DNA of 63,857 bases, the filler included, from Craspedostauros australis (taxonomy: Eukaryota): the NCBI GenBank assembly GCA_030167865.1. It is 6 parts of 6 records of this genome, joined end to end, with 100 filler letters (N's around TTAATTAATTAA, not from the genome) between each part and the next. Parts side by side here need not be neighbours in the genome. Positions count along the whole stretch, not along the records: positions 21,336 to 52,422 come from JALAGF010004320.1; 5 more parts are not named here. One strand, 5' to 3'. The notes below the pieces were generated by a model. It was not told the origin of the DNA. It worked only from the letters and a program-made list of their open reading frames with translations, and searched no databases. The position numbers and the translations under genes are program-made. Below are positions 1-63,857 of this stretch, in pieces. The stretch's first letter is position 1. Every line of letters starts with the position of its first letter.

Positions 1-3000
1 TTTCTTTCCCAATCTCCATGTTTGGGCTGTGATTGCTGTTGCCACGATCGCTTGACTCACCCTCGGTGTTCACCAGCGGCTGCTTGTGCAACAAATACTC
101 GGCGGCAAGCTCATTCGCCAGCGCTGTCTCGTGGATATGGCCAGAGCGGGCAGAGAACGAGATGGCCTTGTCGTATGCTGCCTTCACAGCCTCTTCCGAT
201 TCCTTTCCGGATGCCGCCATGGCATCTGCTTGCATGATCATGTATCGATGGAGAGAGGTTCCACCCTTGGTTTCGATGAACCCCTTCATGGTTTGTATAT
301 ATTGCTTCGAGCGGCGATAATACTTCCGTCGCTTTCGGTTGTTGTTGGTTATTCGTTGAGCCAGCCTGGACATGACGAGTCCAGAATGGAACGCCTTGAG
401 AGATAGGACCATCATTGAGTGCTCTGCTTTGCAAACTTGCTCAAGTGGATCGACGCACTTCTTTCCCACCTCGAGGTCACCAAAGTATGCTGCCAGTTGT
501 ATACAACTCCAACAGGTGAACATCCCTTTGATCCATTCTGAAGGCTTGGTATCTTTCACCGATATCGAGTCCACGGAACTCCTCCAGGTGTCTTGTATGC
601 ATGATGCGGCGGGGTCATTCTTGCTAGCTATGGTCATCCACATGCCGCAGGGAACCGTCAGGAACTCTTTCAGAGCATTCAGGCCGTAGTGCTCTACTTG
701 CGCAAGGAATGATTTTACCGCCCGACACAGTGGGACGAGAGGCAATCCAGCCACGGATGCGATGAGCAAACTGCTTGCCCAGCATCGGTATGCCGGCTCC
801 AAGTCGCCTGTTTCCATCGCAGCGTGATGGCCTCGACGAAGGTCGGCCAGGCACACATGAACAGGCTGGGACCAAGCATCGACGTAGCTCGCCGCCGAGG
901 CAATGTAAGCACCAAAGATGTGCTTGGATTCAGTCGCATCAATGATCCGTCTTGCCAAGGCACAGAGCCGCTTGCCCAGATCGATCTTCTTGAGGATATT
1001 GATGAGAACGACTCCGGCGCAACAGAAGGCGTAGGCTCCTTCTGCACATAGACCATGCTTCAGTGTGAGTCTGACTTGTCGGAACAGGATGAACATCAAG
1101 GTTCCAACCTGTTTCGAGCAGTGGGCTGAGAAAATCGTATGTCTCAGTAGCTCCATTGTCAGCTTCATCTTTGGGTCCGTCATGATGGAGAGATTGATTA
1201 CCTCGTCGTCAGTGTGCTTGGAGAAGTAGGTATTGATCTTCTGGAGATCCCTGAGAGCCAGGAATAGATGATTCCTCACAGGGAAGGTCTTCAAAAGGTT
1301 GAGCGATTCGAGCTGCAGAACTACCGATTCTTTGTATCGTTCCAGACGATTCAGTGCCTTGACCAACGACAAATTCACCAAGATCTTGTCCTCGATGAAG
1401 TGATCGGATCTTTCCACAATAGTTTGGCACAGCATCAATCCCTTGTCGTAGTTGCCGAGGGTCAGCTCGATCTCAGAGAGGCCGCGATAGACATCCCTGC
1501 ACAATTCATATTGCGTCTCCCAAGGATCAGCGATCTTGATCTCTAGATTCGTCAAGGCTCGGTTCAGGTACTTTGCTGCCGGAACGAAAGCAGAAACACC
1601 AACTGCGAGCTGCCCAGCCTTGAGATTGAGCTTGGTGTAGTCAATGGTTGAAATGATGTGATCAGATACCGTGAGCGACGACACGTTCTCGAGGTGGTCC
1701 GCAGCCATGAACCACATCCAGTCTTCGCCCAACATGGGATCAGATGCGATCTCCATGAGATACTTGCCCACCCGAAATTTCATTCGGTCGAGCTCGTCGC
1801 CTGGGGGTGACAGCGAGAAGGCCGCCTGCTGGATTCGATCATGAACAAAACGGAACATCGCGCCTGAGTTGACCAGGTGTTGGGTCGGACCTGCATCCGT
1901 CTCGATTCTCTCCAACAGCTCTTCCTTGACGGCCATATCCAGTGCCTCACCTACGCTCATCTCGGTCACCGACAGGGTTTTCGTGGCACCCATGCCATCT
2001 ACCAGATTCAACTGACGCTCTTCGATCTCCCAGTCCATCAACGTCTCCAACAACGACTGACGGAACGTCGATCGCAGGAATGAAGCCATCTGCAAGCACT
2101 TTTGCAGGTCCTCTGGCAGCGAATGGAGCTTCGCCGTGATCAGGTCGACCACGTTCGCTGATAGGTCGATCTCATCGGCTGCTCGCTGCTCATCCCATTC
2201 CCACTGCGACGTGTGGATGTTGCGAGTCAAGACCTTGCGACGGCGGAGCCCCTCTAGCGCCTGCATGGTGTATAGTACGTTGCCTTTGGTCTTGTCATGG
2301 AGCAACTTCGCAAGAGGGGTTGTTTTGGTGGTATCCAACCGAAGCGACGATGCGAGAAGCTCCACAGTTTGGGTGACCGTGAGATCATTGAGGGGAATGT
2401 CGTGGATGGTCTTTCCGTTGGTTTTCCACTGTGAGACCGCTGTGGTGAGTTGATGTTGAGGATCGTTGTGTACCTCGTTGGATCGGTATGATCCGATAAT
2501 GAGAAGGTTGCGGATGGAAGGATCGATCAAGATCTCAGTGATGAGCTTGAGAGATCGTTCATCAACCCATTGAAGGTCTATAGATACGAAAGATTGCGAG
2601 CGACAATGTGACACAATCGAGGTTTGAGCATGTGAGGTGGCGTTGTGCAGTGCGGCACAACGTGCCAACGTACTCGTACATATAGAAGAAAAGGTATGGG
2701 CGGTCCAAGAACATATCCGAGTCTGCAGCAATACGCGTGTACAAACCACGGTGCCGTCGGTTTCACTCACCGTCCAAATAGAGCACGAGAGGATGATCGT
2801 CGGTGCAGATAGCCTTGAGAATGACCTTGAAACCGTGCACAAGTCGAGGCCATTCTTTTTCTCTTGAAGCTACAACTCCGCGTTGGTCCGCATCGAAGAG
2901 TGGTATCGTCGTCATCGATTTTGCACCAACTGACTGTTGGTCTATCAACGGTGTCGCATGCTCCATTCCTTCCGAGCCGGCGTTGTACTTGTTGCGGTTC

Positions 3001-3061
3001 ATCATCCGAGATGGTTGAGAAACTATCTTAATCCGCTCCTGTCTGCTGACCACGTCTTGTT

Positions 3062-3095
<34 letters not shown>

Positions 3096-3980
3096 GTGAA
3101 GATTGCTCTGGCAGTCGCCCTCCAACACATTGGAAAGACCAGGAATGATTCTGCACATGCGGTCACACTGATCATCGTCCACCTTGCTGCGAATGCTGTG
3201 GCGTATGCGGTTGCTCTCCGCAACGTAATCAGGCTCGTCACCCTCCCCGAGATTCTCGAAGAAACTAGACAGAGCATCAACGATAGCTGACAAGTTGCCC
3301 GCGTTGTTGAACTGATCGTACTTTCCCTTGCCAACGTGGCATCGATGCCGATCGGCTTGTCTTTTGCCTTTTTCGGAAATCGTTTGCGCAGTGACATCAT
3401 TTGCACCTGCAGTTGATGGCGCGGTGCTCGAAGGAGCCGATTTGACACCCAAACCCTCGAGGAATTGATCCACTAGTGCGGATTTTCCTGTCCCAGAGTA
3501 TCCGTGTATGAGAACAACCTGCGGTTCCTTGTTGCCTTTGCCTGCGCTAGTTGCGTCGGATGTCTTGGATGGTTTGCGGCAGATGCGTCCGTAGATCGAA
3601 TTCAGTCGCTCCAACTCATCTTCACGCCCGATGAAGTGATCGAACCGTAGGCGATCCCACCGTCCGCTGCTTGTGCGTTGGCCATGCTGATCATCGGTGC
3701 CATCGGGATTCTCGTCGCGATCCATGGCGTTGTGTTCATCATCAGAATCTGATTGGCTGTGCGCATCATCATCGTCGATGCTGTAGATGTCGATCTTGGA
3801 TTCGATCGTTGGGCTGGCTGTTTCCTCCGCAGTGTTGGAGGTGGAAACGGCGATGCCGCTCTCGTGAGCAGAACGGTTGATGAATGCATCCACGCCACTC
3901 GCCCGTTGACCTTGCGAGAGCGAAGAAGAGCGCTTGAACGATGAGACGTCAAGGTGCTTTGAAGAGCGCTGGGTCACCAT
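1..3980 (-). CDS. STAND-like P-loop ATPase (AAA_16/COG3899-type) with helical TPR-like C-terminus, paralog A; exons 3980-2771 and 2577-<1, runs off the window edge
   Basis: Walker A HGYSGTGKS. GT donor at 2770 and AG acceptor at 2578 rebuild Walker B LVLYLD^DLQWVDERSL. Exon 2 is in frame at the window edge (ANELAAEYLLHKQ...). The ATG context GCACCAAGTCATCATG is shared with paralog C, and long stretches are nearly identical to 11059-15323. Confidence 0.85.
3062..3094. repeat. (CAG)11 microsatellite encoding a poly-Ala tract in paralog A
   Basis: Directly visible; paralog C has no such run at the equivalent position. Confidence 0.95.
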
Positions 3981-4729
3981 GATGACTTGGTGCTTTCTGG
4001 AGTGATTGTGATTCGAATGCAACGACGATCGCGTCCTCTCCTCCCATCATGAATGCCGATTCTATGGCTCCTCTTGTGATGCAGCCATCGGGAAGTGTGC
4101 CCTCTTGTGCACCGCCTATCGCTTTGGGCCCATCTCCGACCTGTGCATCCCCAATGGGTTTTTGTTGAGTCGCACAATGGGCGGTCTTCACGAATAGATT
4201 TGGTCATGGGTGTGATGGGTGTGTCTTTGGCTCGAGGTCCATGCAGTTTCTGCCACAAAGGGCAGCTAGACATTCCCCATGAGACACACTTGTCTACTTT
4301 ATGCAACTTTTCAATTAATTAACGATCCATATTCTGTTCGTGAGGAGCAGTCTAGAGTACTGGCTTCGCAGAACAGAGACACCTTGCGTTAAACAACAAG
4401 AGATGTCACAAGTGGCCCCTTCGCGATGACAGATTCGCTGTGTGACCTCGCAGTCCACAATTAGGATTTCTCGGCACTTCGCATCCGCTGTGCGGCGAGC
4501 ATAATCGCCCTCACAAAGTCGCCCCAGCAGATGGAGATTCAAGCTTGCAACACTCACTGGTAGAATACATGATTCCAAAGACCATCACACACCTCACTGC
4601 GTAATGTAATAGTACGCGCATACTGGACACAAGGAGATGTACACCAACGGCTACGCTGGGAATCGTCCACGTTGATGAGGGTGTTATCCTGGCTGCGGCT
4701 GCCTTCCGAAACGGCATCGGCCTCTCTGG

Positions 4730-5120
4730 CACCCACGGACGACAACATGCTGCGGCTCCTTGTTGCCCCTTGTTGCCCCTTCCTGCGCCGCCTGCGACAT
4801 CGTGGCTGCTGCTGTCCGATACTGTATGGTCCGCGGCAAATGGTCGCGTGGATCGATTTCTATTGATCCAGTTCATCTTCGTGTCCGATGAAGTCATCGG
4901 CCTGTAGCCAATCTCACCGTCCCCTATTTATGTTGTGATTACCATTGACGACATCGGGATTATCGTGATGATCGACGGTGTCGCGTTCATCAGGATCGCC
5001 GTTGGTATCGCAATTGTTATCCTTCATGGTGTCAACACCGGACTTCGGTTTGCGCGTTGATCTGTCCGTCTTCCTCGAACGAACGATCAGTGACGCTGTT
5101 CTTGTTGGCAGAATGGCTCA
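4730..5120 (-). pseudogene. Degenerate 5' fragment of the STAND-like ATPase gene family
   Basis: Minus strand reads GR*DWLQADDFIGHEDELDQ*KSIHATICRGP...GNKEPQHVVVRGC, versus GRWDRLRFDHFIGREDELERLNSIYGRICRKP...GNKEPQVVLIHGY in paralog A. Two in-frame stops, and similarity ends at the Walker A position. Confidence 0.8.
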
Positions 5121-6049
5121 TGTTTCGAAGAAGGCCTGATGCATACATCTCCAACAGATCTGGCAGAGCCAGCGAAAAATGAGAATAACAGAGCCATTAT
5201 AGGATGTGTGGATCAATGCTCTGTACTCAAGTATAGCGATGATCATAGAGTAGAATGGATGAATACCTTAAGAGAGGTTGTGATGGGCAGAGTAAGCACG
5301 TACCTCTTACTCCTGTGTGATCAGTTGTTGCGTCATCCCGCGTGGTCTTTTTCTGCGGTTCGTTTCGCCTATCATGGTGCACACTATAACGCTTTTTACT
5401 GGTTGCTCACACAGGATTCATGTGTTTCTCGTCCTTCGTCGACAGTTTGGGGAAACCACTTAATGAAGGTGCAGCTAATTCTATCTAACGTGCGACATGT
5501 GTCATGACGGCCTCAACGCAGGCGCGCCAAACCAAAAGAGACAAAACCCCACGCTCACATTTTCAACCAAAACGACAGAACAACAAAGAACAACACCAAT
5601 GTGACGTAGGTAATCTGCCACCAAATGATGAAGAGAGGAGCGACGCCAAGACGATCGACGAAGCAGAACTGTTCCGCACGTGGTCCACCACGCGTATCGA
5701 CGAAGATGGAAGCTGTGGAACAGGGTAGCTCAGCGACCGATACAACGACATCATCACTTTCGTTGCCTACCTACACAGTTGCCTTGCGGTGGTCTTGTTG
5801 CTGATCGCAGATGTTTGATTGTACAAATGTTATGGGATACTATTACCATACGAGCTACGAGTATGGGACTTGTGATAGTATTTGACAGCAACTTCTATCT
5901 TCCCGGGAGCGCTCACTCTCTCGGACGAACCAGCGATCCTGAGAGCACCGCACCACCACGGATGAAGGCATACCATACCAGCATACTATTATACAAAACA
6001 CTTCGATGGCTACATCATACATATAAGTACTCCCCGATATCCGCCCCAT

Positions 6050-9000
6050 CTACCCGAATAGAGTCTGTGTCTTGGCCTCCAGCACTTCCACCTTCTTCAG
6101 CGCTCCCCACTCCATATACAGCCTCGATGACTCTCCGTAGCGATACTTCGCGTCATCGCGACGACCGCAATCCATCAAGCAATCTGCAAGTCTCTCGTTG
6201 GCCAGTGCCTGGTCATGAATGAATCCACGTTGCGACGTGGTTTGAATGCTCTGCATGTATAGCGCGATCGCGGAGCTGTGCTTGCCACGCAGAAACTTCT
6301 CTTCAGCATCCAGAATTGTGAGATAATGGGGACAATTGGGATGGCCCTGCTTTTTCCACGCCTTCAACTGCTTCGTGCACTGACGGGCCGTCTTTTGATA
6401 CTTCCCGTTCGACTCGGCGCCTTGTTGCGATGCAGCAAGACAGTTCATCGCTGCACGGAAGAGGTTTGGGGGTCCAGCGAACGAGCCTATCGTCGCTTTG
6501 GCCAGCGCGAGGGCGGATGAAACCGAGAGTTTGGCTCCCATCTCGTATTCACCGAAAAACAAACACAGCTCTGCTTTGTTCATGTCAAGCGATCTCTTCC
6601 AAAGGATGGCCATCGAACCATTTTCATCGCAGCTGTCCTTGCGTTCATCGAAGGCATCGCCAATGAGGAGGATGGTATTGCTGGATGCGCCGTGAAGATT
6701 CAGAATCTTCTGCCATCCTAGGCACATGAGGTAATGCTGCTGGGTCTGATTGAAATCCAAGAGCACCTTGGCGTACGTACCACAATCGGCATCGAGCTGA
6801 GATAGCTGAGTCCCATCGAAGAAGGAGCAGGCGACATAAGTGCAGATGCCCCAGGCCGCTGCTTCCAAATCGCCGCTTGCCATTCCTGTGCGATATGCCT
6901 CCATTAGAGGCTCTTTGATCTCTTCCAATGGTTGATTCCAGTGCTGAATCATCGAGTAGAAATTGAAGATAATCGAAGCTTCGGTGGCGGGGTGATCTAG
7001 CCTGGCGAGCATTTGCAGCGAGGCACGTCCGAGATTCTCTCGCGCCTTGACGTCACCCATGGCAGATCCTGTTATGAGGCCCAGGAAGATGAAGGCGACC
7101 GGAGAATGCTCGGACATACCATACTTGACCGTTCGTTGGAAGCTCTTGTACACAAGGATGGGAATGAGCTCTGGGTCCGCGAGGTAAGAAAATTTGATAA
7201 GCTTCCCCAACGTGCTCATCACCGCGCCTTCCCTCTCGTTCGTATTCAGCGGGAGCTTGGCGATCGATTCCGATGTCATTGAATGAGCGGCACGCTTCAC
7301 CTTGAGGAGTCCGGAGATGGTCGCGAACGTTCGTTTCATCCCAGGCTTCGGAATGTTGCACCCCAGCTCTGATAGAACGTTCATGCAGAGCTGAACTGCG
7401 GCGGATTCCTTGCCATCCTGTTTGTGCTCTGCCGCCGCGATGTATGCCAGCGTATGGTAGGCATCGACCTTCTCCAGGATGTCACACCTGGATTCGACGA
7501 TGATGTTGCAGTACCTGCGAGACGTGTCAAGATCGCCTGTGACGAAGGCGCACTCTGCTGCGGAGGAATAAACTTGCAACGTCTCTTCTTGCATCGCCTC
7601 CCAGTGATTGGCTGGGAGTAGTTCGATCGCGCATCGGAAGTACCCGAGAGCCAGCTGGAATGCCGAGCAGCCAACAGCCTTGGTGCCGGCATCGAAGTTC
7701 AGCATCATCACCCGCTTGCGGCGATCGCTCTTGTTGGTGTTCGGGATCAGGTCCGGTCTTGTGTTGACGAGGTTGGTGACCATGAAGATGCGTTCATCAA
7801 GCTCGTCTTGGGAAAGGCCGAAGAGGAGGATCTCGCCCACCCGGTACTTCAGCTCCGAGAGCTGCTCCTGCTCCACCATGTCCAACGCTGCCTCTTGCAC
7901 CTTGTCGTGGCTGAAGTTGTAGATGGTGGACTGCTTCGTCTTCGTCTTCGTCTTCGCCTTCGATTTTGGCTTCGGCTTCGATCCCGTGCTGGGATGCGTC
8001 TTGCTGGATGTGTTGGCTGCATCATTTCCTACCGCATAGTCGCTGGCGACCTTGGCACTGGCTGATTTCTCCACCAAACCTTCGCGTTCGCAGGTGCAGA
8101 GCATCTTGCGGATCCCGCTGTTGGAGACGAAGCGGCTGATACCAAACACCTTGTTGACGAAGGCGGAATGGGCTGAGTGGATGGAGAGACCGCGCATCAC
8201 GACGCAGATGGTTGAGTACGAGAAGGATGCGCCCAGGCATGCTGCGATTGGCAAGATCTGTCGGGCATTCTGCACTTGTCGCAGCTTGTCCTTCATGAGC
8301 TCGATGATGTTGCTGGTTAGCGGTGAGTTGGCCTGCATCTCATCATCGTTCCACACCCATGCCCACATAGGCGTTGGCGGTGTTGATGAAATTGCTGTGG
8401 CTGACTCGGGCAGAAGCATCGATGGATTGTACTGGAGCAACCGGTCGTCGACTAACGAATGGAGGAAACGTTGCACGAAGAAGGGATTCCCACCCGTCTT
8501 CTTGTACACAATGTCTGCAAAGTGTGTCACAGCCTCGTAGCGTTCATCATTCGTCCCATCGTCTCGGTTGCTGTGGTCAGCAGTATTGCTGTATGGGATA
8601 TCGCCCTGGGGCCTCAAAAGGCAGCACAGCAGCTCCTTGACGTGATCCAGCTCCAGGTCCTGGATAGGGAGCTTGACGATGCGGAGCGACCGCTCGCGTT
8701 TGGATTCATCCAGAGCCAGCAACGTCGTCTTGAGGGTGCGGTTCTCTTCCAGCAGATTGGATCGGTAACATCCGATGACCATCAGCGAAGAGTTCTTGGT
8801 GTCCAGCATCCACGCTTGGAGAATGTCCAGCGATGCCTTGTCGGCCCATTGGATGTCATCGATGACAAAGATGAGGGGGCAGAAGTTGCAGATGATCTGA
8901 ATCAACCTTCGGAGGGCGAACTTGAGCCGATCACCGTGGGCGCGGTATCCGATGCGATCATTCCACGGTCTGGCTACGCTGTGCCTACCGGTTGCGCATG

Positions 9001-10072
9001 TGGATAGACTGGTGACCGAAACATCGTCCCTGATCGCTGTGCCGAGCACGATAGCGTGGTTAATGCCGTAGACTACTTGAGGGAGGTCCGGGATGACAGC
9101 GGACAGAACTTTGATCTCACCTCTGGTCAAGCCCTTTCTCAGGAGCTTGCGGAGGGTGGAAAGCCTTCGAGGATCCTCAAAGGCGAACGAGGCGCGTTGG
9201 CTTGCTGATGAGTGTCGCGAAGAAGGACCGGGGTGGTTGGGCGAGGAAAAGTCCTCTCCATGCTCACTTCCCGATGACGTGGAAAAGATCTTGTCACCCA
9301 TGTTCATGGATGACATGAGCATGTTGGCATGGATGTCTTGTTCGTCGCGAGGTAAGCAGAGAATCTGGTTGCACAGCTCCGTCAATGCGGACTTGATCCC
9401 AGCATACGGTTGCTCCGCATTCATTTTGGAGATCTCGCACTTGCCGGACACGAAGAATCCGTGGAAGGGACGGCGCATGTCGCTGTTGGTTGTATTGGGC
9501 AAGTTGGCATTGTGCTCAGCTGCGAACTTCTTGACTTGCATGGCGAGTGCAGTCTTTCCACTTCCCGAATGTCCCGAGATGAGAACAAGTGTTCTCTGGG
9601 ATGATCGTACCGTTTGCAACATCATCTCATCGTCGATGTTGGATGATGACTCCGTTGACGAGTCTATTGCTGCGTTCACGAACTCCTCCGAGATGGTGTG
9701 ACGAAAACGAGCGATGCTCGTCTCGCTGATACAGCTGGAGGACCGCTTCTGGCGTTGCAGGCAAGTGATACTGAATGCATGTCGCAGCATGCGGATCTCT
9801 TTGCTCCTGCCGATGAGACCCACCGTCCCGAAGGGGAGCTCCTGATCGTTCTGCTGTGGTTGTAGCAGGCTCTGCGAGTCGAAGGGAGCGATGGCAGACG
9901 AAGCATCGTCGATCACGCTGGCATCTTCTGGCGTGGACTGCCGTCGCAACTGTGGCTTTGGCTTCAATGGGATGGTATCGGCTGCATTGGCCGCGTTATT
10001 GGCCGCATCATCTTGCATGGAGATGCCAGCGTCGTTGGCAATGGCGTGGCATGGGATGACTCCAGGTGTCAT
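6050..10072 (-). CDS. STAND-like P-loop ATPase (AAA_16/COG3899-type) with TPR-like C-terminus, paralog B, intronless, ~1340 aa
   Basis: Single long ORF with first ATG at 10072. Motifs LIGRSKE, Walker A SGHSGSGKT, Walker B FVIDDIQWAD, IGCYRSN, KTGGNPFFV, FSHDKVQEAA and terminal ALANERLA...YMEWGALKKV match bacterial ATP-binding sensor kinase-type STAND proteins. Confidence 0.88.
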   Translation of the reverse strand: MTPGVIPCHAIANDAGISMQDDAANNAANAADTIPLKPKPQLRRQSTPEDASVIDDASSAIAPFDSQSLLQPQQNDQELPFGTVGLIGRSKEIRMLRHAFSITCLQRQKRSSSCISETSIARFRHTISEEFVNAAIDSSTESSSNIDDEMMLQTVRSSQRTLVLISGHSGSGKTALAMQVKKFAAEHNANLPNTTNSDMRRPFHGFFVSGKCEISKMNAEQPYAGIKSALTELCNQILCLPRDEQDIHANMLMSSMNMGDKIFSTSSGSEHGEDFSSPNHPGPSSRHSSASQRASFAFEDPRRLSTLRKLLRKGLTRGEIKVLSAVIPDLPQVVYGINHAIVLGTAIRDDVSVTSLSTCATGRHSVARPWNDRIGYRAHGDRLKFALRRLIQIICNFCPLIFVIDDIQWADKASLDILQAWMLDTKNSSLMVIGCYRSNLLEENRTLKTTLLALDESKRERSLRIVKLPIQDLELDHVKELLCCLLRPQGDIPYSNTADHSNRDDGTNDERYEAVTHFADIVYKKTGGNPFFVQRFLHSLVDDRLLQYNPSMLLPESATAISSTPPTPMWAWVWNDDEMQANSPLTSNIIELMKDKLRQVQNARQILPIAACLGASFSYSTICVVMRGLSIHSAHSAFVNKVFGISRFVSNSGIRKMLCTCEREGLVEKSASAKVASDYAVGNDAANTSSKTHPSTGSKPKPKSKAKTKTKTKQSTIYNFSHDKVQEAALDMVEQEQLSELKYRVGEILLFGLSQDELDERIFMVTNLVNTRPDLIPNTNKSDRRKRVMMLNFDAGTKAVGCSAFQLALGYFRCAIELLPANHWEAMQEETLQVYSSAAECAFVTGDLDTSRRYCNIIVESRCDILEKVDAYHTLAYIAAAEHKQDGKESAAVQLCMNVLSELGCNIPKPGMKRTFATISGLLKVKRAAHSMTSESIAKLPLNTNEREGAVMSTLGKLIKFSYLADPELIPILVYKSFQRTVKYGMSEHSPVAFIFLGLITGSAMGDVKARENLGRASLQMLARLDHPATEASIIFNFYSMIQHWNQPLEEIKEPLMEAYRTGMASGDLEAAAWGICTYVACSFFDGTQLSQLDADCGTYAKVLLDFNQTQQHYLMCLGWQKILNLHGASSNTILLIGDAFDERKDSCDENGSMAILWKRSLDMNKAELCLFFGEYEMGAKLSVSSALALAKATIGSFAGPPNLFRAAMNCLAASQQGAESNGKYQKTARQCTKQLKAWKKQGHPNCPHYLTILDAEEKFLRGKHSSAIALYMQSIQTTSQRGFIHDQALANERLADCLMDCGRRDDAKYRYGESSRLYMEWGALKKVEVLEAKTQTLFG

Positions 10073-10154
10073 GGTCGGAATCGCACGATAGCGTAGTATG
10101 TGAGACGGAAGGTATGGCTTGTGCTGCACAATGCAACGTGTATTGTGATGATAT

Positions 10155-10208
10155 GGTATGTGCGGTATGTATGGTATGTGTGGTATGTGCGGTATGTGCG
10201 GTATGGCA
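10155..10208. repeat. Six imperfect copies of the 9-mer GGTATGTGC upstream of paralog B
   Basis: Directly visible tandem repeat. Confidence 0.85.
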
Positions 10209-11058
10209 CGATGGAGTGACGTGCGATGAGAACTTATGCGAGAGGATGAGATTTTGTGTGTCTGTCGCCGAGGTTCTGTCGCTCGGCCACGCTACTTCTT
10301 GACAACTCATGAGCTCTGTCTTGTACCAGCCCAAGCGCGAGTTGTTGCGGAATTTCGCTATTTCGCGATCGGAATAATCGATCCGTGGAGGTCATTTGCG
10401 ATTGTGCATGTTACTAGAAATGTGAGACCAGCGATATCCCAAAACATCCCATGAGAGCCATTGAGGCTCTATTGTCGATGATGCATGTCCCCATGACATT
10501 TTCGTAGATGCTTCCCGCATACTATTAGGTCCACCAGCTCATCATCTCGCGAGTGGTGGTGGATCATTTCGACATCCGCGAACATCGTTTGACGAATACT
10601 CGCAAGACATATCAGACCCGATCTTTGCCGCTCGCTTTCATTGCGTTAATCGTACTTTTATCAGAATGAGAAAGTGGAAGTGATGTACTCTTGTAACTTC
10701 GGAAGAGAATTCGCTATAGAACATTAAATCGAACTCTGCCCAAGTTCCCATCATAATGCTCAAACAAGATCGCGAAAGGCAGGAAGACTTCATCGACGCC
10801 AAATCCAAGACTACACGTACTTGGTCATGCCTGCATTCAGCCTGTGGGTGGTAACTCTCAACTCTCTCTGTCTCCATCCTCCTACGTATGTAACGTGAGA
10901 AACTCGAGTAGGAAACAGTGGCTGACCACATACGACTACTCTACATCTTACGGATAGATCAAAGTTCCGAAAGAACGGGCCATAGGCAAGGATATTGGAA
11001 CTTTTCGAGTTGGACTAATACAGGATTAGATTCATCCCAAGATATAGAAAATGCACAT

Positions 11059-14000
11059 TCACAACGCATCAACGTTCACCTCCGTCATCATCTTGTGGGC
11101 TGCGGCGACACACATTCGAGTGTCCGCGGTATGTTTCATCATGGTTCGGTTTTGCGGTCGGCCGGCACCTCCTCTTCCATGCCCATCCACACCGTCCTCC
11201 GTCATGCTTCGGTCAAAAAAGTTCGGATATTTCTCCACCAACTGTTCCACCTTTGCCTTTGCTCCCCACTCGTTGTACAGCGAGATGGCATTCCCCAGAT
11301 ACTGCCGCGGCCAGTAGGATTCTGTATCGTCATACCAGATACTTGTGCTCTCGAGAGCCATGCTGCCTTCATTCCCAGGCTCAGCCTTTGTACTGTGGTT
11401 ACTGTCACCACGAGTCGACTCGCGTCTGATGCTCGCCCGCGGCTGCTTGTTCAGAAAGTACTCGGCGGCAAGCTCATTCGCCAGTGCTGTCTCGTGGATG
11501 TGGCCAGAGCGGGCAGAGAACGAGATGGCCTTGTCATAGGCCGCTCTCACAGTCTCTTCTGATTCCTTTCCGGATGCCGCCATGGCGTCTGCTTGCATGA
11601 TCATGTACCGATGAAGTGGGTTCCCGCCCATGTTCTCGATGAAAGCCTTCATGGTTTGTATATATTGCTTCGAGCGGCGATAATACTTCCGTCGCTTTCG
11701 AGTATTGGTGGTGGTCCGTTGAGCCAGCCTGGACATGGTGAGCCCGCAATGGAATGCCTCGAGAGCTAGAATTAGCATTGAATTCTCTGCTTTGCAAAGA
11801 TGCGAAAGTGGTGCGATGCACTTCTTTCCAACCTCCAGGTCACCAAAGTAGGTTGCCAGTTGTATGCAACTCCAATAGATGTACGTCCATGTGATCCATT
11901 CTGAAGGATTGATATCTTTCACCGATATCGAGTCCACAGAACTCCTCCAGTTGCCTTGTGTAAATGGTGCCGTGGGGTCGCTGGTGCCACGTAAGATCCC
12001 CCACATACCGCAGGAAAGCAGGTAGTGTTCTGCTTGAGATTTTAGACCATAGTGTTGTGTTTGCGCATAAAATGAGTCCCCCGCTCGACACAATGAGACG
12101 AGAGGTAAGCCAGCCACGGACGCTTGGAGCAAACTCATTCCCCAGCACCGGTACGCCGCCTCCAAGTCACCCGCCTCCATTGACTGTTGGTGACCTCGAC
12201 GTAGGTCGGCCAAACACGTATGAATAGGCTCGGTCCATGCATCGATGAAGACTCCCATTGTGGCAATGTAATTCCCGAAGATATGCTTGGAATCAGTTGC
12301 ATTCATGATGCGTCTCGACAAGGCACACAACCGTTTGCCCAGATCTATGTTGTTGAGGGTGTTGATGAGAAGGACTCCGCCGCAACAAACGGCGAAGCCA
12401 CCTCCTCCGGATAGACCATGTTTCAGCACGAGCCTGACTTGTCGGAGCACGATGAAGATTAATGTTCCAATCTGGTTGGCGCAATAGGCCGTGAAGATTG
12501 CCTGCTCCAATAGCTCCATTGTGAGCTTCACCTTTGGGTTCATCAGGATGGGGAGCTTCATTACGTCTTCGTCGGTGTGTTTGGAGAAGTAGGTGTTGAT
12601 CTTGTGTTTGTCTCTGAGAGCCAGGAATAGATGATTCCTCACGGGGACTGTCCCTAAAAACCTGAGCGATTCGAACTGGAGATCCAGCGCTTCTTGGAAT
12701 CGGTCCATCCGATTCAATGCCTTTACCAACGACAAGTTCACCAAGATCTTGTCCTCAACGAACTTGTCAGATCTCTTGACGATGGTCTCGCACAGCATCA
12801 ATCCCTTGTCGTAGTTGCCGAGGATCAGCTCGGTCTCAGAGAGGCTGTGATACACATCCCTGCAAAGCCTGTACTGCGTCTCCCAAGGATCAGCGATCTT
12901 GAGCTTCAGGATCGTTAAGGCTCGGTTGAAGTACTTCGTTGCCGGAACAAAGGCAGACACATCAACTGCAAGCTGTCCTGCCTTGAGGTTGAGATTGATG
13001 AGATCGATGAGATCGATGGTTGGAATGATGTGATCGGATATCGTGAGTGACGACACGTTCTCGAGGTGGTCCGCAGCCATGAACCACATCCAGTCTTCGC
13101 CCAGCATGGGATCAGATGTGATCTCCATGAGATACTTGCCCACCCGAAACTTCATCTGGTCAAGCTCGTCACCCGGAGGAGACAGCGAGAAGGCCGCCTG
13201 CTGGATTCGATCGTGGGCGAAGCGGAACGTCGCGCCCGAGTCGACAGCGGCTTCAGCTGGACCTGCGTCCGGATTGGCACTGGTCCTCTCGAGCAGTTCC
13301 TCTTTCACTGCCATGTCCAGTGCCTCACCTACGCTCATCTCGGTCACTGCCAAGGTGCGCATTGCGTTTTCACCATCTGTCTGATGAATCTGATGCTGTT
13401 CCATCTCCCAGTCCATCAGCGTTTCCAACAACGACTGACGGAACGTCGATCGTAGGAATGAAGCCATCTGCAGGCACTTTTGCAGGTCCTCCGGAAGCGA
13501 ATGCAGCTTCGATGTGATCAGGTCGACCACGTTCGCTGATAGGTCGATCTCATCGGCTGCTCGCTGCTCATCCCATTCCCATTGCAGCGTGTGGATGTTG
13601 CGAGTCAGAGCCTTGCGACGGCGCAATCCCTCCAACGCTTGCGTGGTGTAGAGAACGTTGCCTTTGGTCTTGTCGTGGAGCAACTTGGCCAGAGGGGTTG
13701 TTTCGGTAGTATCTAACCGAAGTGACGATGCGAGGAGCTCCGCGGTTTGAGGTATCGTGAGATCATTGAGCGGCATGTCATGGACGGCCTTTCCGCTGAT
13801 CTTCCATTGCGAGACGGCAGTGGTGAGTTGATGCTGAGGATCGTTGTGCACCTCGTTGGATCGGTATGATCCGATGATGAGAAGGTTGCGAATGGAAGGA
13901 TCAATCAAGATCTCAGTGATGAGCTTGAGTGATCGTTCGTCGATCCCTTGAAGATCTGGCCATATTGGGTCGTATTGTATTGTGCCGAGGTATGGTACGA

Positions 14001-15323
14001 GTAGCGTGCGGGTGTGAGAAGGAGATAGGGTTGCACTCGCACAAAGCAGCGCAAACAGGAAGGCGCAGACAAGCACAGTCAACTCCATCCAAGTACGGGC
14101 GTGCGGCCATATGGATTCCCAACGTAGACATAGGTCGTCATAGAGCAGACGAAATACGCCACAGAATGGCCGAATGACCTTGTCGCATTTCACTCACCAT
14201 CCAGATGGAGCACGAGTGGACGACTGTCGGTGCAGATGGCCTTGAAGACGACTTTGACACCATGCACGAGTCGAGGCCAGTCTTTTTCTCTCGATCCCAC
14301 ACCTCCACGTTGGTCCGCGTCGAAAAGTGATATTGTTGTTGCCGGTTTTGCGATCCCTGGGTGCTCATCGATCAGCGGTGCGACATGGTCGACTGGTTCC
14401 GCACCAGCATTCCGCTTGTTGGGATGTATCGTCGGGGATGGCTCCGAAGACAGCCTTGCTCGTTCTCGTTCTTTGATATTGGATATTTCACTTGCAGCGA
14501 TCTCTGGATTGTTCTCACGATCACCCGCAAGAAAATTGGAAAGACCAGGAATGATTTTGCACATGCGGTCGCACTGGTCATCATCCACCTTGCTGCGAAT
14601 GCTATCTCGAATGCGGTTGCTCTCCGCAACATCACCAGCCCCCCTGAGATGATCGAAGAGGCTCGACAAAGCATCGATGATGGCCGACAAGTTGCCTGCG
14701 TTGTTGAACTGATCGTATTTTCCAATGCCAACATGGCATGGGTGCAAATCAGCTTGTCTCTTCTTTTGCTCAATACCACCACCTCTATTTGACGCGGATG
14801 ATGCGATGCTCAATTGTGATGATTTGGCACCCAAACCCTCGAGGAATTGATCCACTAGGGCAGATTTTCCTGTCCCAGAGTATCCGTGAACCAGAACAAT
14901 CTGCGGTTCCTTGTCGCCTTTGCCGTCGCCATTGGCGATGCCGTCGCCGCTGCCGTCTGATGTTTTGGATGGTTTACGGCAAATATGCCCGTAGATCGAG
15001 TTCAGTCGTTCCAACTCCTCTTCGCGCCCAATGAAATGATCGAACCGTAGGCGATCCCACCGTCCGCTGCTTGTGCTGTGGCCATTGGGATTCTCATCAC
15101 GATCGATGGCGTTATGTTCACCATCATCGTCGATGCTGTAGATGTCGATCTTGGATTCGAACGGGGAGCTGGCTGTCTCCTGCGCAGTATTGGTGGCGAC
15201 ATCTGAGGCGGCGGCGGCATTCGCGTCCACATCACTCCCGTGATGCCCTGGCGATAGCGAAGCAAGCTGATCGCATTCGAAGGATGCGGCGCACGAGCCA
15301 TTTGAGGCGCGGCGAGTCGTCAT
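11059..15323 (-). CDS. STAND-like P-loop ATPase with TPR-like C-terminus, paralog C; exons 15323-14198 and 13955-11059, ~1340 aa
   Basis: Walker A HGYSGTGKS. Intron 13956-14197 (GT...CAG) sits at the same Walker B position as in paralog A, giving LVLHLD^DLQGIDERSL. Also IIGSYRSNEV, KTKGN, FRFAHDRIQQAAF and YNEWGAKAKV. Confidence 0.88.
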
Positions 15324-16354
15324 GATGACTTGGTGCTTTCCAGCTGTGGTTCTGTTGCAATGATGATCGCTTCTTCAATTGTGAGCCTCAGGCTATGCAA
15401 CCACGCTGCTCATTCATAGATTCTTGTGGGTTCAGCCATCGCGGAGCTTGCTGTGGCGAGGACCGCATTCGGTTTTGCTGCAGGACTTCCATGGTGCCTC
15501 TTCGACTGATGCATTGCCTTTGCAGGTGGATCAGCGGCAGTAGACGCAGCAGATGTCTGCCTGGTCGTCGCTGCACAGTTTCTGTTTCGATTCTCACCGG
15601 AACCAGCTCAATGTTGGCTTGGCCACGGCTGAGCATTTTTGGAGTAAGCAAGAAAAGCTTCTGTCAGTCCGCTTCGGTCCAAATTCATGGCGACCACAAA
15701 ATCTGATGATCCCACACATGAAGCGTGCGCACATGAATGGAATCACCAAACATCCTTTGGTTTGGCGTGCCAGTGCTGGTGTCGGTAACGACAATGAGGC
15801 GCTTGGTGTAGAACGAAGAAGATGAACTATCCTCAACTATGGAGACATCGTTTGTCACAAGCAACATGTTGGCATGATGACAAGGGTCAGCACAACGTCC
15901 ATGTCTGTTGTCCTTGACAGCATCAGGCACGGCCATTTGTATCCATTCGACTCGTTTGAACAAGAAAGATGACTGTTGGAACCACGAATGCAGGCTATCT
16001 AGGAGTTCTCACAATCATCGTTGATAGCGTCACGTTTGTGAACAATGATGGACATGAGGATTTCTCAGCACTTCGCGCTGTCATCCGAAGACGATCGAAC
16101 ATCTCCAGAACAGTCGATGCAGTAACGCAGGCAGGGCAGCAGCATTCCTGAGGCACATTTGTGGTCCAGACACTACTCTAGAATAGAAAAGATTATGTGA
16201 ACGCGTTCTCCAGTGGCCAGGTGATCCAGAAAATCGAGAGTGTCGATCTGAGTGCGAACGTTTCGTTGAGAACTGTGAGGCAGCTCCTTCTCGCTTCACA
16301 TGAACTGGTTGATCCTCTCCGATCGTAGCGGACATGTATTCGCGCTCGCCATAC

Positions 16355-17002
16355 TCACAGCGCATCCAAGTTCACCTCTGCCATGATCTTGTGGGCGGCA
16401 GCCACGCACATTCGAGTGTCTGCTGTGTGCTTGGTGGTTCTTCGTCTTGGATGTCGCATCTTTCTATCTCCATGGCTCGTGCTGACGCTGCTCGTATCTG
16501 CGCCGTCCACGCTGCTTCTGTCGACGAGGTTCGGGTACTTTTGCAACAGCTGCTCCACCTTTGCCTTCGCCCCCCATTCGTTGTACAGAGAGATAGCATT
16601 TCTCAGATGCTCTCGTGGCCAAAATAGATCCGTTTCGTCTTCCAACGTGCTCCCAAACTCGTAGGTGGAGCTGCCGCCGCCGTTGGTTGAAAACATGCTG
16701 CTGGTGCCGAGCAGGGGGTTGCCCATGGTGCTCGCACTGAGACGCATTGACCCCCCTCTGGTAATTGGCGAAGGTGATTTTGTGAGGAAGTACTCAGCAG
16801 TAAGTTCATTCGCCAACGCCGTTTCGTGGATGTAGCCAGAGCGGGCAGCGGTTGATATGGCCTTGTCGTATGCTGCCTTCACAGAATCTTCCGACTCCTT
16901 TCCCGATGCTGCCATCAGGTCCGCTTGCATGAGCAGGTATCGGTGGAGGTTGTTGCCACCCCTCAGTTCGATGGTCGCTTTCAAACCGTCGCAGAACTGC
17001 TG
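16355..17002 (-). CDS. C-terminal part of a fourth STAND-like paralog (D), truncated by the contig end
   Basis: GYIHETALANELTAEYFL...AISLYNEWGAKAKVEQL...KHTADTRMCVAAAHKIMAEVNLDAL* matches the end of paralog C. The frame is open up to the gap. Confidence 0.88.
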   Translation of the reverse strand, partial: QQFCDGLKATIELRGGNNLHRYLLMQADLMAASGKESEDSVKAAYDKAISTAARSGYIHETALANELTAEYFLTKSPSPITRGGSMRLSASTMGNPLLGTSSMFSTNGGGSSTYEFGSTLEDETDLFWPREHLRNAISLYNEWGAKAKVEQLLQKYPNLVDRSSVDGADTSSVSTSHGDRKMRHPRRRTTKHTADTRMCVAAAHKIMAEVNLDAL

Positions 17003-17102
17003 NNNNNNNNNNNNNNNNNNNNNNNNNNNNNNNNNNNNNNNNNNNNTTAATTAATTAANNNNNNNNNNNNNNNNNNNNNNNNNNNNNNNNNNNNNNNNNN
17101 NN
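17003..17102. other. Artificial contig linker N44-TTAATTAATTAA-N44
   Basis: Identical 100-bp structure occurs five times; the 12-mer puts stop codons in all six frames. Confidence 0.98.
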
Positions 17103-18555
17103 AATTCATTTCGATTCGAGGTGCTCTTGATACTTCGCAATCGCCCCTTTCTCGAAACTCTTGATGGCGAAGTTGACGACCGTCTGGTTGATGGTGGCCG
17201 TCGCTGCATTCAGCACACCCTCCGGAAGCAGCCTCATTGGAGCGGGGAGCTTGCCACCTGATTCGAACGATATCTTCCCCGTCAAGCCCTTCCCGTCATC
17301 AGACGCGCGTAGCTCACCGACCACCTCAATCTCAATTCCCAATGCCTCCGGAGATATCGACATGCCTGGGAGAATCTCGACTTGGGGATCGAATGCGACG
17401 GATTGCAACGCAAACACCGGCAGGTTGGGATCGTTCCGAACCAATCCGGTCCACATCTTGATGTCGACGGTGGGCGCGAGCTTCAGCGTGACGAACTGCA
17501 AATTCATGGTGCGTAGCCGGTAGATGGAATTCCCCAACTCCGTCGTCAGATCTTCATCCCAGATGGACATGGCCAACGACCTCTCATCCTTGAGCCACTC
17601 CACGATGGATTCTCGGTCGGCCTCGTCCCGAAGTTCGGTTACCAACGCCGCGGTGGCACCGAACTTGATGTCGCCCTTGCGTCGTTCCAACGCAAAGTAG
17701 GGTCCGTCGCGTGACAGAAGTTCTCGCCGTCGAGACATGACCGTGTTCTGTGGCTTCGTTGTGGATGCAGACGACATGCGCAATGGTCCAACTGATGACA
17801 CATGTCGCGATGATGTGTCCACTACGTCAGAAGGCAGGGTGGCTTGCGCAACATTCGTCGCAACGGGGGCAAATGCAACTGTGGAGCACCCCATGATGGC
17901 CACAAGGCAGAGGGAGCGGATCATCATGACGGCGATGGAAGTTGTTGGAAAGGATGCCTTCAGGTGCCTGGCTTGGTTGATGGATGGATGGATGGATGGA
18001 GAATTTGTGGATGGGTGAGCGATGGGTGAGTAATGCGTGATCGTTGCTTCATTGCGCACTTTGATAGAAAGGCATGGCATGATCCCAATGTTCGAACCAG
18101 GACACGACCCGCAATGCGTCAGATGCTCTGAGGTCGTACAATAGGTGCGATGCACAAAGACCATTGATGATGGTTTGTTTCGATGATGTGTGTCTGCGTT
18201 GCACGACTATTCCGCTTCTTTTCTTCATTCATTTGTTCGTTTTTCTGTTGTTGGCGTGTGCGTCATCGGCGTTGGACTTTTCCTGTTTCTGATTTTCGAT
18301 CGAATCGGTCAATGAAGAACCATTGAATCTACGACCACATGGACTGTATGTTTTGAAGATACCAACTTGACACGATATCACCCGGATGTGTCATGACGAC
18401 CACAACAGCTTCTTGTTCCGCGTGTCGGAATCCGTCAACAGAACGACGCAGTGTGTGTCATGCTGTGATCCACGGGGAGGATGTTGGCACTCTCTCGATC
18501 ATCATTCCTCCTTTCTTGTGCCGTTCTTGTTCTTGTTCTTGTCCTCGTTTCCTTC
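17103..18555. repeat. 1453-bp apparently exact inverted duplicate of 21336-22788 (contig overlap)
   Basis: End points mirror exactly (17103<->22788, 18555<->21336), the ORF translations are identical, and each copy begins at a linker. Confidence 0.95.
17106..17927 (-). CDS. DUF1997-like (SRPBCC-fold) plastid-targeted protein; copy 1
   Basis: Bipartite presequence MMIRSLCLVAIMGCSTVA^FAP. The core LAMSIWDEDLTTELGNSIYRLRTMNLQFVTLKLAPTVDIKMW resembles cyanobacterial/plant DUF1997. Confidence 0.65.
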   Translation of the reverse strand: MMIRSLCLVAIMGCSTVAFAPVATNVAQATLPSDVVDTSSRHVSSVGPLRMSSASTTKPQNTVMSRRRELLSRDGPYFALERRKGDIKFGATAALVTELRDEADRESIVEWLKDERSLAMSIWDEDLTTELGNSIYRLRTMNLQFVTLKLAPTVDIKMWTGLVRNDPNLPVFALQSVAFDPQVEILPGMSISPEALGIEIEVVGELRASDDGKGLTGKISFESGGKLPAPMRLLPEGVLNAATATINQTVVNFAIKSFEKGAIAKYQEHLESK

Positions 18556-18680
18556 GATTTCTGTGTCTCCTGTTCCGCGTTTTGTTCGGCGGTTGTTCCA
18601 CACTCATTCCATCATCTTCGATCCACTCCATCACTCGGCATCCCATCAATAGCTCCATTCTTTCCGTCTCTCTCTCCCCA

Positions 18681-18770
18681 TACCATACTATACCATACCA
18701 TACCATACCATACCATACCATACCATACCATACCATACCATACCATACCATACCATACCATACCATACCA
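18681..18770. repeat. (TACCA)18 pentanucleotide microsatellite
   Basis: Directly visible, with one TACTA variant, just upstream of the CHI-like ATG. Confidence 0.97.
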
Positions 18771-18795
18771 TCTCCTTTGCCAATATCCACCCATC

Positions 18796-19518
18796 ATGCC
18801 AATGCTCCGCAATCACAAGATCCGAGTGGCCGCCTTCGTCCTGTTCCTTGCCACAGCGACGAGGGGCAACGTCAATCATGATGGGAATGTCGGAGGCGGC
18901 GGAACAGCAGCGGTGCTGGCATCGCCAACAGCACCAGGATCCGTCTCCATCCACAGCTCGTCGCTTTCCGTAGAGGGCGTGCACCTGCCCGATTCGCACG
19001 TCCTGGACGGAGTCATGCTGCAACGCAACGGTCATGGCATTCGGTCCATCAACTTCTTCGGCTTTGAGATCAAGGCCTACGTGGCTGGACTGTACACAGA
19101 GGTGACGGTGAATTCGGAGGAGGACGTGCTGTCGTACCTGGAATCCGGCAGTCCCATGATCTTCGATTGCACATTTCTCAAGAGCGTTGGACAGGGTCGT
19201 GTGACCTCAGCGTGGGAGCAGCAGCTGGAGTACAGCGTGACGCATCGGTACGACCACTACGAGAAGGACAGGGATCGGTTCATCGGCATGTTCGGTCCCA
19301 TCAAGGCATACGGCAAGGAGATGATGCAGCTGATCGGCGACGAGACGGTGGTGTACGACCAAGGCCAGCGGAAGGGGTCCATCCCCGGCAGGGACTTTCA
19401 GCGTGCGTTCCTGAGCATGTGGTTTGGCGAGAAGGCCGTGGCGGACGATCTGAAGCGGGGCCTGCTGGGTGAACTGAATTCCAATAGCAAGATGAAGCTG
19501 GCCGTTGTGGAAGCATGA
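18796..19518 (+). CDS. Chalcone-isomerase-like (CHI-fold) protein with signal peptide
   Basis: LQRNGHGIRSINFFGFEIKAYVAGLY and IPGRDFQRAFLSMWFGEKAVADDLKRGLLG are characteristic CHI-fold termini; hydrophobic N-terminus. Confidence 0.85.
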   Translation: MPMLRNHKIRVAAFVLFLATATRGNVNHDGNVGGGGTAAVLASPTAPGSVSIHSSSLSVEGVHLPDSHVLDGVMLQRNGHGIRSINFFGFEIKAYVAGLYTEVTVNSEEDVLSYLESGSPMIFDCTFLKSVGQGRVTSAWEQQLEYSVTHRYDHYEKDRDRFIGMFGPIKAYGKEMMQLIGDETVVYDQGQRKGSIPGRDFQRAFLSMWFGEKAVADDLKRGLLGELNSNSKMKLAVVEA

Positions 19519-19925
19519 TGGGCGAGCAGAATTGGCTTGATTGCATTGCGCTCTGTTTGGCAGGGTTGCGAGTGTCAGTAGCGACACCAATCATCGTATG
19601 GTAGAGCAGAGCGAGTTGCCGCCGCTACATACACAACAGATTCGAGGAACTGAAGTTCATTTTGAGTGCTGAAGTTGAACAGAATCATAATGGAACTGTA
19701 GCCCTATTTATGCGAGAGAAGGGTAATGTGGCTATCATTGAGCGTACTCCCATGGTATGAATCTCCAGTTTGCTCCCAATCAAATGGAACGGAGCGGAGC
19801 TAAATGAAAACCCAGGCGGCGTCACAAACAGTGTTGGCGTCAGGACGGTGAGAAAGTCGAAGTATAGTGCACTCCTCTTTCTTCTTGTTCCTTGCTTGAT
19901 TTCGCCTGCTCTACTCTACTCTACT

Positions 19926-21044
19926 CTACCTGCGCCTCAACAAACCTTTCGACAGCTTTGCTGCCGCGTACTTGAACGATCTGCTGAATCCGAGAGTGAA
20001 GATGCCCTTCATGGATTGATATCTGGCTGGTTTGCCCACGGTGTCTTCCAGCTTGGACATCAGCCGTTGCTGCGCATCTCCATCGAACTTCACCGCATTC
20101 GTTCTTGTTGGCATGTTTGCGTTTGCGTTTGCGTTCGTTAGCGGCTTTCGACTCTCTGTCGATGCGGTTGATTCATGCACCGACGAATTCAAGGCCTGGA
20201 AGGAAGGCGGCAAGCATTCCCACAGGCAGCGCCGAGCCGCGCTACTCTTGCAATCCCACTCCACGCCAGCATCGCTCAGCTGCAACACTCCCTGAGTTTC
20301 CAGCGTCTGCGTAACTGAAGATTGACGATACATGGAGTGGAAGCGATCCAGCTGACCGGGTGCTTGGATCAGCTTCGTCACCTTCAATGGATCTTCTCCC
20401 CCAACCTTCATCCGAAAGTCGCCCGTGTAGCTTAACGAAGCAATCTGCATGTACAGCTTGGACCATGGGGTGGTGCCACTCTGATCTCCAATATCCTTCG
20501 ATGGACCTGCATCCGCGTCCTCATGATCGTTTCCATCCAACAACAGCAGCGACGCCGCCACTGCCGACCGCAGGTTGGTCTCCTGCGCATCCACAAACTC
20601 GTCCGGCACCGGTGTCATGATCGGCAGCGTGGGCTTGTGCAACCGACCTGCCAGATACAGCGCGTTCCACTGCAACAGATCCGCTCGTAGATCATCCCAT
20701 TGCACAATGCCGTACTTCATGGCCACGGGATCATCCACCACGTGGAACAGAACCTTGGCATCGGGCAGCGACCGCTGCAGCGTGGTTGCAATGGCTGGAC
20801 CTGACCAGCGCAGCCAGGGCGTGTAATGCTGGGGGTTCTGCTGGATGTTCTGCTCGTGGAAACGATGAGCATCGTCCACAACCAGGATCATGTCGATCAT
20901 GCCGCCGGCATGCGCTTGCGCTTGGATGTTCTGAGAGAAGACGCCGGATCCGTATCCAAACGCATGCATCAGATGGTGCTGTGGGAAGTGCCCGATGATG
21001 TCGCTGAGCTCATCGTGGGATGCAAGCTGTCCAGCATCCTTCAT
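19926..21044 (-). CDS. TAM41: Mitochondrial phosphatidate cytidylyltransferase Tam41/Mmp37 (true start uncertain, near contig end)
   Basis: AFGYGSGVFSQ, MIDMILVVDD, KYG, LYLAGRLHKP, SYTGDFRM and GEDPLKV motifs. Confidence 0.92.
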   Translation of the reverse strand: MKDAGQLASHDELSDIIGHFPQHHLMHAFGYGSGVFSQNIQAQAHAGGMIDMILVVDDAHRFHEQNIQQNPQHYTPWLRWSGPAIATTLQRSLPDAKVLFHVVDDPVAMKYGIVQWDDLRADLLQWNALYLAGRLHKPTLPIMTPVPDEFVDAQETNLRSAVAASLLLLDGNDHEDADAGPSKDIGDQSGTTPWSKLYMQIASLSYTGDFRMKVGGEDPLKVTKLIQAPGQLDRFHSMYRQSSVTQTLETQGVLQLSDAGVEWDCKSSAARRCLWECLPPSFQALNSSVHESTASTESRKPLTNANANANMPTRTNAVKFDGDAQQRLMSKLEDTVGKPARYQSMKGIFTLGFSRSFKYAAAKLSKGLLRRR

Positions 21045-21235
21045 CCTTCTGTTCGTGTCGCTGATGGCAACGTCAGTGTGATGCGGACTTCGATTGCAGA
21101 TGTATAATACATAGACCGCTTGCTTCAATGGAGAGTACGAATGTGGTTAATTCGCTGTTGTTGGTCGAGGAGGAGGATTGTCAACGTCGCAGAACACAAC
21201 GATGAGGAGCTGAAGTGATGCCGACGGAACATTTC

Positions 21236-21335
21236 NNNNNNNNNNNNNNNNNNNNNNNNNNNNNNNNNNNNNNNNNNNNTTAATTAATTAANNNNNNNNN
21301 NNNNNNNNNNNNNNNNNNNNNNNNNNNNNNNNNNN
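21236..21335. other. Artificial contig linker
   Basis: N44-TTAATTAATTAA-N44. Confidence 0.98.
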
Positions 21336-21963
21336 GAAGGAAACGAGGACAAGAACAAGAACAAGAACGGCACAAGAAAGGAGGAATGATGATCGAGAGA
21401 GTGCCAACATCCTCCCCGTGGATCACAGCATGACACACACTGCGTCGTTCTGTTGACGGATTCCGACACGCGGAACAAGAAGCTGTTGTGGTCGTCATGA
21501 CACATCCGGGTGATATCGTGTCAAGTTGGTATCTTCAAAACATACAGTCCATGTGGTCGTAGATTCAATGGTTCTTCATTGACCGATTCGATCGAAAATC
21601 AGAAACAGGAAAAGTCCAACGCCGATGACGCACACGCCAACAACAGAAAAACGAACAAATGAATGAAGAAAAGAAGCGGAATAGTCGTGCAACGCAGACA
21701 CACATCATCGAAACAAACCATCATCAATGGTCTTTGTGCATCGCACCTATTGTACGACCTCAGAGCATCTGACGCATTGCGGGTCGTGTCCTGGTTCGAA
21801 CATTGGGATCATGCCATGCCTTTCTATCAAAGTGCGCAATGAAGCAACGATCACGCATTACTCACCCATCGCTCACCCATCCACAAATTCTCCATCCATC
21901 CATCCATCCATCAACCAAGCCAGGCACCTGAAGGCATCCTTTCCAACAACTTCCATCGCCGTC

Positions 21964-22785
21964 ATGATGATCCGCTCCCTCTGCCTTGTGGCCATCATGG
22001 GGTGCTCCACAGTTGCATTTGCCCCCGTTGCGACGAATGTTGCGCAAGCCACCCTGCCTTCTGACGTAGTGGACACATCATCGCGACATGTGTCATCAGT
22101 TGGACCATTGCGCATGTCGTCTGCATCCACAACGAAGCCACAGAACACGGTCATGTCTCGACGGCGAGAACTTCTGTCACGCGACGGACCCTACTTTGCG
22201 TTGGAACGACGCAAGGGCGACATCAAGTTCGGTGCCACCGCGGCGTTGGTAACCGAACTTCGGGACGAGGCCGACCGAGAATCCATCGTGGAGTGGCTCA
22301 AGGATGAGAGGTCGTTGGCCATGTCCATCTGGGATGAAGATCTGACGACGGAGTTGGGGAATTCCATCTACCGGCTACGCACCATGAATTTGCAGTTCGT
22401 CACGCTGAAGCTCGCGCCCACCGTCGACATCAAGATGTGGACCGGATTGGTTCGGAACGATCCCAACCTGCCGGTGTTTGCGTTGCAATCCGTCGCATTC
22501 GATCCCCAAGTCGAGATTCTCCCAGGCATGTCGATATCTCCGGAGGCATTGGGAATTGAGATTGAGGTGGTCGGTGAGCTACGCGCGTCTGATGACGGGA
22601 AGGGCTTGACGGGGAAGATATCGTTCGAATCAGGTGGCAAGCTCCCCGCTCCAATGAGGCTGCTTCCGGAGGGTGTGCTGAATGCAGCGACGGCCACCAT
22701 CAACCAGACGGTCGTCAACTTCGCCATCAAGAGTTTCGAGAAAGGGGCGATTGCGAAGTATCAAGAGCACCTCGAATCGAAATGA
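21964..22785 (+). CDS. DUF1997-like plastid-targeted protein; copy 2 (same locus as 17106-17927)
   Basis: Translation identical to the minus-strand copy. Confidence 0.65.
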   Translation: MMIRSLCLVAIMGCSTVAFAPVATNVAQATLPSDVVDTSSRHVSSVGPLRMSSASTTKPQNTVMSRRRELLSRDGPYFALERRKGDIKFGATAALVTELRDEADRESIVEWLKDERSLAMSIWDEDLTTELGNSIYRLRTMNLQFVTLKLAPTVDIKMWTGLVRNDPNLPVFALQSVAFDPQVEILPGMSISPEALGIEIEVVGELRASDDGKGLTGKISFESGGKLPAPMRLLPEGVLNAATATINQTVVNFAIKSFEKGAIAKYQEHLESK

Positions 22786-23045
22786 ATTCCATGCAGCAGG
22801 AACAATCTGGATTCGAAATCAAATCGAAAGTACAACACCTTATCTATGTGGTAGTATTTGGAGAGATTGATCCAGCCTTTGTCTCTTCTAGAGATTCATA
22901 CAGACACATATTCCTAGGTTAGCTTCATTGTACCACATCGTGCAGCTTCCAAGCCATCTTGTTATCTCCACTCGCAGGAGCGGGAGGCCGAAACACTGCA
23001 AGGTCCTTCCGTCATCTTGCAACTTATGAATCTGGTACACATGCA

Positions 23046-24752
23046 CTAGTATATTCGGATGGAAAGAAGCGCCGATCTCATCGTGCTCATGATGAAAGCG
23101 AGGAACGCTTGCAGCTCCGGCAGTTCTTCCTCCAGAATCCAGGCGAAGGTGAGGACGTTGGCGGCGATGCTGCAGCACAACCAAAGCCACTCGCTTCTGA
23201 CCCGCTGCGGCGTTTTGGACACGTACGCTCCGAAGCGGGTCTTTGCAACCTTTTGGGGAAGCTCGGCTGACTTCCAGACGGATTGAATGCCTTCAATACC
23301 AAGATTGCTGTAAAGGCAACCCACGAGGATGAGAACGGAACCCAACGCAGCGCCGGCTCCGAGTTGCTCTCCCATCACAACAGATGCGAACGCCGTTCCG
23401 AACAATGGCTCCGTTGAGAAAATGAGCGTCGTCTCGGCAGCTGTAAGCGTCCGCAGGGCCTGCGTCTCCATCAGGATCGTGAGGCCTGTGGTTATCAAAC
23501 CCGTCCAAATGATACTCAGGATGATGGAGGGGGACGTCAACCATTCAGCCCATGGGTACGACTGCAGCATCGCAACGTCTGTCGACCACACAGCGTATCC
23601 AGCCGATGCAAGAGCGACGGCCAAGAGCTGCGCGGCTGTGGTACGGCTGGCCTGGCCTGGAAATCTATTCATGGCGCTTTCGACTCTCCAAAAACCGATG
23701 CCAAAAGCAAGGGGTTGGATGAAAGATAGCAGATCACCCCGTGATAGCAAGGGCTCTCCACTTTGCAGCTGTCCACCACCAAGTTCCAGCATGCCAACCC
23801 CAAGCACGGCCAGCATCGCCCCAGCCCATTCTCGACTCTTGAGCTTCTTGCCTGTTGCGAACTCAATGAGCGGCACAGTGACGACGGCCAACGAGCAGAT
23901 GAAGGCCGACTTCGATGCGTCCGTAGTTTCCAAACCGATAGCCTGTGCGATGTACCCAATCGAATTCCAGAGGCCGACCTCAAATCCCAACCACGCAGCT
24001 GCGACCGTGTCCTGCAGGGAGACATCCTCTTTTGGATTTGGCAACAGCCACGGGAGGCCCGCCAACGACGCCAGTCCGAATCGAAGAGTGGTGCTGACAC
24101 CAATCGGCAACGAGTCACCGAGTAGTTTGACGAGCGAGAAATTGGTTCCGTACAATGCTGCGGACGCGAGCAACAGCAACCGCGCTCGCCAAACATCTGA
24201 AGGATCTCTGTTGGTTGCTTCGCCTTTGGATGCAAGCGCTTGCTCGTCCGAACTGCCCTTGTTCATGCCGCCGGAGTTGCTATCGTTGTGTGCATCTCCT
24301 TCGTACGAGTACCGTGATGTTTCACAGCTCGTTCCCTGGTCTTTGTTGGATGAGTATGCATCCAGATGCGCCCGTTCATCGTCAGAATCACGCGAGTCGA
24401 ATTTGATGGCATTGTTCGTGTCAATGTCCATCTGCATCTGGCACTCGCCCGCTTGCGCACTATGAGTGGAAGTTGCGGAGACTGATGTGGCTGATGACAC
24501 CGACGATGATCGTGACACAGGCCTTGATGGCCGTGACATGGAGTCGTGTTGGAGCCGCGATCCGTTATCGCCTCTGGCTGACGCAAAGAGGCCTGAAGGC
24601 GAAGCAAAATGGGACAGCCCAGGTTTGCAGACAGAGCCACCGCGCTGGAGCGAAGGCCGGTGAGGGCATGTGGAAGACATCGTGAAGGGTGTGACTGTGT
24701 CAGCGCCGAGCCGACAGACTACGAACAGAAGGAGGCTGGATTTGACCATCAT
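23046..24752 (-). CDS. EamA/DMT-family transporter, probably plastid-targeted
   Basis: Signal peptide plus long Ser-rich leader, then many TM helices with LYGTNF, GLETTDASKSAFICSLAVVTVP and AAETTLIFSTEPLFG motifs. Confidence 0.88.
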   Translation of the reverse strand: MMVKSSLLLFVVCRLGADTVTPFTMSSTCPHRPSLQRGGSVCKPGLSHFASPSGLFASARGDNGSRLQHDSMSRPSRPVSRSSSVSSATSVSATSTHSAQAGECQMQMDIDTNNAIKFDSRDSDDERAHLDAYSSNKDQGTSCETSRYSYEGDAHNDSNSGGMNKGSSDEQALASKGEATNRDPSDVWRARLLLLASAALYGTNFSLVKLLGDSLPIGVSTTLRFGLASLAGLPWLLPNPKEDVSLQDTVAAAWLGFEVGLWNSIGYIAQAIGLETTDASKSAFICSLAVVTVPLIEFATGKKLKSREWAGAMLAVLGVGMLELGGGQLQSGEPLLSRGDLLSFIQPLAFGIGFWRVESAMNRFPGQASRTTAAQLLAVALASAGYAVWSTDVAMLQSYPWAEWLTSPSIILSIIWTGLITTGLTILMETQALRTLTAAETTLIFSTEPLFGTAFASVVMGEQLGAGAALGSVLILVGCLYSNLGIEGIQSVWKSAELPQKVAKTRFGAYVSKTPQRVRSEWLWLCCSIAANVLTFAWILEEELPELQAFLAFIMSTMRSALLSIRIY

Positions 24753-25603
24753 GGTGAGGGAGAACGTTGCTTGGATGAAAGTAGAGTTGGGTATGAGTGA
24801 GCGTGAGCGCGAGCGTGAGAGTGGCCTGGTGCTGCTGTTGCTGTTGTTCCACTTTGCGTGTCTTGAAATGTGCTGATGCCCGTCGGACAGGAGGAATGAT
24901 CTGTCCTGTGCTGACGCCAGCAACAAGCAGTGTCCCACCAGCGTTTTGTCAAACACCGATCAGTGGTCAGTTCCTGCGTGTTCGTTTTTCCGCGGTTGGC
25001 TTGACACTTGGAGGGGGCCGAGTGCCTATTGTGCACGTGCATTTGCATGGAGTTGGCTTGCATCTGTTTGTCTCTGTGTGTGATTGCCCTTCGTTCGCCT
25101 CTGTGTTCTCTCACACTTTCTTTCTTCCTCTCTTCTTTGTGTTCGTGGTTGTGGGTGGGTCGATGACGGGTTCGTGTTTGCGAGAGTTTGTGACATGGCG
25201 CGATCCATCAAAGCCCATCAACAAGTCGCAAGATTTGGACGACAGATGTCAAAACAGATCCGGCCTCAGCCAATCATCATCCTCGTAAGTTGAAGTTATC
25301 TTCTCCAAAGAACACATTCCACGTTTTCGCATGTTCGCCGCGAAACAGATGCTAGCGATGCAAAAATAGGTCACTGGTTCATCGGTGCATTTGCTTCGAT
25401 GCCGCTCACAAATGCACCACAAACATGGAGCAGTCGTAGGGTACAATAAGACTGCCGTGTATGGTATGGTATATATTATACAATAGTATTATGTAATGTT
25501 ACATTCAATTGGTATGTTTGTGTGATGGACAAGGACTCGCCCACAAGGTACAGGTGAGCGTTGCATCCAATCCATCGCCTAGAGGGGGAGGGGGGCAACC
25601 AAA

Positions 25604-28600
25604 TCAGTCTCTACGATCCATGCCGCTCTGGATGTATTGCAAGATGGAACCAAAGCGATCGGCAGCAAAGACGGTGTCAAAGCGGTACTTGTGCAGGAAG
25701 TCCCTGGCGACATACTCCCAAGTTTCTCGCTCCTGTGCCTGTTTGGGGTCGACATCGTTTGGTGTGATCTCCATCATCTTGTACGCGTCCTCGATCTCGT
25801 CTCGGAATGCCTCGCAGACGAATTCACCCAGCTTGGGTGGCAGACGGTAGCGAACGACGTATTCCACGCCGAAGAAGGCGATCGTGGCGAACAGGGCCAT
25901 CGAAACGCTCCCAAGAGCGACGTAGAATGGAAGCTCGACAGCAGCGTCGATCTCGTCGTCATACGCTTGGACGGCAAGAGCCCAGGGCAACGAAACAGCG
26001 GCGCCAGTTGCCGCTGTCACCCGCAGTGTGGTGAGGCAGATCTGAGTCATCGTGACCGTCCTGACGAGAGAGATATTCTCCTTCGAGAGGGCAGTGGGCG
26101 CCTCGGATACCTTGTTGCCAAGCACGCTCCACAATCCCAGCAAGATGACTAGTTTGCGCAGCAGGTGAAAGATGGCAAGGACTGCTCCGACAGTGGATGC
26201 CAACAGCGCCCATGCACCTGCTTCTTCCACTCTGGTCGGTCCACCGGCTCTGCCAACGATCCTGGCGATTGAGAAGATCCAGGACGCCGTGAATACGAGG
26301 AAGCCCGACATGAACACCAGCGATGCGATTTCGCTTTCGCGTGTTGCGTGGTACAGCTGGTAAAGATCCTGCACCTTGCGTCGCATGATCTCGCCACCTG
26401 CGATCTCCGACAGTTCCTTCGCTTGCATGGCGATGCCGAGAGACTCTGTTTGGATCGGAGACAGCGGCATGGGGCCCTCCGCCGATGCGCAGCAGAACAT
26501 GTTGTAGAAGTACCGGACCGCGACGGTGCAGTCCCAGTGCCAGAATCTGCGCTGCTTGAGGAAACCGAATCGTGTCGGTCCCCGCTGGAGAGAGGTTGCC
26601 AAGATCGAGCTGAACCGATTCAACCTGTAGAACAGATGGGCTGCTTCGACGCGATGCGTGGAGTTGCTCTTCTCCGATGTGGATGACAGCATCCGCTGCA
26701 TCTCGTCGCAGCCGCGATGGATGTTAACCAGATGCTCCTGAACGTACGAGTTCTTGTGATACACTTCAGTGATGAAGTACGTCGTCAGCAGTCGATCGAA
26801 TTCATCCAAAGCGGTGGGGTCGTTCCTGTTGTGTTTGAACTCGTTGTACACCTCCACGAAAGACTTCGGGTCTTCTTCGCCGTAGTACTTGACTGCATCG
26901 ATGAATTTCTGAACCTCCGCGTCCATGTGCGCCAAGAAAGGGTTGAGCCTCTCCGGTACGCCCTGCCGTTCCGTGTTGCCCATGAGACAGAACGCCGCTT
27001 TCTTCACGCCCTGAAATTTGGCGTCGTGGAATACAATCCTCGCCTCCTCGTTGCGGATCTTGTACTGAGACACGTTGGCCATGGTGCCGAAGGACAGGAC
27101 GATACTCAGAGCACCGACGATGGCAGAGATGATCCCTGCCACATCGTTCCCATCACCCAGAATGTCGATGAGGTTGAATGCGACCGCGCCTGCAGAGAAG
27201 GCCGATGCCAGGGTGAGCGAGTTGGCGAAGTTCTGTGCCTGCACGGCAAAGTCGTCGACGATGGAATCGACGGACTTGGGCTGGACGTAGATGTGGGATG
27301 CCATGCGTTTGTTGTACAAAGCCGCCTTGGTTGCGAAGTCCATGATCTGATCCACGGTGTCCTCCAAGCATTTTGCAACTTCGCAATGATACTCTGCCAA
27401 TCGAAGAAGTGCGTCATTCTCGATGCCATCGATGTCAGCCATGAATTCGCTCCAATACATGGCAGCTCCGAGCTCCTGTCGTCTGTGCACCATTTCTTGC
27501 TTGCGCTGCAGCAGCGCCTCCTCGAGCCCTGCGCTGGAAATCGTCTTGTCCGCCTTGACCTCCGCCACGAGCTTGTTGAAGATAATATTCTGCGTGATCT
27601 CGTAGAACGAATGTCGGAACATTTCGTTCAGCTCCATCCCTTTTGGGATGAGGGAGGCCGCGAACTTGCTCTTCCAATCGTTCGACAGGACCTTTCGCAT
27701 ATCCTGCTTGGTCTCCATGAACTCGATCACCTTGGAGTGCAGGTAATCGATGCCTTTCTCGTATTCGAATCCTGGTCGAAGAAATCCGTCCCGGCCGTAG
27801 TTGGTGCCGCATCCCCTGGTGACGACTTCGCTGTTGGACCAGTTGGTTTCTTTCGAGTACGTGCGGAATCGATCTTCGAACGAAGTGCCATGGATTGCTT
27901 TCTTGATGAATTCGTTGAACAGCATGGCGTTGATGCATGCGCCGGTGAGTCCGCTGTAGCGCATGAAGTGCGGTGTGGACTGCTCATCGCCGACGAAGGC
28001 AAACACGTATCCCTTCGCTTCGTTGTTCAGGCGCACGGTGCGGTAGTTCACGTAGTGGCTGACGGGGAAGGTCGCCAACGCGACTTTGGATTCCTGGTTA
28101 CCATCGGGGTTCCTCGTCAGATTTCCTTCCCTTCGCACCATGGTGTCTCTCTTCATTTTGGAGATGTAGCCTTCGACGTTGCGTGCCAGAATGCGCTTGC
28201 GTTCCTTGATGATGACCTCATACATCTCCTGTGGACGGTCGCTCACGCGGAAGCTTTCTCCGACGGGGAGAGTGGACAGCTCGACATCTTCGTACGAATT
28301 GATGATGTAGATCCTTGGTACCCTCTTGCGTGCTCCTGGGTTGTAGACATCCCCATGCCGAATGGTCTCCAAACAGGCGTCGTACCAGAGGCGGTCGATG
28401 TGGTGGGCGAAGACATTCTTCAATCTGTCGATACTCTTCTTGTGATCGTCCGCCTTGTACTTGAGGCGCAAGCCGGTCACGAGTTCCTCGGCGGTTTCGG
28501 TCTTCCAATGTTCATACTCGCGGCAGAACTCCATGCCCAGGTAGTAGTTGTCCCCCGTCTCGAAGAATCGCGTTTGGAGAGTCTGTCGTTGGAACGTCGG

Positions 28601-31600
28601 CGAAAGGTCGGCCAGCAGCTTGGTCGCCTTCACGAGCTTGGGAAAGACAGGATCGAACTCGTTCAGGTCGTGATATCTGGATTCGTCGGCGAGCTTGGCG
28701 AAGTGAAGCTGCCAGTCCGTGTCATCTCTCATGAACTCGTACATGCGCTTGCAGACGAGCCGCTGGCGGACCATCTTGGTGAAGTCGCCGATGATGCGCG
28801 TGTTCTGGTCGTTCGTTGATCGGAAGTCATCCAAGAGGCCTTGGCCCCATCGCTTCTCGCCGAAGTTGTGCATGCCAAGCGAAATCTTCAATCCCTGAAT
28901 GCAACAGACGCCGTATGGCTCCTCGGTGGTTGCGGTGAAGTGGACCTTGGACCCGTTCGGTTTTCTGAGAGGATTGTGTTCGGAATGATTCAGCATACGA
29001 GTACATGCGCCATCATGGAAGCGAGCCAAGATGAAGGATGGGACAGAGCATGAGTGGAGCGTGCACGATTATTCAATAGTTGGCGTGTGAGTGTCGATGA
29101 GCGAGATGGCCGATACAGAGATTGCCGAGAAAGGAGCAGGCCGCCTCAGAACAGAGGTGCAGCATGCCAGGTACAACGCATTGTCAAGCTTCCGGCCTCA
29201 ATCCCGAGGTGCACTTACCCGATGCATTCAACAACGTGTGTGTGGCCGACGTCGAGGCTGAATTTCTCCTTGCGGATAGACTTCATGGCCAGCTCGTCTC
29301 GTGCATAGCCACCAGAAAGACCCTTCTGCACGCATTCCAGAATCACATGGCTGACATCCGCGTGGCGCGAGGTGCCCTTCGGGTAGACCGATGGCAGGTT
29401 GTGTGCCGTGGCCTTGAGATCCGACACGCCCTTCTTGAGGGCGGTGAAAGAGTACGTGCGAGAGATGAGGTCAACTCCTGTGAGCTTGAAGGGTAGCACT
29501 GCGCCTTCCAATCGAATATATACGCCGTACTCGACACCGATCTTCAGGTCGTCCAGGCCCAATGGCTGTGTGTAGATGAGGTCGGCAACCTTCCAGGACC
29601 AATATTCCTTTGACGGGGCGCCATTGGGATCGTGGCGGCGGAGAATGCGGTCGTCAATCTTCAGCGCATCGCCAAGCTTGATGAGATTGTTCGTTGACAG
29701 ATCGTAACGGGTCTTCGAGTTGGTGAAACACTGGATCACGCCCTTGGACCAAAGCTTGGACACTTCCACATGCAGCATGTTCTCCAGGTCCTTGATCGTG
29801 ATTTCAACGAATCCTTGGGAGGCTCTGTGTAGGCATTATGGTTGTCAGTATCAGAGTGTCCAGGGTACACATGGCGAGACGTGATTGACGTTGGAAATTG
29901 TTGTTGTTGTTGGCGGTGGTGGTGACGACAGCGATGGTACGTGGAATGAACGCAGGCGAGACGAGTGAGATGGCGAAGATCATGAAGCAGTAGATTCGGT
30001 TGTAGTGGACACCACATCCACAGCCATACACGCATACACGTCCGCATGCACAACATCAGCAGCATCATTTGAATCCAAGGCATGCGCGATGCAAGAACGA
30101 AGCTGAAATGCAAGCGAAAGGCATCATGCCAAATCACATCCACGACACTTACAGTGTATTGCCCAGCTGCGCATCGGTTTCGCCTGACGCAGGGATGAAG
30201 ACATCCTCGAAACCCGTTCCGAGATGGTACCGCAGCATGGCGATCCATCGTGCATCCAACCGAACGATTTGCGCCCGTTCGAATGTCGAACCGCCCTTCG
30301 TGAATGCATCTCGTGCTTCGTACAGCTTCATTTTGCCTCCGCTGACGAGGACGTTCTCGGTGCAGTGGATGGTGGTCATGAGGCCGGTGGGGCCACCTCC
30401 GATCACGATCATGGACTGCGGTGGCACCTTAACGATCTTCGTGCGTGCCAACGCCACCCACTCAGGATCGACCGGCGTGAACTTCTTGTGGCACATGAAT
30501 GGCTGATATTCCTTCGTTCGCGAGTTGTACGTGAAGTACTGCCTGCCTGGCTCCAAGTCTTGCAGTGCCACCTGCACCTGATTCGATCGTTGGACTTCGC
30601 GCAGGACATTGAGGCGAGCGTTGTCAAGCTCTTCGCAGCACAGCTGCGACAGGACCATCAACCGCCGCAACGCGATCCTGAGGTACGTGAATTCCATGAA
30701 GGCGTTGTACTTGAACTTCTTGCCTTGCTCAAGTTCCATGTACATGTAGGCACGCTGCGCACGCGTGACCGCTTCGGCCACTGGCACGTAGGCTCTGCAG
30801 CGCACGGATCCGTTGTGGAGACGAACGAAGCGCTCCAGGCCGGAATCGACGTGGACGAAGCGATGCAAGTCCCTTCCAGTGACCTTCGCGTCGTAGATGT
30901 ACGCGGCACGCTTCTCGCCTTCCTCCAGCCAGTACCATTCGTCATGCACGACTTCTTCGACGTAGTCGCCCTGCGACAGCTCGCGGATGGCCTCGTTCAG
31001 GAACTCGCGACGCATGCCACGCTGCAGCAACGTTTTAACACGGCCGAGCAACAGCTGACATGGTCGCGTCTTGACGAGCTTGTTCTTGACGAGTTCCATG
31101 AGCGTGCGCTTGTCACGTGGGGTCGTGAGCAGCAACGCACCGCGGATGCGCCGCTCGCTGACGTTGGGACCTGGGTTCTTTCCCTTGAGGTGATTGATGA
31201 TGCCCTTCTTCAGGTCTTCATCCGATGGGATCTTCCACGCGACCTGCGTCATGAGGTCGTGGCCAAGCCGGATGCCAATCTCGACGGCTGTGACGGCCTG
31301 GTACACCTCCTGCGCCTCTTGCTCGATCAATTCGCACGCCTGCAGTATGGCGTCCAACCACGAGCGCAGGGGATCGATGACGGATGCCACGCCAGCGCAC
31401 AGATTGGTGACGATTTTGTCCTGCATGTCGCGCACGAGGGTCTTGCAGCCATCCGATTTGCTGCTGGGCTGGAGTTCCTGACAGTGCCTGACGAATGGCC
31501 CCAGCACGGTGGCGTCCCATCGATTGCGGCCGCGCAACGATGACAGGACGACGCAGACCGCCGGCATGTGGAATCGCATTGCTTCGAAGGGATCCAGCTG

Positions 31601-33817
31601 TTCCATGCGCTGATGGGCGAAGTTGCCGGACGGTTGGTCGAGCATGCTGTGCCAATGCCAGGCTACTTGGTACAAGGTGTGGACGACGCCGTTGTTGACC
31701 ATCGTTGGAATGGGCTGCGCGACGAACGTGCGCAGGATAGACTCGTCCGTTGGCAGGCGATGGTCGAGGCGGAATTCGTTCGTTTTGATGCGCCCAAAGT
31801 AGGTGCCGTACTGGTTCCTGTTGGCCAATTCGAAGCCGTTGGATTCCGCGGCCAGGTTCTGCGCGATGGTGGAAGGATTGTCGGTGAGCAATCCTTCGCG
31901 GCCCTGCGTGATCACCCTGGTGATCCAGTTGCCGGGGCCAAGAAGGAGCCTCGTGATGCTGGCCAGCGCATGGTCCCTCGTGGCCGGAAAGTTCTCCGTG
32001 GCTGGGAACGAGGTGATGCCCACAAAGGGGAGCTGCCCCCATCCATCGAACCATCGATTCCACGTGATCTGGGTGTGCCAGTGCCAGAAGAAGTCCCATC
32101 GCGGCAGGATGGTCTGCACGAGGATGCGGCTGACGTTGCGGTTGCTGAAGGCGATTCGCAGGATGTAGTCCACGTCCCTGCGGCTCTCCAGATCCATGGC
32201 CTCGATGACCTGTCCCAGGACGTAGGATTCGTAGCCGGTGAGGAATGGCAGGAAGAGCTGCAGCTGGCGCGTGACACGCGCACCGGACATGGGATCGAAG
32301 GTGTTGCAGAGCAAGCGGCGCAAGATGCCACGCCAGGCTCCGCCGAACGTACCAATCTCGCTGCTGACCTCGAAGTCCCGCACGCTGCCTTCGTACAAGC
32401 GTTCGCGCAGAGAAACGGCGCGTTCCGCGAAGAAGAGGGAATCTTCCTGCGCCGCCGGTGCGGTCGTCTTGGCTGCGGTGACAACGAGCGCACCGGCGTT
32501 ATCCATCTCCTGGTAACGCTTGGAATCCAGGAAGTGCTGCTGCGACACGACGATGGATGTTCCGTTCTCGATATCGAGCAGGCGCTTGGGTGCAAAGCTC
32601 TGGACGCGGTCCAACGCCTTGACTTCGGGATCGTTGAGGTTGGTGTAGGTGTCGGCGCGCTGCTGCGACTTCCACGCACCGTAGGAATCGTCGTAGGATG
32701 GCAGGGATTCGTTGCTGAGCGTGTGTCCCGATTGCAGACGGTGCGAAACTCGGAGACCTGCCACGGGGAGCACCGACAGCCTGACGGTCTTCTTGCCGGC
32801 GATGGTGGAGCCCGTGCGATCCAGGAGGGGTGAATCCTCCTCCGTGCGGCCAATCGGCACGCCGCTCTTCTTGACGCCGTCGCCGCTTCCGAGAGTCTGA
32901 CGCAGCCTTCCGACGAAGGAGTTGGACTGCTTGATGCGCTGCTCCTTCTTGGCCGCTGCGGTGGCTGCTGCTGCGCGTGCGGCGCGGCTGCTGTACCTGC
33001 TGCCAACGACAACGTCCTCCGCATCCCTCGCCTTAAGCAGGCTGGGGACGCTGGAGGGCGGCGGTCCTCCTGGCAGACGCGTGCCTGTGGTTCCGGCAGA
33101 CTGGATGGAGGCGGCAGATGCAACGGTGCTGCCGCCATGTTTGTTCCTATTGTTGTTCCTGTTGTTGCTGCTGCTGCCAGTCTGATTGTTTTTGTTGGTC
33201 TTGCTGCGTGGGCGCGGGGGTGGCATGATCGGCTGCGATGTGACGGCGTCGCTCGTGGCTTGGGGAGAGGCGTTGAGGTTGGCAAAGGCGGACTGAGGTG
33301 GGGCGGGACGCATGGAGGTGTCGGAGAGCAGCATCGTGGAAGATGCCTGGGTCTGTCCCATGCGCGATGACTGGCTGGACCCCAGCGGGGCATTCATCTC
33401 GGCAGTCCGGAATGCTCCTCGTGGCGGAGTCTGCGCTTGAGCTTGAGCCTGCGCTTGAGCCTGAGCTTGGACTTGACGCTGAGCAGGAACAGGAACTCCA
33501 CCAATGTCTGGCTGGCTGATGGCATCGACCGATGGACCCCTGGTGGCAGTTGACATGAGGGAGGCCACGGAAACGGGGGCCTGGATGCTGGAGGATGACT
33601 GTCTCTCTTGCGGATCTCGCTGCTGCTGCTGCTGCTGTTGGCTCATCATCTGGCGGCCTCCGCTGGCAGGCGCGTTGGCTGGCATCCGACCGACGGGCAG
33701 AGTGCTGCGGCCAACGGAGCTGTTCAGGTCGATCGTTGAGAAGCGGTCCTGGTTGCGAGATGGGTCTCCGCGAAAGGCCTCATCATGGAACTCGTCGTTC
33801 GAGTGAGAGGACGACAT
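25604..33817 (-). CDS. Very large (~2543 aa) FAD-dependent monooxygenase-like (MICAL-like motifs) protein with multi-pass membrane C-terminus; exons 33817-30153, 29824-29219, 28964-25604
   Basis: Two canonical GT-AG introns join three long ORFs in frame (7632 nt). Rossmann IVIGGGPTG...KLYEAR, FERAQIVRLD, VEITIKDLENML and AFVGDEQSTPHF...SGLTG. About 6-7 hydrophobic helices in the last ~550 aa and a disordered Q/S/A-rich N-terminus. Confidence 0.75.
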
Positions 33818-35767
33818 CTTGGGAGATGCAGAGTTGTGCCTGCGCTGCGTTTGTGTTGCCTTCTTGCCTTCCTGTCTTCTTGCGTTCTTGTCTTCTTGCT
33901 CGTCGCAGTACTGATACGTGCGAGTGCGATCAAGAGCTGCTCTGCTCAACGATTCTCGTCTTCGCTTTCGTTTTTCTTGTTCGCTTTTGTGGTTGCCACC
34001 ACCTTGCGCTTCTCCTTTGTTTCTGGATACTCTCGACTTGCGGTTGCGATTGTTGTTGCTATCCAGCCGTGTGCTTGGCTGTGGCAATGCCTCTTGGCAG
34101 GGTGGCTGGTGCTGAGGATGCCGGGGGAGGCTTCACGACGATGCTTTTTGGGAATTTGTGTGCCCTCACTGCTTGCGTCGGTGCGTGTTCGGCAGTACAC
34201 ACGATGGTTCTCGTGGTGTTGGTTATGGCGTCCGGAACGTCGCAGTTGTTCGTGGTGTGGCTCTTTGGTTGGAAGTTGCGGAAGAACGTGTTAATTCTGT
34301 TGGCACCAAAAATTTATGAGATCGATCTGGCGATCTCTTGCCTCTTTGTCGTTGGCGTCAACAAATTCGGCGCATCTCCTGTGTCTCTCAGTCGCGTCTT
34401 CCTCTCTCCTCACTCTTGCGCACCTGAATGTGTTGGTCTCCAAGCCTTCATTCCGCGCTTCAATCATTCCCAAACACAGAACAAGCAAGATCCCATTCCC
34501 CATTCACCAGCTCATCCATTCTCTCCTCCACACTCGCTCATTCACACATCAAACAAGAAGCACGCTCCCCTTGGCGCAGTCACACAAAGTGCGAGTATCA
34601 CGAGGGGCATGAATGATGTTGATTGCTCAATCAGGACCAAGATCACGCCCCTCGACCAAGATTTGTTCGTGTTCGGGTTTTTTCTCGAAGCACATGATTT
34701 GGCGCCAGATGTGACTCGACCAGGACTGCAACAGCGCCTTCTCTTGTTACGAGTGCTCCCCACACACTGCCCCTCTCTTCACAGATAGATGAAGAGATAA
34801 ATGTCTTCCGTACGAATCGAACATATCCCGCATCGCATCCATAATGCGTGACAACACATCCCCCCTGCTCAATCCAAAATCGGACTCGAAAGGATATCGT
34901 TTCGGTTTGGTCTTCCTACGATTGAATTCGATTCACTTTCGTGATGTTGGTTTGGTTGCGGAGATAGATCTATTCCAAGCAAGCGATCTGCGATTGCATT
35001 TCCTGCTTGGCAGCAGGTCTTGTCAGAGAGGTGATTTTGATCACATGGCAGCCAGTGCGAACTGAACGAAGCGTGCCCTGCTCTACGACTGCACCATTGT
35101 ACGTACGTACAAGGATCCGTGCGCAAGCTTCTTCGCGATTGATTTTGGTTGCATTCTTCTGATCTTGCTTGGGGTGATCAGTTCGCACACTTCCGAGATA
35201 CAGCTGCATACAGATGGCGGTCGTAAAGGGACACTCGTACGACTACTCTATCTATTTGCGAGCGTGTGCTGGGTGTCAACTTCTGCCATGGAACATTTGT
35301 CAACGAGGAGTCGTGGGACGGGAGGTGACATCTTTGCACATGATTTGATTGATCTCAATTCTATCCAAGAGGCAAGGAAGCGTGTCGTGTTTCGTTCACT
35401 GTTGGAAAGTGAGGGCAGAGTGAGGTAGAAGCTTTGGGGATGGGAGAACCCTGCCAGGGGCAGTGGGGATGTTGTACGGATACCGTACCGATGGGTCGCA
35501 GGCCGCACCCCATGGTACGCACTCTCGCTTCATAGATGCCTTGGAGGGTTGGCGATGTCAACTTGATTCGTAGGTGGGAGGTCTGTAGTTAGATGTCTAG
35601 AGAAAGGGAGAGAGAGAGGCCACAACGGGCAGCAGAACTCGTCGAGACGAACAGAGTAAAATTGAGTTGTGTCGCATCGGCTGCTACGTATTCTATGACA
35701 CTGTTTACTCGTAGAGTAGATCGCAGAGTACTCCGTTTGCATACCAACAGTGCCAAAGGCAAAAGCA

Positions 35768-36820
35768 TCAGTCGCCAAAGACGACGCATCGATTGTTGTA
35801 CACGATGACGCGATCCTCCAAATGGGCCTCCAGCGCCTTCGACAGCACGGTGCCTTCCAGTATCCGTCCCTTGCGCATGAGATCGGGCACTGTATCGCGG
35901 TGCGTCACGGACAGCACGTCTTGCGTGATGATGGGGCCCTCGTCGAGATCGACGGTGGCATAGTGCGCCGTCGCTCCCACGAGCTTGACGCCACGTTCCG
36001 AGGCACGTTGGTACGGGCTGCCGCCGCTGAATGCTGGCAGGAAGGAATGGTGGATATTGATGATGCGGTTGGGGAATTGCTGCAGGAAGGAATCCGTCAG
36101 CACCTGCATGTACCTCGCCAGCACCACGACGTCGACGTCCTTGAGCAACTCCAGCTGCTTGGCTTCTTGCTCCTGCTTGTTCTGGGCCGTCACGGGCAAC
36201 ACGTGGTACGGCAGATCGAAGGTGTCCGCCACATGACGTAGAGTCTCATGGTTGCTGATGATGACCTCGATGTCCATGTCGAGCTCGTGCGCGGAATGGC
36301 GCAGCAGCAGCTCCCACAGGCAACGGTCGTACTTGGACACCATGATGCCGACCTTCGGCTTGCGATCGCGCCAGTTCAAGATGGGCTCCAACCCCATCCG
36401 GTCGCAAACATCGTCAATTTCTTGTTGGCATGCGACTTTGTCGATGCTGGCGGCGTCTGCAATGATAGCATCGTGGTTATCGTATTCAAAGGCAATGCGC
36501 TGAAAGAACTTTTCATGGTTGCGATCGACCCACTGCTCGCTGTTGGTGATGCTGCAGCCGTATCTTCCCAGGATCTGAGTGCAGGCTGCGACAATTCCAG
36601 TCTGGTCCGGTCCGGTCACGCGCAACGTTCCCCAAGCTCTTCCTTTCTTTGTTGGTTTGGGTGTTGTCGTCGGCGGTCGCGATGGCATCGACAACGACGA
36701 CGTGAATAGTCGCGTTCGTCTACTCCGGCTTGCACAGCTCGCCTGTGCGGTTGGCCTGGCGAAAACTACTCCAGAGCGGATCGGCAGACGGCGCAGCGCT
36801 GATGACGAGCGTGACAACAT
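35768..36820 (-). CDS. purU: Formyltetrahydrofolate deformylase (ACT + formyltransferase domains) with mitochondrial-type presequence
   Basis: GPDQTGIVA, VSKYDRCL, ISNH, VVLARYMQVL, INIHHSFLPAF, RGVKLVGATAHY and LDEGPII; Arg/Ser-rich N-terminus. Confidence 0.95.
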   Translation of the reverse strand: MLSRSSSALRRLPIRSGVVFARPTAQASCASRSRRTRLFTSSLSMPSRPPTTTPKPTKKGRAWGTLRVTGPDQTGIVAACTQILGRYGCSITNSEQWVDRNHEKFFQRIAFEYDNHDAIIADAASIDKVACQQEIDDVCDRMGLEPILNWRDRKPKVGIMVSKYDRCLWELLLRHSAHELDMDIEVIISNHETLRHVADTFDLPYHVLPVTAQNKQEQEAKQLELLKDVDVVVLARYMQVLTDSFLQQFPNRIINIHHSFLPAFSGGSPYQRASERGVKLVGATAHYATVDLDEGPIITQDVLSVTHRDTVPDLMRKGRILEGTVLSKALEAHLEDRVIVYNNRCVVFGD

Positions 36821-37307
36821 CTCTTCTTCGATAGATCCAACGTGGATGTATGCTCGGAGTACAACGGTGCTTCTGATGCTGCTCTGCTCTACTTTAATCT
36901 ACTTTAATTGATGTTCTCTTTATCGTTGTTTGAAAAGAGTCGAGGATGATGTAATACACGGATCTTGTCAGAGCAGCATCGCATGCTCCGGATGAGTGGC
37001 AACAGCTTCCGCGGAGGGTCATGGAATGGAGCCAGTCGACGCCAACTTTCATGGATCGCTGTCCTTTTGTGCGTTGACACCACAAGTTCTCTTTGTGTAG
37101 TCGTATTAGTCGGATACACGATCTTGGGAAAAGATCCGCCATCATCATGACCATCGCGGTCGTGACCATCATCCTTCCCGACAACACAGGAGGTCCCACA
37201 ATCAAGAGAAAGAACAACTCCCAGCAGTATCGTCTGGACGCTGAGCAAACAAAAGGCAGCGGCATACGACTCACACCTACAGAGTACTGATAGAGCAGTG
37301 TATTACG

Positions 37308-37967
37308 ATGCAAAGAACGCGCGGAAGGACCATTCTGGGACATTTGCTCATCGTTCTTCTCGTCTTGGCCAACAACATCGCAGTTCCCGTCGCCAGCTTC
37401 CTGCTTCTGCCTTGCGCAACTCGCGCAGCATCCATCCAAGACAGTTGCTTGCAGCAGTCGTCGAACTCCCAATCCGCAGACATCGACGCGACAGCCAAGA
37501 TGGCGCCCAAGATCCCGCAGTGGTTCCAGCACGAGATCACCATCACGGCGCCTAAGCGCGGTTGCCATCTCATCACCAACGACATCCTCAAGGCCGCACC
37601 GGAGATCTCCCAACTGCAAATGGGGCTGTGCAACCTCTTCGTGCAGCACACATCAGCGTCGCTCACGATCAATGAGAATGCCGATCCCGACGTGCGACGT
37701 GACATGGAGGTGGCGATGAACAAGATCATTCCGGCCGAATGGAATCGCGATGGGACCTTTCGGCACACCATGGAGGGAGATGACGATATGCCCGGGCATG
37801 TCAAGTCGAGTCTCATGGGTGTCAGCCTGAACATTCCCATCCGCAATGGTCGGTTGGCGTTGGGGACCTGGCAGGGTATCTACCTCAACGAGCACCGTGA
37901 TCAAGGTGGTTGGGGCGGCGGCCACGCCAGGCACATCGTCATCACATTGCAGGGCGTATCCAAGTGA
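37308..37967 (+). CDS. yjbQ: YjbQ/UPF0047 family protein (alternative start at 37500)
   Basis: RGCHLIT, QHTSASLTINENADPDVRRD, HTMEGDDDMPGHVKSSL and LGTWQGIYLNEHR. Confidence 0.93.
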   Translation: MQRTRGRTILGHLLIVLLVLANNIAVPVASFLLLPCATRAASIQDSCLQQSSNSQSADIDATAKMAPKIPQWFQHEITITAPKRGCHLITNDILKAAPEISQLQMGLCNLFVQHTSASLTINENADPDVRRDMEVAMNKIIPAEWNRDGTFRHTMEGDDDMPGHVKSSLMGVSLNIPIRNGRLALGTWQGIYLNEHRDQGGWGGGHARHIVITLQGVSK

Positions 37968-38399
37968 GTTCTGCGAACATACGGGTACGTATAGTACACG
38001 GATGGAGGCCTGAATGTACATGTATGCATCAAAGTACTCGCAGATGTGCGAATGCGGTGGTGGAAAGCCAACATCCATGTGCTCCAGTACACGATGGCCA
38101 CTCTCTGCAGTAGTTCCAACATATACAATAACTATTCGTGGTGCTTAGTCTTTCCTTGTTTCCTTTCTTTTCCGTTCATTTCATTGTATGCGGTGATTGT
38201 CTTGTTTGCTCCCTCTTTGTCAGTCGGTCACAACTGTGCACAGTACTGTGACGAATCAAGCCTACGTGGATCTTGGATAGAGTAATGTGTTGCACTCGAG
38301 CTAGTTGTACCTTTTGGGATTGGCACGCAGCATGCATGCATGACTCTTTACATCCGGTCGGCAATTCCATCGTCGGCATCCGTCCGTACATGATGGAGT

Positions 38400-40247
38400 T
38401 TACTCGCTTCCGTAGAAGGTGACCGATCGGTTGGAGCCGCTGCTGGTGGCGATCCACTGGCTGGATGGTCCCCACGTGATGCCCGTGATCTTCTTGCCGC
38501 TGTACTTGGCGGTGACACCCCATTCTTTGACCGTTGTGACGACGACGCCGGAGGAGCCACCGTACGCCAGATACTTGCCGCCGTGATCGTAGGCCAGGCA
38601 GGACACGCTCGAGAGCTCCTCGTCGTCGCCCGTGTTGAGCGTCGTCATGACCTTCTGCTTTCGCAGATCCCATGCCTTGACTGCGCCGGAAGCGTGGCAG
38701 GATGCCAGGTGGTATCCGTTGTTGGAGAATTCGATGGCAGTGATGGCATCCGATTCGTCTCCGTCCTGTTCAAGTTGTTGTGTGTTGCATGTGTTGTGGT
38801 TTGCATTTGATGGTTGGTGTTGACGATTGATTGTGTTTGAAGAGATGCATGGATGAATGAGTGAAGGCAACGGCAATCAAATAGAAATAGAGTCGACAAA
38901 TACGGTACGGAAGAGGACGGTTGAGAATGTGTGAGAAGACAGCAAAGAAGTCACCGTCTTGAAAGGCTCTCCGCATAGTATGGAATACAGACATGACGTA
39001 ACATTCGCGTGAACATGGGGATATCCTGGTACTCCGATTGCGCTTGCTCAGTTGCTTACCTCCATTGTACTGGCCAAAGACTTGTTCTTGAAATCCCACA
39101 GATCGATGGATCCGGTGGATGTGGCGGAAGCGTATATAAGACCATCGGGGTGCAAGACGCCGGAGGTGTATTTGGTGGATGACGATTGCGTGAATGTGGA
39201 GATGAGGGAGAGACCATCGTCGGTGATGCCCAAGACCAGAACGGCCCCTGCCGATGTGCAGGCAATGACGTGGGCCTTGGTGGGATGCAGGCGTACATCG
39301 ACGAGCTTGCCGTCGTCGATGGAGTAGGATCCGACGGTGTTGCCGTCGGTGTAGTCGAGGAGGGTGACCTTGGTGGAACTGTGCGCGGCGACGACGTACT
39401 GGTCGTTCATGTCCAGGGTGATTGTGCTGGAGACGGAGAAGGAGTGCAGGACGACCTTCTTGTCCGAATCGTAGACGATGACCTGCTTGTCCTTGCCGGC
39501 GGTGGCGACGAAGTTTCCGTGCGATGCGATGCTGAGGATGGCCTTGCAGCTGGACTTGTGCCAGTTCTTGGCGTCGGAGTTGTCGTCGAAGTCTGACTTG
39601 AGGGCATCTGCCGATGGTGCCGCGGCGGCTGCGGCCTTGACCATGGCCTTTCGCTTGGCGTGCAATTCGTTGCGGACCTTCTCCATCTGATCTACGTGCG
39701 ACTGCGGGATGTCGTTGTCCATGGGACCGGAGGGCTCCGTCTTGAGCCTTTTGGTGGCCGGCTCCGCACCGCTGGCGTCGCCGCCGGACGCCTTCCACTG
39801 CGCCAATTCCTGGCGGGCGGCGTCGCGCTCCTGCGAGAGACGCGCCACGACGCGCACGGCCGCATCGTTCTGGTACAGCGCCTGCGACAGCTCCCGGCGC
39901 GTCTCCTCTAGGGCCTTGCGCGTGTCAAAGAGGTCCAGCACCAGCGCGTCGTACTCCTTCTGGAGCAATCCCAGGAGCGAGGGCAGCGAGGAGGCGGGGT
40001 TGGGTCTCGGAGGCACGACGGTTCCGGACCTGCTGACTTCGATGAGATCGTCCTCGGAGAGCGGTCTGGCGGAGCCCTTGTCGTCCCCGGAAGCAGCCTC
40101 GAAGGGATCCACGCCGCCGTTCTCCGCGAGCTTGGTGAGCAGCAGGTTCTTGAAGCACACATGGCCGGACGGGGTGACGACGATCGTCTGGTTTTCGGTG
40201 GCGGTCGCCAAGGCCTGGCCTGAGAGTTGACAGAGTCCTGCAAACAT
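38400..40247 (-). CDS. PRP19: Pre-mRNA processing factor 19 (U-box, Prp19 coiled coil, WD40); exons 40247-39060 and 38765-38400, ~517 aa
   Basis: CQLSG...PSGHV U-box, SLPSLLGLLQKEYDALVL...TRRELSQALYQNDAAVRVVARL, LHPDGL and IEFSNNGYHLA; phase-0 GT-AG intron 38766-39059. Confidence 0.95.
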
Positions 40248-41409
40248 CTTGCTCCTCTTTCTGGTCTTTTCGGTTCCGTTGGGTTTGCGTTTCTTTGTTG
40301 GATTGGATTGAGTTGGAGGGTTGGGTTGAGTTGTTTTGTGTCGTTCTTGGCAGGTGCAGTTGTTGCTCTGCTGTCCTGTTGCCCTTGATGAGGTTGTTGG
40401 AGGTGGTGGTTGCGCAGATCGTTGATGGGTTGCGCGTGTTGAGAGATGGGTGGAAGAAACAACAAAATGCCAAAAACGGGTTGGGTTTGTTGGTTTCGGA
40501 AATGTTTGGCTTGGCCGATAACCCGATGGAGATGCGTTGACTTGTTGGACTGCTTTAATCGTTTTCGAATCGTGACAATCGGTGGCTGGTTTGGGCCTAA
40601 CTCAGTCATTTCGGTGATTTTCCCAACGGCCGCAACTGCCACCGTGACGACACCAAGACAAGCAGCGATCCAGGCACTGGGTTTCTTGGTGGGATGTTGG
40701 CGCACCGCGTTGTGGTAAACAGCGGTACGAGTGGGGAACGGGAGCGAAGCACGAAGAGGCGGCTTCGTCTCCCACCGCGACGGTCATCTTCGTCTGCGTC
40801 TTCAGCTGCACCAACATCAGCATCAGCATTGGAAGCACGTGTCCAGCGACGATTCCACTGCATCCAACTCGACTTTCCGCGAGCGTTGGACAACCGTCAT
40901 TCGCGACCATTGTCATCGCTGTCATTGCGACCATCGCAAGCGCCGCCATTGCCACCATTGTCGCAGGTGCCTGAGCTGACACTTGATCAGAGGAGAAGTA
41001 CTGCGCTGTCTATTGCAACGGACGCAGAGTCGTCGACCTCCGGCTGAACCCCAACATCTGCGGAGACCTCCACAGTTCCATTCATCCATTCATTCATCCA
41101 TTCGCCCGCTCAATCGCAGTATCTGTAGCAACGGCAGCAACCGCAGCGAAGGATACATCCAATTGGAATAGGAGCGTATTGGAACATAAAGTATAATACG
41201 AGCAAGGAGCAGCAAAGGATTGCGAAGTCTCAAGCTGAAAATAAGCATTGCACAACAGAACTGGAGAGGACGTGTGCCATTCGACTCCGCGTCATCTGAT
41301 TCAGTCACTTCTGCGACCACCGCGCCACGTTCAGAGCGCTACCGTGCAGAGTGGACACTGTGGACACTGTGGACTGTGGAACGCAGAGCAAACAAAAGAA
41401 AGACCGAGC

Positions 41410-44400
41410 ATGTCGCTGACCTCATCCAACTCGCACATGGCCGACAGGCACCATGGGATCTGTCAGGGATCGTTGTGGAGGCAGTGCGCAGCATTGTCAT
41501 CATCTGCTGCCGCGTCGACCTCCTCGGCATCCATGTCATCCGTGTCTTCATCGTCTCCCTACAAAAGGGGCACATCAACCTCCGCAAGGAGATCGTCATC
41601 CTCGTCCAGCGCCCTGACGTCCATGTCGCCTCACCCAACAACCTCCGGTCGCATCAACGAATACTGCGTGTTGGCGGGCGTTCAACTCAGCACGTACGAA
41701 TCCATGCAGGCATGGGTGCGCGGGGACTATCCTGTTGCCACCTTCACCATCGTCGGTGCCACATCCGCTAATTCGCTCACCAGCGGCAGCAGGCCCACGT
41801 CCTTCCGGCTGGTCACCAACCAGGGCACGCAGGTCACCTGCACGGCACCCACAAGGCACTGCAGAGACACGTGGTTGGCAGCCTTCCAGGCCAGCCTCGA
41901 AGGCAAACTGCATTCGCTCAATGCATCCACCGATTGCGACGACGGCGACAACGGCGACGACGACGCGCTCTTGCCCAAGCTAAAACCAAAGCATTACACG
42001 CAGACGCCGGCCAGATTTTGCAGATCGTGCGGCAAGGTGGAGCGGTTGGAGTTTCCGCTGTGCGGCAAGGCAGCGCCTCTTCCTGCCTACGGTCTGGAGG
42101 AGCGCTGCGACTTGTGCAAGCACTGTCTCGTCAGCCAGGGCATGGTGGATCAGGCCAATCACATCCACACGCTCTACGCGTCGGCTTCGTTTGAACTCAA
42201 CGCCCTGCTCACGGCGAGGCGCCTTCTGTGGGGGCGGTTGGCCAAGCGGGAGCCGTCCGGCGATATCGCCGACACATCCCAATCCGCAACGACTTCCACT
42301 GCCACAACCACGAACGACGACTCGCAGGATGAGGTGGATAGATTATCGCTGCACTACAATCAGCGGGAACACCAATGGGTGCCATCGGATACGTCGACGT
42401 GGCTCTTTGAGAAGGTGCTGGTGTCGCAAGAGTTTGTGGCGTGCAAACGGGTGTCGCCGATCCTGGAGAGCCTGTGCCATCAGTACCTCTCGGGCATCAT
42501 GGGGTTGTTGGAGTTTTTGGAGCAGCTCGATCAGGCGGTTGGGAGTCGCGAGGGGACGGATTCGCTCAACGAGCTCAAGAAGCAGGCATTCCGCGTCGCC
42601 GGAGACATGGGGACGGCGATGAAGATGCTGCAGGAGCAGGCCGTACCGAATGATACGGCAGGCTCACGATCCTTCACATCAGCGGCATCGCGCAATGGAT
42701 CAGACGACGCGGCCACCTCCACGGACACGGATCTCCTGCAATGCATCTTGGAATTCCTTCTGGAATTGGCAGCGGACGGAGAGCTGCAGTCACTGGCCTT
42801 CTTCTTTCCGCAGATATGTGCCATCCATCTGCGCATGCTGCCACCCAGAAATCATGCGGACCTCCTGCGCGTGGAACTGATGGAGGACTTCTTGCTCACG
42901 TTGTGCTGTCGGTATTCCATCCAGCTGGGTGTTTCGCTCATCTGGACGCATCTGGCGGATCTCGATGACGCCTGGACGGCCGTGGAGCGTTCCTTCGCGG
43001 CAGGCACCATGAGCAGCACCTTCACATCATCCACCGCGTCCAGCACGATGTACAACCTTTCGCCCAGCATCCAGCAGGCCTGCAGCCGCCGATTCGCGGT
43101 CTTGAGGTTCCTGTGCGAGCTCGAATCGTTGCTCTTTGACTTTGACAGCGGCTGGGGTGGCGGATCCGTCACGGTCGGCCATCTCATCCAACCGTCCAAA
43201 CACCAGGTGGCCCTCCTCAAGGGCACCGTGAAACGGATACAACGGCTTCGCGTGGAGAATCACAAATCGCGTGGACTCTCCCAATCTGTGCGTATGGACA
43301 AGCTCAGGAATGTCAAACAGACGCTGCCTCCCGAGATGATGGCCGAGGAGGCCTTGCGCGTGACCAAGAACGCCGACTATCTGTCCTCCCATCTCGTCTT
43401 CACGAAACGCCTGTGCGACATCGCGGAGAAGCTGAGATTCATGAACGTCGACGATCGCAAGGGTGCGCTGCAGAGCGAACTGAATCGCCTCAACGCATCG
43501 GGCAGCATGGGCGGTGATCCGCTGAACACCATCAGCTCCAGCCTGTCGCGTGTCGTGCGCATTCCATCCAAGGAGGGTCACGTGTTCAGGTCCAAGGAGC
43601 GCACGCCTGTCCTGCTGCTGGTGGAAATCTTGGACGAAGGCGTGCAGTTTGAAGTCGAGGCACAAGAGCGAGAACAAAAACGACAGACCATGATATTGAA
43701 ACAGAAGGACAAGCTGCGGGCGACGACGGCGGGGACGTCAGGATCCAGCAATGGTGAGATCGAGGAACAAGAAGAAAAGAAGGGTGACGAATCGACGGCT
43801 GTCACTGCGGCAGAAGCTGCCAAAATTGATGCAGAGGCAGCGAGCGAACACACGGAGCCCACCAAGGATGAAAGTGACTTGGCGGAGGAAGATTCGCCTG
43901 CAGAACAAACAGAACAAGTGTGTGAAGCTAAGGAGGAAACAAAGCACGAAGCCAAGACTGATGGCATTGCTGATGGTGATGATGAAGACGAAGACGATGA
44001 GGAGGACAAGACGACAGAACTCAAATCATCTGCGGAGTCTGAAGATGAGGAGTTCCACTCCGCTGCAGGATCCATCAACGAAGACATTGCTCAGAGCGAG
44101 CTGGAAACCCCACGGCCGCAGCCCAAAGTCGTGGTGAAGATTGACAGCAGATCGGAACTGGAGGGATCCATCACGGAGACCGAAGAGAAGGAATCGAATC
44201 GTAAGTGTCTGCGTGCTGCGCTGTTCCGCGAATGTCGAGTGGGAAGAAAAGGTGAAAGGACGCAGTGATCTTGAGTTTGAGCTTCATGTCATTGCGATCA
44301 GTGTAAAAGGGCGCATATGAGCAAACGTGTGCACAAGGGTCTGGACACCGAGCAATCTTGATCTCATTCTATTTCTACGCCCCCATTGCCATTCTTTTGG

Positions 44401-46398
44401 AATCGCATACTCTGTTGCATTCCCACCTCCGTTTATCCATCTGCGTGTTTATTTGTATTCTCCTTCATGCATTGCGTCACATGATGTTCAGATGCGCTGC
44501 GACGCTTTGACAGCCCGAAGGGCAACATGGAGAGCACGGTGACATCGAAGACACCCAGCAAAGAGATGGTGGAGCAGCTCGTGACGTCTGTCGTGTCCAA
44601 GCACCTGCAGCTGCCGGAATTGGCGATGTCCGCAGGTGTAAAGGACGGAGAAACCAAGGATGGCCAGGAGAATCCGACGGGAAGTGACACGCCCACCTCA
44701 AGTCTGTCACCGAGGAATTCCAAGCACGGCCGTGACAACGTTCGAGTTCCAACACGAAAGATTGGGTCGTTGAGCTCCCGCAACTTTGACGAGAATGACA
44801 ATTCGGATCGTGGCAACGAGACCCGTCGCAAGGTCCTGGACACGATCATGAGCAAGGGCGCAAGCCATACGCTCGCAGCAAGTGTGTCGGGCGCAGCCCA
44901 GCACTCGCTGCAGGCATTGGAGAGGAAGCGTGCTGTCGCATTGTTGCTGAAGGGGGATAGCGGCGATGGAACCGCGAGCGTGATGTCTGATGGAGATGGC
45001 GATACTGTGGACGGCGCCAGGCAAGACCTGCTGTCGCTGGGCATCGAATCGGCAAGCTCCGATGGGATGGAAGTCACAAACATGGGCCACGACTCGCAGC
45101 CAACGGAGGAAGATGAAGCGATGGAGGCAATCCGATTGCTCCTGATCCAGTACCGTGTCGCCCAAGGGCAGCTCACAGCAGACGCGGCGGCGCAGGCGCT
45201 CGCACCCGGTCCCAGGAACTACTTCGAGAGTCTGAAGACGTCCGGCACAGGCAAGGCGTGGCCGAAGATGAAGGACCCGCACGAGATGCCGCAGATCGAC
45301 TCTGGCGCTGTGGATTCACGCCTGGCGGGATGCGGGATCTTGCCACCGGCCGTGTTGCAAGCTATGACCCTGTGGAAGGGTGGCATGGTGTCCAACGGGG
45401 AGCTCCTGGAGCTCGTCAAGAAGGATCTGGAATACGCGCAACTTTCCCTGGAGCTGGAGGTGAGCAAGGACAAGCTGAGCGAGGATTCCGCGTTCTGGGG
45501 ACGGTTTGCATTCGGAGAGCGCTGGGCCGAGAAACGCTCCAGGATAGCGGCCACCAGCCCGCAGGCCAGCAAACCCGGCTGGGATTTGGTGGGAGTCATC
45601 ATCAAGTCCAACGATGATCTCCGGCAGGAAGCCTTTGTGATGCAGCTGATAGAGCTGTGCCGCGAGGCATTCCAAGACGCGGGTCTAGAGCTCTGGCTCC
45701 ATCCTTACCGCATCCTGTCGACGGGACGCACGACGGGCATCATCGAGATGGTACGCAACGCCATGTCGTTCGATGCTCTGAAGAAGCGGCCAGGGTACGG
45801 CAGCGGCGGACTGCGCGGTCATCTGCGGCGCATGACGGAATTTTCAGCCAATCCAGAGGAAGCGTTCAAGACAGCGCAGGCGAACTTTGTGAGAAGCCTC
45901 GCCGCTTACTCCCTGCTGTCCCATCTGTTCCTGTTCAAGGACAGGCACAACGGCAACATCTTGCTTGACACGGCCGGTCATGTGATCCACATCGACTTTG
46001 GATTCGTGTTCGGAATCGCGCCTGGCGGTTCGTTCAGTCTCGAGATGTCCACGCCGTTCAAGTTGACGGATGAGATGGTGCAAGTCATGGGCGGGGTGAA
46101 GTCGACGCTGTTTTCGGAATTCGTGACGTTGTTCTGCTGCGGGTTCCTGGCCCTGCAGGCCCACTGCGACATCTTCATGACCATCGTGGAGATCACGTGC
46201 AGCAGCAGCACGTTCAACTGCTTCGATGGCAGATCGACCGCCGAGATCGTGCAGCAGATGCGCGATCGGTTCCGTCCCGAATTAAACACGGAGGAGACGA
46301 TCGCGCATGCGCTGGATCTGATCAAGGATTCGGTGGATTCGTACGGGACGTCGCAGTACGATTACTTCCAGTACCTGTCGCAAGGCATCGCGACGTAA
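41410..46398 (+). CDS. Phosphatidylinositol 4-kinase (type III beta/Pik1-like) with N-terminal PH-like and Cys-rich domains; exons 41410-44200 and 44492-46398
   Basis: FRSKERTPVLL, IIKSNDDLRQE, FVRSLAAYSL, KDRHNGNILLD, IHIDFGF, PFKLT and YDYFQY. In-frame phase-1 intron 44201-44491. 5' end uncertain. Confidence 0.92.
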
Positions 46399-46978
46399 GA
46401 GGTGGGAGGAGCGAAGCGAATTGCATGCATGTTGTTGCCACGGTGAAGGTAACACTCATAGTGGAGTACGAGTAGTAGAGGTATGGTTGCAGAGTGATGT
46501 CGAGTACTCCGTAGTAGAGTATTAATACCATTTATATTCTATGGTACCATAACAGTAACAAAAGTCTGCTCACGCCGCATGCACGAGTACTCTGTGTTGT
46601 TTGCACAGCTGATGAACGTGGGTACGGCTGAAGGACTTTGTGGATGACGCAGCTGGAATGGTCTGTCTTCATTGATCTCGTGTGAAGCCTCCAGAGAGCC
46701 CGAAGCTGTTCAAAGAATAGTCTCCGGTGCACTCTCTCCTCGTACTGCTGTCGCAACCAAGACGTCTGTAATTGTTGTAATTGTTGGAATCAAAATGTAG
46801 CTGTGCTATGTTATGTGGTGGTAGGAGTATATTAGAATGGAGTGGTGCTCGTATGGCGGGGCGTTGTGATGGCCGCTGTGGAAACCTCGATGCCGTACAC
46901 ATCGTCAATACCACTCGCGCCAGTACTCTGGAGAGTACTCTGGAGTGTACGACTATGGTACAAAGACAACGCGCCGTT

Positions 46979-48424
46979 TTACGACTGGCTGCCATTGGGT
47001 GTGACATCAACGGCGTCATCGGTGGCAGAAGTTGGATTGCTTTCCATGAGGACGGCGTACGCGCAGGCTCCGATAATGAGGGTGGCACCGAAGTAATCCG
47101 ACATTCCAAAGGTCTCCCCCAGGGTGATGGCACCCACGAGCGCCGCGATCAAGGGTTCCGTCGTGAGGATGATGGAAGCGTCGGTGGCCGGGACCTTGGC
47201 GAAGGCGATGGATTCTACCCAGAGCGCCAGGGCGGTCGTGACCAAGCCCGTGTAGAGGATGCCGCCCAAAGCGAGGGGAGACGAGATGATGGGCGTGATG
47301 TCCGGGATGCGGAAGGAGAGCTGGGCGAAGTTGTGCATGAGGTTGTCCATCGACGCGAAGGAGGATGGATCGAGCAGCACGGGTCCCAGCTGGAAGGTGA
47401 GGAAGGAGGAGGCCGCGACGACAAGCAGCTTGATCGCGGAGACGGGCAATGCGGCCTGCGGCTTTTTCTCCATGAGCTCCTCGAGGAGGAGGTAGCCCAT
47501 ACCGAATCCGATCGGCTGCGCGAAGGACAGAGCATCACCGATCGTGGGCGCTCCGCCGGCGCCCTGCAGCTCGACAACGGCCACACCGGCAACGGCCAGC
47601 GCAGCCGGCACCAATCGCTTCGTATCGAATTTGGTCTCGGCAGCCGCGCGCTGGACACGCCAGTACTCGGCCAAGGCAGCGACAAAGACGCAGTGCAGAC
47701 TGCAAACGACGCAAGATCGCGATGCGGTGGTCGTGAGGAGACCGAAGGTCTGTCCCAGGTATCCGAATGCCACCCAGGTGCCGCACGTCGCCGCGGTCGT
47801 GATGGTCTTCCAGTCCAGGATGGTGGTCGTTGGCACGTCCTCTGCGTCGGCGATCGCGGCGGAATCGTTGGCCTCGGTGCCTGCGGTTTCTTCGGCAATC
47901 GGGGCGCGGTTGTTTTTGGAGACGATGTTGATCATGCTTGGGACAGTGAGGGCGACAGCCGCAACGGAGAATCTCGTGACAGCGTAGAGGGTGGAGTCGA
48001 CGCCTGGTTCTGCCATGACGAGCTTGGCAGCCGCGAAGTTGGATGCCCAGAGAGCGCAGAGTATGAGGATGACGCCCCTCCACGCCAGCGGTTCGAACCA
48101 TCCCGGCATGGAGGAGGACTGCATGCTGGAGGCCAGGTTCGCAGTGTCAGCGTCCTCCTCAACGAGGGCGCTGTTGGACGTGGAGACGGAATCATCCTTC
48201 GTGGACGACAGCAAGGACGCTTTTCGGTTGTCATCCGGTTCGAACGATGCAAACAGCGGCTTGGTCTGCTGTGGCGATTGTGCGAGGAATGGTTGAGCGC
48301 TGGAAGGCGGCACTTGTATCCTCCTCGAAGGGGCAGTGAGGAAGGCGGTGCTCTGAGTGGCAAGTACCGTCAGTGCCAAGCACACGGCGCAGAAGAATCT
48401 GCTCGTCGAAATGGAGATTGTCAT
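46979..48424 (-). CDS. EamA/DMT-family transporter, plastid-targeted
   Basis: Presequence ...LATQSTA^FL. LWASNF, GLLTTTASRS, GDALSFAQPIGFG and ATDASIILTTEPL; multiple TM helices. Confidence 0.88.
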   Translation of the reverse strand: MTISISTSRFFCAVCLALTVLATQSTAFLTAPSRRIQVPPSSAQPFLAQSPQQTKPLFASFEPDDNRKASLLSSTKDDSVSTSNSALVEEDADTANLASSMQSSSMPGWFEPLAWRGVILILCALWASNFAAAKLVMAEPGVDSTLYAVTRFSVAAVALTVPSMINIVSKNNRAPIAEETAGTEANDSAAIADAEDVPTTTILDWKTITTAATCGTWVAFGYLGQTFGLLTTTASRSCVVCSLHCVFVAALAEYWRVQRAAAETKFDTKRLVPAALAVAGVAVVELQGAGGAPTIGDALSFAQPIGFGMGYLLLEELMEKKPQAALPVSAIKLLVVAASSFLTFQLGPVLLDPSSFASMDNLMHNFAQLSFRIPDITPIISSPLALGGILYTGLVTTALALWVESIAFAKVPATDASIILTTEPLIAALVGAITLGETFGMSDYFGATLIIGACAYAVLMESNPTSATDDAVDVTPNGSQS

Positions 48425-51400
48425 GATGGATGCTGGTGGTTGCTGACGGTTGCTGATGGTTGGTTGTTGGACGTCGATGCCAATCTCTGTCTCGGCTTCA
48501 ATGTTCGAGCGAGGACGAAAAGCTTGACTGGCTTTGTGTGTTGTGCGAGTCTATGTGACTATTCTATTACAGATGCTGAGGTTGCCAATGCAATTCAGTG
48601 CGATGCAGTGCGATGCAATGTAATGGATGGATCGGTAGATGGATGGATTGTGAGGGTACTTCAACTACTCTATCCTACTTCACGCGGGTGTGGAGGAGTA
48701 TGTCGGTATGATGGAAGCAATGCAAATGCGGCAGTTGGGGAAGAAACCAAAGAAGCGAAGTGCGATGTCTTCTTCTTGCGGCTGTTTGCGCAACTTTTGT
48801 TCCACAGCTCAGTACGTCCAGTTTTGGACCATGTTCGGGTGTGTGCGTGTCATGAGAAACCTTTTTCTGCGTCGTGGTGCGTGGTTTTGTTACTTCTTCG
48901 AAGACGAACGGCACATGACGTCTTTCTGGGCGCTATCGCTGTCCCGTCACCACCGCAATCTTCGCGAACAGACAGCGCGACATGTTGCCAGCACGCAAAA
49001 CTGTTGGTTCAGCTGTGGTTGGCTGACGTCACGAATCTATTGCGACTCTCTGCAACAACTCGTGACGTAGACGAAACCGTGGTTGTGATGGAGTCATTCT
49101 CTGCCCGCCACGTGACGTCAGCATTCGGCGACACTCCACCATCTGGCAATCGCCAAGAAGGCAACTCGCACGGAATCTCTCTTTTCCGGAATCTTGGTTG
49201 ATGGTGGCTGCGAGTTGATTCATGTATTTGAATTCCATCTGTAATAACGTATAATTAACGTACATGGATAAACAAAACAACAACAATTATTGATCTTGAT
49301 TAGAGTCAAGTCGAGGTCCTCATCAACATCAAGGGCCACGCTGGTCTTTTGTGCAGAGAGGATTCCCCTGTCCAGGCCAAGACCACCCTGGCCGTAACAG
49401 AGCCAAACGGCGACAAGAGCGATAGGGCCTAAGCAGCGGCAGCAGCAACTGTTGCACACGTCCTGATGATTTCGGTTTCTCACGCTGTCGAATGCAAGAT
49501 TGTCGACGCGTTGAAAGAGATGCCATAATGTTCGTCATGAGAAAAGCGCAGTCGCTTCCCTGTTGTCAAGGTGACATGCGAGTACCTGCCCGGAATATGA
49601 TTAGAGGACACTTTCGCATTCCAGAATTGGCCTGCTCTCTGGAGTGCTCAACGTGGCGTTGCATTCATCTTGTCGACTCTTCGTTCGTGTTTCTTCGCCC
49701 ACAAAACGCGGCTCCCACTCCCTGAACACAGCATGAGTCTGTCAGTGGACCGGAAACACGATTGCCTCGGCTTCAAGTTGTAGTACATGAAGGACGCACT
49801 CGAATGAGACACAAAGGGTGTTCTTTTGCGTTCTATCAACAACAGCTTGAAGCGACGTTTTGGTGACATTGTGGAGACATATGCATGTTCAAAACGGATG
49901 AGAACAGGTGCTTCCACGGAGCTGCGACAAGAACAGAACCTTTTGCGCTACCAAGGCAACGACGATGATCGGGCGACGCGCTGTGTCAGAATGGAATGGA
50001 AAACTCCAAAGATGTACACACCCACATCTGTGATGACGACACGGTTCCAACTCTCTGACATAAGAGTTGACCAAAGTAAGAGGACAGCAACACCAGCGAG
50101 GATTGTGGCAATCGATCAACATCAAGTACACCGTACACTGTCTTCTATTGTATCCCACATATCCACATATATCTGCGTTTCCGCTGTTTGTGTGCAGATT
50201 CGATGGTTCTGTGTTGTTGGCAGCAGTATCCCACGTTGACATACAACTCGCAATCTGTTGTCACCGATGCCGAAGCGTCGCCGTTCTCTCTAGAGACTGG
50301 GATTAGACAGACATTTATATTACAGTGCATACTGATCGAGGAATCATGCTGTACTCTACACTCCTCGATGCATGCTGTGACGACGAACGAAAAGCATCTC
50401 GCGGCGATCCGATTGGAGTTCTTTCCCCAGAACGGGCCACCCACGCCACCAACATTGTTGTCCCCTGTGCCTGCCCTCCAGAGACACCACGAAGGTGGTT
50501 AGGCCTGGTAGCTTGGGAAGATCGAGGCCCAACTTGCATGCATGTCCCTCGGCCACCACCGGATCGTAGAAAGCACTGGTGCTGGCAAGTGTTGCACAAA
50601 CTATTTCATGTAACACAAGCGTGTATCATGTGGCTAATCTCGGATTTCATGCAGCGCGGCGTGTTGGTACAGAAGATAGTAAAGTACATCGTGGCGGTGG
50701 CAAGCACAATTGCTCTATTCTACTCTTTTGGACTTGATTTCTGTGGTCTGGTCTGGAGTGGATTGGATTGGAGTGAAGAAGGCATCCCAAACACATCTCC
50801 TTGTCCTCGTTGTGTTGCGTTCTGTTCTCTATTTTAGCCTTCGGTAGCATGACACAAACGTGGATCGGGCGTGTTCGCTTCGTACTCCAAGTCAGTCTCA
50901 AAAAGACACCGGAACGTCCCGACTGCCGGCTTTTTGTTCCTCCACAGAAGGGGCTGGATCCGTTGTTTTGTTCTGCATTTGGGTTGTGGAGGTGGCGACG
51001 ATGATTGGCTTGAGGTATGAGTGCGCACGTGGTCTAAATTACCCACGGCGGTTCTCATCAGATGTTCCTCTGTCTTCTTCTTTCGCCGACGTGACGCGAT
51101 GAAACCGGAGAACACGCCGTAAAGTGTGCTCGTTTCATTGCTCATGTGACCACAAACACCAACAACAAAATCTGATCGTGCGTTTGTGCACCCAGACGCG
51201 AACACACCATCGTCTTTTTCGCCACGTCTGCTTCCCAAAACGGAACGGAACCAAGGTATCACCGATGTGGCGATCCTATTCCCCGATCCAAAGCGGCATT
51301 TTGCCATTTCCATTCTCTTGTTCCCACTCACGAACCTTCACTTTGTAGCGTCGGCGGCTTCCACCACCCACCAACACCCACCAACATCCACCAGCGCGCC

Positions 51401-51907
51401 TGATTCCTGTCACACCCGACACGATCACTTAGCGTCAACATGCAATCAGATGCCGGAACAATAACACATTCCGAAGTGGACGGCGCAAGCCAGCCCACCG
51501 ACAACGCACCATCTGCGCCGAAAGCACGATTTTGTCAGTTCAGAATGAGTGTCGGATTGTGGGTGCAAGCATCTCACCCCTCCATCTCTCTTCTTGGCAT
51601 CACGCAGCGTCACACATCTTCGCTCACCGTTCGAGGTCCTCGCGGTTGGTACGCACTCCACTCTGTCCTTCGTGGATTACGGCCCACGATTATCTCTGTT
51701 CTGTCCTGCCCAACTCGAAGTCAACACGAACAACACAACGAAAACACAACAACTCAAACGACACAAGGCGCAATCCGGAGATCCACTTTCTGATCCTCCT
51801 CTCTCATCCTCATAAAAAAATCCCAGTTGACTCAACACAACGAGCTTCACCTGCGCATCAACACCAAACCAGCCACCAACCGCATCAAAGCAAATAAACA
51901 AAACAAG

Positions 51908-52422
51908 ATGGCAGCAGTCGATTCAGGAGCCGCTGTAAGTGATTGCACTATCCAACACGATTGATGGAAGAACTTGACATACACGAAGTCCCCGCGTGCA
52001 TGTGCATTGTATGCGAATGATCAGATGAATGAATGAATGAATGAATGAATGAATTGGATGAATGAAATGATGACAATCCACCGCCTCTCCTAAACTCACT
52101 CTCACCTCATTCCAAATCCCATCATTGCAATCATTCTGCACATCGAAAACAACAACAACAACAATAACGACAACAACAACAACAACGACAACAACAGGGC
52201 GAGTGGAAGAAGTACTCCACCTACGCCATCAACACCGATCCAGACCAGGATGACAAGGCCACAGAGATCAAGCTCTGCAGCTTCGCCCGCCCGCACATGC
52301 GAGCATTCCACTGCTCGTGGTGGTGCTTCTTCATCGCTTTCTTCATCTGGTTCGCCATCGCCCCACTCCTCAGTGAGATCCGTGACGACCTCGGCCTGAG
52401 CAAGGAGGAAGTGTGGACATCC
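51908..52422 (+). CDS. NRT2: High-affinity nitrate transporter (NRT2/NNP family), 5' part only; exons 51908-51934 and 52198->52422, truncated by gap
   Basis: Spliced translation MAAVDSGAA^GEWKKYSTYAINTDPDQDDKATEIKLCSFARPHMRAFHCSWWCFFIAFFIWFAIAPLLSEIRDDLGLSKEEVWTS. PHMRAFH...FFxxFxxWFAIAPL is the NRT2 N-terminal signature. Not present in the ORF track. Confidence 0.93.
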
Positions 52423-52522
52423 NNNNNNNNNNNNNNNNNNNNNNNNNNNNNNNNNNNNNNNNNNNNTTAATTAATTAANNNNNNNNNNNNNNNNNNNNNN
52501 NNNNNNNNNNNNNNNNNNNNNN
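52423..52522. other. Artificial contig linker
   Basis: N44-TTAATTAATTAA-N44. Confidence 0.98.
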
Positions 52523-52686
52523 ACGCACAGTAGTTGCAGCAGCCTCTCCATTCGTACCCTCATTGAGGGATACGACGAGCTCACAAATCAACAGAAGGAT
52601 CAATGCAAAAAGACCAAGTGCAAACCCAAAGAACAAGGCACAACCGCATTCGTCCATCTCCGATCGCTTGAGATCCACCCCTCGCA

Positions 52687-55600
52687 ATGGCGCAAGATCC
52701 CACCCCTGGTGGAGGCAACGCCAAAGATCCGCTCCCAAATCATTGCAAGCGCGACTATGACTTCAGCGTTGATCTGATCAGCAATGCCTCCGACCACATC
52801 GGCTTCCTCAGAGGCTTGCATGCGAACGGCATCACGCTGCAACGCCCAACCGAACGCTCTGCCCACCGGTACAAGCTCTGGTTGGATATGGTGCGCGCCA
52901 TCCACGAAGACTGCGCACGACCAGGCCAAACAAGAGAGCCGCCTAAGCTCATCCCGCCTGCCGATGTGGCGTGGCTGTGGCACTGCCATCGGTTGGCGCC
53001 AATGAGGTACGTTGAATATCTCAAGGAACGCTACGGATCCAGCGGCTTCATCTTGCTCGAGGCCAATCCACCATTCGACTTTCAGACCGAGAATGGCACG
53101 GATGGTGCGCAATCGGCCGCCACCGTCGATGATGACGAGAACACGCGGCAGCTGTGGAACAGACACCATCCAACCGAGCCGTTCTTCCTTTCGGAATCAT
53201 CGTGGTCTCATGCCAACGAGTCGCAGATCATGGAAAGGGGACCGGAGAGTCCCAGCACCCCGACCTCCCTGCTATCGGGCTTTGATGTCATTGAGAGCGC
53301 GGAGCGTCAATCCACGTTCCTCTGGCAAGTCTCGCAACCGAACTTCTTCAAGGATGGATTCCTGCGACAAGGACTGGCGCAGTACACCAAGTTCCTGCAG
53401 CTCCGCCGCATTGCCAACACCAAGCAAGTCACAATCGTCCCAACCTACCAGATCGACTTGTTCTGGCACACGCACATCCTCGCCAACATGCAGGGATACT
53501 TCGACGACTGCAAGCAGCTGTTGGGCTACATCCTGCATCACGATGACTCGCTGACCGATCGTTCCGAAGGTGGCGTGCTGGACACGTCGTTCCGCGAAAC
53601 TCAAGAGCTGTGGCAGGAGCACTACGGCGAAGCATACAAGTGCCCCGGAGGCATGTACCGCGGGGAGCCGCCCAAGACATTCTACCATGCCCATTGGCCG
53701 CAGCAGCTCCGTGAACAGATCGAGTGGGAGCAAGGTGTCGGTCCCTACATCAACATGATCCATGTGCAGGGTGCGACCTCCACCAACCCTGACTCCAAAT
53801 TCAACACGAGCAACGCCCTTCCCGTTTGGCAGTACAAGTCTGACGGCGGCGTCTGGATGGACTATGGTGCCGCGGAACGTGACAACATCAATGCTGCCTA
53901 CAGCACAAACCCAACCGACCAGTCCTTCCATTTGGAGACGGATCGTCACACGCTCATCATCGACTTCGAACAAAATGTGCAAGTCAACCACAGCACACAA
54001 AAGAGGAACACCATCCGACGTCAGCATGTGCTGTGGCAGCACCAACGAGACGGAACCGACATCACGTGGGAGGACTACGCCATCGGCATCCAAGTACTCA
54101 TCGAAGCCGCGCATCAAGAGCAAGACTTTTCCAAGAAAATCTTTGAGGCGAAGATCGGTTCGAAGACCTTCGCGATCGACACGTTGGGAATGACCCAGGT
54201 CGACCTGGGCCACAAGGATGCATCCCCATCCAAGATACGCCGTCAAACCCAAGACACCGTTTCGGTTGCAACGAGCGAAGGATATGGTGGACTCGATCCA
54301 TTGGCCACCGCAGGCGCACAGATTCCTGACACTGCTACCAGTCTCGCTCCTCAAGATGGCGCTATTGATTATACCGCCTCGTGGACCCCGGTGGACGGAA
54401 CCACCAAGGATGGTAAGCCAGGCTTTGTGGCAGCCGGTCCAAAGACGACACGCCCAGACCTTGGTAACCCACCCAGGGATGACTACATCTTCGACAACGG
54501 TAGTTTAGGTGTGGGATACTACCATCAAACGACCAACGATGCGCAATACATCCTGCTGAAGCGGGTTTCCCAAAAGCGAGCCCGCCTGGAAGACGATCGA
54601 GGCACCATTATGTGCGTATCCATCCTTTGCTTATGTGGTCTGCCGCTTTGTCTTGGTGCCACAAAGGGCATATCTCAGGAGATTGCAGCGTTGGATGCAC
54701 TTGCGACAGCCATTCGGGTCCGAGTGAAATCTGCTGGACCCAGTGCTCCCATCGCACTCCCTTCCAATGTCACAAGTCGACTCTACAAGGAAAATAGGGT
54801 CGATGTCATTGGTCAGGCGTACGACGCCAAGCGGTGGAACGCACTCTTCATGGGCGCTGCTGGTAAGTTTTCGTATCCCTTCCATCTATCTTGGCACGCC
54901 CAACGATTTCTCGGTTCTCGACAAAGTCTGGTGGTGTCTCCGGTTGGTCGATTTGTGCAAATGGCTCGCGATATCGGTTGTGTTGCTCTGCCTCACCAAA
55001 TGTGCAACGCCAGGAAATGAATATGAATCGAGTGGAACAGTGGTGCTCGATGCAATCTGCGGTGGTATAGTGGTACGTGTATGCATGCGTCTCAAGTCGG
55101 CGTCACTAACCTTCTTCTTCTTCTTCTTCTTCTTCTTCTTCCTGTGATTGCTTTCCTCGTCCCATGATCAACTGTCCGATCACTGTCATACTGTCGTATG
55201 CACACACACACACCCGTTTGTGTCTTTCGTATTCATGCATCCCGCACACACTTCGAGTATAGCCTGTGGTGCTGTTGGCGCAGGCCATCAGATGTCTGGC
55301 GTAAATCGTGGTGGCGGTACGACGAGTTATGGGAATACGGGTGGTTACTACTACGGGTATGGCAGTAAGTGCGATGCATGCACAGGCAAGCATGAGCCCC
55401 GTATCGGAACGAACTGTGCCGATTCAAGCAGCGACAACTCGTGCTGCACATCAAGAATCTGGACGTTCACGAAGCCTCACCTCGCACCGAAGCTTGCTAT
55501 TGCGTGGCTTGGTACAACATTGTTGCAGACCGCACTCTTCATCGTGGTTGCGTCGAGGTCGGACGGCAGAAGTTCCTCTTGTTTGCAAGTTTGGCGGATT

Positions 55601-56585
55601 GCGAATGCCGAAGTATAACATGTCTTGTTGTTGAAGCTAACTCACCAGCTGCGCTTATACTCGTATGCACTGCATGCCTGTTGCTTTCTCTTGTGCTATC
55701 CGTCTTCTTCGCAACGAAACAAACAACAGTGCACCATGGTGGTGGCGGCGGTGATGGTGGTGGCGGCGGTGATGGCGGCGGCGGCGGTGGTAAGTTGTCA
55801 GATGGGGTATTCTGGACACTGAGATGAATGCTTCACTTGTGGGATGATGAACAGCGAAATATGAAGTTCACGCTCGTGCTCACACTCACACTGATACGTC
55901 TCACGGACGTGCTGTCTATCTGGTTTCTGATCGATCCGTCGCCCCTGCAATTATGAAAACCAAATGAACAACCAAATGAACAACCAAATGAACGAACGAA
56001 CGTACAAAAAAGGAGGCTGCGGTGGTGGAGGAGGATGCGGCGGTGGAGGAGGATGTGGTGGTGGAGGAGGTAAGCTTTCCGCATGATACGGCAGCCACGG
56101 AGTAAACACGCTTTCGTACAGATACCTGACAGGGATGCTTCTGTTTGCTTCGATTCTCACTCACTCATTCACTTGCTTTGTTCGCTCCTTTCAACTCTGA
56201 CCTTCTACGTCATGTTGGATGTACAACTCTCTACTGAACCACTCTTATCACAATCGTACTCCAATTCAATTCTGGATGTGGAGGATGATGATGATGTACG
56301 TGGTGCCAAGAGCCATACTTGTTTCGCACTTGCGCACACTGTCTTGTTGTGATCTCGCTTCTCTCTGATGCTCTGCGGGTACGGATATACTCGCAACATG
56401 CACAGGGTACCTGCATCCGCTGTTGATGGATCGTATGGACTTCGCAATGATCTGTACCTCATCTCATAACTTCACCCTTCCACTTCGCTCTGCGTTGACG
56501 TACATACTGCACTGTATCCGCTCTTCTCCCTGTGACATCAAATTTGGCTCTGCCTTTCTTCATCACAGGATGCGAAGGCGGTTAG
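52687..56585 (+). CDS. Glycine-rich-domain (GRDP/DUF1399) protein with two WWE-like domains, a hydrophobic helix and a Gly/Cys tail; predicted exons 52687-54862, 55263-55364, 55730-55789, 56013-56069, 56569-56585 (~803 aa)
   Basis: LIPPADVAWLWHCHRLAP, VPTYQIDLFWHTH and HHDDSLTDRS are GRDP motifs. VWQYKSDGGVWMDY...IDFEQNVQVN...TIRR and LWQH...WEDY...IDTLGMTQVD...KIRR are WWE-like. Four phase-1 GT-AG introns give a tail ending GGCGGGGGCGGGGGCGGGGGCEGG*. Confidence 0.8.
55111..55141. repeat. (CTT)10 microsatellite, intronic
   Basis: Directly visible. Confidence 0.9.
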
Positions 56586-57614
56586 ACCAGGCGATGTCCT
56601 CTCCTACTCGGTCCATAAACTCCATGAGAGATTGGACGAAGTGAACGAAGGGTCATGGGTGAGTCTGGGCTGTTATCATTGGCATTCTTTGTGAGACCCT
56701 TTCATGGTGCGTTGGTCAGAAGTTCTTTCTCGAGTACATCATGTGCGAGCAAAGCAAGAGGGCTCTTTGAGAACGGATGGAGCCTTGGAGTACACTCCCA
56801 TCTCAGCAACACTCGTGCGTAGAGGAATCACGGTGGCGGACGCATCCTGACTCTCCACTGCCGAGCGGTTGCTGGCCCTACATGTTTGGAGATTGGCATG
56901 AAACATCGCTGGAAAGTTTCGAAACTCTTTTCATCTCACAATTTCTACGCAGCCCATCCGCGACGATCAATCAACAACATTCGAGATGGCGCGGATGCGA
57001 CGCAGACTGATCGAAAAGTAGAGTTGGACAGAGTACCATAATGTAGTCGATCGTAAGGTGATAGTTATCTGTTCTCGCATGGTGTGCGAACAACTCTCAT
57101 CTTATGTCCATTGTGGAACGATCATCGCTGCGTGATTCGTCGCGGAATGTCTATCGTGGGCGCATGTAAGTACAGACGACAGTGCTGGGTCTTTGTCTTC
57201 TTCGTACGATTATCCCTCTCTTGACAGCAACATGGCAAGATCGGCGAGCATTCTCAATGCCTGGGAAGAACCGTCACGCAGATAGATGGTGTGGCACACA
57301 CGAGGCATGGTTTGATCAGGCAACTCCTCTTCTGGGTTCCGTTGTGAGAGGGTTCCTCCTTTTAGCGTTGGGGCTCCGCTCGCTGCTGGTGAAGAGGCAA
57401 GCATGAGGCGTGATTGTCTGTACACTTGCGGAGCTCGATTTGGTGCGCGTCCTCTGCGAAAGTGGCAGATCCGATGGAAGGGGAGAACGTCATCGGGTGT
57501 TTGGTCTGTACGACCAAGAAGACTGATTTGTACCATGTGATGAAAGTCTGATACGGCAGTGCACGCCGACGCTCTGGATATATGAGTACATGCGATTGTG
57601 TGTGCGTATGTGTG

Positions 57615-57714
57615 NNNNNNNNNNNNNNNNNNNNNNNNNNNNNNNNNNNNNNNNNNNNTTAATTAATTAANNNNNNNNNNNNNNNNNNNNNNNNNNNNNN
57701 NNNNNNNNNNNNNN
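57615..57714. other. Artificial contig linker
   Basis: N44-TTAATTAATTAA-N44. Confidence 0.98.

Positions 57715-63857: not shown

Follow-up and report, generated by a model that had tools for sequence, protein, structure and literature searches.

A tandem cluster of putative MalT-like STAND ATPase genes without recognizable output domains in the diatom Craspedostauros australis

Introduction

The combination of a STAND ATPase with a superhelical sensor is the architecture of NLR and Avs immune receptors. What, then, is encoded by a contig of the diatom Craspedostauros australis (GCA_030167865.1) on which large genes of this apparent type stand in tandem: receptors of an immune kind, transcription regulators, remnants of a transfer from bacteria, or signaling proteins of another sort? 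A sequence-only reading of this DNA had described the genes as a candidate NLR-like cluster, perhaps of bacterial origin, whose output modules appeared to be lost. Here, we analyzed the whole stretch of 63,857 nucleotides, filler included (the window), which consists of six contigs joined by N runs. Contig 1 covers positions 1-17002, and the first N run starts at 17003.

Results

Gene models of the array

Contig 1 carries four family genes, A to D, and one dead N-terminal fragment, all on the minus strand; a search of the other five contigs of the window returned no family copy. The features are as follows.

Gene A, exon 2: 1..2577, minus strand; from the second Asp of Walker B to near the C-terminus
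Gene A, predicted intron: 2578..2770, minus strand; 193 nt, GTGAGT...TAG, phase 1, splits the Walker B codons (LD/D)
Gene A, exon 1: 2771..3980, minus strand; low-complexity N-terminus, start of AAA_16, Walker A GYSGTGKS; start Met chosen from the spliced translation
Pseudogene fragment: 4702..5078, minus strand; N-terminal ~110 codons, A/C-type, matched by tblastn to A residues 51-160 and C residues 66-118
Gene B: 6050..10072 including the stop (coding 10072..6053), minus strand; single intronless ORF of 1340 aa
Gene B, predicted TPR-like superhelical sensor: 6053..7810, minus strand; ~residues 755-1340
Gene B, predicted nucleotide-binding oligomerization module: 7823..9820, minus strand; ~residues 85-750, comprising NBD, helical domain, winged helix and arm, with three low-confidence insertions in the model
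Gene C, exon 2: 11059..13955 including the stop (coding 13955..11062), minus strand; WGAKAK at residue 1272, then a tail of ~60 aa
Gene C, predicted intron: 13956..14197, minus strand; 242 nt, GTGAGT...CAG, same site and phase as the gene A intron
Gene C, exon 1: 14198..15323, minus strand; N-terminus, AAA_16, Walker A GYSGTGKS
Gene D: 16355..17002 including the stop (coding 17002..16358), minus strand; last 215 aa, an A/C-type C-terminus with WGAKAKV

These models bear out the earlier description of tandem, same-strand paralogs of about 1340 aa accompanied by a pseudogene fragment. The spliced product of gene C is, like that of gene B, 1340 aa long. Gene A is cut by the contig start; 1262 aa are visible, and roughly 100 C-terminal residues, the WGA motif among them, are missing. 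Gene D is incomplete rather than a demonstrated pseudogene because the contig ends inside it. The fragment at 4702..5078 contains two in-frame stops and a frameshift, and its Walker A is ruined (GCQRGRCR instead of GYSGTGKS). The introns of genes A and C are predicted from their GT-AG ends, the restored frame and homology; the spliced frame of gene A is open across the junction, and the DNA similarity between A and C stops at the intron/exon 2 boundary such that the exons alone stay similar. Tandem copies, a pseudogene and intron presence/absence were hence all seen at the locus, the introns in A and C and none in B. The A/C-type genes encode the whole sensor in one exon. No other eukaryotic gene is carried by contig 1, nor are there further genes on it able to act as signaling partners.

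Genes A and C share 72% identity at the protein level and 82.6% at the DNA level, with exon 2 reaching 76% over 864 aa, and the identity of D is 58% with C and 66% with A. Since B is only 23% identical to A or C over ~960-1030 aa (E 1e-37 to 1e-42), while A, C and D are close to one another, the array consists of three recent copies and one old paralog. Purifying selection acts on the A/C pair, for which we obtained a dN of 0.159, a dS of 0.552 and a dN/dS of 0.29. In sliding windows, dN/dS never rose above 0.72, so none exceeded 1; values ran from 0.26 to 0.72 in the sensor versus 0.07 to 0.25 in the ATPase/winged-helix part, and a portion of the sensor (C residues 965-1114) lay at 0.5-0.7. 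Averaged over 41 family members, pairwise identity is 30% in the sensor and 35% in the NBD, so that conservation of the sensor falls little short of that of the NBD.

Motifs, domains and predicted fold

All STAND motifs are intact in gene B, with Walker A (GHSGSGKT) at residue 167, Walker B (LIFVIDDIQW) at 400-409, YRSN at 436, TGGNPF at 526, FSHDKVQEAA at 720 and WGALKK at 1322. Genes A and C retain Walker A (GYSGTGKS in both), the DD of Walker B (LVLYLDDLQW in A, LVLHLDDLQG in C), YRSN and the F-x-HD motif in the form F(V/A)HDRIQQAA, and they read TKGNVL where gene B keeps TGGNPF. The motifs listed by the sequence-only reading (Walker A, hhhhDD(L/I)QW, YRSN, T-x-GN and F-x-HD-x-x-Q-x-AA) were therefore present in the translations, as was WGA-x-x-K-V in B, C and D. 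Switch function may be impaired in some copies, because A and C have GNV for GNP, with loss of the Pro, and C has G in place of W in DDLQW. Following WGAxxKV, 12 residues lead to the end of B and ~62 to the end of C.

The STAND ATPase core proposed earlier was recovered by Pfam AAA_16 (PF13191), which scored above its gathering cutoff of 32.6 bits in B (60.1 bits, E 4.8e-16), A exon 1 (40.1 bits, E 6.7e-10) and C exon 1 (37.5 bits, E 4.3e-9). Outside AAA_16, no Pfam domain was found at E<=0.01 in the six protein pieces. The family genes thus have no Pkinase, GAF, HisKA, HATPase, GGDEF or cyclase domain and, at the same threshold, no N- or C-terminal effector such as a nuclease, protease, Sir2 or TIR domain. 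Pfam TPR families had no match in the helical region of the window's proteins, and our term TPR-like comes from the structure model. When we compared the N-terminus of gene B with six relatives, nothing in common was found upstream of the AAA_16 start; its low complexity, lack of a Pfam domain and poor conservation suggest that this region is disordered. Each family protein has such a variable, low-complexity N-terminus, an AAA_16 module and a fixed-length sensor of ~590 aa ending at WGAxxKV.

An AlphaFold model of gene B residues 141-1340 (pLDDT 81.9, pTM 0.79) shows both modules of the STAND plus TPR-like fold that had been proposed. The fold was modeled for B and, for A, C and D, depends on 23% identity to B. 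The N-terminal module (model residues 2-715) matched MalT (8bob_C, Z 12.5, rmsd 5.0, 371 residues aligned), the STAND protein PH0952 (6mfv_A, Z 11.7, 604 aligned, Foldseek E 6.7e-6) and Orc/Cdc6 (Z 11-12). Model residues 615-1200 form helical hairpins throughout, and the last TPR helix reaches the model end. This C-terminal module matched MalT domain III (1hz4, Z 17.8, rmsd 4.4, 328 of 366 residues aligned) and other TPR proteins at Z 14-19, including APPBP2 (8jal, Z 18.9) and an APC subunit (4ui9_O, Z 17.9); for helical repeats, the comparison tool itself cautions that Z values up to ~13-14 can occur by chance. A phmmer search of PDB sequences gave no match at E<=0.01. As modeled, gene B bears the features of a STAND protein: a P-loop NBD, a GxP-type helical domain, a winged helix with a conserved His and a C-terminal repeat sensor.

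A diatom family with a bacterial core

Searching 1.84 billion representatives with phmmer yielded 15,629 matches at E<=1e-3. Among the best 150 of these, 132 are no longer than 1530 aa. WG[AS]xx[KR] occurs in 93 of these short matches, within 100 aa of the C-terminus in 91, and in the 18 long matches the motif is followed by a median of 574 aa. We ran Pfam on 36 of the best 150. Proteins up to 1704 aa were AAA_16 without kinase, GAF or HK in 29 of 31 cases, with no family in the other two, and all five longer proteins have Pkinase, GAF and an output domain. In our tree, a 65-row clade (support 99) contains A, B and C, each of the 11 rows with a diatom name and a single MMETSP transcript; the 18 rows with a bacterial name all sit in the other clade. 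An IQ-TREE quick tree with an outgroup nested the diatom clade (support 99) inside bacterial forms, with the rooting resting on a single, distant, long-branch outgroup. The bacterial origin suggested from sequence is compatible with this tree.

Gene B is 40-45% identical to Stauroneis transcripts. Close relatives are transcripts of Stauroneis constricta, which shows expression of the family in a relative. In the ESM Atlas, the nearest cluster comprises 122 members, 80% of them Eukaryota, with Bacillariophyta the commonest. For the A/C/D subfamily, the best outside relative is 37% identical over 62% of the query. The genes of this locus belong to a large, eukaryotic, apparently diatom-wide and effector-less family that is greatly expanded in diatoms, and its abundance there was already tabulated in 2012: Table 1 of a genome paper lists 42, 48, 11 and 2 copies of COG3899 in four diatom genomes (PMC3491386). 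Both the family and its effector-less architecture recur in diatom entries from Stauroneis, Seminavis, Cylindrotheca, Skeletonema and Ditylum that are annotated as COG3899 or 'Orc1-like AAA ATPase domain-containing protein'. What sets this locus apart is its tandem layout, the Walker B intron common to A and C, and the A/C/D subfamily.

The sequence-only reading had also matched the core to bacterial COG3899/AAA_16 proteins with a kinase and GAF-HisKA, and this homology was borne out over the core residues. Bacterial Pkinase-AAA_16-GAF-HisKA/HATPase or cyclase proteins are homologous to the diatom core only, over bacterial residues ~300-1345. In tblastn, seven full-length bacterial homologs aligned only over their own residues ~250-1345 (E down to 1e-94), covering ~residues 400-1300 of gene B (E 1e-63 to 1e-94); their kinase (residues 1-250) and GAF/HK parts never aligned to the locus. 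Identity between the diatom and bacterial cores is 23-27% over ~850-1000 aa, from Walker A to WGAxxKV. The sensor is of fixed length, aligns end to end with the bacterial signaling proteins and is the longest such aligned stretch. Of 23 bacterial homologs scanned, 19 have WGAxxK and 17 have the F-x-HD motif, and most show the motifs at matching spacing. The two groups therefore share core, motifs and spacing, but the bacterial proteins have an N-terminal kinase and a C-terminal GAF/PAS and HisKA-HATPase, GGDEF or cyclase, which the diatom proteins, in their separate clade, lack. Among 70 intergenic ORF pieces, no Pfam family scored above its cutoff, hence contig 1 holds no Pkinase, GAF or HisKA exon. 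The output modules said to be lost are indeed absent from both genes and intergenic DNA; the loss was not at this locus, however, as the effector-less form is common to a clade whose named members are diatoms.

The bacterial kin carry the NCBI name 'trifunctional serine/threonine-protein kinase/ATP-binding protein/sensor histidine kinase' and include the CP1 pseudokinase group of PMC12599244. In that source, every bacterial CP1 pseudokinase is tied to COG3899 and the group is regarded as one of signaling proteins; the bacterial family is itself described as functionally uncharacterized (PMC12599244).

Discussion

Taken together, the gene models, the predicted fold and the family comparison favor, with a probability of roughly 0.7, a tandem cluster of nuclear genes for MalT-like STAND ATPases, each with a variable N-terminus, an AAA_16 module and a TPR-like sensor and with no recognizable output domain, that likely act in intracellular signaling or scaffolding for environmental or metabolic cues. 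Such a role, as in the bacterial parent family, is the most likely one. By analogy with MalT and other STANDs, we infer ATP binding, oligomerization, a ligand and partners. The proteins would rest as ADP-bound closed monomers; binding of a ligand or partner by the TPR-like domain would lead to nucleotide exchange and oligomerization. Lacking an enzymatic output itself, the protein would pass the signal on through others that the oligomer recruits, possibly with its N-terminal tails.

In MalT of Escherichia coli, the modules follow one another as they do in the diatom proteins (NBD, helical domain, winged helix, arm and superhelical TPR-like sensor), and AAA_16-type motifs are found in the latter. 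Both halves of the gene B model match MalT, one Seminavis homolog is named as a MalT/LAL-type transcription regulator in its database record, and homologs P0003 and P0206 are named 'Transcriptional regulator' by a source. That the genes themselves encode such regulators is nevertheless highly improbable. The diatom proteins lack the C-terminal LuxR/GerE domain of MalT, and no HTH, GerE or other DNA-binding Pfam domain was found; B ends 12 residues past WGALKKV with its last TPR helix at the model end, leaving no room for one. Their sensor is also longer, and the NBD and winged helix have long low-confidence insertions. The database name was probably carried over from MalT/LAL similarity. We give even less credence to functionless genes, either decaying relics of a bacterial transfer or assembly contamination. 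The dead fragment in the array, the missing Pro of GNP in A and C, the missing Trp of DDLQW in C and a contig without another eukaryotic gene would suit such an origin, but the frames of B and C are open over 1340 aa, the A/C pair shows a dN/dS of 0.29 at a dS of 0.55, and A and C have a GT-AG intron at one site with only their exons staying similar. Moreover, the nearest relatives are diatom transcripts, and all named members of the clade are diatoms.

Fungal CHK1-type hybrid histidine kinases are proteins of kinase-AAA-GAF-HK architecture. TPR_CHK1 (PF25503) is precomputed in several bacterial homologs and weakly matches P0198; its name and its presence in those homologs indicate the same helical module in the eukaryotic kinase-AAA-GAF-HK proteins. 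The window's proteins, in contrast, fall below TPR_CHK1 detection at E<=0.01 and have no kinase or HK parts.

An immune role has more to recommend it but is still unlikely. Here, the cluster would encode NLR-like intracellular receptors whose TPR-like domain recognizes viral, bacterial or oomycete molecules, whose ATPase oligomerizes and whose partners bring about defense or cell death. As in Avs and NLR proteins, a P-loop STAND switch precedes a repeat sensor, and Avs3 (8dgc) is among the Foldseek matches (E 1.2e-4). The tandem copies, the dead fragment and the presence or absence of introns at the locus, the copy numbers of 42, 48, 11 and 2 tabulated for different diatoms (PMC3491386) and a dN/dS higher in the sensor than in the ATPase/winged-helix part point the same way. 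Yet NACHT, NB-ARC and LRR are absent from the six pieces (Pfam, E<=0.01) and the C-terminal model is all-helical; PADLOC models gave no match at E<=0.01 to B, A exon 2, C exon 1 or C exon 2; and there is neither an N-terminal nor any other effector domain. Rather than hypervariable, the sensor comes close to the NBD in conservation, is of fixed length, is the longest stretch aligning with bacterial signaling proteins, and has no dN/dS window above 1 in the A/C pair. Additionally, the modules found in the bacterial kin are kinase, GAF, HK, GGDEF or cyclase rather than killing domains, and the contig has no other genes able to serve as partners.

Another comparison is offered by the NB-ARC-TPR genes of Ectocarpus, described as clustered, candidate pathogen receptors of a stramenopile (Zambounis et al. 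2012, PMC3341825). As in the diatom cluster, STAND and TPR are combined in a clustered stramenopile family; as presented there, however, the Ectocarpus genes join NB-ARC to TPRs from shuffled repeat exons (PMC3341825), whereas the diatom genes have AAA_16 and a whole sensor in one exon.

A role of the cluster in immunity is hypothetical, and sensing of pathogens is possible. Considering the spread of 2 to 48 copies, the tandem duplication, the dead copy and the raised dN/dS in part of the sensor, a conflict-driven family would fit at least as well as housekeeping signaling. On a bolder and quite doubtful proposal, diatoms would have turned the regulatory core of a bacterial kinase/histidine-kinase signaling protein into a stand-alone MalT-type STAND sensor family, expanded by lineage (2-48 copies, tandem clusters and dead copies), of intracellular receptors for viruses, bacteria or other biotic cues that signal purely by oligomerization, gathering partners on disordered N-terminal tails. 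If true, NLR-like immunity would have arisen independently in one of the major groups of algae in the sea.

Results

Four family genes and a pseudogene fragment on contig 1

The window consists of six contigs with runs of N between them, of which contig 1 spans 1-17002. Gene models were drawn from minus-strand stop-to-stop open reading frames (ORFs) together with inspection of exon joints. These gave four genes of the AAA_16/COG3899 STAND ATPase family (A to D) and one fragment, as the sequence-only reading had described.

3980..2771, minus: gene A exon 1 (ORF, joint read)
2770..2578, minus: gene A predicted intron (GTGAGT start, AG end, phase 1)
2577..1, minus: gene A exon 2, open at the contig edge; 1262 aa visible in all
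5078..4702, minus: pseudogene fragment with an A/C-type N-terminus; its frame is broken by two stops and a shift, and its P-loop is ruined
10072..6053, minus: gene B, single exon, 1340 aa
15323..14198, minus: gene C exon 1 (ORF, joint read)
14197..13956, minus: gene C predicted intron (GTGAGT start, AG end, phase 1)
13955..11062, minus: gene C exon 2; spliced product 1340 aa, stop-free
17002..16358, minus: gene D, last 215 codons only; the contig ends there

The predicted introns of A and C occupy an identical phase-1 site between the two Walker B Asp codons, where gene B has no intron. DNA similarity between A and C (82.6% over 2541 nt) ends at the exon 2 boundary, as a real intron would lead one to expect. 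The encoded proteins are 72% identical for A and C, 58% for D and C, and 66% for D and A, and B is only 23% identical to A or C. Two refinements to the earlier description follow: the array is three recent copies (A, C, and D) plus one ancient paralogue (B), and D is incomplete because of the assembly break and need not be a dead gene. In the tree, B groups with Stauroneis sequences, while A and C group with another homologue and, more distantly, a Skeletonema protein. These separate groupings indicate that B and A/C are old paralogues sharing one array by chance. No family copies were found on the other five contigs of the window. A short tandem repeat directly upstream of the B start codon (~10144-10207, minus; in-frame reading HIPHIPHIPYIPHIPY) presumably lies in the 5′ UTR or promoter of B.

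The rest of the window (17103-63857) holds ordinary eukaryotic genes, encoding Tam41, chalcone-isomerase-like, EamA transporter, ACT-formyltransferase, Prp19, PI3/PI4-kinase, GRDP-WWE, and GT34-like glycosyltransferase proteins. Four long ORFs there matched no Pfam family (25604-29068, 30149-34132, 41245-44268, and 46781-49201). The start of contig 2 (17103-18555) is the exact reverse complement of the start of contig 3 (21336-22788; 1453 bases, 100%), and both encode one and the same DUF1997 protein. The contigs thus overlap at their starts, head to head, and are probably continuous in the genome.

A STAND core lacking recognizable output modules

AAA_16 was the sole Pfam family to score above cutoff in A, B, and C; NCBIfam gave sub-threshold matches only (e.g. 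TOMM_kin_cyc, 29 bits; cutoff 706). The motifs named in the sequence-only reading are present in the translations and recur with matching spacing in most of 23 bacterial homologues scanned. In A to C we could read the P-loop, Walker B, the sensor Arg region, and the winged-helix His. A GNP-type motif is also present, its Pro being lost in A and C (GNV) and kept in B, as in the majority of the scanned bacterial homologues (GNP). In addition, Gly replaces the conserved Trp of DDLQW at residue ~380 of C (window ~13940). Both changes may represent weakened switch motifs of a young subfamily. A poly-Ala run in A (residues ~290-300) and a Lys/Pro/Thr-rich run within the winged-helix region of B (residues ~690-705; KPKPKSKAKTKTKTK) fall within low-confidence insertions that the bacterial homologues lack.

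When B was used in a word-indexed search, two effector-less proteins ranked first, one of 1326 aa at 35% identity and one from Seminavis robusta at 27%. The next matches were bacterial proteins of 1700-2200 aa (~24% identity) that carry Pkinase, AAA_16, and GAF plus HisKA/HATPase, cyclase, or GGDEF. Seven full-length bacterial homologues, compared with the window by tblastn, aligned solely through their residues ~250-1345, and their kinase and GAF/output parts never aligned. Likewise, 70 ORF pieces overlapping intergenic sequence (≥40 aa, both strands) gave no Pfam match above cutoff (best E 0.018). B stops 12 residues past WGALKKV and C ~62 residues past WGAKAKV. The Pfam, tblastn, and intergenic ORF results support the effector-less form claimed earlier for this locus, as judged from the predicted exons; more distant 5′ or 3′ exons are possible, and A and D run off the contig.

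B and six proteins closely related to it have nothing in common upstream of the first AAA_16 helix. Short amyloid-type N-terminal signaling motifs occur in some fungal and bacterial NLRs; none is conserved in B and its six relatives, and no small gene adjoins the array. A and C, whose N-termini share SKIDIYSIDDD, may yet carry such a motif.

Predicted fold of gene B

An AlphaFold model of B residues 141-1340, built on the aligned sequences of 41 members of the family, reached pLDDT 81.9 and pTM 0.79. The top Foldseek match in the PDB was the STAND-TPR protein PH0952 (6mfv, E 6.7e-6), with Avs3 and numerous TPR proteins ranking below it. At the sequence level, B had 0 phmmer matches in the PDB at E≤0.01. 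By VIA-align, the N-terminal module (model 2-715) matched the nucleotide-binding oligomerization module (NOD) of MalT (8bob; Z 12.5, rmsd 5.0, 371 residues), 6mfv (Z 11.7, 604 residues), and Orc/Cdc6 (Z 11-12). For the C-terminal module the matches were MalT domain III (1hz4; Z 17.8, rmsd 4.4, 328/366 residues) and TPR proteins, among them APPBP2 and APC subunits (Z 18-19). Since helical repeats can reach Z 13-14 by chance, it is relevant that the MalT domain III and APPBP2 scores exceed that level. Failure to predict a STAND/winged-helix/TPR fold would have counted against the sequence-only reading; such a fold is predicted for B, and the reading stands on this point.

The family across databases

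When 1.84 billion representative proteins were searched by phmmer, residues 141-1340 of B yielded 15,629 matches at E≤1e-3, 5,466 of them at E≤1e-30. Among the best 150 of the 15,629, 132 are no longer than 1530 aa; WG[AS]xx[KR] was found in 93 of these 132, and in 91 it lies no more than 100 residues from the C-terminus (median 28). In the 18 long proteins, a median of 574 residues follows the WG motif. Pfam analysis of 36 of the best 150 gave AAA_16 without kinase, GAF, or HK in 29 of 31 proteins up to 1704 aa (no family in the other two) and the full bacterial architecture in all five longer ones. Twelve members with 300-590 aa ahead of the ATPase showed no N-terminal Pfam domain at E≤0.01.

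B is most closely related to transcripts of Stauroneis constricta (MMETSP/EukProt); Seminavis, Cylindrotheca, Skeletonema, Ditylum, and a Bacillariaceae MAG supply further named members. Bacterial contamination of the assembly was rejected as an explanation, since A and C contain predicted introns and the relatives are diatom. Database names within the family ("Transcriptional regulator", "Orc1-like AAA ATPase") are misleading. In the ESM Atlas, B neighbors a 122-member cluster named "Orc1-like AAA ATPase domain-containing protein" (80% Eukaryota, most often Bacillariophyta). A bacterial cluster of ~1011-aa AAA_16 proteins, of which only 14% have GAF, is a hint of short forms in bacteria as well. 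Scanning metagenome contigs with a 7-row alignment gave 78 loci, mostly bacterial-type at 21-31% identity, with only two short matches at 45-48%. A second copy lies within ~10 kb in five (L018, L031, L043, L049, and L050) of the 70 mostly bacterial-type loci with a Walker B-region match; paired copies thus occur outside diatoms too.

Phylogenetic placement

A FastTree analysis of 101 rows resolved two clades (support 99). One (65 rows) contains A, B, and C along with each of the 11 diatom-named rows and one MMETSP transcript, most of it being termed eukaryotic solely from grouping with named diatom sequences; the other (36 rows) contains all 18 bacteria-named rows. Of 10 environmental proteins traced through cluster records, nine carried no name and the tenth was called just "predicted ATPase". 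In a quick IQ-TREE tree (43 rows, short search, rooted on one distant AAA_16/SARP protein), a diatom clade of 23 rows (support 99) joins the homologues P0190, P0198, and P0210 (support 100), and this combined clade is nested in a grade of bacterial kinase-bearing forms. P0190 (1359 aa, on a 4.3-kb contig), which adjoins the effector-less clade in the trees, has a partial kinase (PK_Tyr_Ser-Thr, E 7.5e-7) ahead of AAA_16 and no GAF, and may be an intermediate in output-module loss. The topology fits a single bacterial origin with output modules lost before the diatom radiation but, with one long-branch outgroup and a short search, is no more than suggestive. Overall, the structural and evolutionary interpretation of the sequence-only reading was largely right.

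Discussion

We know of no NLR-type system described in diatoms, whose intracellular sensing of viruses, bacteria, and other cues is, to our knowledge, poorly understood. The literature searched held nothing relevant on NLR-type or NB-ARC/TPR immune receptors in diatoms, and no paper that analyzes this family or proposes an immune role for it. That COG3899 is abundant in diatoms was documented in 2012, when the T. oceanica genome paper placed this "Predicted ATPase" among the most abundant diatom domains, with 42 copies in T. oceanica, 48 in T. pseudonana, 11 in P. tricornutum, and 2 in F. cylindrus (PMC3491386). Until now the family had featured in print just as one row of that domain-count table, and otherwise under the misleading database names given above. 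A T. pseudonana transcriptome describes three genes joining a diatom-specific 80-aa domain to COG3899 (PMC3478156). Bacterial CP1 pseudokinases, all linked to COG3899 and often to GAF/PAS, are regarded in a review as uncharacterized signaling proteins (PMC12599244). For stramenopiles, the published candidate receptors are Ectocarpus genes of the NB-ARC-TPR and LRR-ROCO types (PMC3341825), which belong to a different STAND family from these diatom genes. The architecture, fold, ancestry, and clustering of the family are new relative to the literature searched.

We favor, with a probability of roughly 0.7, the reading that A to D are a MalT-like STAND switch or scaffold acting in signaling, with output via partners. 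This preference follows from the balance of points for and against dedicated, NLR-like immune receptors. A STAND-plus-repeat architecture, tandem duplication with a dead copy, intron gain or loss, and the very uneven species copy numbers (42/48/11/2; PMC3491386) would all suit such receptors, yet Pfam finds no NACHT, NB-ARC, LRR, or effector domain, PADLOC models give no match, and the bacterial relatives bear signaling outputs rather than killing domains. In the sensor, the C-terminal TPR-like region, dN/dS for the A/C pair (0.26-0.72, peaking at C residues 965-1114) is higher than that of the ATPase/winged-helix part (0.07-0.25), but the overall value is 0.29 and no window exceeds 1. Moreover, the sensor is conserved nearly like the nucleotide-binding core (mean pairwise identity 30% versus 35%, 41 members), is the longest stretch aligning with bacterial proteins (573-1199 of the query in most phmmer rows), and is of fixed length, whereas typical immune receptors have repeat arrays that vary. 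The evidence against thus outweighs the evidence for, and an immune role is an open but rather improbable hypothesis. MalT is the closest solved architecture, and the family lacks its DNA-binding domain; we give small weight to transcription regulators, and similarly little to a relic.

For the favored signaling switch, the predicted MalT-like NOD and TPR-like sensor, with output domains absent, allow a mechanism to be proposed by analogy with MalT and other STANDs. The resting state would be ADP-bound and closed, and a ligand or partner on the sensor would cause opening, followed by nucleotide exchange and then oligomerization. Speculatively, the variable acidic/Ser-rich N-terminal tails, gathered by oligomerization, might recruit downstream proteins.

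For a large, transcribed diatom family with copy numbers that differ widely between species, this analysis sets out architecture, fold, and ancestry, and defined constructs and domain boundaries are now to hand for experiments. A STAND-TPR core is able to persist long without any fused output domain. Even if the family proves to be ordinary signaling machinery, it would still be a useful case of domain loss after probable bacterial transfer.

Follow-up and report, generated by a model that had tools for sequence, protein, structure and literature searches.

What does a very long, multi-motif reading frame encode in a diatom? The window analysed here is a stretch of 63,857 nucleotides from Craspedostauros australis, six parts of the genome joined with filler. 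Between 25604 and 33817, a first-pass annotation had placed a giant, membrane-anchored flavoprotein with motifs resembling those of the MICAL monooxygenases, enzymes that act on actin. This raises three questions: whether the region is one gene, whether its centre is a flavin monooxygenase, and whether such an enzyme has anything to do with MICAL.

One gene and its relatives

The minus-strand open frames at 30149..34132, 29215..29835 and 25604..29068 contain the motif strings quoted in that annotation. Joined at canonical splice sites, they give three exons, two GTAAGT...AG introns, and a coding sequence that remains open over 7632 nucleotides, or 2543 amino acids counted from the first ATG. 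Exon 1 (30153..33817, minus) holds residues 1-1221 and two bases of codon 1222. Intron 1 (29825..30152, minus; 328 nucleotides, GTAAGT...ACAG, phase 2) separates it from exon 2 (29219..29824, minus), which encodes residues 1222-1424, a beta-rich portion of the monooxygenase domain. Intron 2 (28965..29218, minus; 254 nucleotides, GTAAGT...TCAG, phase 2) interrupts the Gly codon of a conserved G-K pair. Exon 3 (25604..28964, minus) supplies residues 1424-2543 and the stop codon at 25604-25606.

All 38 long homologues align to this spliced model. In 34 of them the alignment is a single HSP, running from residue ~320-700 to residue ~2540; in the other four it is two colinear HSPs. Both exon junctions are free of gaps in every one of the seven homologues (of the 38) that are aligned there, and P0001, the nearest homologue, stops at the model's last residue. 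Complete-ORF transcripts are available from MMETSP for two relatives, P0011 and P0074 (2301 and 2345 amino acids), and the Seminavis copy bears the label "expressed unknown protein." This transcript evidence comes, of course, from relatives and not from the source organism.

Because full-length relatives of 2138-2702 amino acids are colinear with the model and gapless across both junctions, and because complete transcripts stand among them, the comparison of sequences argues that 33817..25604 is one three-exon gene, as had been claimed. The competing idea is that two or three adjacent genes have been merged in an artefactual model. Prokaryote-style gene callers do indeed break up the relatives, leaving pieces of ~1000 and ~1088 amino acids on the same contigs. 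Against this stand the 34 single alignments, the gapless junctions, the uniform introns with matching phases, and the two transcripts, which together make an artefact extremely improbable. Where translation truly begins is uncertain: the open frame has its first ATG at 33817, and P0001 starts at a position equivalent to residue ~315. The protein is ~2540 amino acids long, or at least ~2230 with a later start.

These relatives place the protein, on sequence similarity, in a conserved, unnamed family of 2100-2700 amino acids found in diatoms (pennate and centric), brown algae and chlorarachniophytes (Bigelowiella). The family counts 422 representatives at 50% identity (E<=1e-3). Apart from the Seminavis copy, those that carry names are all labelled "hypothetical" or "uncharacterized." In the main texts searched, none of the listed papers naming stramenopiles, Phaeodactylum, Ectocarpus or Bigelowiella contained the whole word "MICAL", and the locus tag of the Nitzschia copy appeared in no paper; pairing "MICAL" with "diatom" gave only word-fragment noise.

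The flavin domain

The seven quoted motifs had been said to lie in order over roughly 650 amino acids, after about 1150 amino acids of unrecognised sequence. They do. The measured span is 634 amino acids (residues 1137-1770), and 1136 precede it. The motifs are IVIGGGPTGL (1137-1146), LYEAR (1165-1169), FERAQIVRLD (1179-1188), VEITIKDLENML (1228-1239), HVVECIG (1418-1424), VALATF (1718-1723) and AFVGDEQSTPHFMRYSGLTGACINA (1746-1770). They fall within a domain at residues ~1133-1845 (27701..30421, minus) that spans both introns.

The group A flavoprotein monooxygenases, exemplified by p-hydroxybenzoate hydroxylase (PHBH), HspB, UbiH and OxyS, open the domain with GxGxxG, close strand beta-2 with an acidic residue, and have a GD before a long helix. 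Fingerprints I (the first two of these) and III (GD) are both present here. The GxGxxG is GGGPTG (residues 1140-1145, 30383..30400, minus), its three glycines being kept in 36, 34 and 36 of 36 family members. The residue equivalent to Glu1167, which ends beta-2, is Glu in 32/36 and Asp in one. The GD motif, residues 1749-1750 (27986..27991, minus), keeps G1749 and D1750 in 35/36 each, and the H, L and N that follow it are invariant (36/36). What is not kept is DG, fingerprint II (Eppink 1997, as cited in PMC6315137). The position after HVVEC reads G (34/36) K (35/36), where the DG position is assigned from the sequence pattern and a predicted strand rather than from residue-level superposition.

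Against Pfam, the three exon translations gave nothing significant (best HI0933_like, E 0.097). In 20 homologues, the flavoprotein families all fell below cut-off, with DAO, NAD_binding, HI0933 or Glu_dehyd_C appearing in ten; these sub-threshold Rossmann matches coincide with the GxGxxG motif. With phmmer, the tail of exon 1 matched PDB entries at E>1 only. Profile searches of the PDB with the family alignments recovered AfoD, a group A enzyme, over its Rossmann start (E 0.024-0.036), and otherwise only weak helical matches (apolipophorin III, NudE-like); MICAL was not among the matches, even at E<=10.

An AlphaFold2 (AF2) model of the flavin domain region, 809 residues long, has a pLDDT of 83.7 and a pTM of 0.80. 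Fold searches with it find the two-domain FAD fold of the PHBH type, lacking a separate NAD(P)H domain, as in other group A enzymes. The first-pass annotation had proposed exactly this comparison, against the MICAL monooxygenase and PHBH folds. The model thus predicts that the central ~710 amino acids have the group A (p-hydroxybenzoate-hydroxylase type) FAD monooxygenase fold. Two big insertions specific to the family, modelled with confidence, enlarge it; ~370 amino acids of the domain are such insertions, beta-rich and helical. The aligned core takes in less than half of the 809-residue model, which means that catalysis could depart from the textbook. Apart from the FAD motifs, conservation is strongest in a beta-hairpin on the sheet predicted to face the substrate where, in model numbering, R464 and E483 never vary and F472, E473, T474, G475, D476, Y479, L480, G481 and M482 are at least 90% conserved.

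Does the fold distinguish MICAL from its group A cousins? By Foldseek, the first four ranks go to MICAL1, MICAL3 and mouse MICAL (E 1.4e-7 to 4.7e-7), and it is with MICALs that the aligned core is longest (343-345 residues). By Z, where a lead of less than one unit is treated as a tie, MICAL 4txi at 17.5 ties with the best score of 17.9 in one comparison, and MICAL 9ewy at 16.7 is eighth, behind CmlS at 18.0, in another; overall, MICALs are level with or behind PHBH, CmlS, HspB, UbiH and KMO. Of the proposal "MICAL-like or group A", the first half is not set apart from the remainder of the group, to which MICAL itself belongs according to PMC6315137.

Flanking domains and the membrane

Residues 1-399 (32621..33817, minus) are of low complexity: S, A, Q, P and R abound, and there is a QA repeat. 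They show no conservation across the family and no hydrophobic signal peptide. There follows a conserved, mostly alpha-helical domain of ~700 amino acids (residues 400-1135; 30413..32620, minus) that resembles no solved fold convincingly and has no usable match in the ESM Atlas. A search for stand-alone versions of it gave 139 matches, and the 120 listed seem to be fragments or split gene models belonging to this family. Within it is a small SH3/Tudor-like beta-barrel at residues ~953-1013 (30779..30961, minus), and one relative, P0036, carries WW domains by Pfam. SH3/Tudor-like and WW modules are typical of protein-protein contacts. The helical domain and its barrel probably regulate or target the protein.

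Downstream of the motifs, some six or seven transmembrane helices had been noted. Six hydrophobic segments are indeed conserved over 36 sequences, at residues 2006-2024, 2035-2053, 2306-2324, 2341-2366, 2394-2417 and 2439-2457, but they do not form a single block. They are laid out two plus four: a pair (27077..27220, minus) joined by a 10-residue acidic loop and predicted to form a first membrane hairpin, then a stretch of ~250 amino acids, helical and soluble, and finally the other four (25865..26320, minus), predicted to form hairpins two and three. The fifth helix is the weakest, being only moderately hydrophobic and containing an Arg. The predicted insertion and topology are derived from Kyte-Doolittle hydropathy. 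Lysines and arginines number zero in the loops between helices 1 and 2 and between 5 and 6, and four in each of the segments that follow helices 2 and 6. The chain ends in a strongly conserved tail (residues 2495-2543; 25607..25753, minus) whose W, F and F are invariant in 36/36; the C-terminal 660 amino acids as a whole gave no usable ESM Atlas match.

If the six helices pair up into three short-looped hairpins, as hydropathy suggests, then, with no signal peptide, the soluble parts would all be cytosolic. The N-terminal, flavin and ~250-residue inter-hairpin domains and the C-terminal tail would share one face of the membrane, so that the enzyme would act at the membrane surface.

Function and its alternatives

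Most likely the protein is an FAD monooxygenase or oxidase, tethered to a membrane and facing the cytosol, a reading that we hold with some, if far from complete, confidence. Single-component group A enzymes are reduced by NAD(P)H and react with O2. By analogy, the flavin domain here would bind FAD, NAD(P)H would reduce the flavin, and reaction with O2 would then either oxygenate a substrate or, uncoupled, release H2O2. As to that substrate, we incline, at slightly less than even chances, to a small molecule soluble in membranes, of the kind that KMO or UbiH act on. The main alternative is a protein target, in the fashion of MICAL.

KMO too is a group A enzyme anchored in the membrane by C-terminal helices, and the fold-search matches include the full-length rat enzyme (6lkd, determined in meso). 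KMO, however, has ~480 amino acids and a simple C-terminal anchor, and lacks the N-terminal 1100 residues, the inter-hairpin domain and the large insertions. Group A enzymes are typically soluble and ~390-550 amino acids long, whereas here a domain of ~710 residues, with two large insertions, G-K at the DG position and no Pfam family reached, is set within a predicted membrane protein of 2540.

An analogue or distant relative of MICAL would, tethered to the membrane, oxidise Met in F-actin or another protein, or make H2O2 locally, to remodel the cortical cytoskeleton. The Foldseek ranks and long cores favour this, as do MICAL's own place in group A and the sheer size of a multidomain protein with a barrel and, in P0036, WW domains. 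MICAL1/2/3 likewise hold their flavin domain inside a large multidomain protein. In PMC3645671 and PMC4792234, however, MICALs are described as cytosolic, with an N-terminal monooxygenase domain, a CH domain always next, and LIM and coiled-coil modules behind. Here the flavin domain is central and six hydrophobic helices follow. CH and LIM domains were found in none of the three exon translations (Pfam E<=1) and none of 20 homologues (E<=0.1), hence in 0/23 proteins scanned; with a flavin domain beginning only at residue ~1133, the MICAL domain order was rejected. The Z scores and the silence of the profile searches at the level of sequence also speak against it, and the sharply conserved residues of the substrate-side sheet would suit a small-molecule pocket too. 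A link to gliding or valve morphogenesis had been suggested, with a comparison of raphid and centric diatoms as one check. The family occurs also in the centric Ditylum brightwellii, Ectocarpus and Bigelowiella, lineages that do not glide, and the suggestion is weakened for that reason. We consider the MICAL reading unlikely. Equally improbable, in our view, is a new class of giant, hairpin-anchored flavoenzymes confined to ochrophyte and chlorarachniophyte algae. In it a PHBH-fold monooxygenase, enlarged by two novel insertions and controlled by a novel ~700-residue helical/SH3-like domain, would oxidise proteins or the cytoskeleton, or make H2O2 locally, at the membrane surface; it would be a membrane-bound MICAL counterpart with an origin separate from that of the animal enzymes.

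Perhaps the flavin domain does no chemistry at all. It might be a relic, or a module that senses redox state or FAD, in a structural protein that shapes or tethers membranes. The DG fingerprint has been replaced, insertions make up more than half of the domain, and non-enzymatic sequence of unmatched fold accounts for ~70% of the chain; hairpin anchors are, moreover, typical of membrane-shaping and lipid-droplet proteins. Yet GxGxxG, the Glu, GD and the H...L..N that follows are near-invariant (32-36 of 36) from diatoms to Bigelowiella, which is hard to explain without cofactor binding. A silent domain is accordingly a poor bet, if not a negligible one. Very unlikely is a two-component enzyme of the flavin-dependent halogenase type, which would work with free reduced flavin and a halide and make no direct use of NAD(P)H. 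Mpy16, CndH, PyrH and Bmp2 score high in the fold searches too, and an enzyme with no NAD(P)H to bind could better afford the loss of DG. Their Z lead over the hydroxylases, however, is under one unit, a tie, and WxWx[I/V/L]P, a signature of the flavin-dependent halogenases (among which are CmlS, CndH and Mpy16), was matched (as W.W.[IVL]P) in 0/36 family members.

For the preferred reading, a membrane-tethered FAD monooxygenase or oxidase, what follows depends on the substrate. Should it prove to be protein or membrane lipid, redox biology would gain a new branch in ecologically dominant algae; were the enzyme an ordinary small-molecule hydroxylase, the value would be mainly one of annotation. 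The PHBH-fold assignment gives an unnamed family its first testable biochemical handle. The architecture is unusual for group A, with the flavin domain in the middle, a fold lacking any solved relative on one side of it and three putative membrane hairpins on the other, and each copy of the gene accounts for some 0.1% of the coding capacity of a diatom.

A single giant gene and its family

Three long open frames on the minus strand (30149..34132, 29215..29835 and 25604..29068) contain the motifs from which the first-pass annotation had proposed a giant membrane-anchored flavoprotein. They are separated by two canonical introns of 328 and 254 nt, each starting with GTAAGT, ending with AG, and lying in phase 2. 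Once the exons (33817..30153, 29824..29219 and 28964..25604) are spliced, the CDS runs without interruption for 7632 nt, encoding 2543 amino acids, with its stop codon at 25604-25606 on the minus strand. Here, all seven motifs fall at aa 1137-1770, in the order and with the spacing that had been claimed for them.

The earliest ATG of the open frame is at 33817. This start is uncertain, because the N-terminal ~400 aa are unconserved and of low complexity (enriched in S, A, Q, P and R and including a QA repeat), and because the closest homologue, P0001, begins at a position equivalent to aa ~315. These codons, QA dipeptide repeat included, are overlapped by the region of highest GC in the window (32000-34000, 0.616), in which both strands show long open frames in several phases.

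A search limited to long proteins, with exon 1's conserved half as the query, matched 38 proteins of 2138-2702 aa. Annotated throughout as “hypothetical,” “uncharacterized” or “expressed unknown protein,” these include copies from Nitzschia inconspicua, Seminavis robusta, Cylindrotheca closterium (two), Ectocarpus fasciculatus and Bigelowiella natans, as well as one complete MMETSP transcript. BLASTP of the spliced model against them gave a single colinear HSP in 34 of 38, running from aa ~320-700 to ~2540, and two colinear HSPs in each of the remaining four. Seven of the 38 homologues were aligned across the exon junctions, and in these both junctions are free of gaps. This colinearity, together with the gapless junctions, removes the possibility that the exons belong to separate transcripts; they form one gene, as first proposed.

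Exon 3, used in an exhaustive HMMER scan, drew 422 representatives at E<=1e-3, of which 180 reached E<=1e-30; among the matches listed (150 of 422), all were family members or fragments. Additional members come from Amphora coffeiformis, Cylindrotheca fusiformis, a Bacillariaceae MAG, the centric diatom Ditylum brightwellii, and a JGI Psemu1 model. A quick maximum likelihood tree was built from 44 rows: the 38 homologues, five long proteins from the HMMER scan, and the window protein minus its first 400 aa. It places the window gene beside P0001; Nitzschia, Cylindrotheca, Psemu1 and Seminavis share their starred clade. The 17 rows of a sister clade include Ectocarpus, Bigelowiella and a second Cylindrotheca paralogue fall outside those clades, and two homologues on long branches (P0038 and P0096) are placed unsurely. 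As Ectocarpus, Bigelowiella and Ditylum appear in the tree or searches, the family extends beyond raphid, gliding diatoms. In the papers searched, nothing was found on it. It is best described as a previously undescribed, lineage-restricted giant membrane architecture, in which a known catalytic fold is joined to a partner domain of unassigned fold.

The central, putatively flavin-binding domain

Methods based on sequence detect very little in this domain. Around GGGPTG, Pfam gives Rossmann-type matches only, all sub-threshold. The best in window exon 1 is HI0933_like (E 0.097), and 10 of 20 homologues match DAO, NAD_binding_8/9, HI0933 or Glu_dehyd_C under the curated cut-off. Searched against the PDB, the family profile aligns only with the start (~55 residues) of AfoD, a group A enzyme (E 0.024).

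Because the window's own domain is interrupted by two introns, an 809-residue part of P0001 was folded in its place, using an alignment of 41 full-length relatives; P0001 and the window protein share 82% identity overall and 91% across the conserved half of exon 1. The model has a mean pLDDT of 83.7 and a pTM of 0.80, with three short disordered loops. Foldseek against the PDB returned at least 201 matches at E<=1e-3; human MICAL1 (1.4e-7), MICAL3 and mouse MICAL head the list, followed by Mpy16, PnpA, CmlS, KMO and PHBH. Among the matches listed in comparisons ranked by Z, all 50 are flavoprotein monooxygenases, halogenases or close relatives. Thus, the assignment of a PHBH/MICAL-type FAD fold to the predicted structure is solid, and the contrary case of some other fold falls away. 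The narrower label “MICAL-like” is supported no better than “PHBH-like” or “KMO-like.” About 370 of ~710 domain residues fall outside the aligned core. They make up two insertions, one beta-rich (model ~165-330) and the other of five helices (model ~405-545), both with pLDDT mostly 85-97.

Motifs were counted in a 36-member alignment (the 38 homologues without P0032 and P0037). The GxGxxG glycines are present in 36, 34 and 36 of 36 members, and beta-2 ends with E in 32 members and with D in one. The GD fingerprint has G and D in 35 members each, with the subsequent H, L and N invariant. These match motifs I and III of the Eppink motifs, presented in PMC6315137 as the flavin motifs of group A enzymes. 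Motif II (DG) is not retained: the position after the predicted strand HVVEC, assigned by sequence pattern and predicted strands rather than superposition, is G (34/36) K (35/36), and intron 2 interrupts the Gly codon. The domain has three of the four sequence and fold features of group A, lacking DG. Outside the cofactor motifs, conservation is highest in a beta-hairpin (model 464-491; R464 and E483 invariant). Judging by topology, this hairpin is probably part of the sheet on the substrate side of PHBH-type enzymes, which argues for a defined active site.

Proposed chemistry and its alternatives

The gene and its family are shown, as are the fold and the conservation of the FAD fingerprints, and a mechanism may be outlined. 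The central domain would bind FAD, which NAD(P)H would reduce in the manner of single-component group A enzymes; reduced flavin and O2 would then oxygenate a substrate at the membrane surface, or give H2O2 when uncoupled. The altered DG position and large insertions mean that cofactor handling may deviate from this scheme. A membrane-soluble small molecule has somewhat under an even chance of being the substrate. Most relatives of the fold use small molecules, as do membrane-anchored members such as KMO, and the substrate-side sheet is sharply conserved; hence this leaning.

A non-catalytic or sensing flavin domain is unlikely. Halogenases carry the signature WxWxIP, found in 0 of 36 members, and a halogenase-type mechanism is very improbable. 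Also unlikely is a MICAL-type role, whether protein-directed or ROS-producing. MICALs, as outlined in PMC3645671 and PMC4792234, are cytosolic proteins that begin with the monooxygenase domain and continue with CH, LIM and coiled-coil modules; the window protein, in contrast, falls outside this architectural definition, its flavin domain not being N-terminal, and Pfam giving no CH or LIM match in its three exon translations (E<=1) or in 20 homologues (E<=0.1). Describing the family as putative membrane flavoenzymes gives a widespread algal “dark” protein a useful, testable annotation.

Flanking regions and neighbouring loci

Modelled from the same set of relatives, the N-terminal conserved stretch (aa 400-1135; window 30413..32620) comes out nearly all-helical (pLDDT 81.7, pTM 0.75), and Foldseek finds no match for it in the PDB at E<=1e-3. 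Among the matches listed (120 of 139), this domain is confined to the giant flavoprotein family.

At the C-terminus, where ~6-7 TM helices had been counted, family-averaged hydropathy finds six conserved hydrophobic segments, arranged 2+4. Loops inside the helix pairs are short (10, 16 and 21 residues). No K/R occurs in loops 1-2 and 5-6, the segments past helices 2 and 6 hold four each, and no signal peptide was found at the N-terminus of the spliced protein. Hydropathy, in which the fifth helix is weak, suggests three helical hairpins that would leave the two termini and almost the whole mass on the cytosolic side. The last ~50 aa are strongly conserved across the family.

Within the ~250 aa between hairpins one and two, a segment (family profile ~1780-1930, window aa ~2090-2240) faintly resembles apolipophorin III (E 0.04-0.05) and NudE-like coiled coils in profile searches. 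It may be an amphipathic helix bundle, the similarity being too weak to interpret. A homologue from the Bigelowiella clade, P0036, carries WW domains at ~2300-2325, beyond the conserved tail (E 1.3e-12; 48 bits against a Pfam cut-off of 26.9), a hint that in some lineages proline-rich partners bind to the cytosolic C-terminus.

An EamA-family (drug/metabolite transporter) ORF, 23049-24959 (-), directly follows the giant gene downstream and shares its strand. Some neighbours are ordinary eukaryotic genes that show no evident connection with the giant gene: a formyltransferase with an ACT domain (35771-36898, -), Prp19 (39051-40601, -), a PI3/PI4-kinase (44485-46395, +) and a GRDP-like protein with a WWE domain (52672-55017, +). 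Three large consecutive minus-strand AAA_16 ATPase ORFs (2766-4046, 6053-10291 and 14193-15374; E 7e-10 to 5e-16), adjoined by long ORFs without a Pfam match (5-2869 and 11062-14193), look like a tandem cluster of STAND-like ATPase genes. A perfect (100%) inverted repeat of 1453 nt (17103-18555 and 21336-22788), each arm bearing an identical 366-aa DUF1997 ORF, may reflect an inverted duplication of very recent date or an error of assembly. Its arms, 2780 nt apart, flank a chalcone-isomerase-like ORF, 18469-19515 (+), and a Tam41/Mmp37 ORF, 19929-21146 (-).
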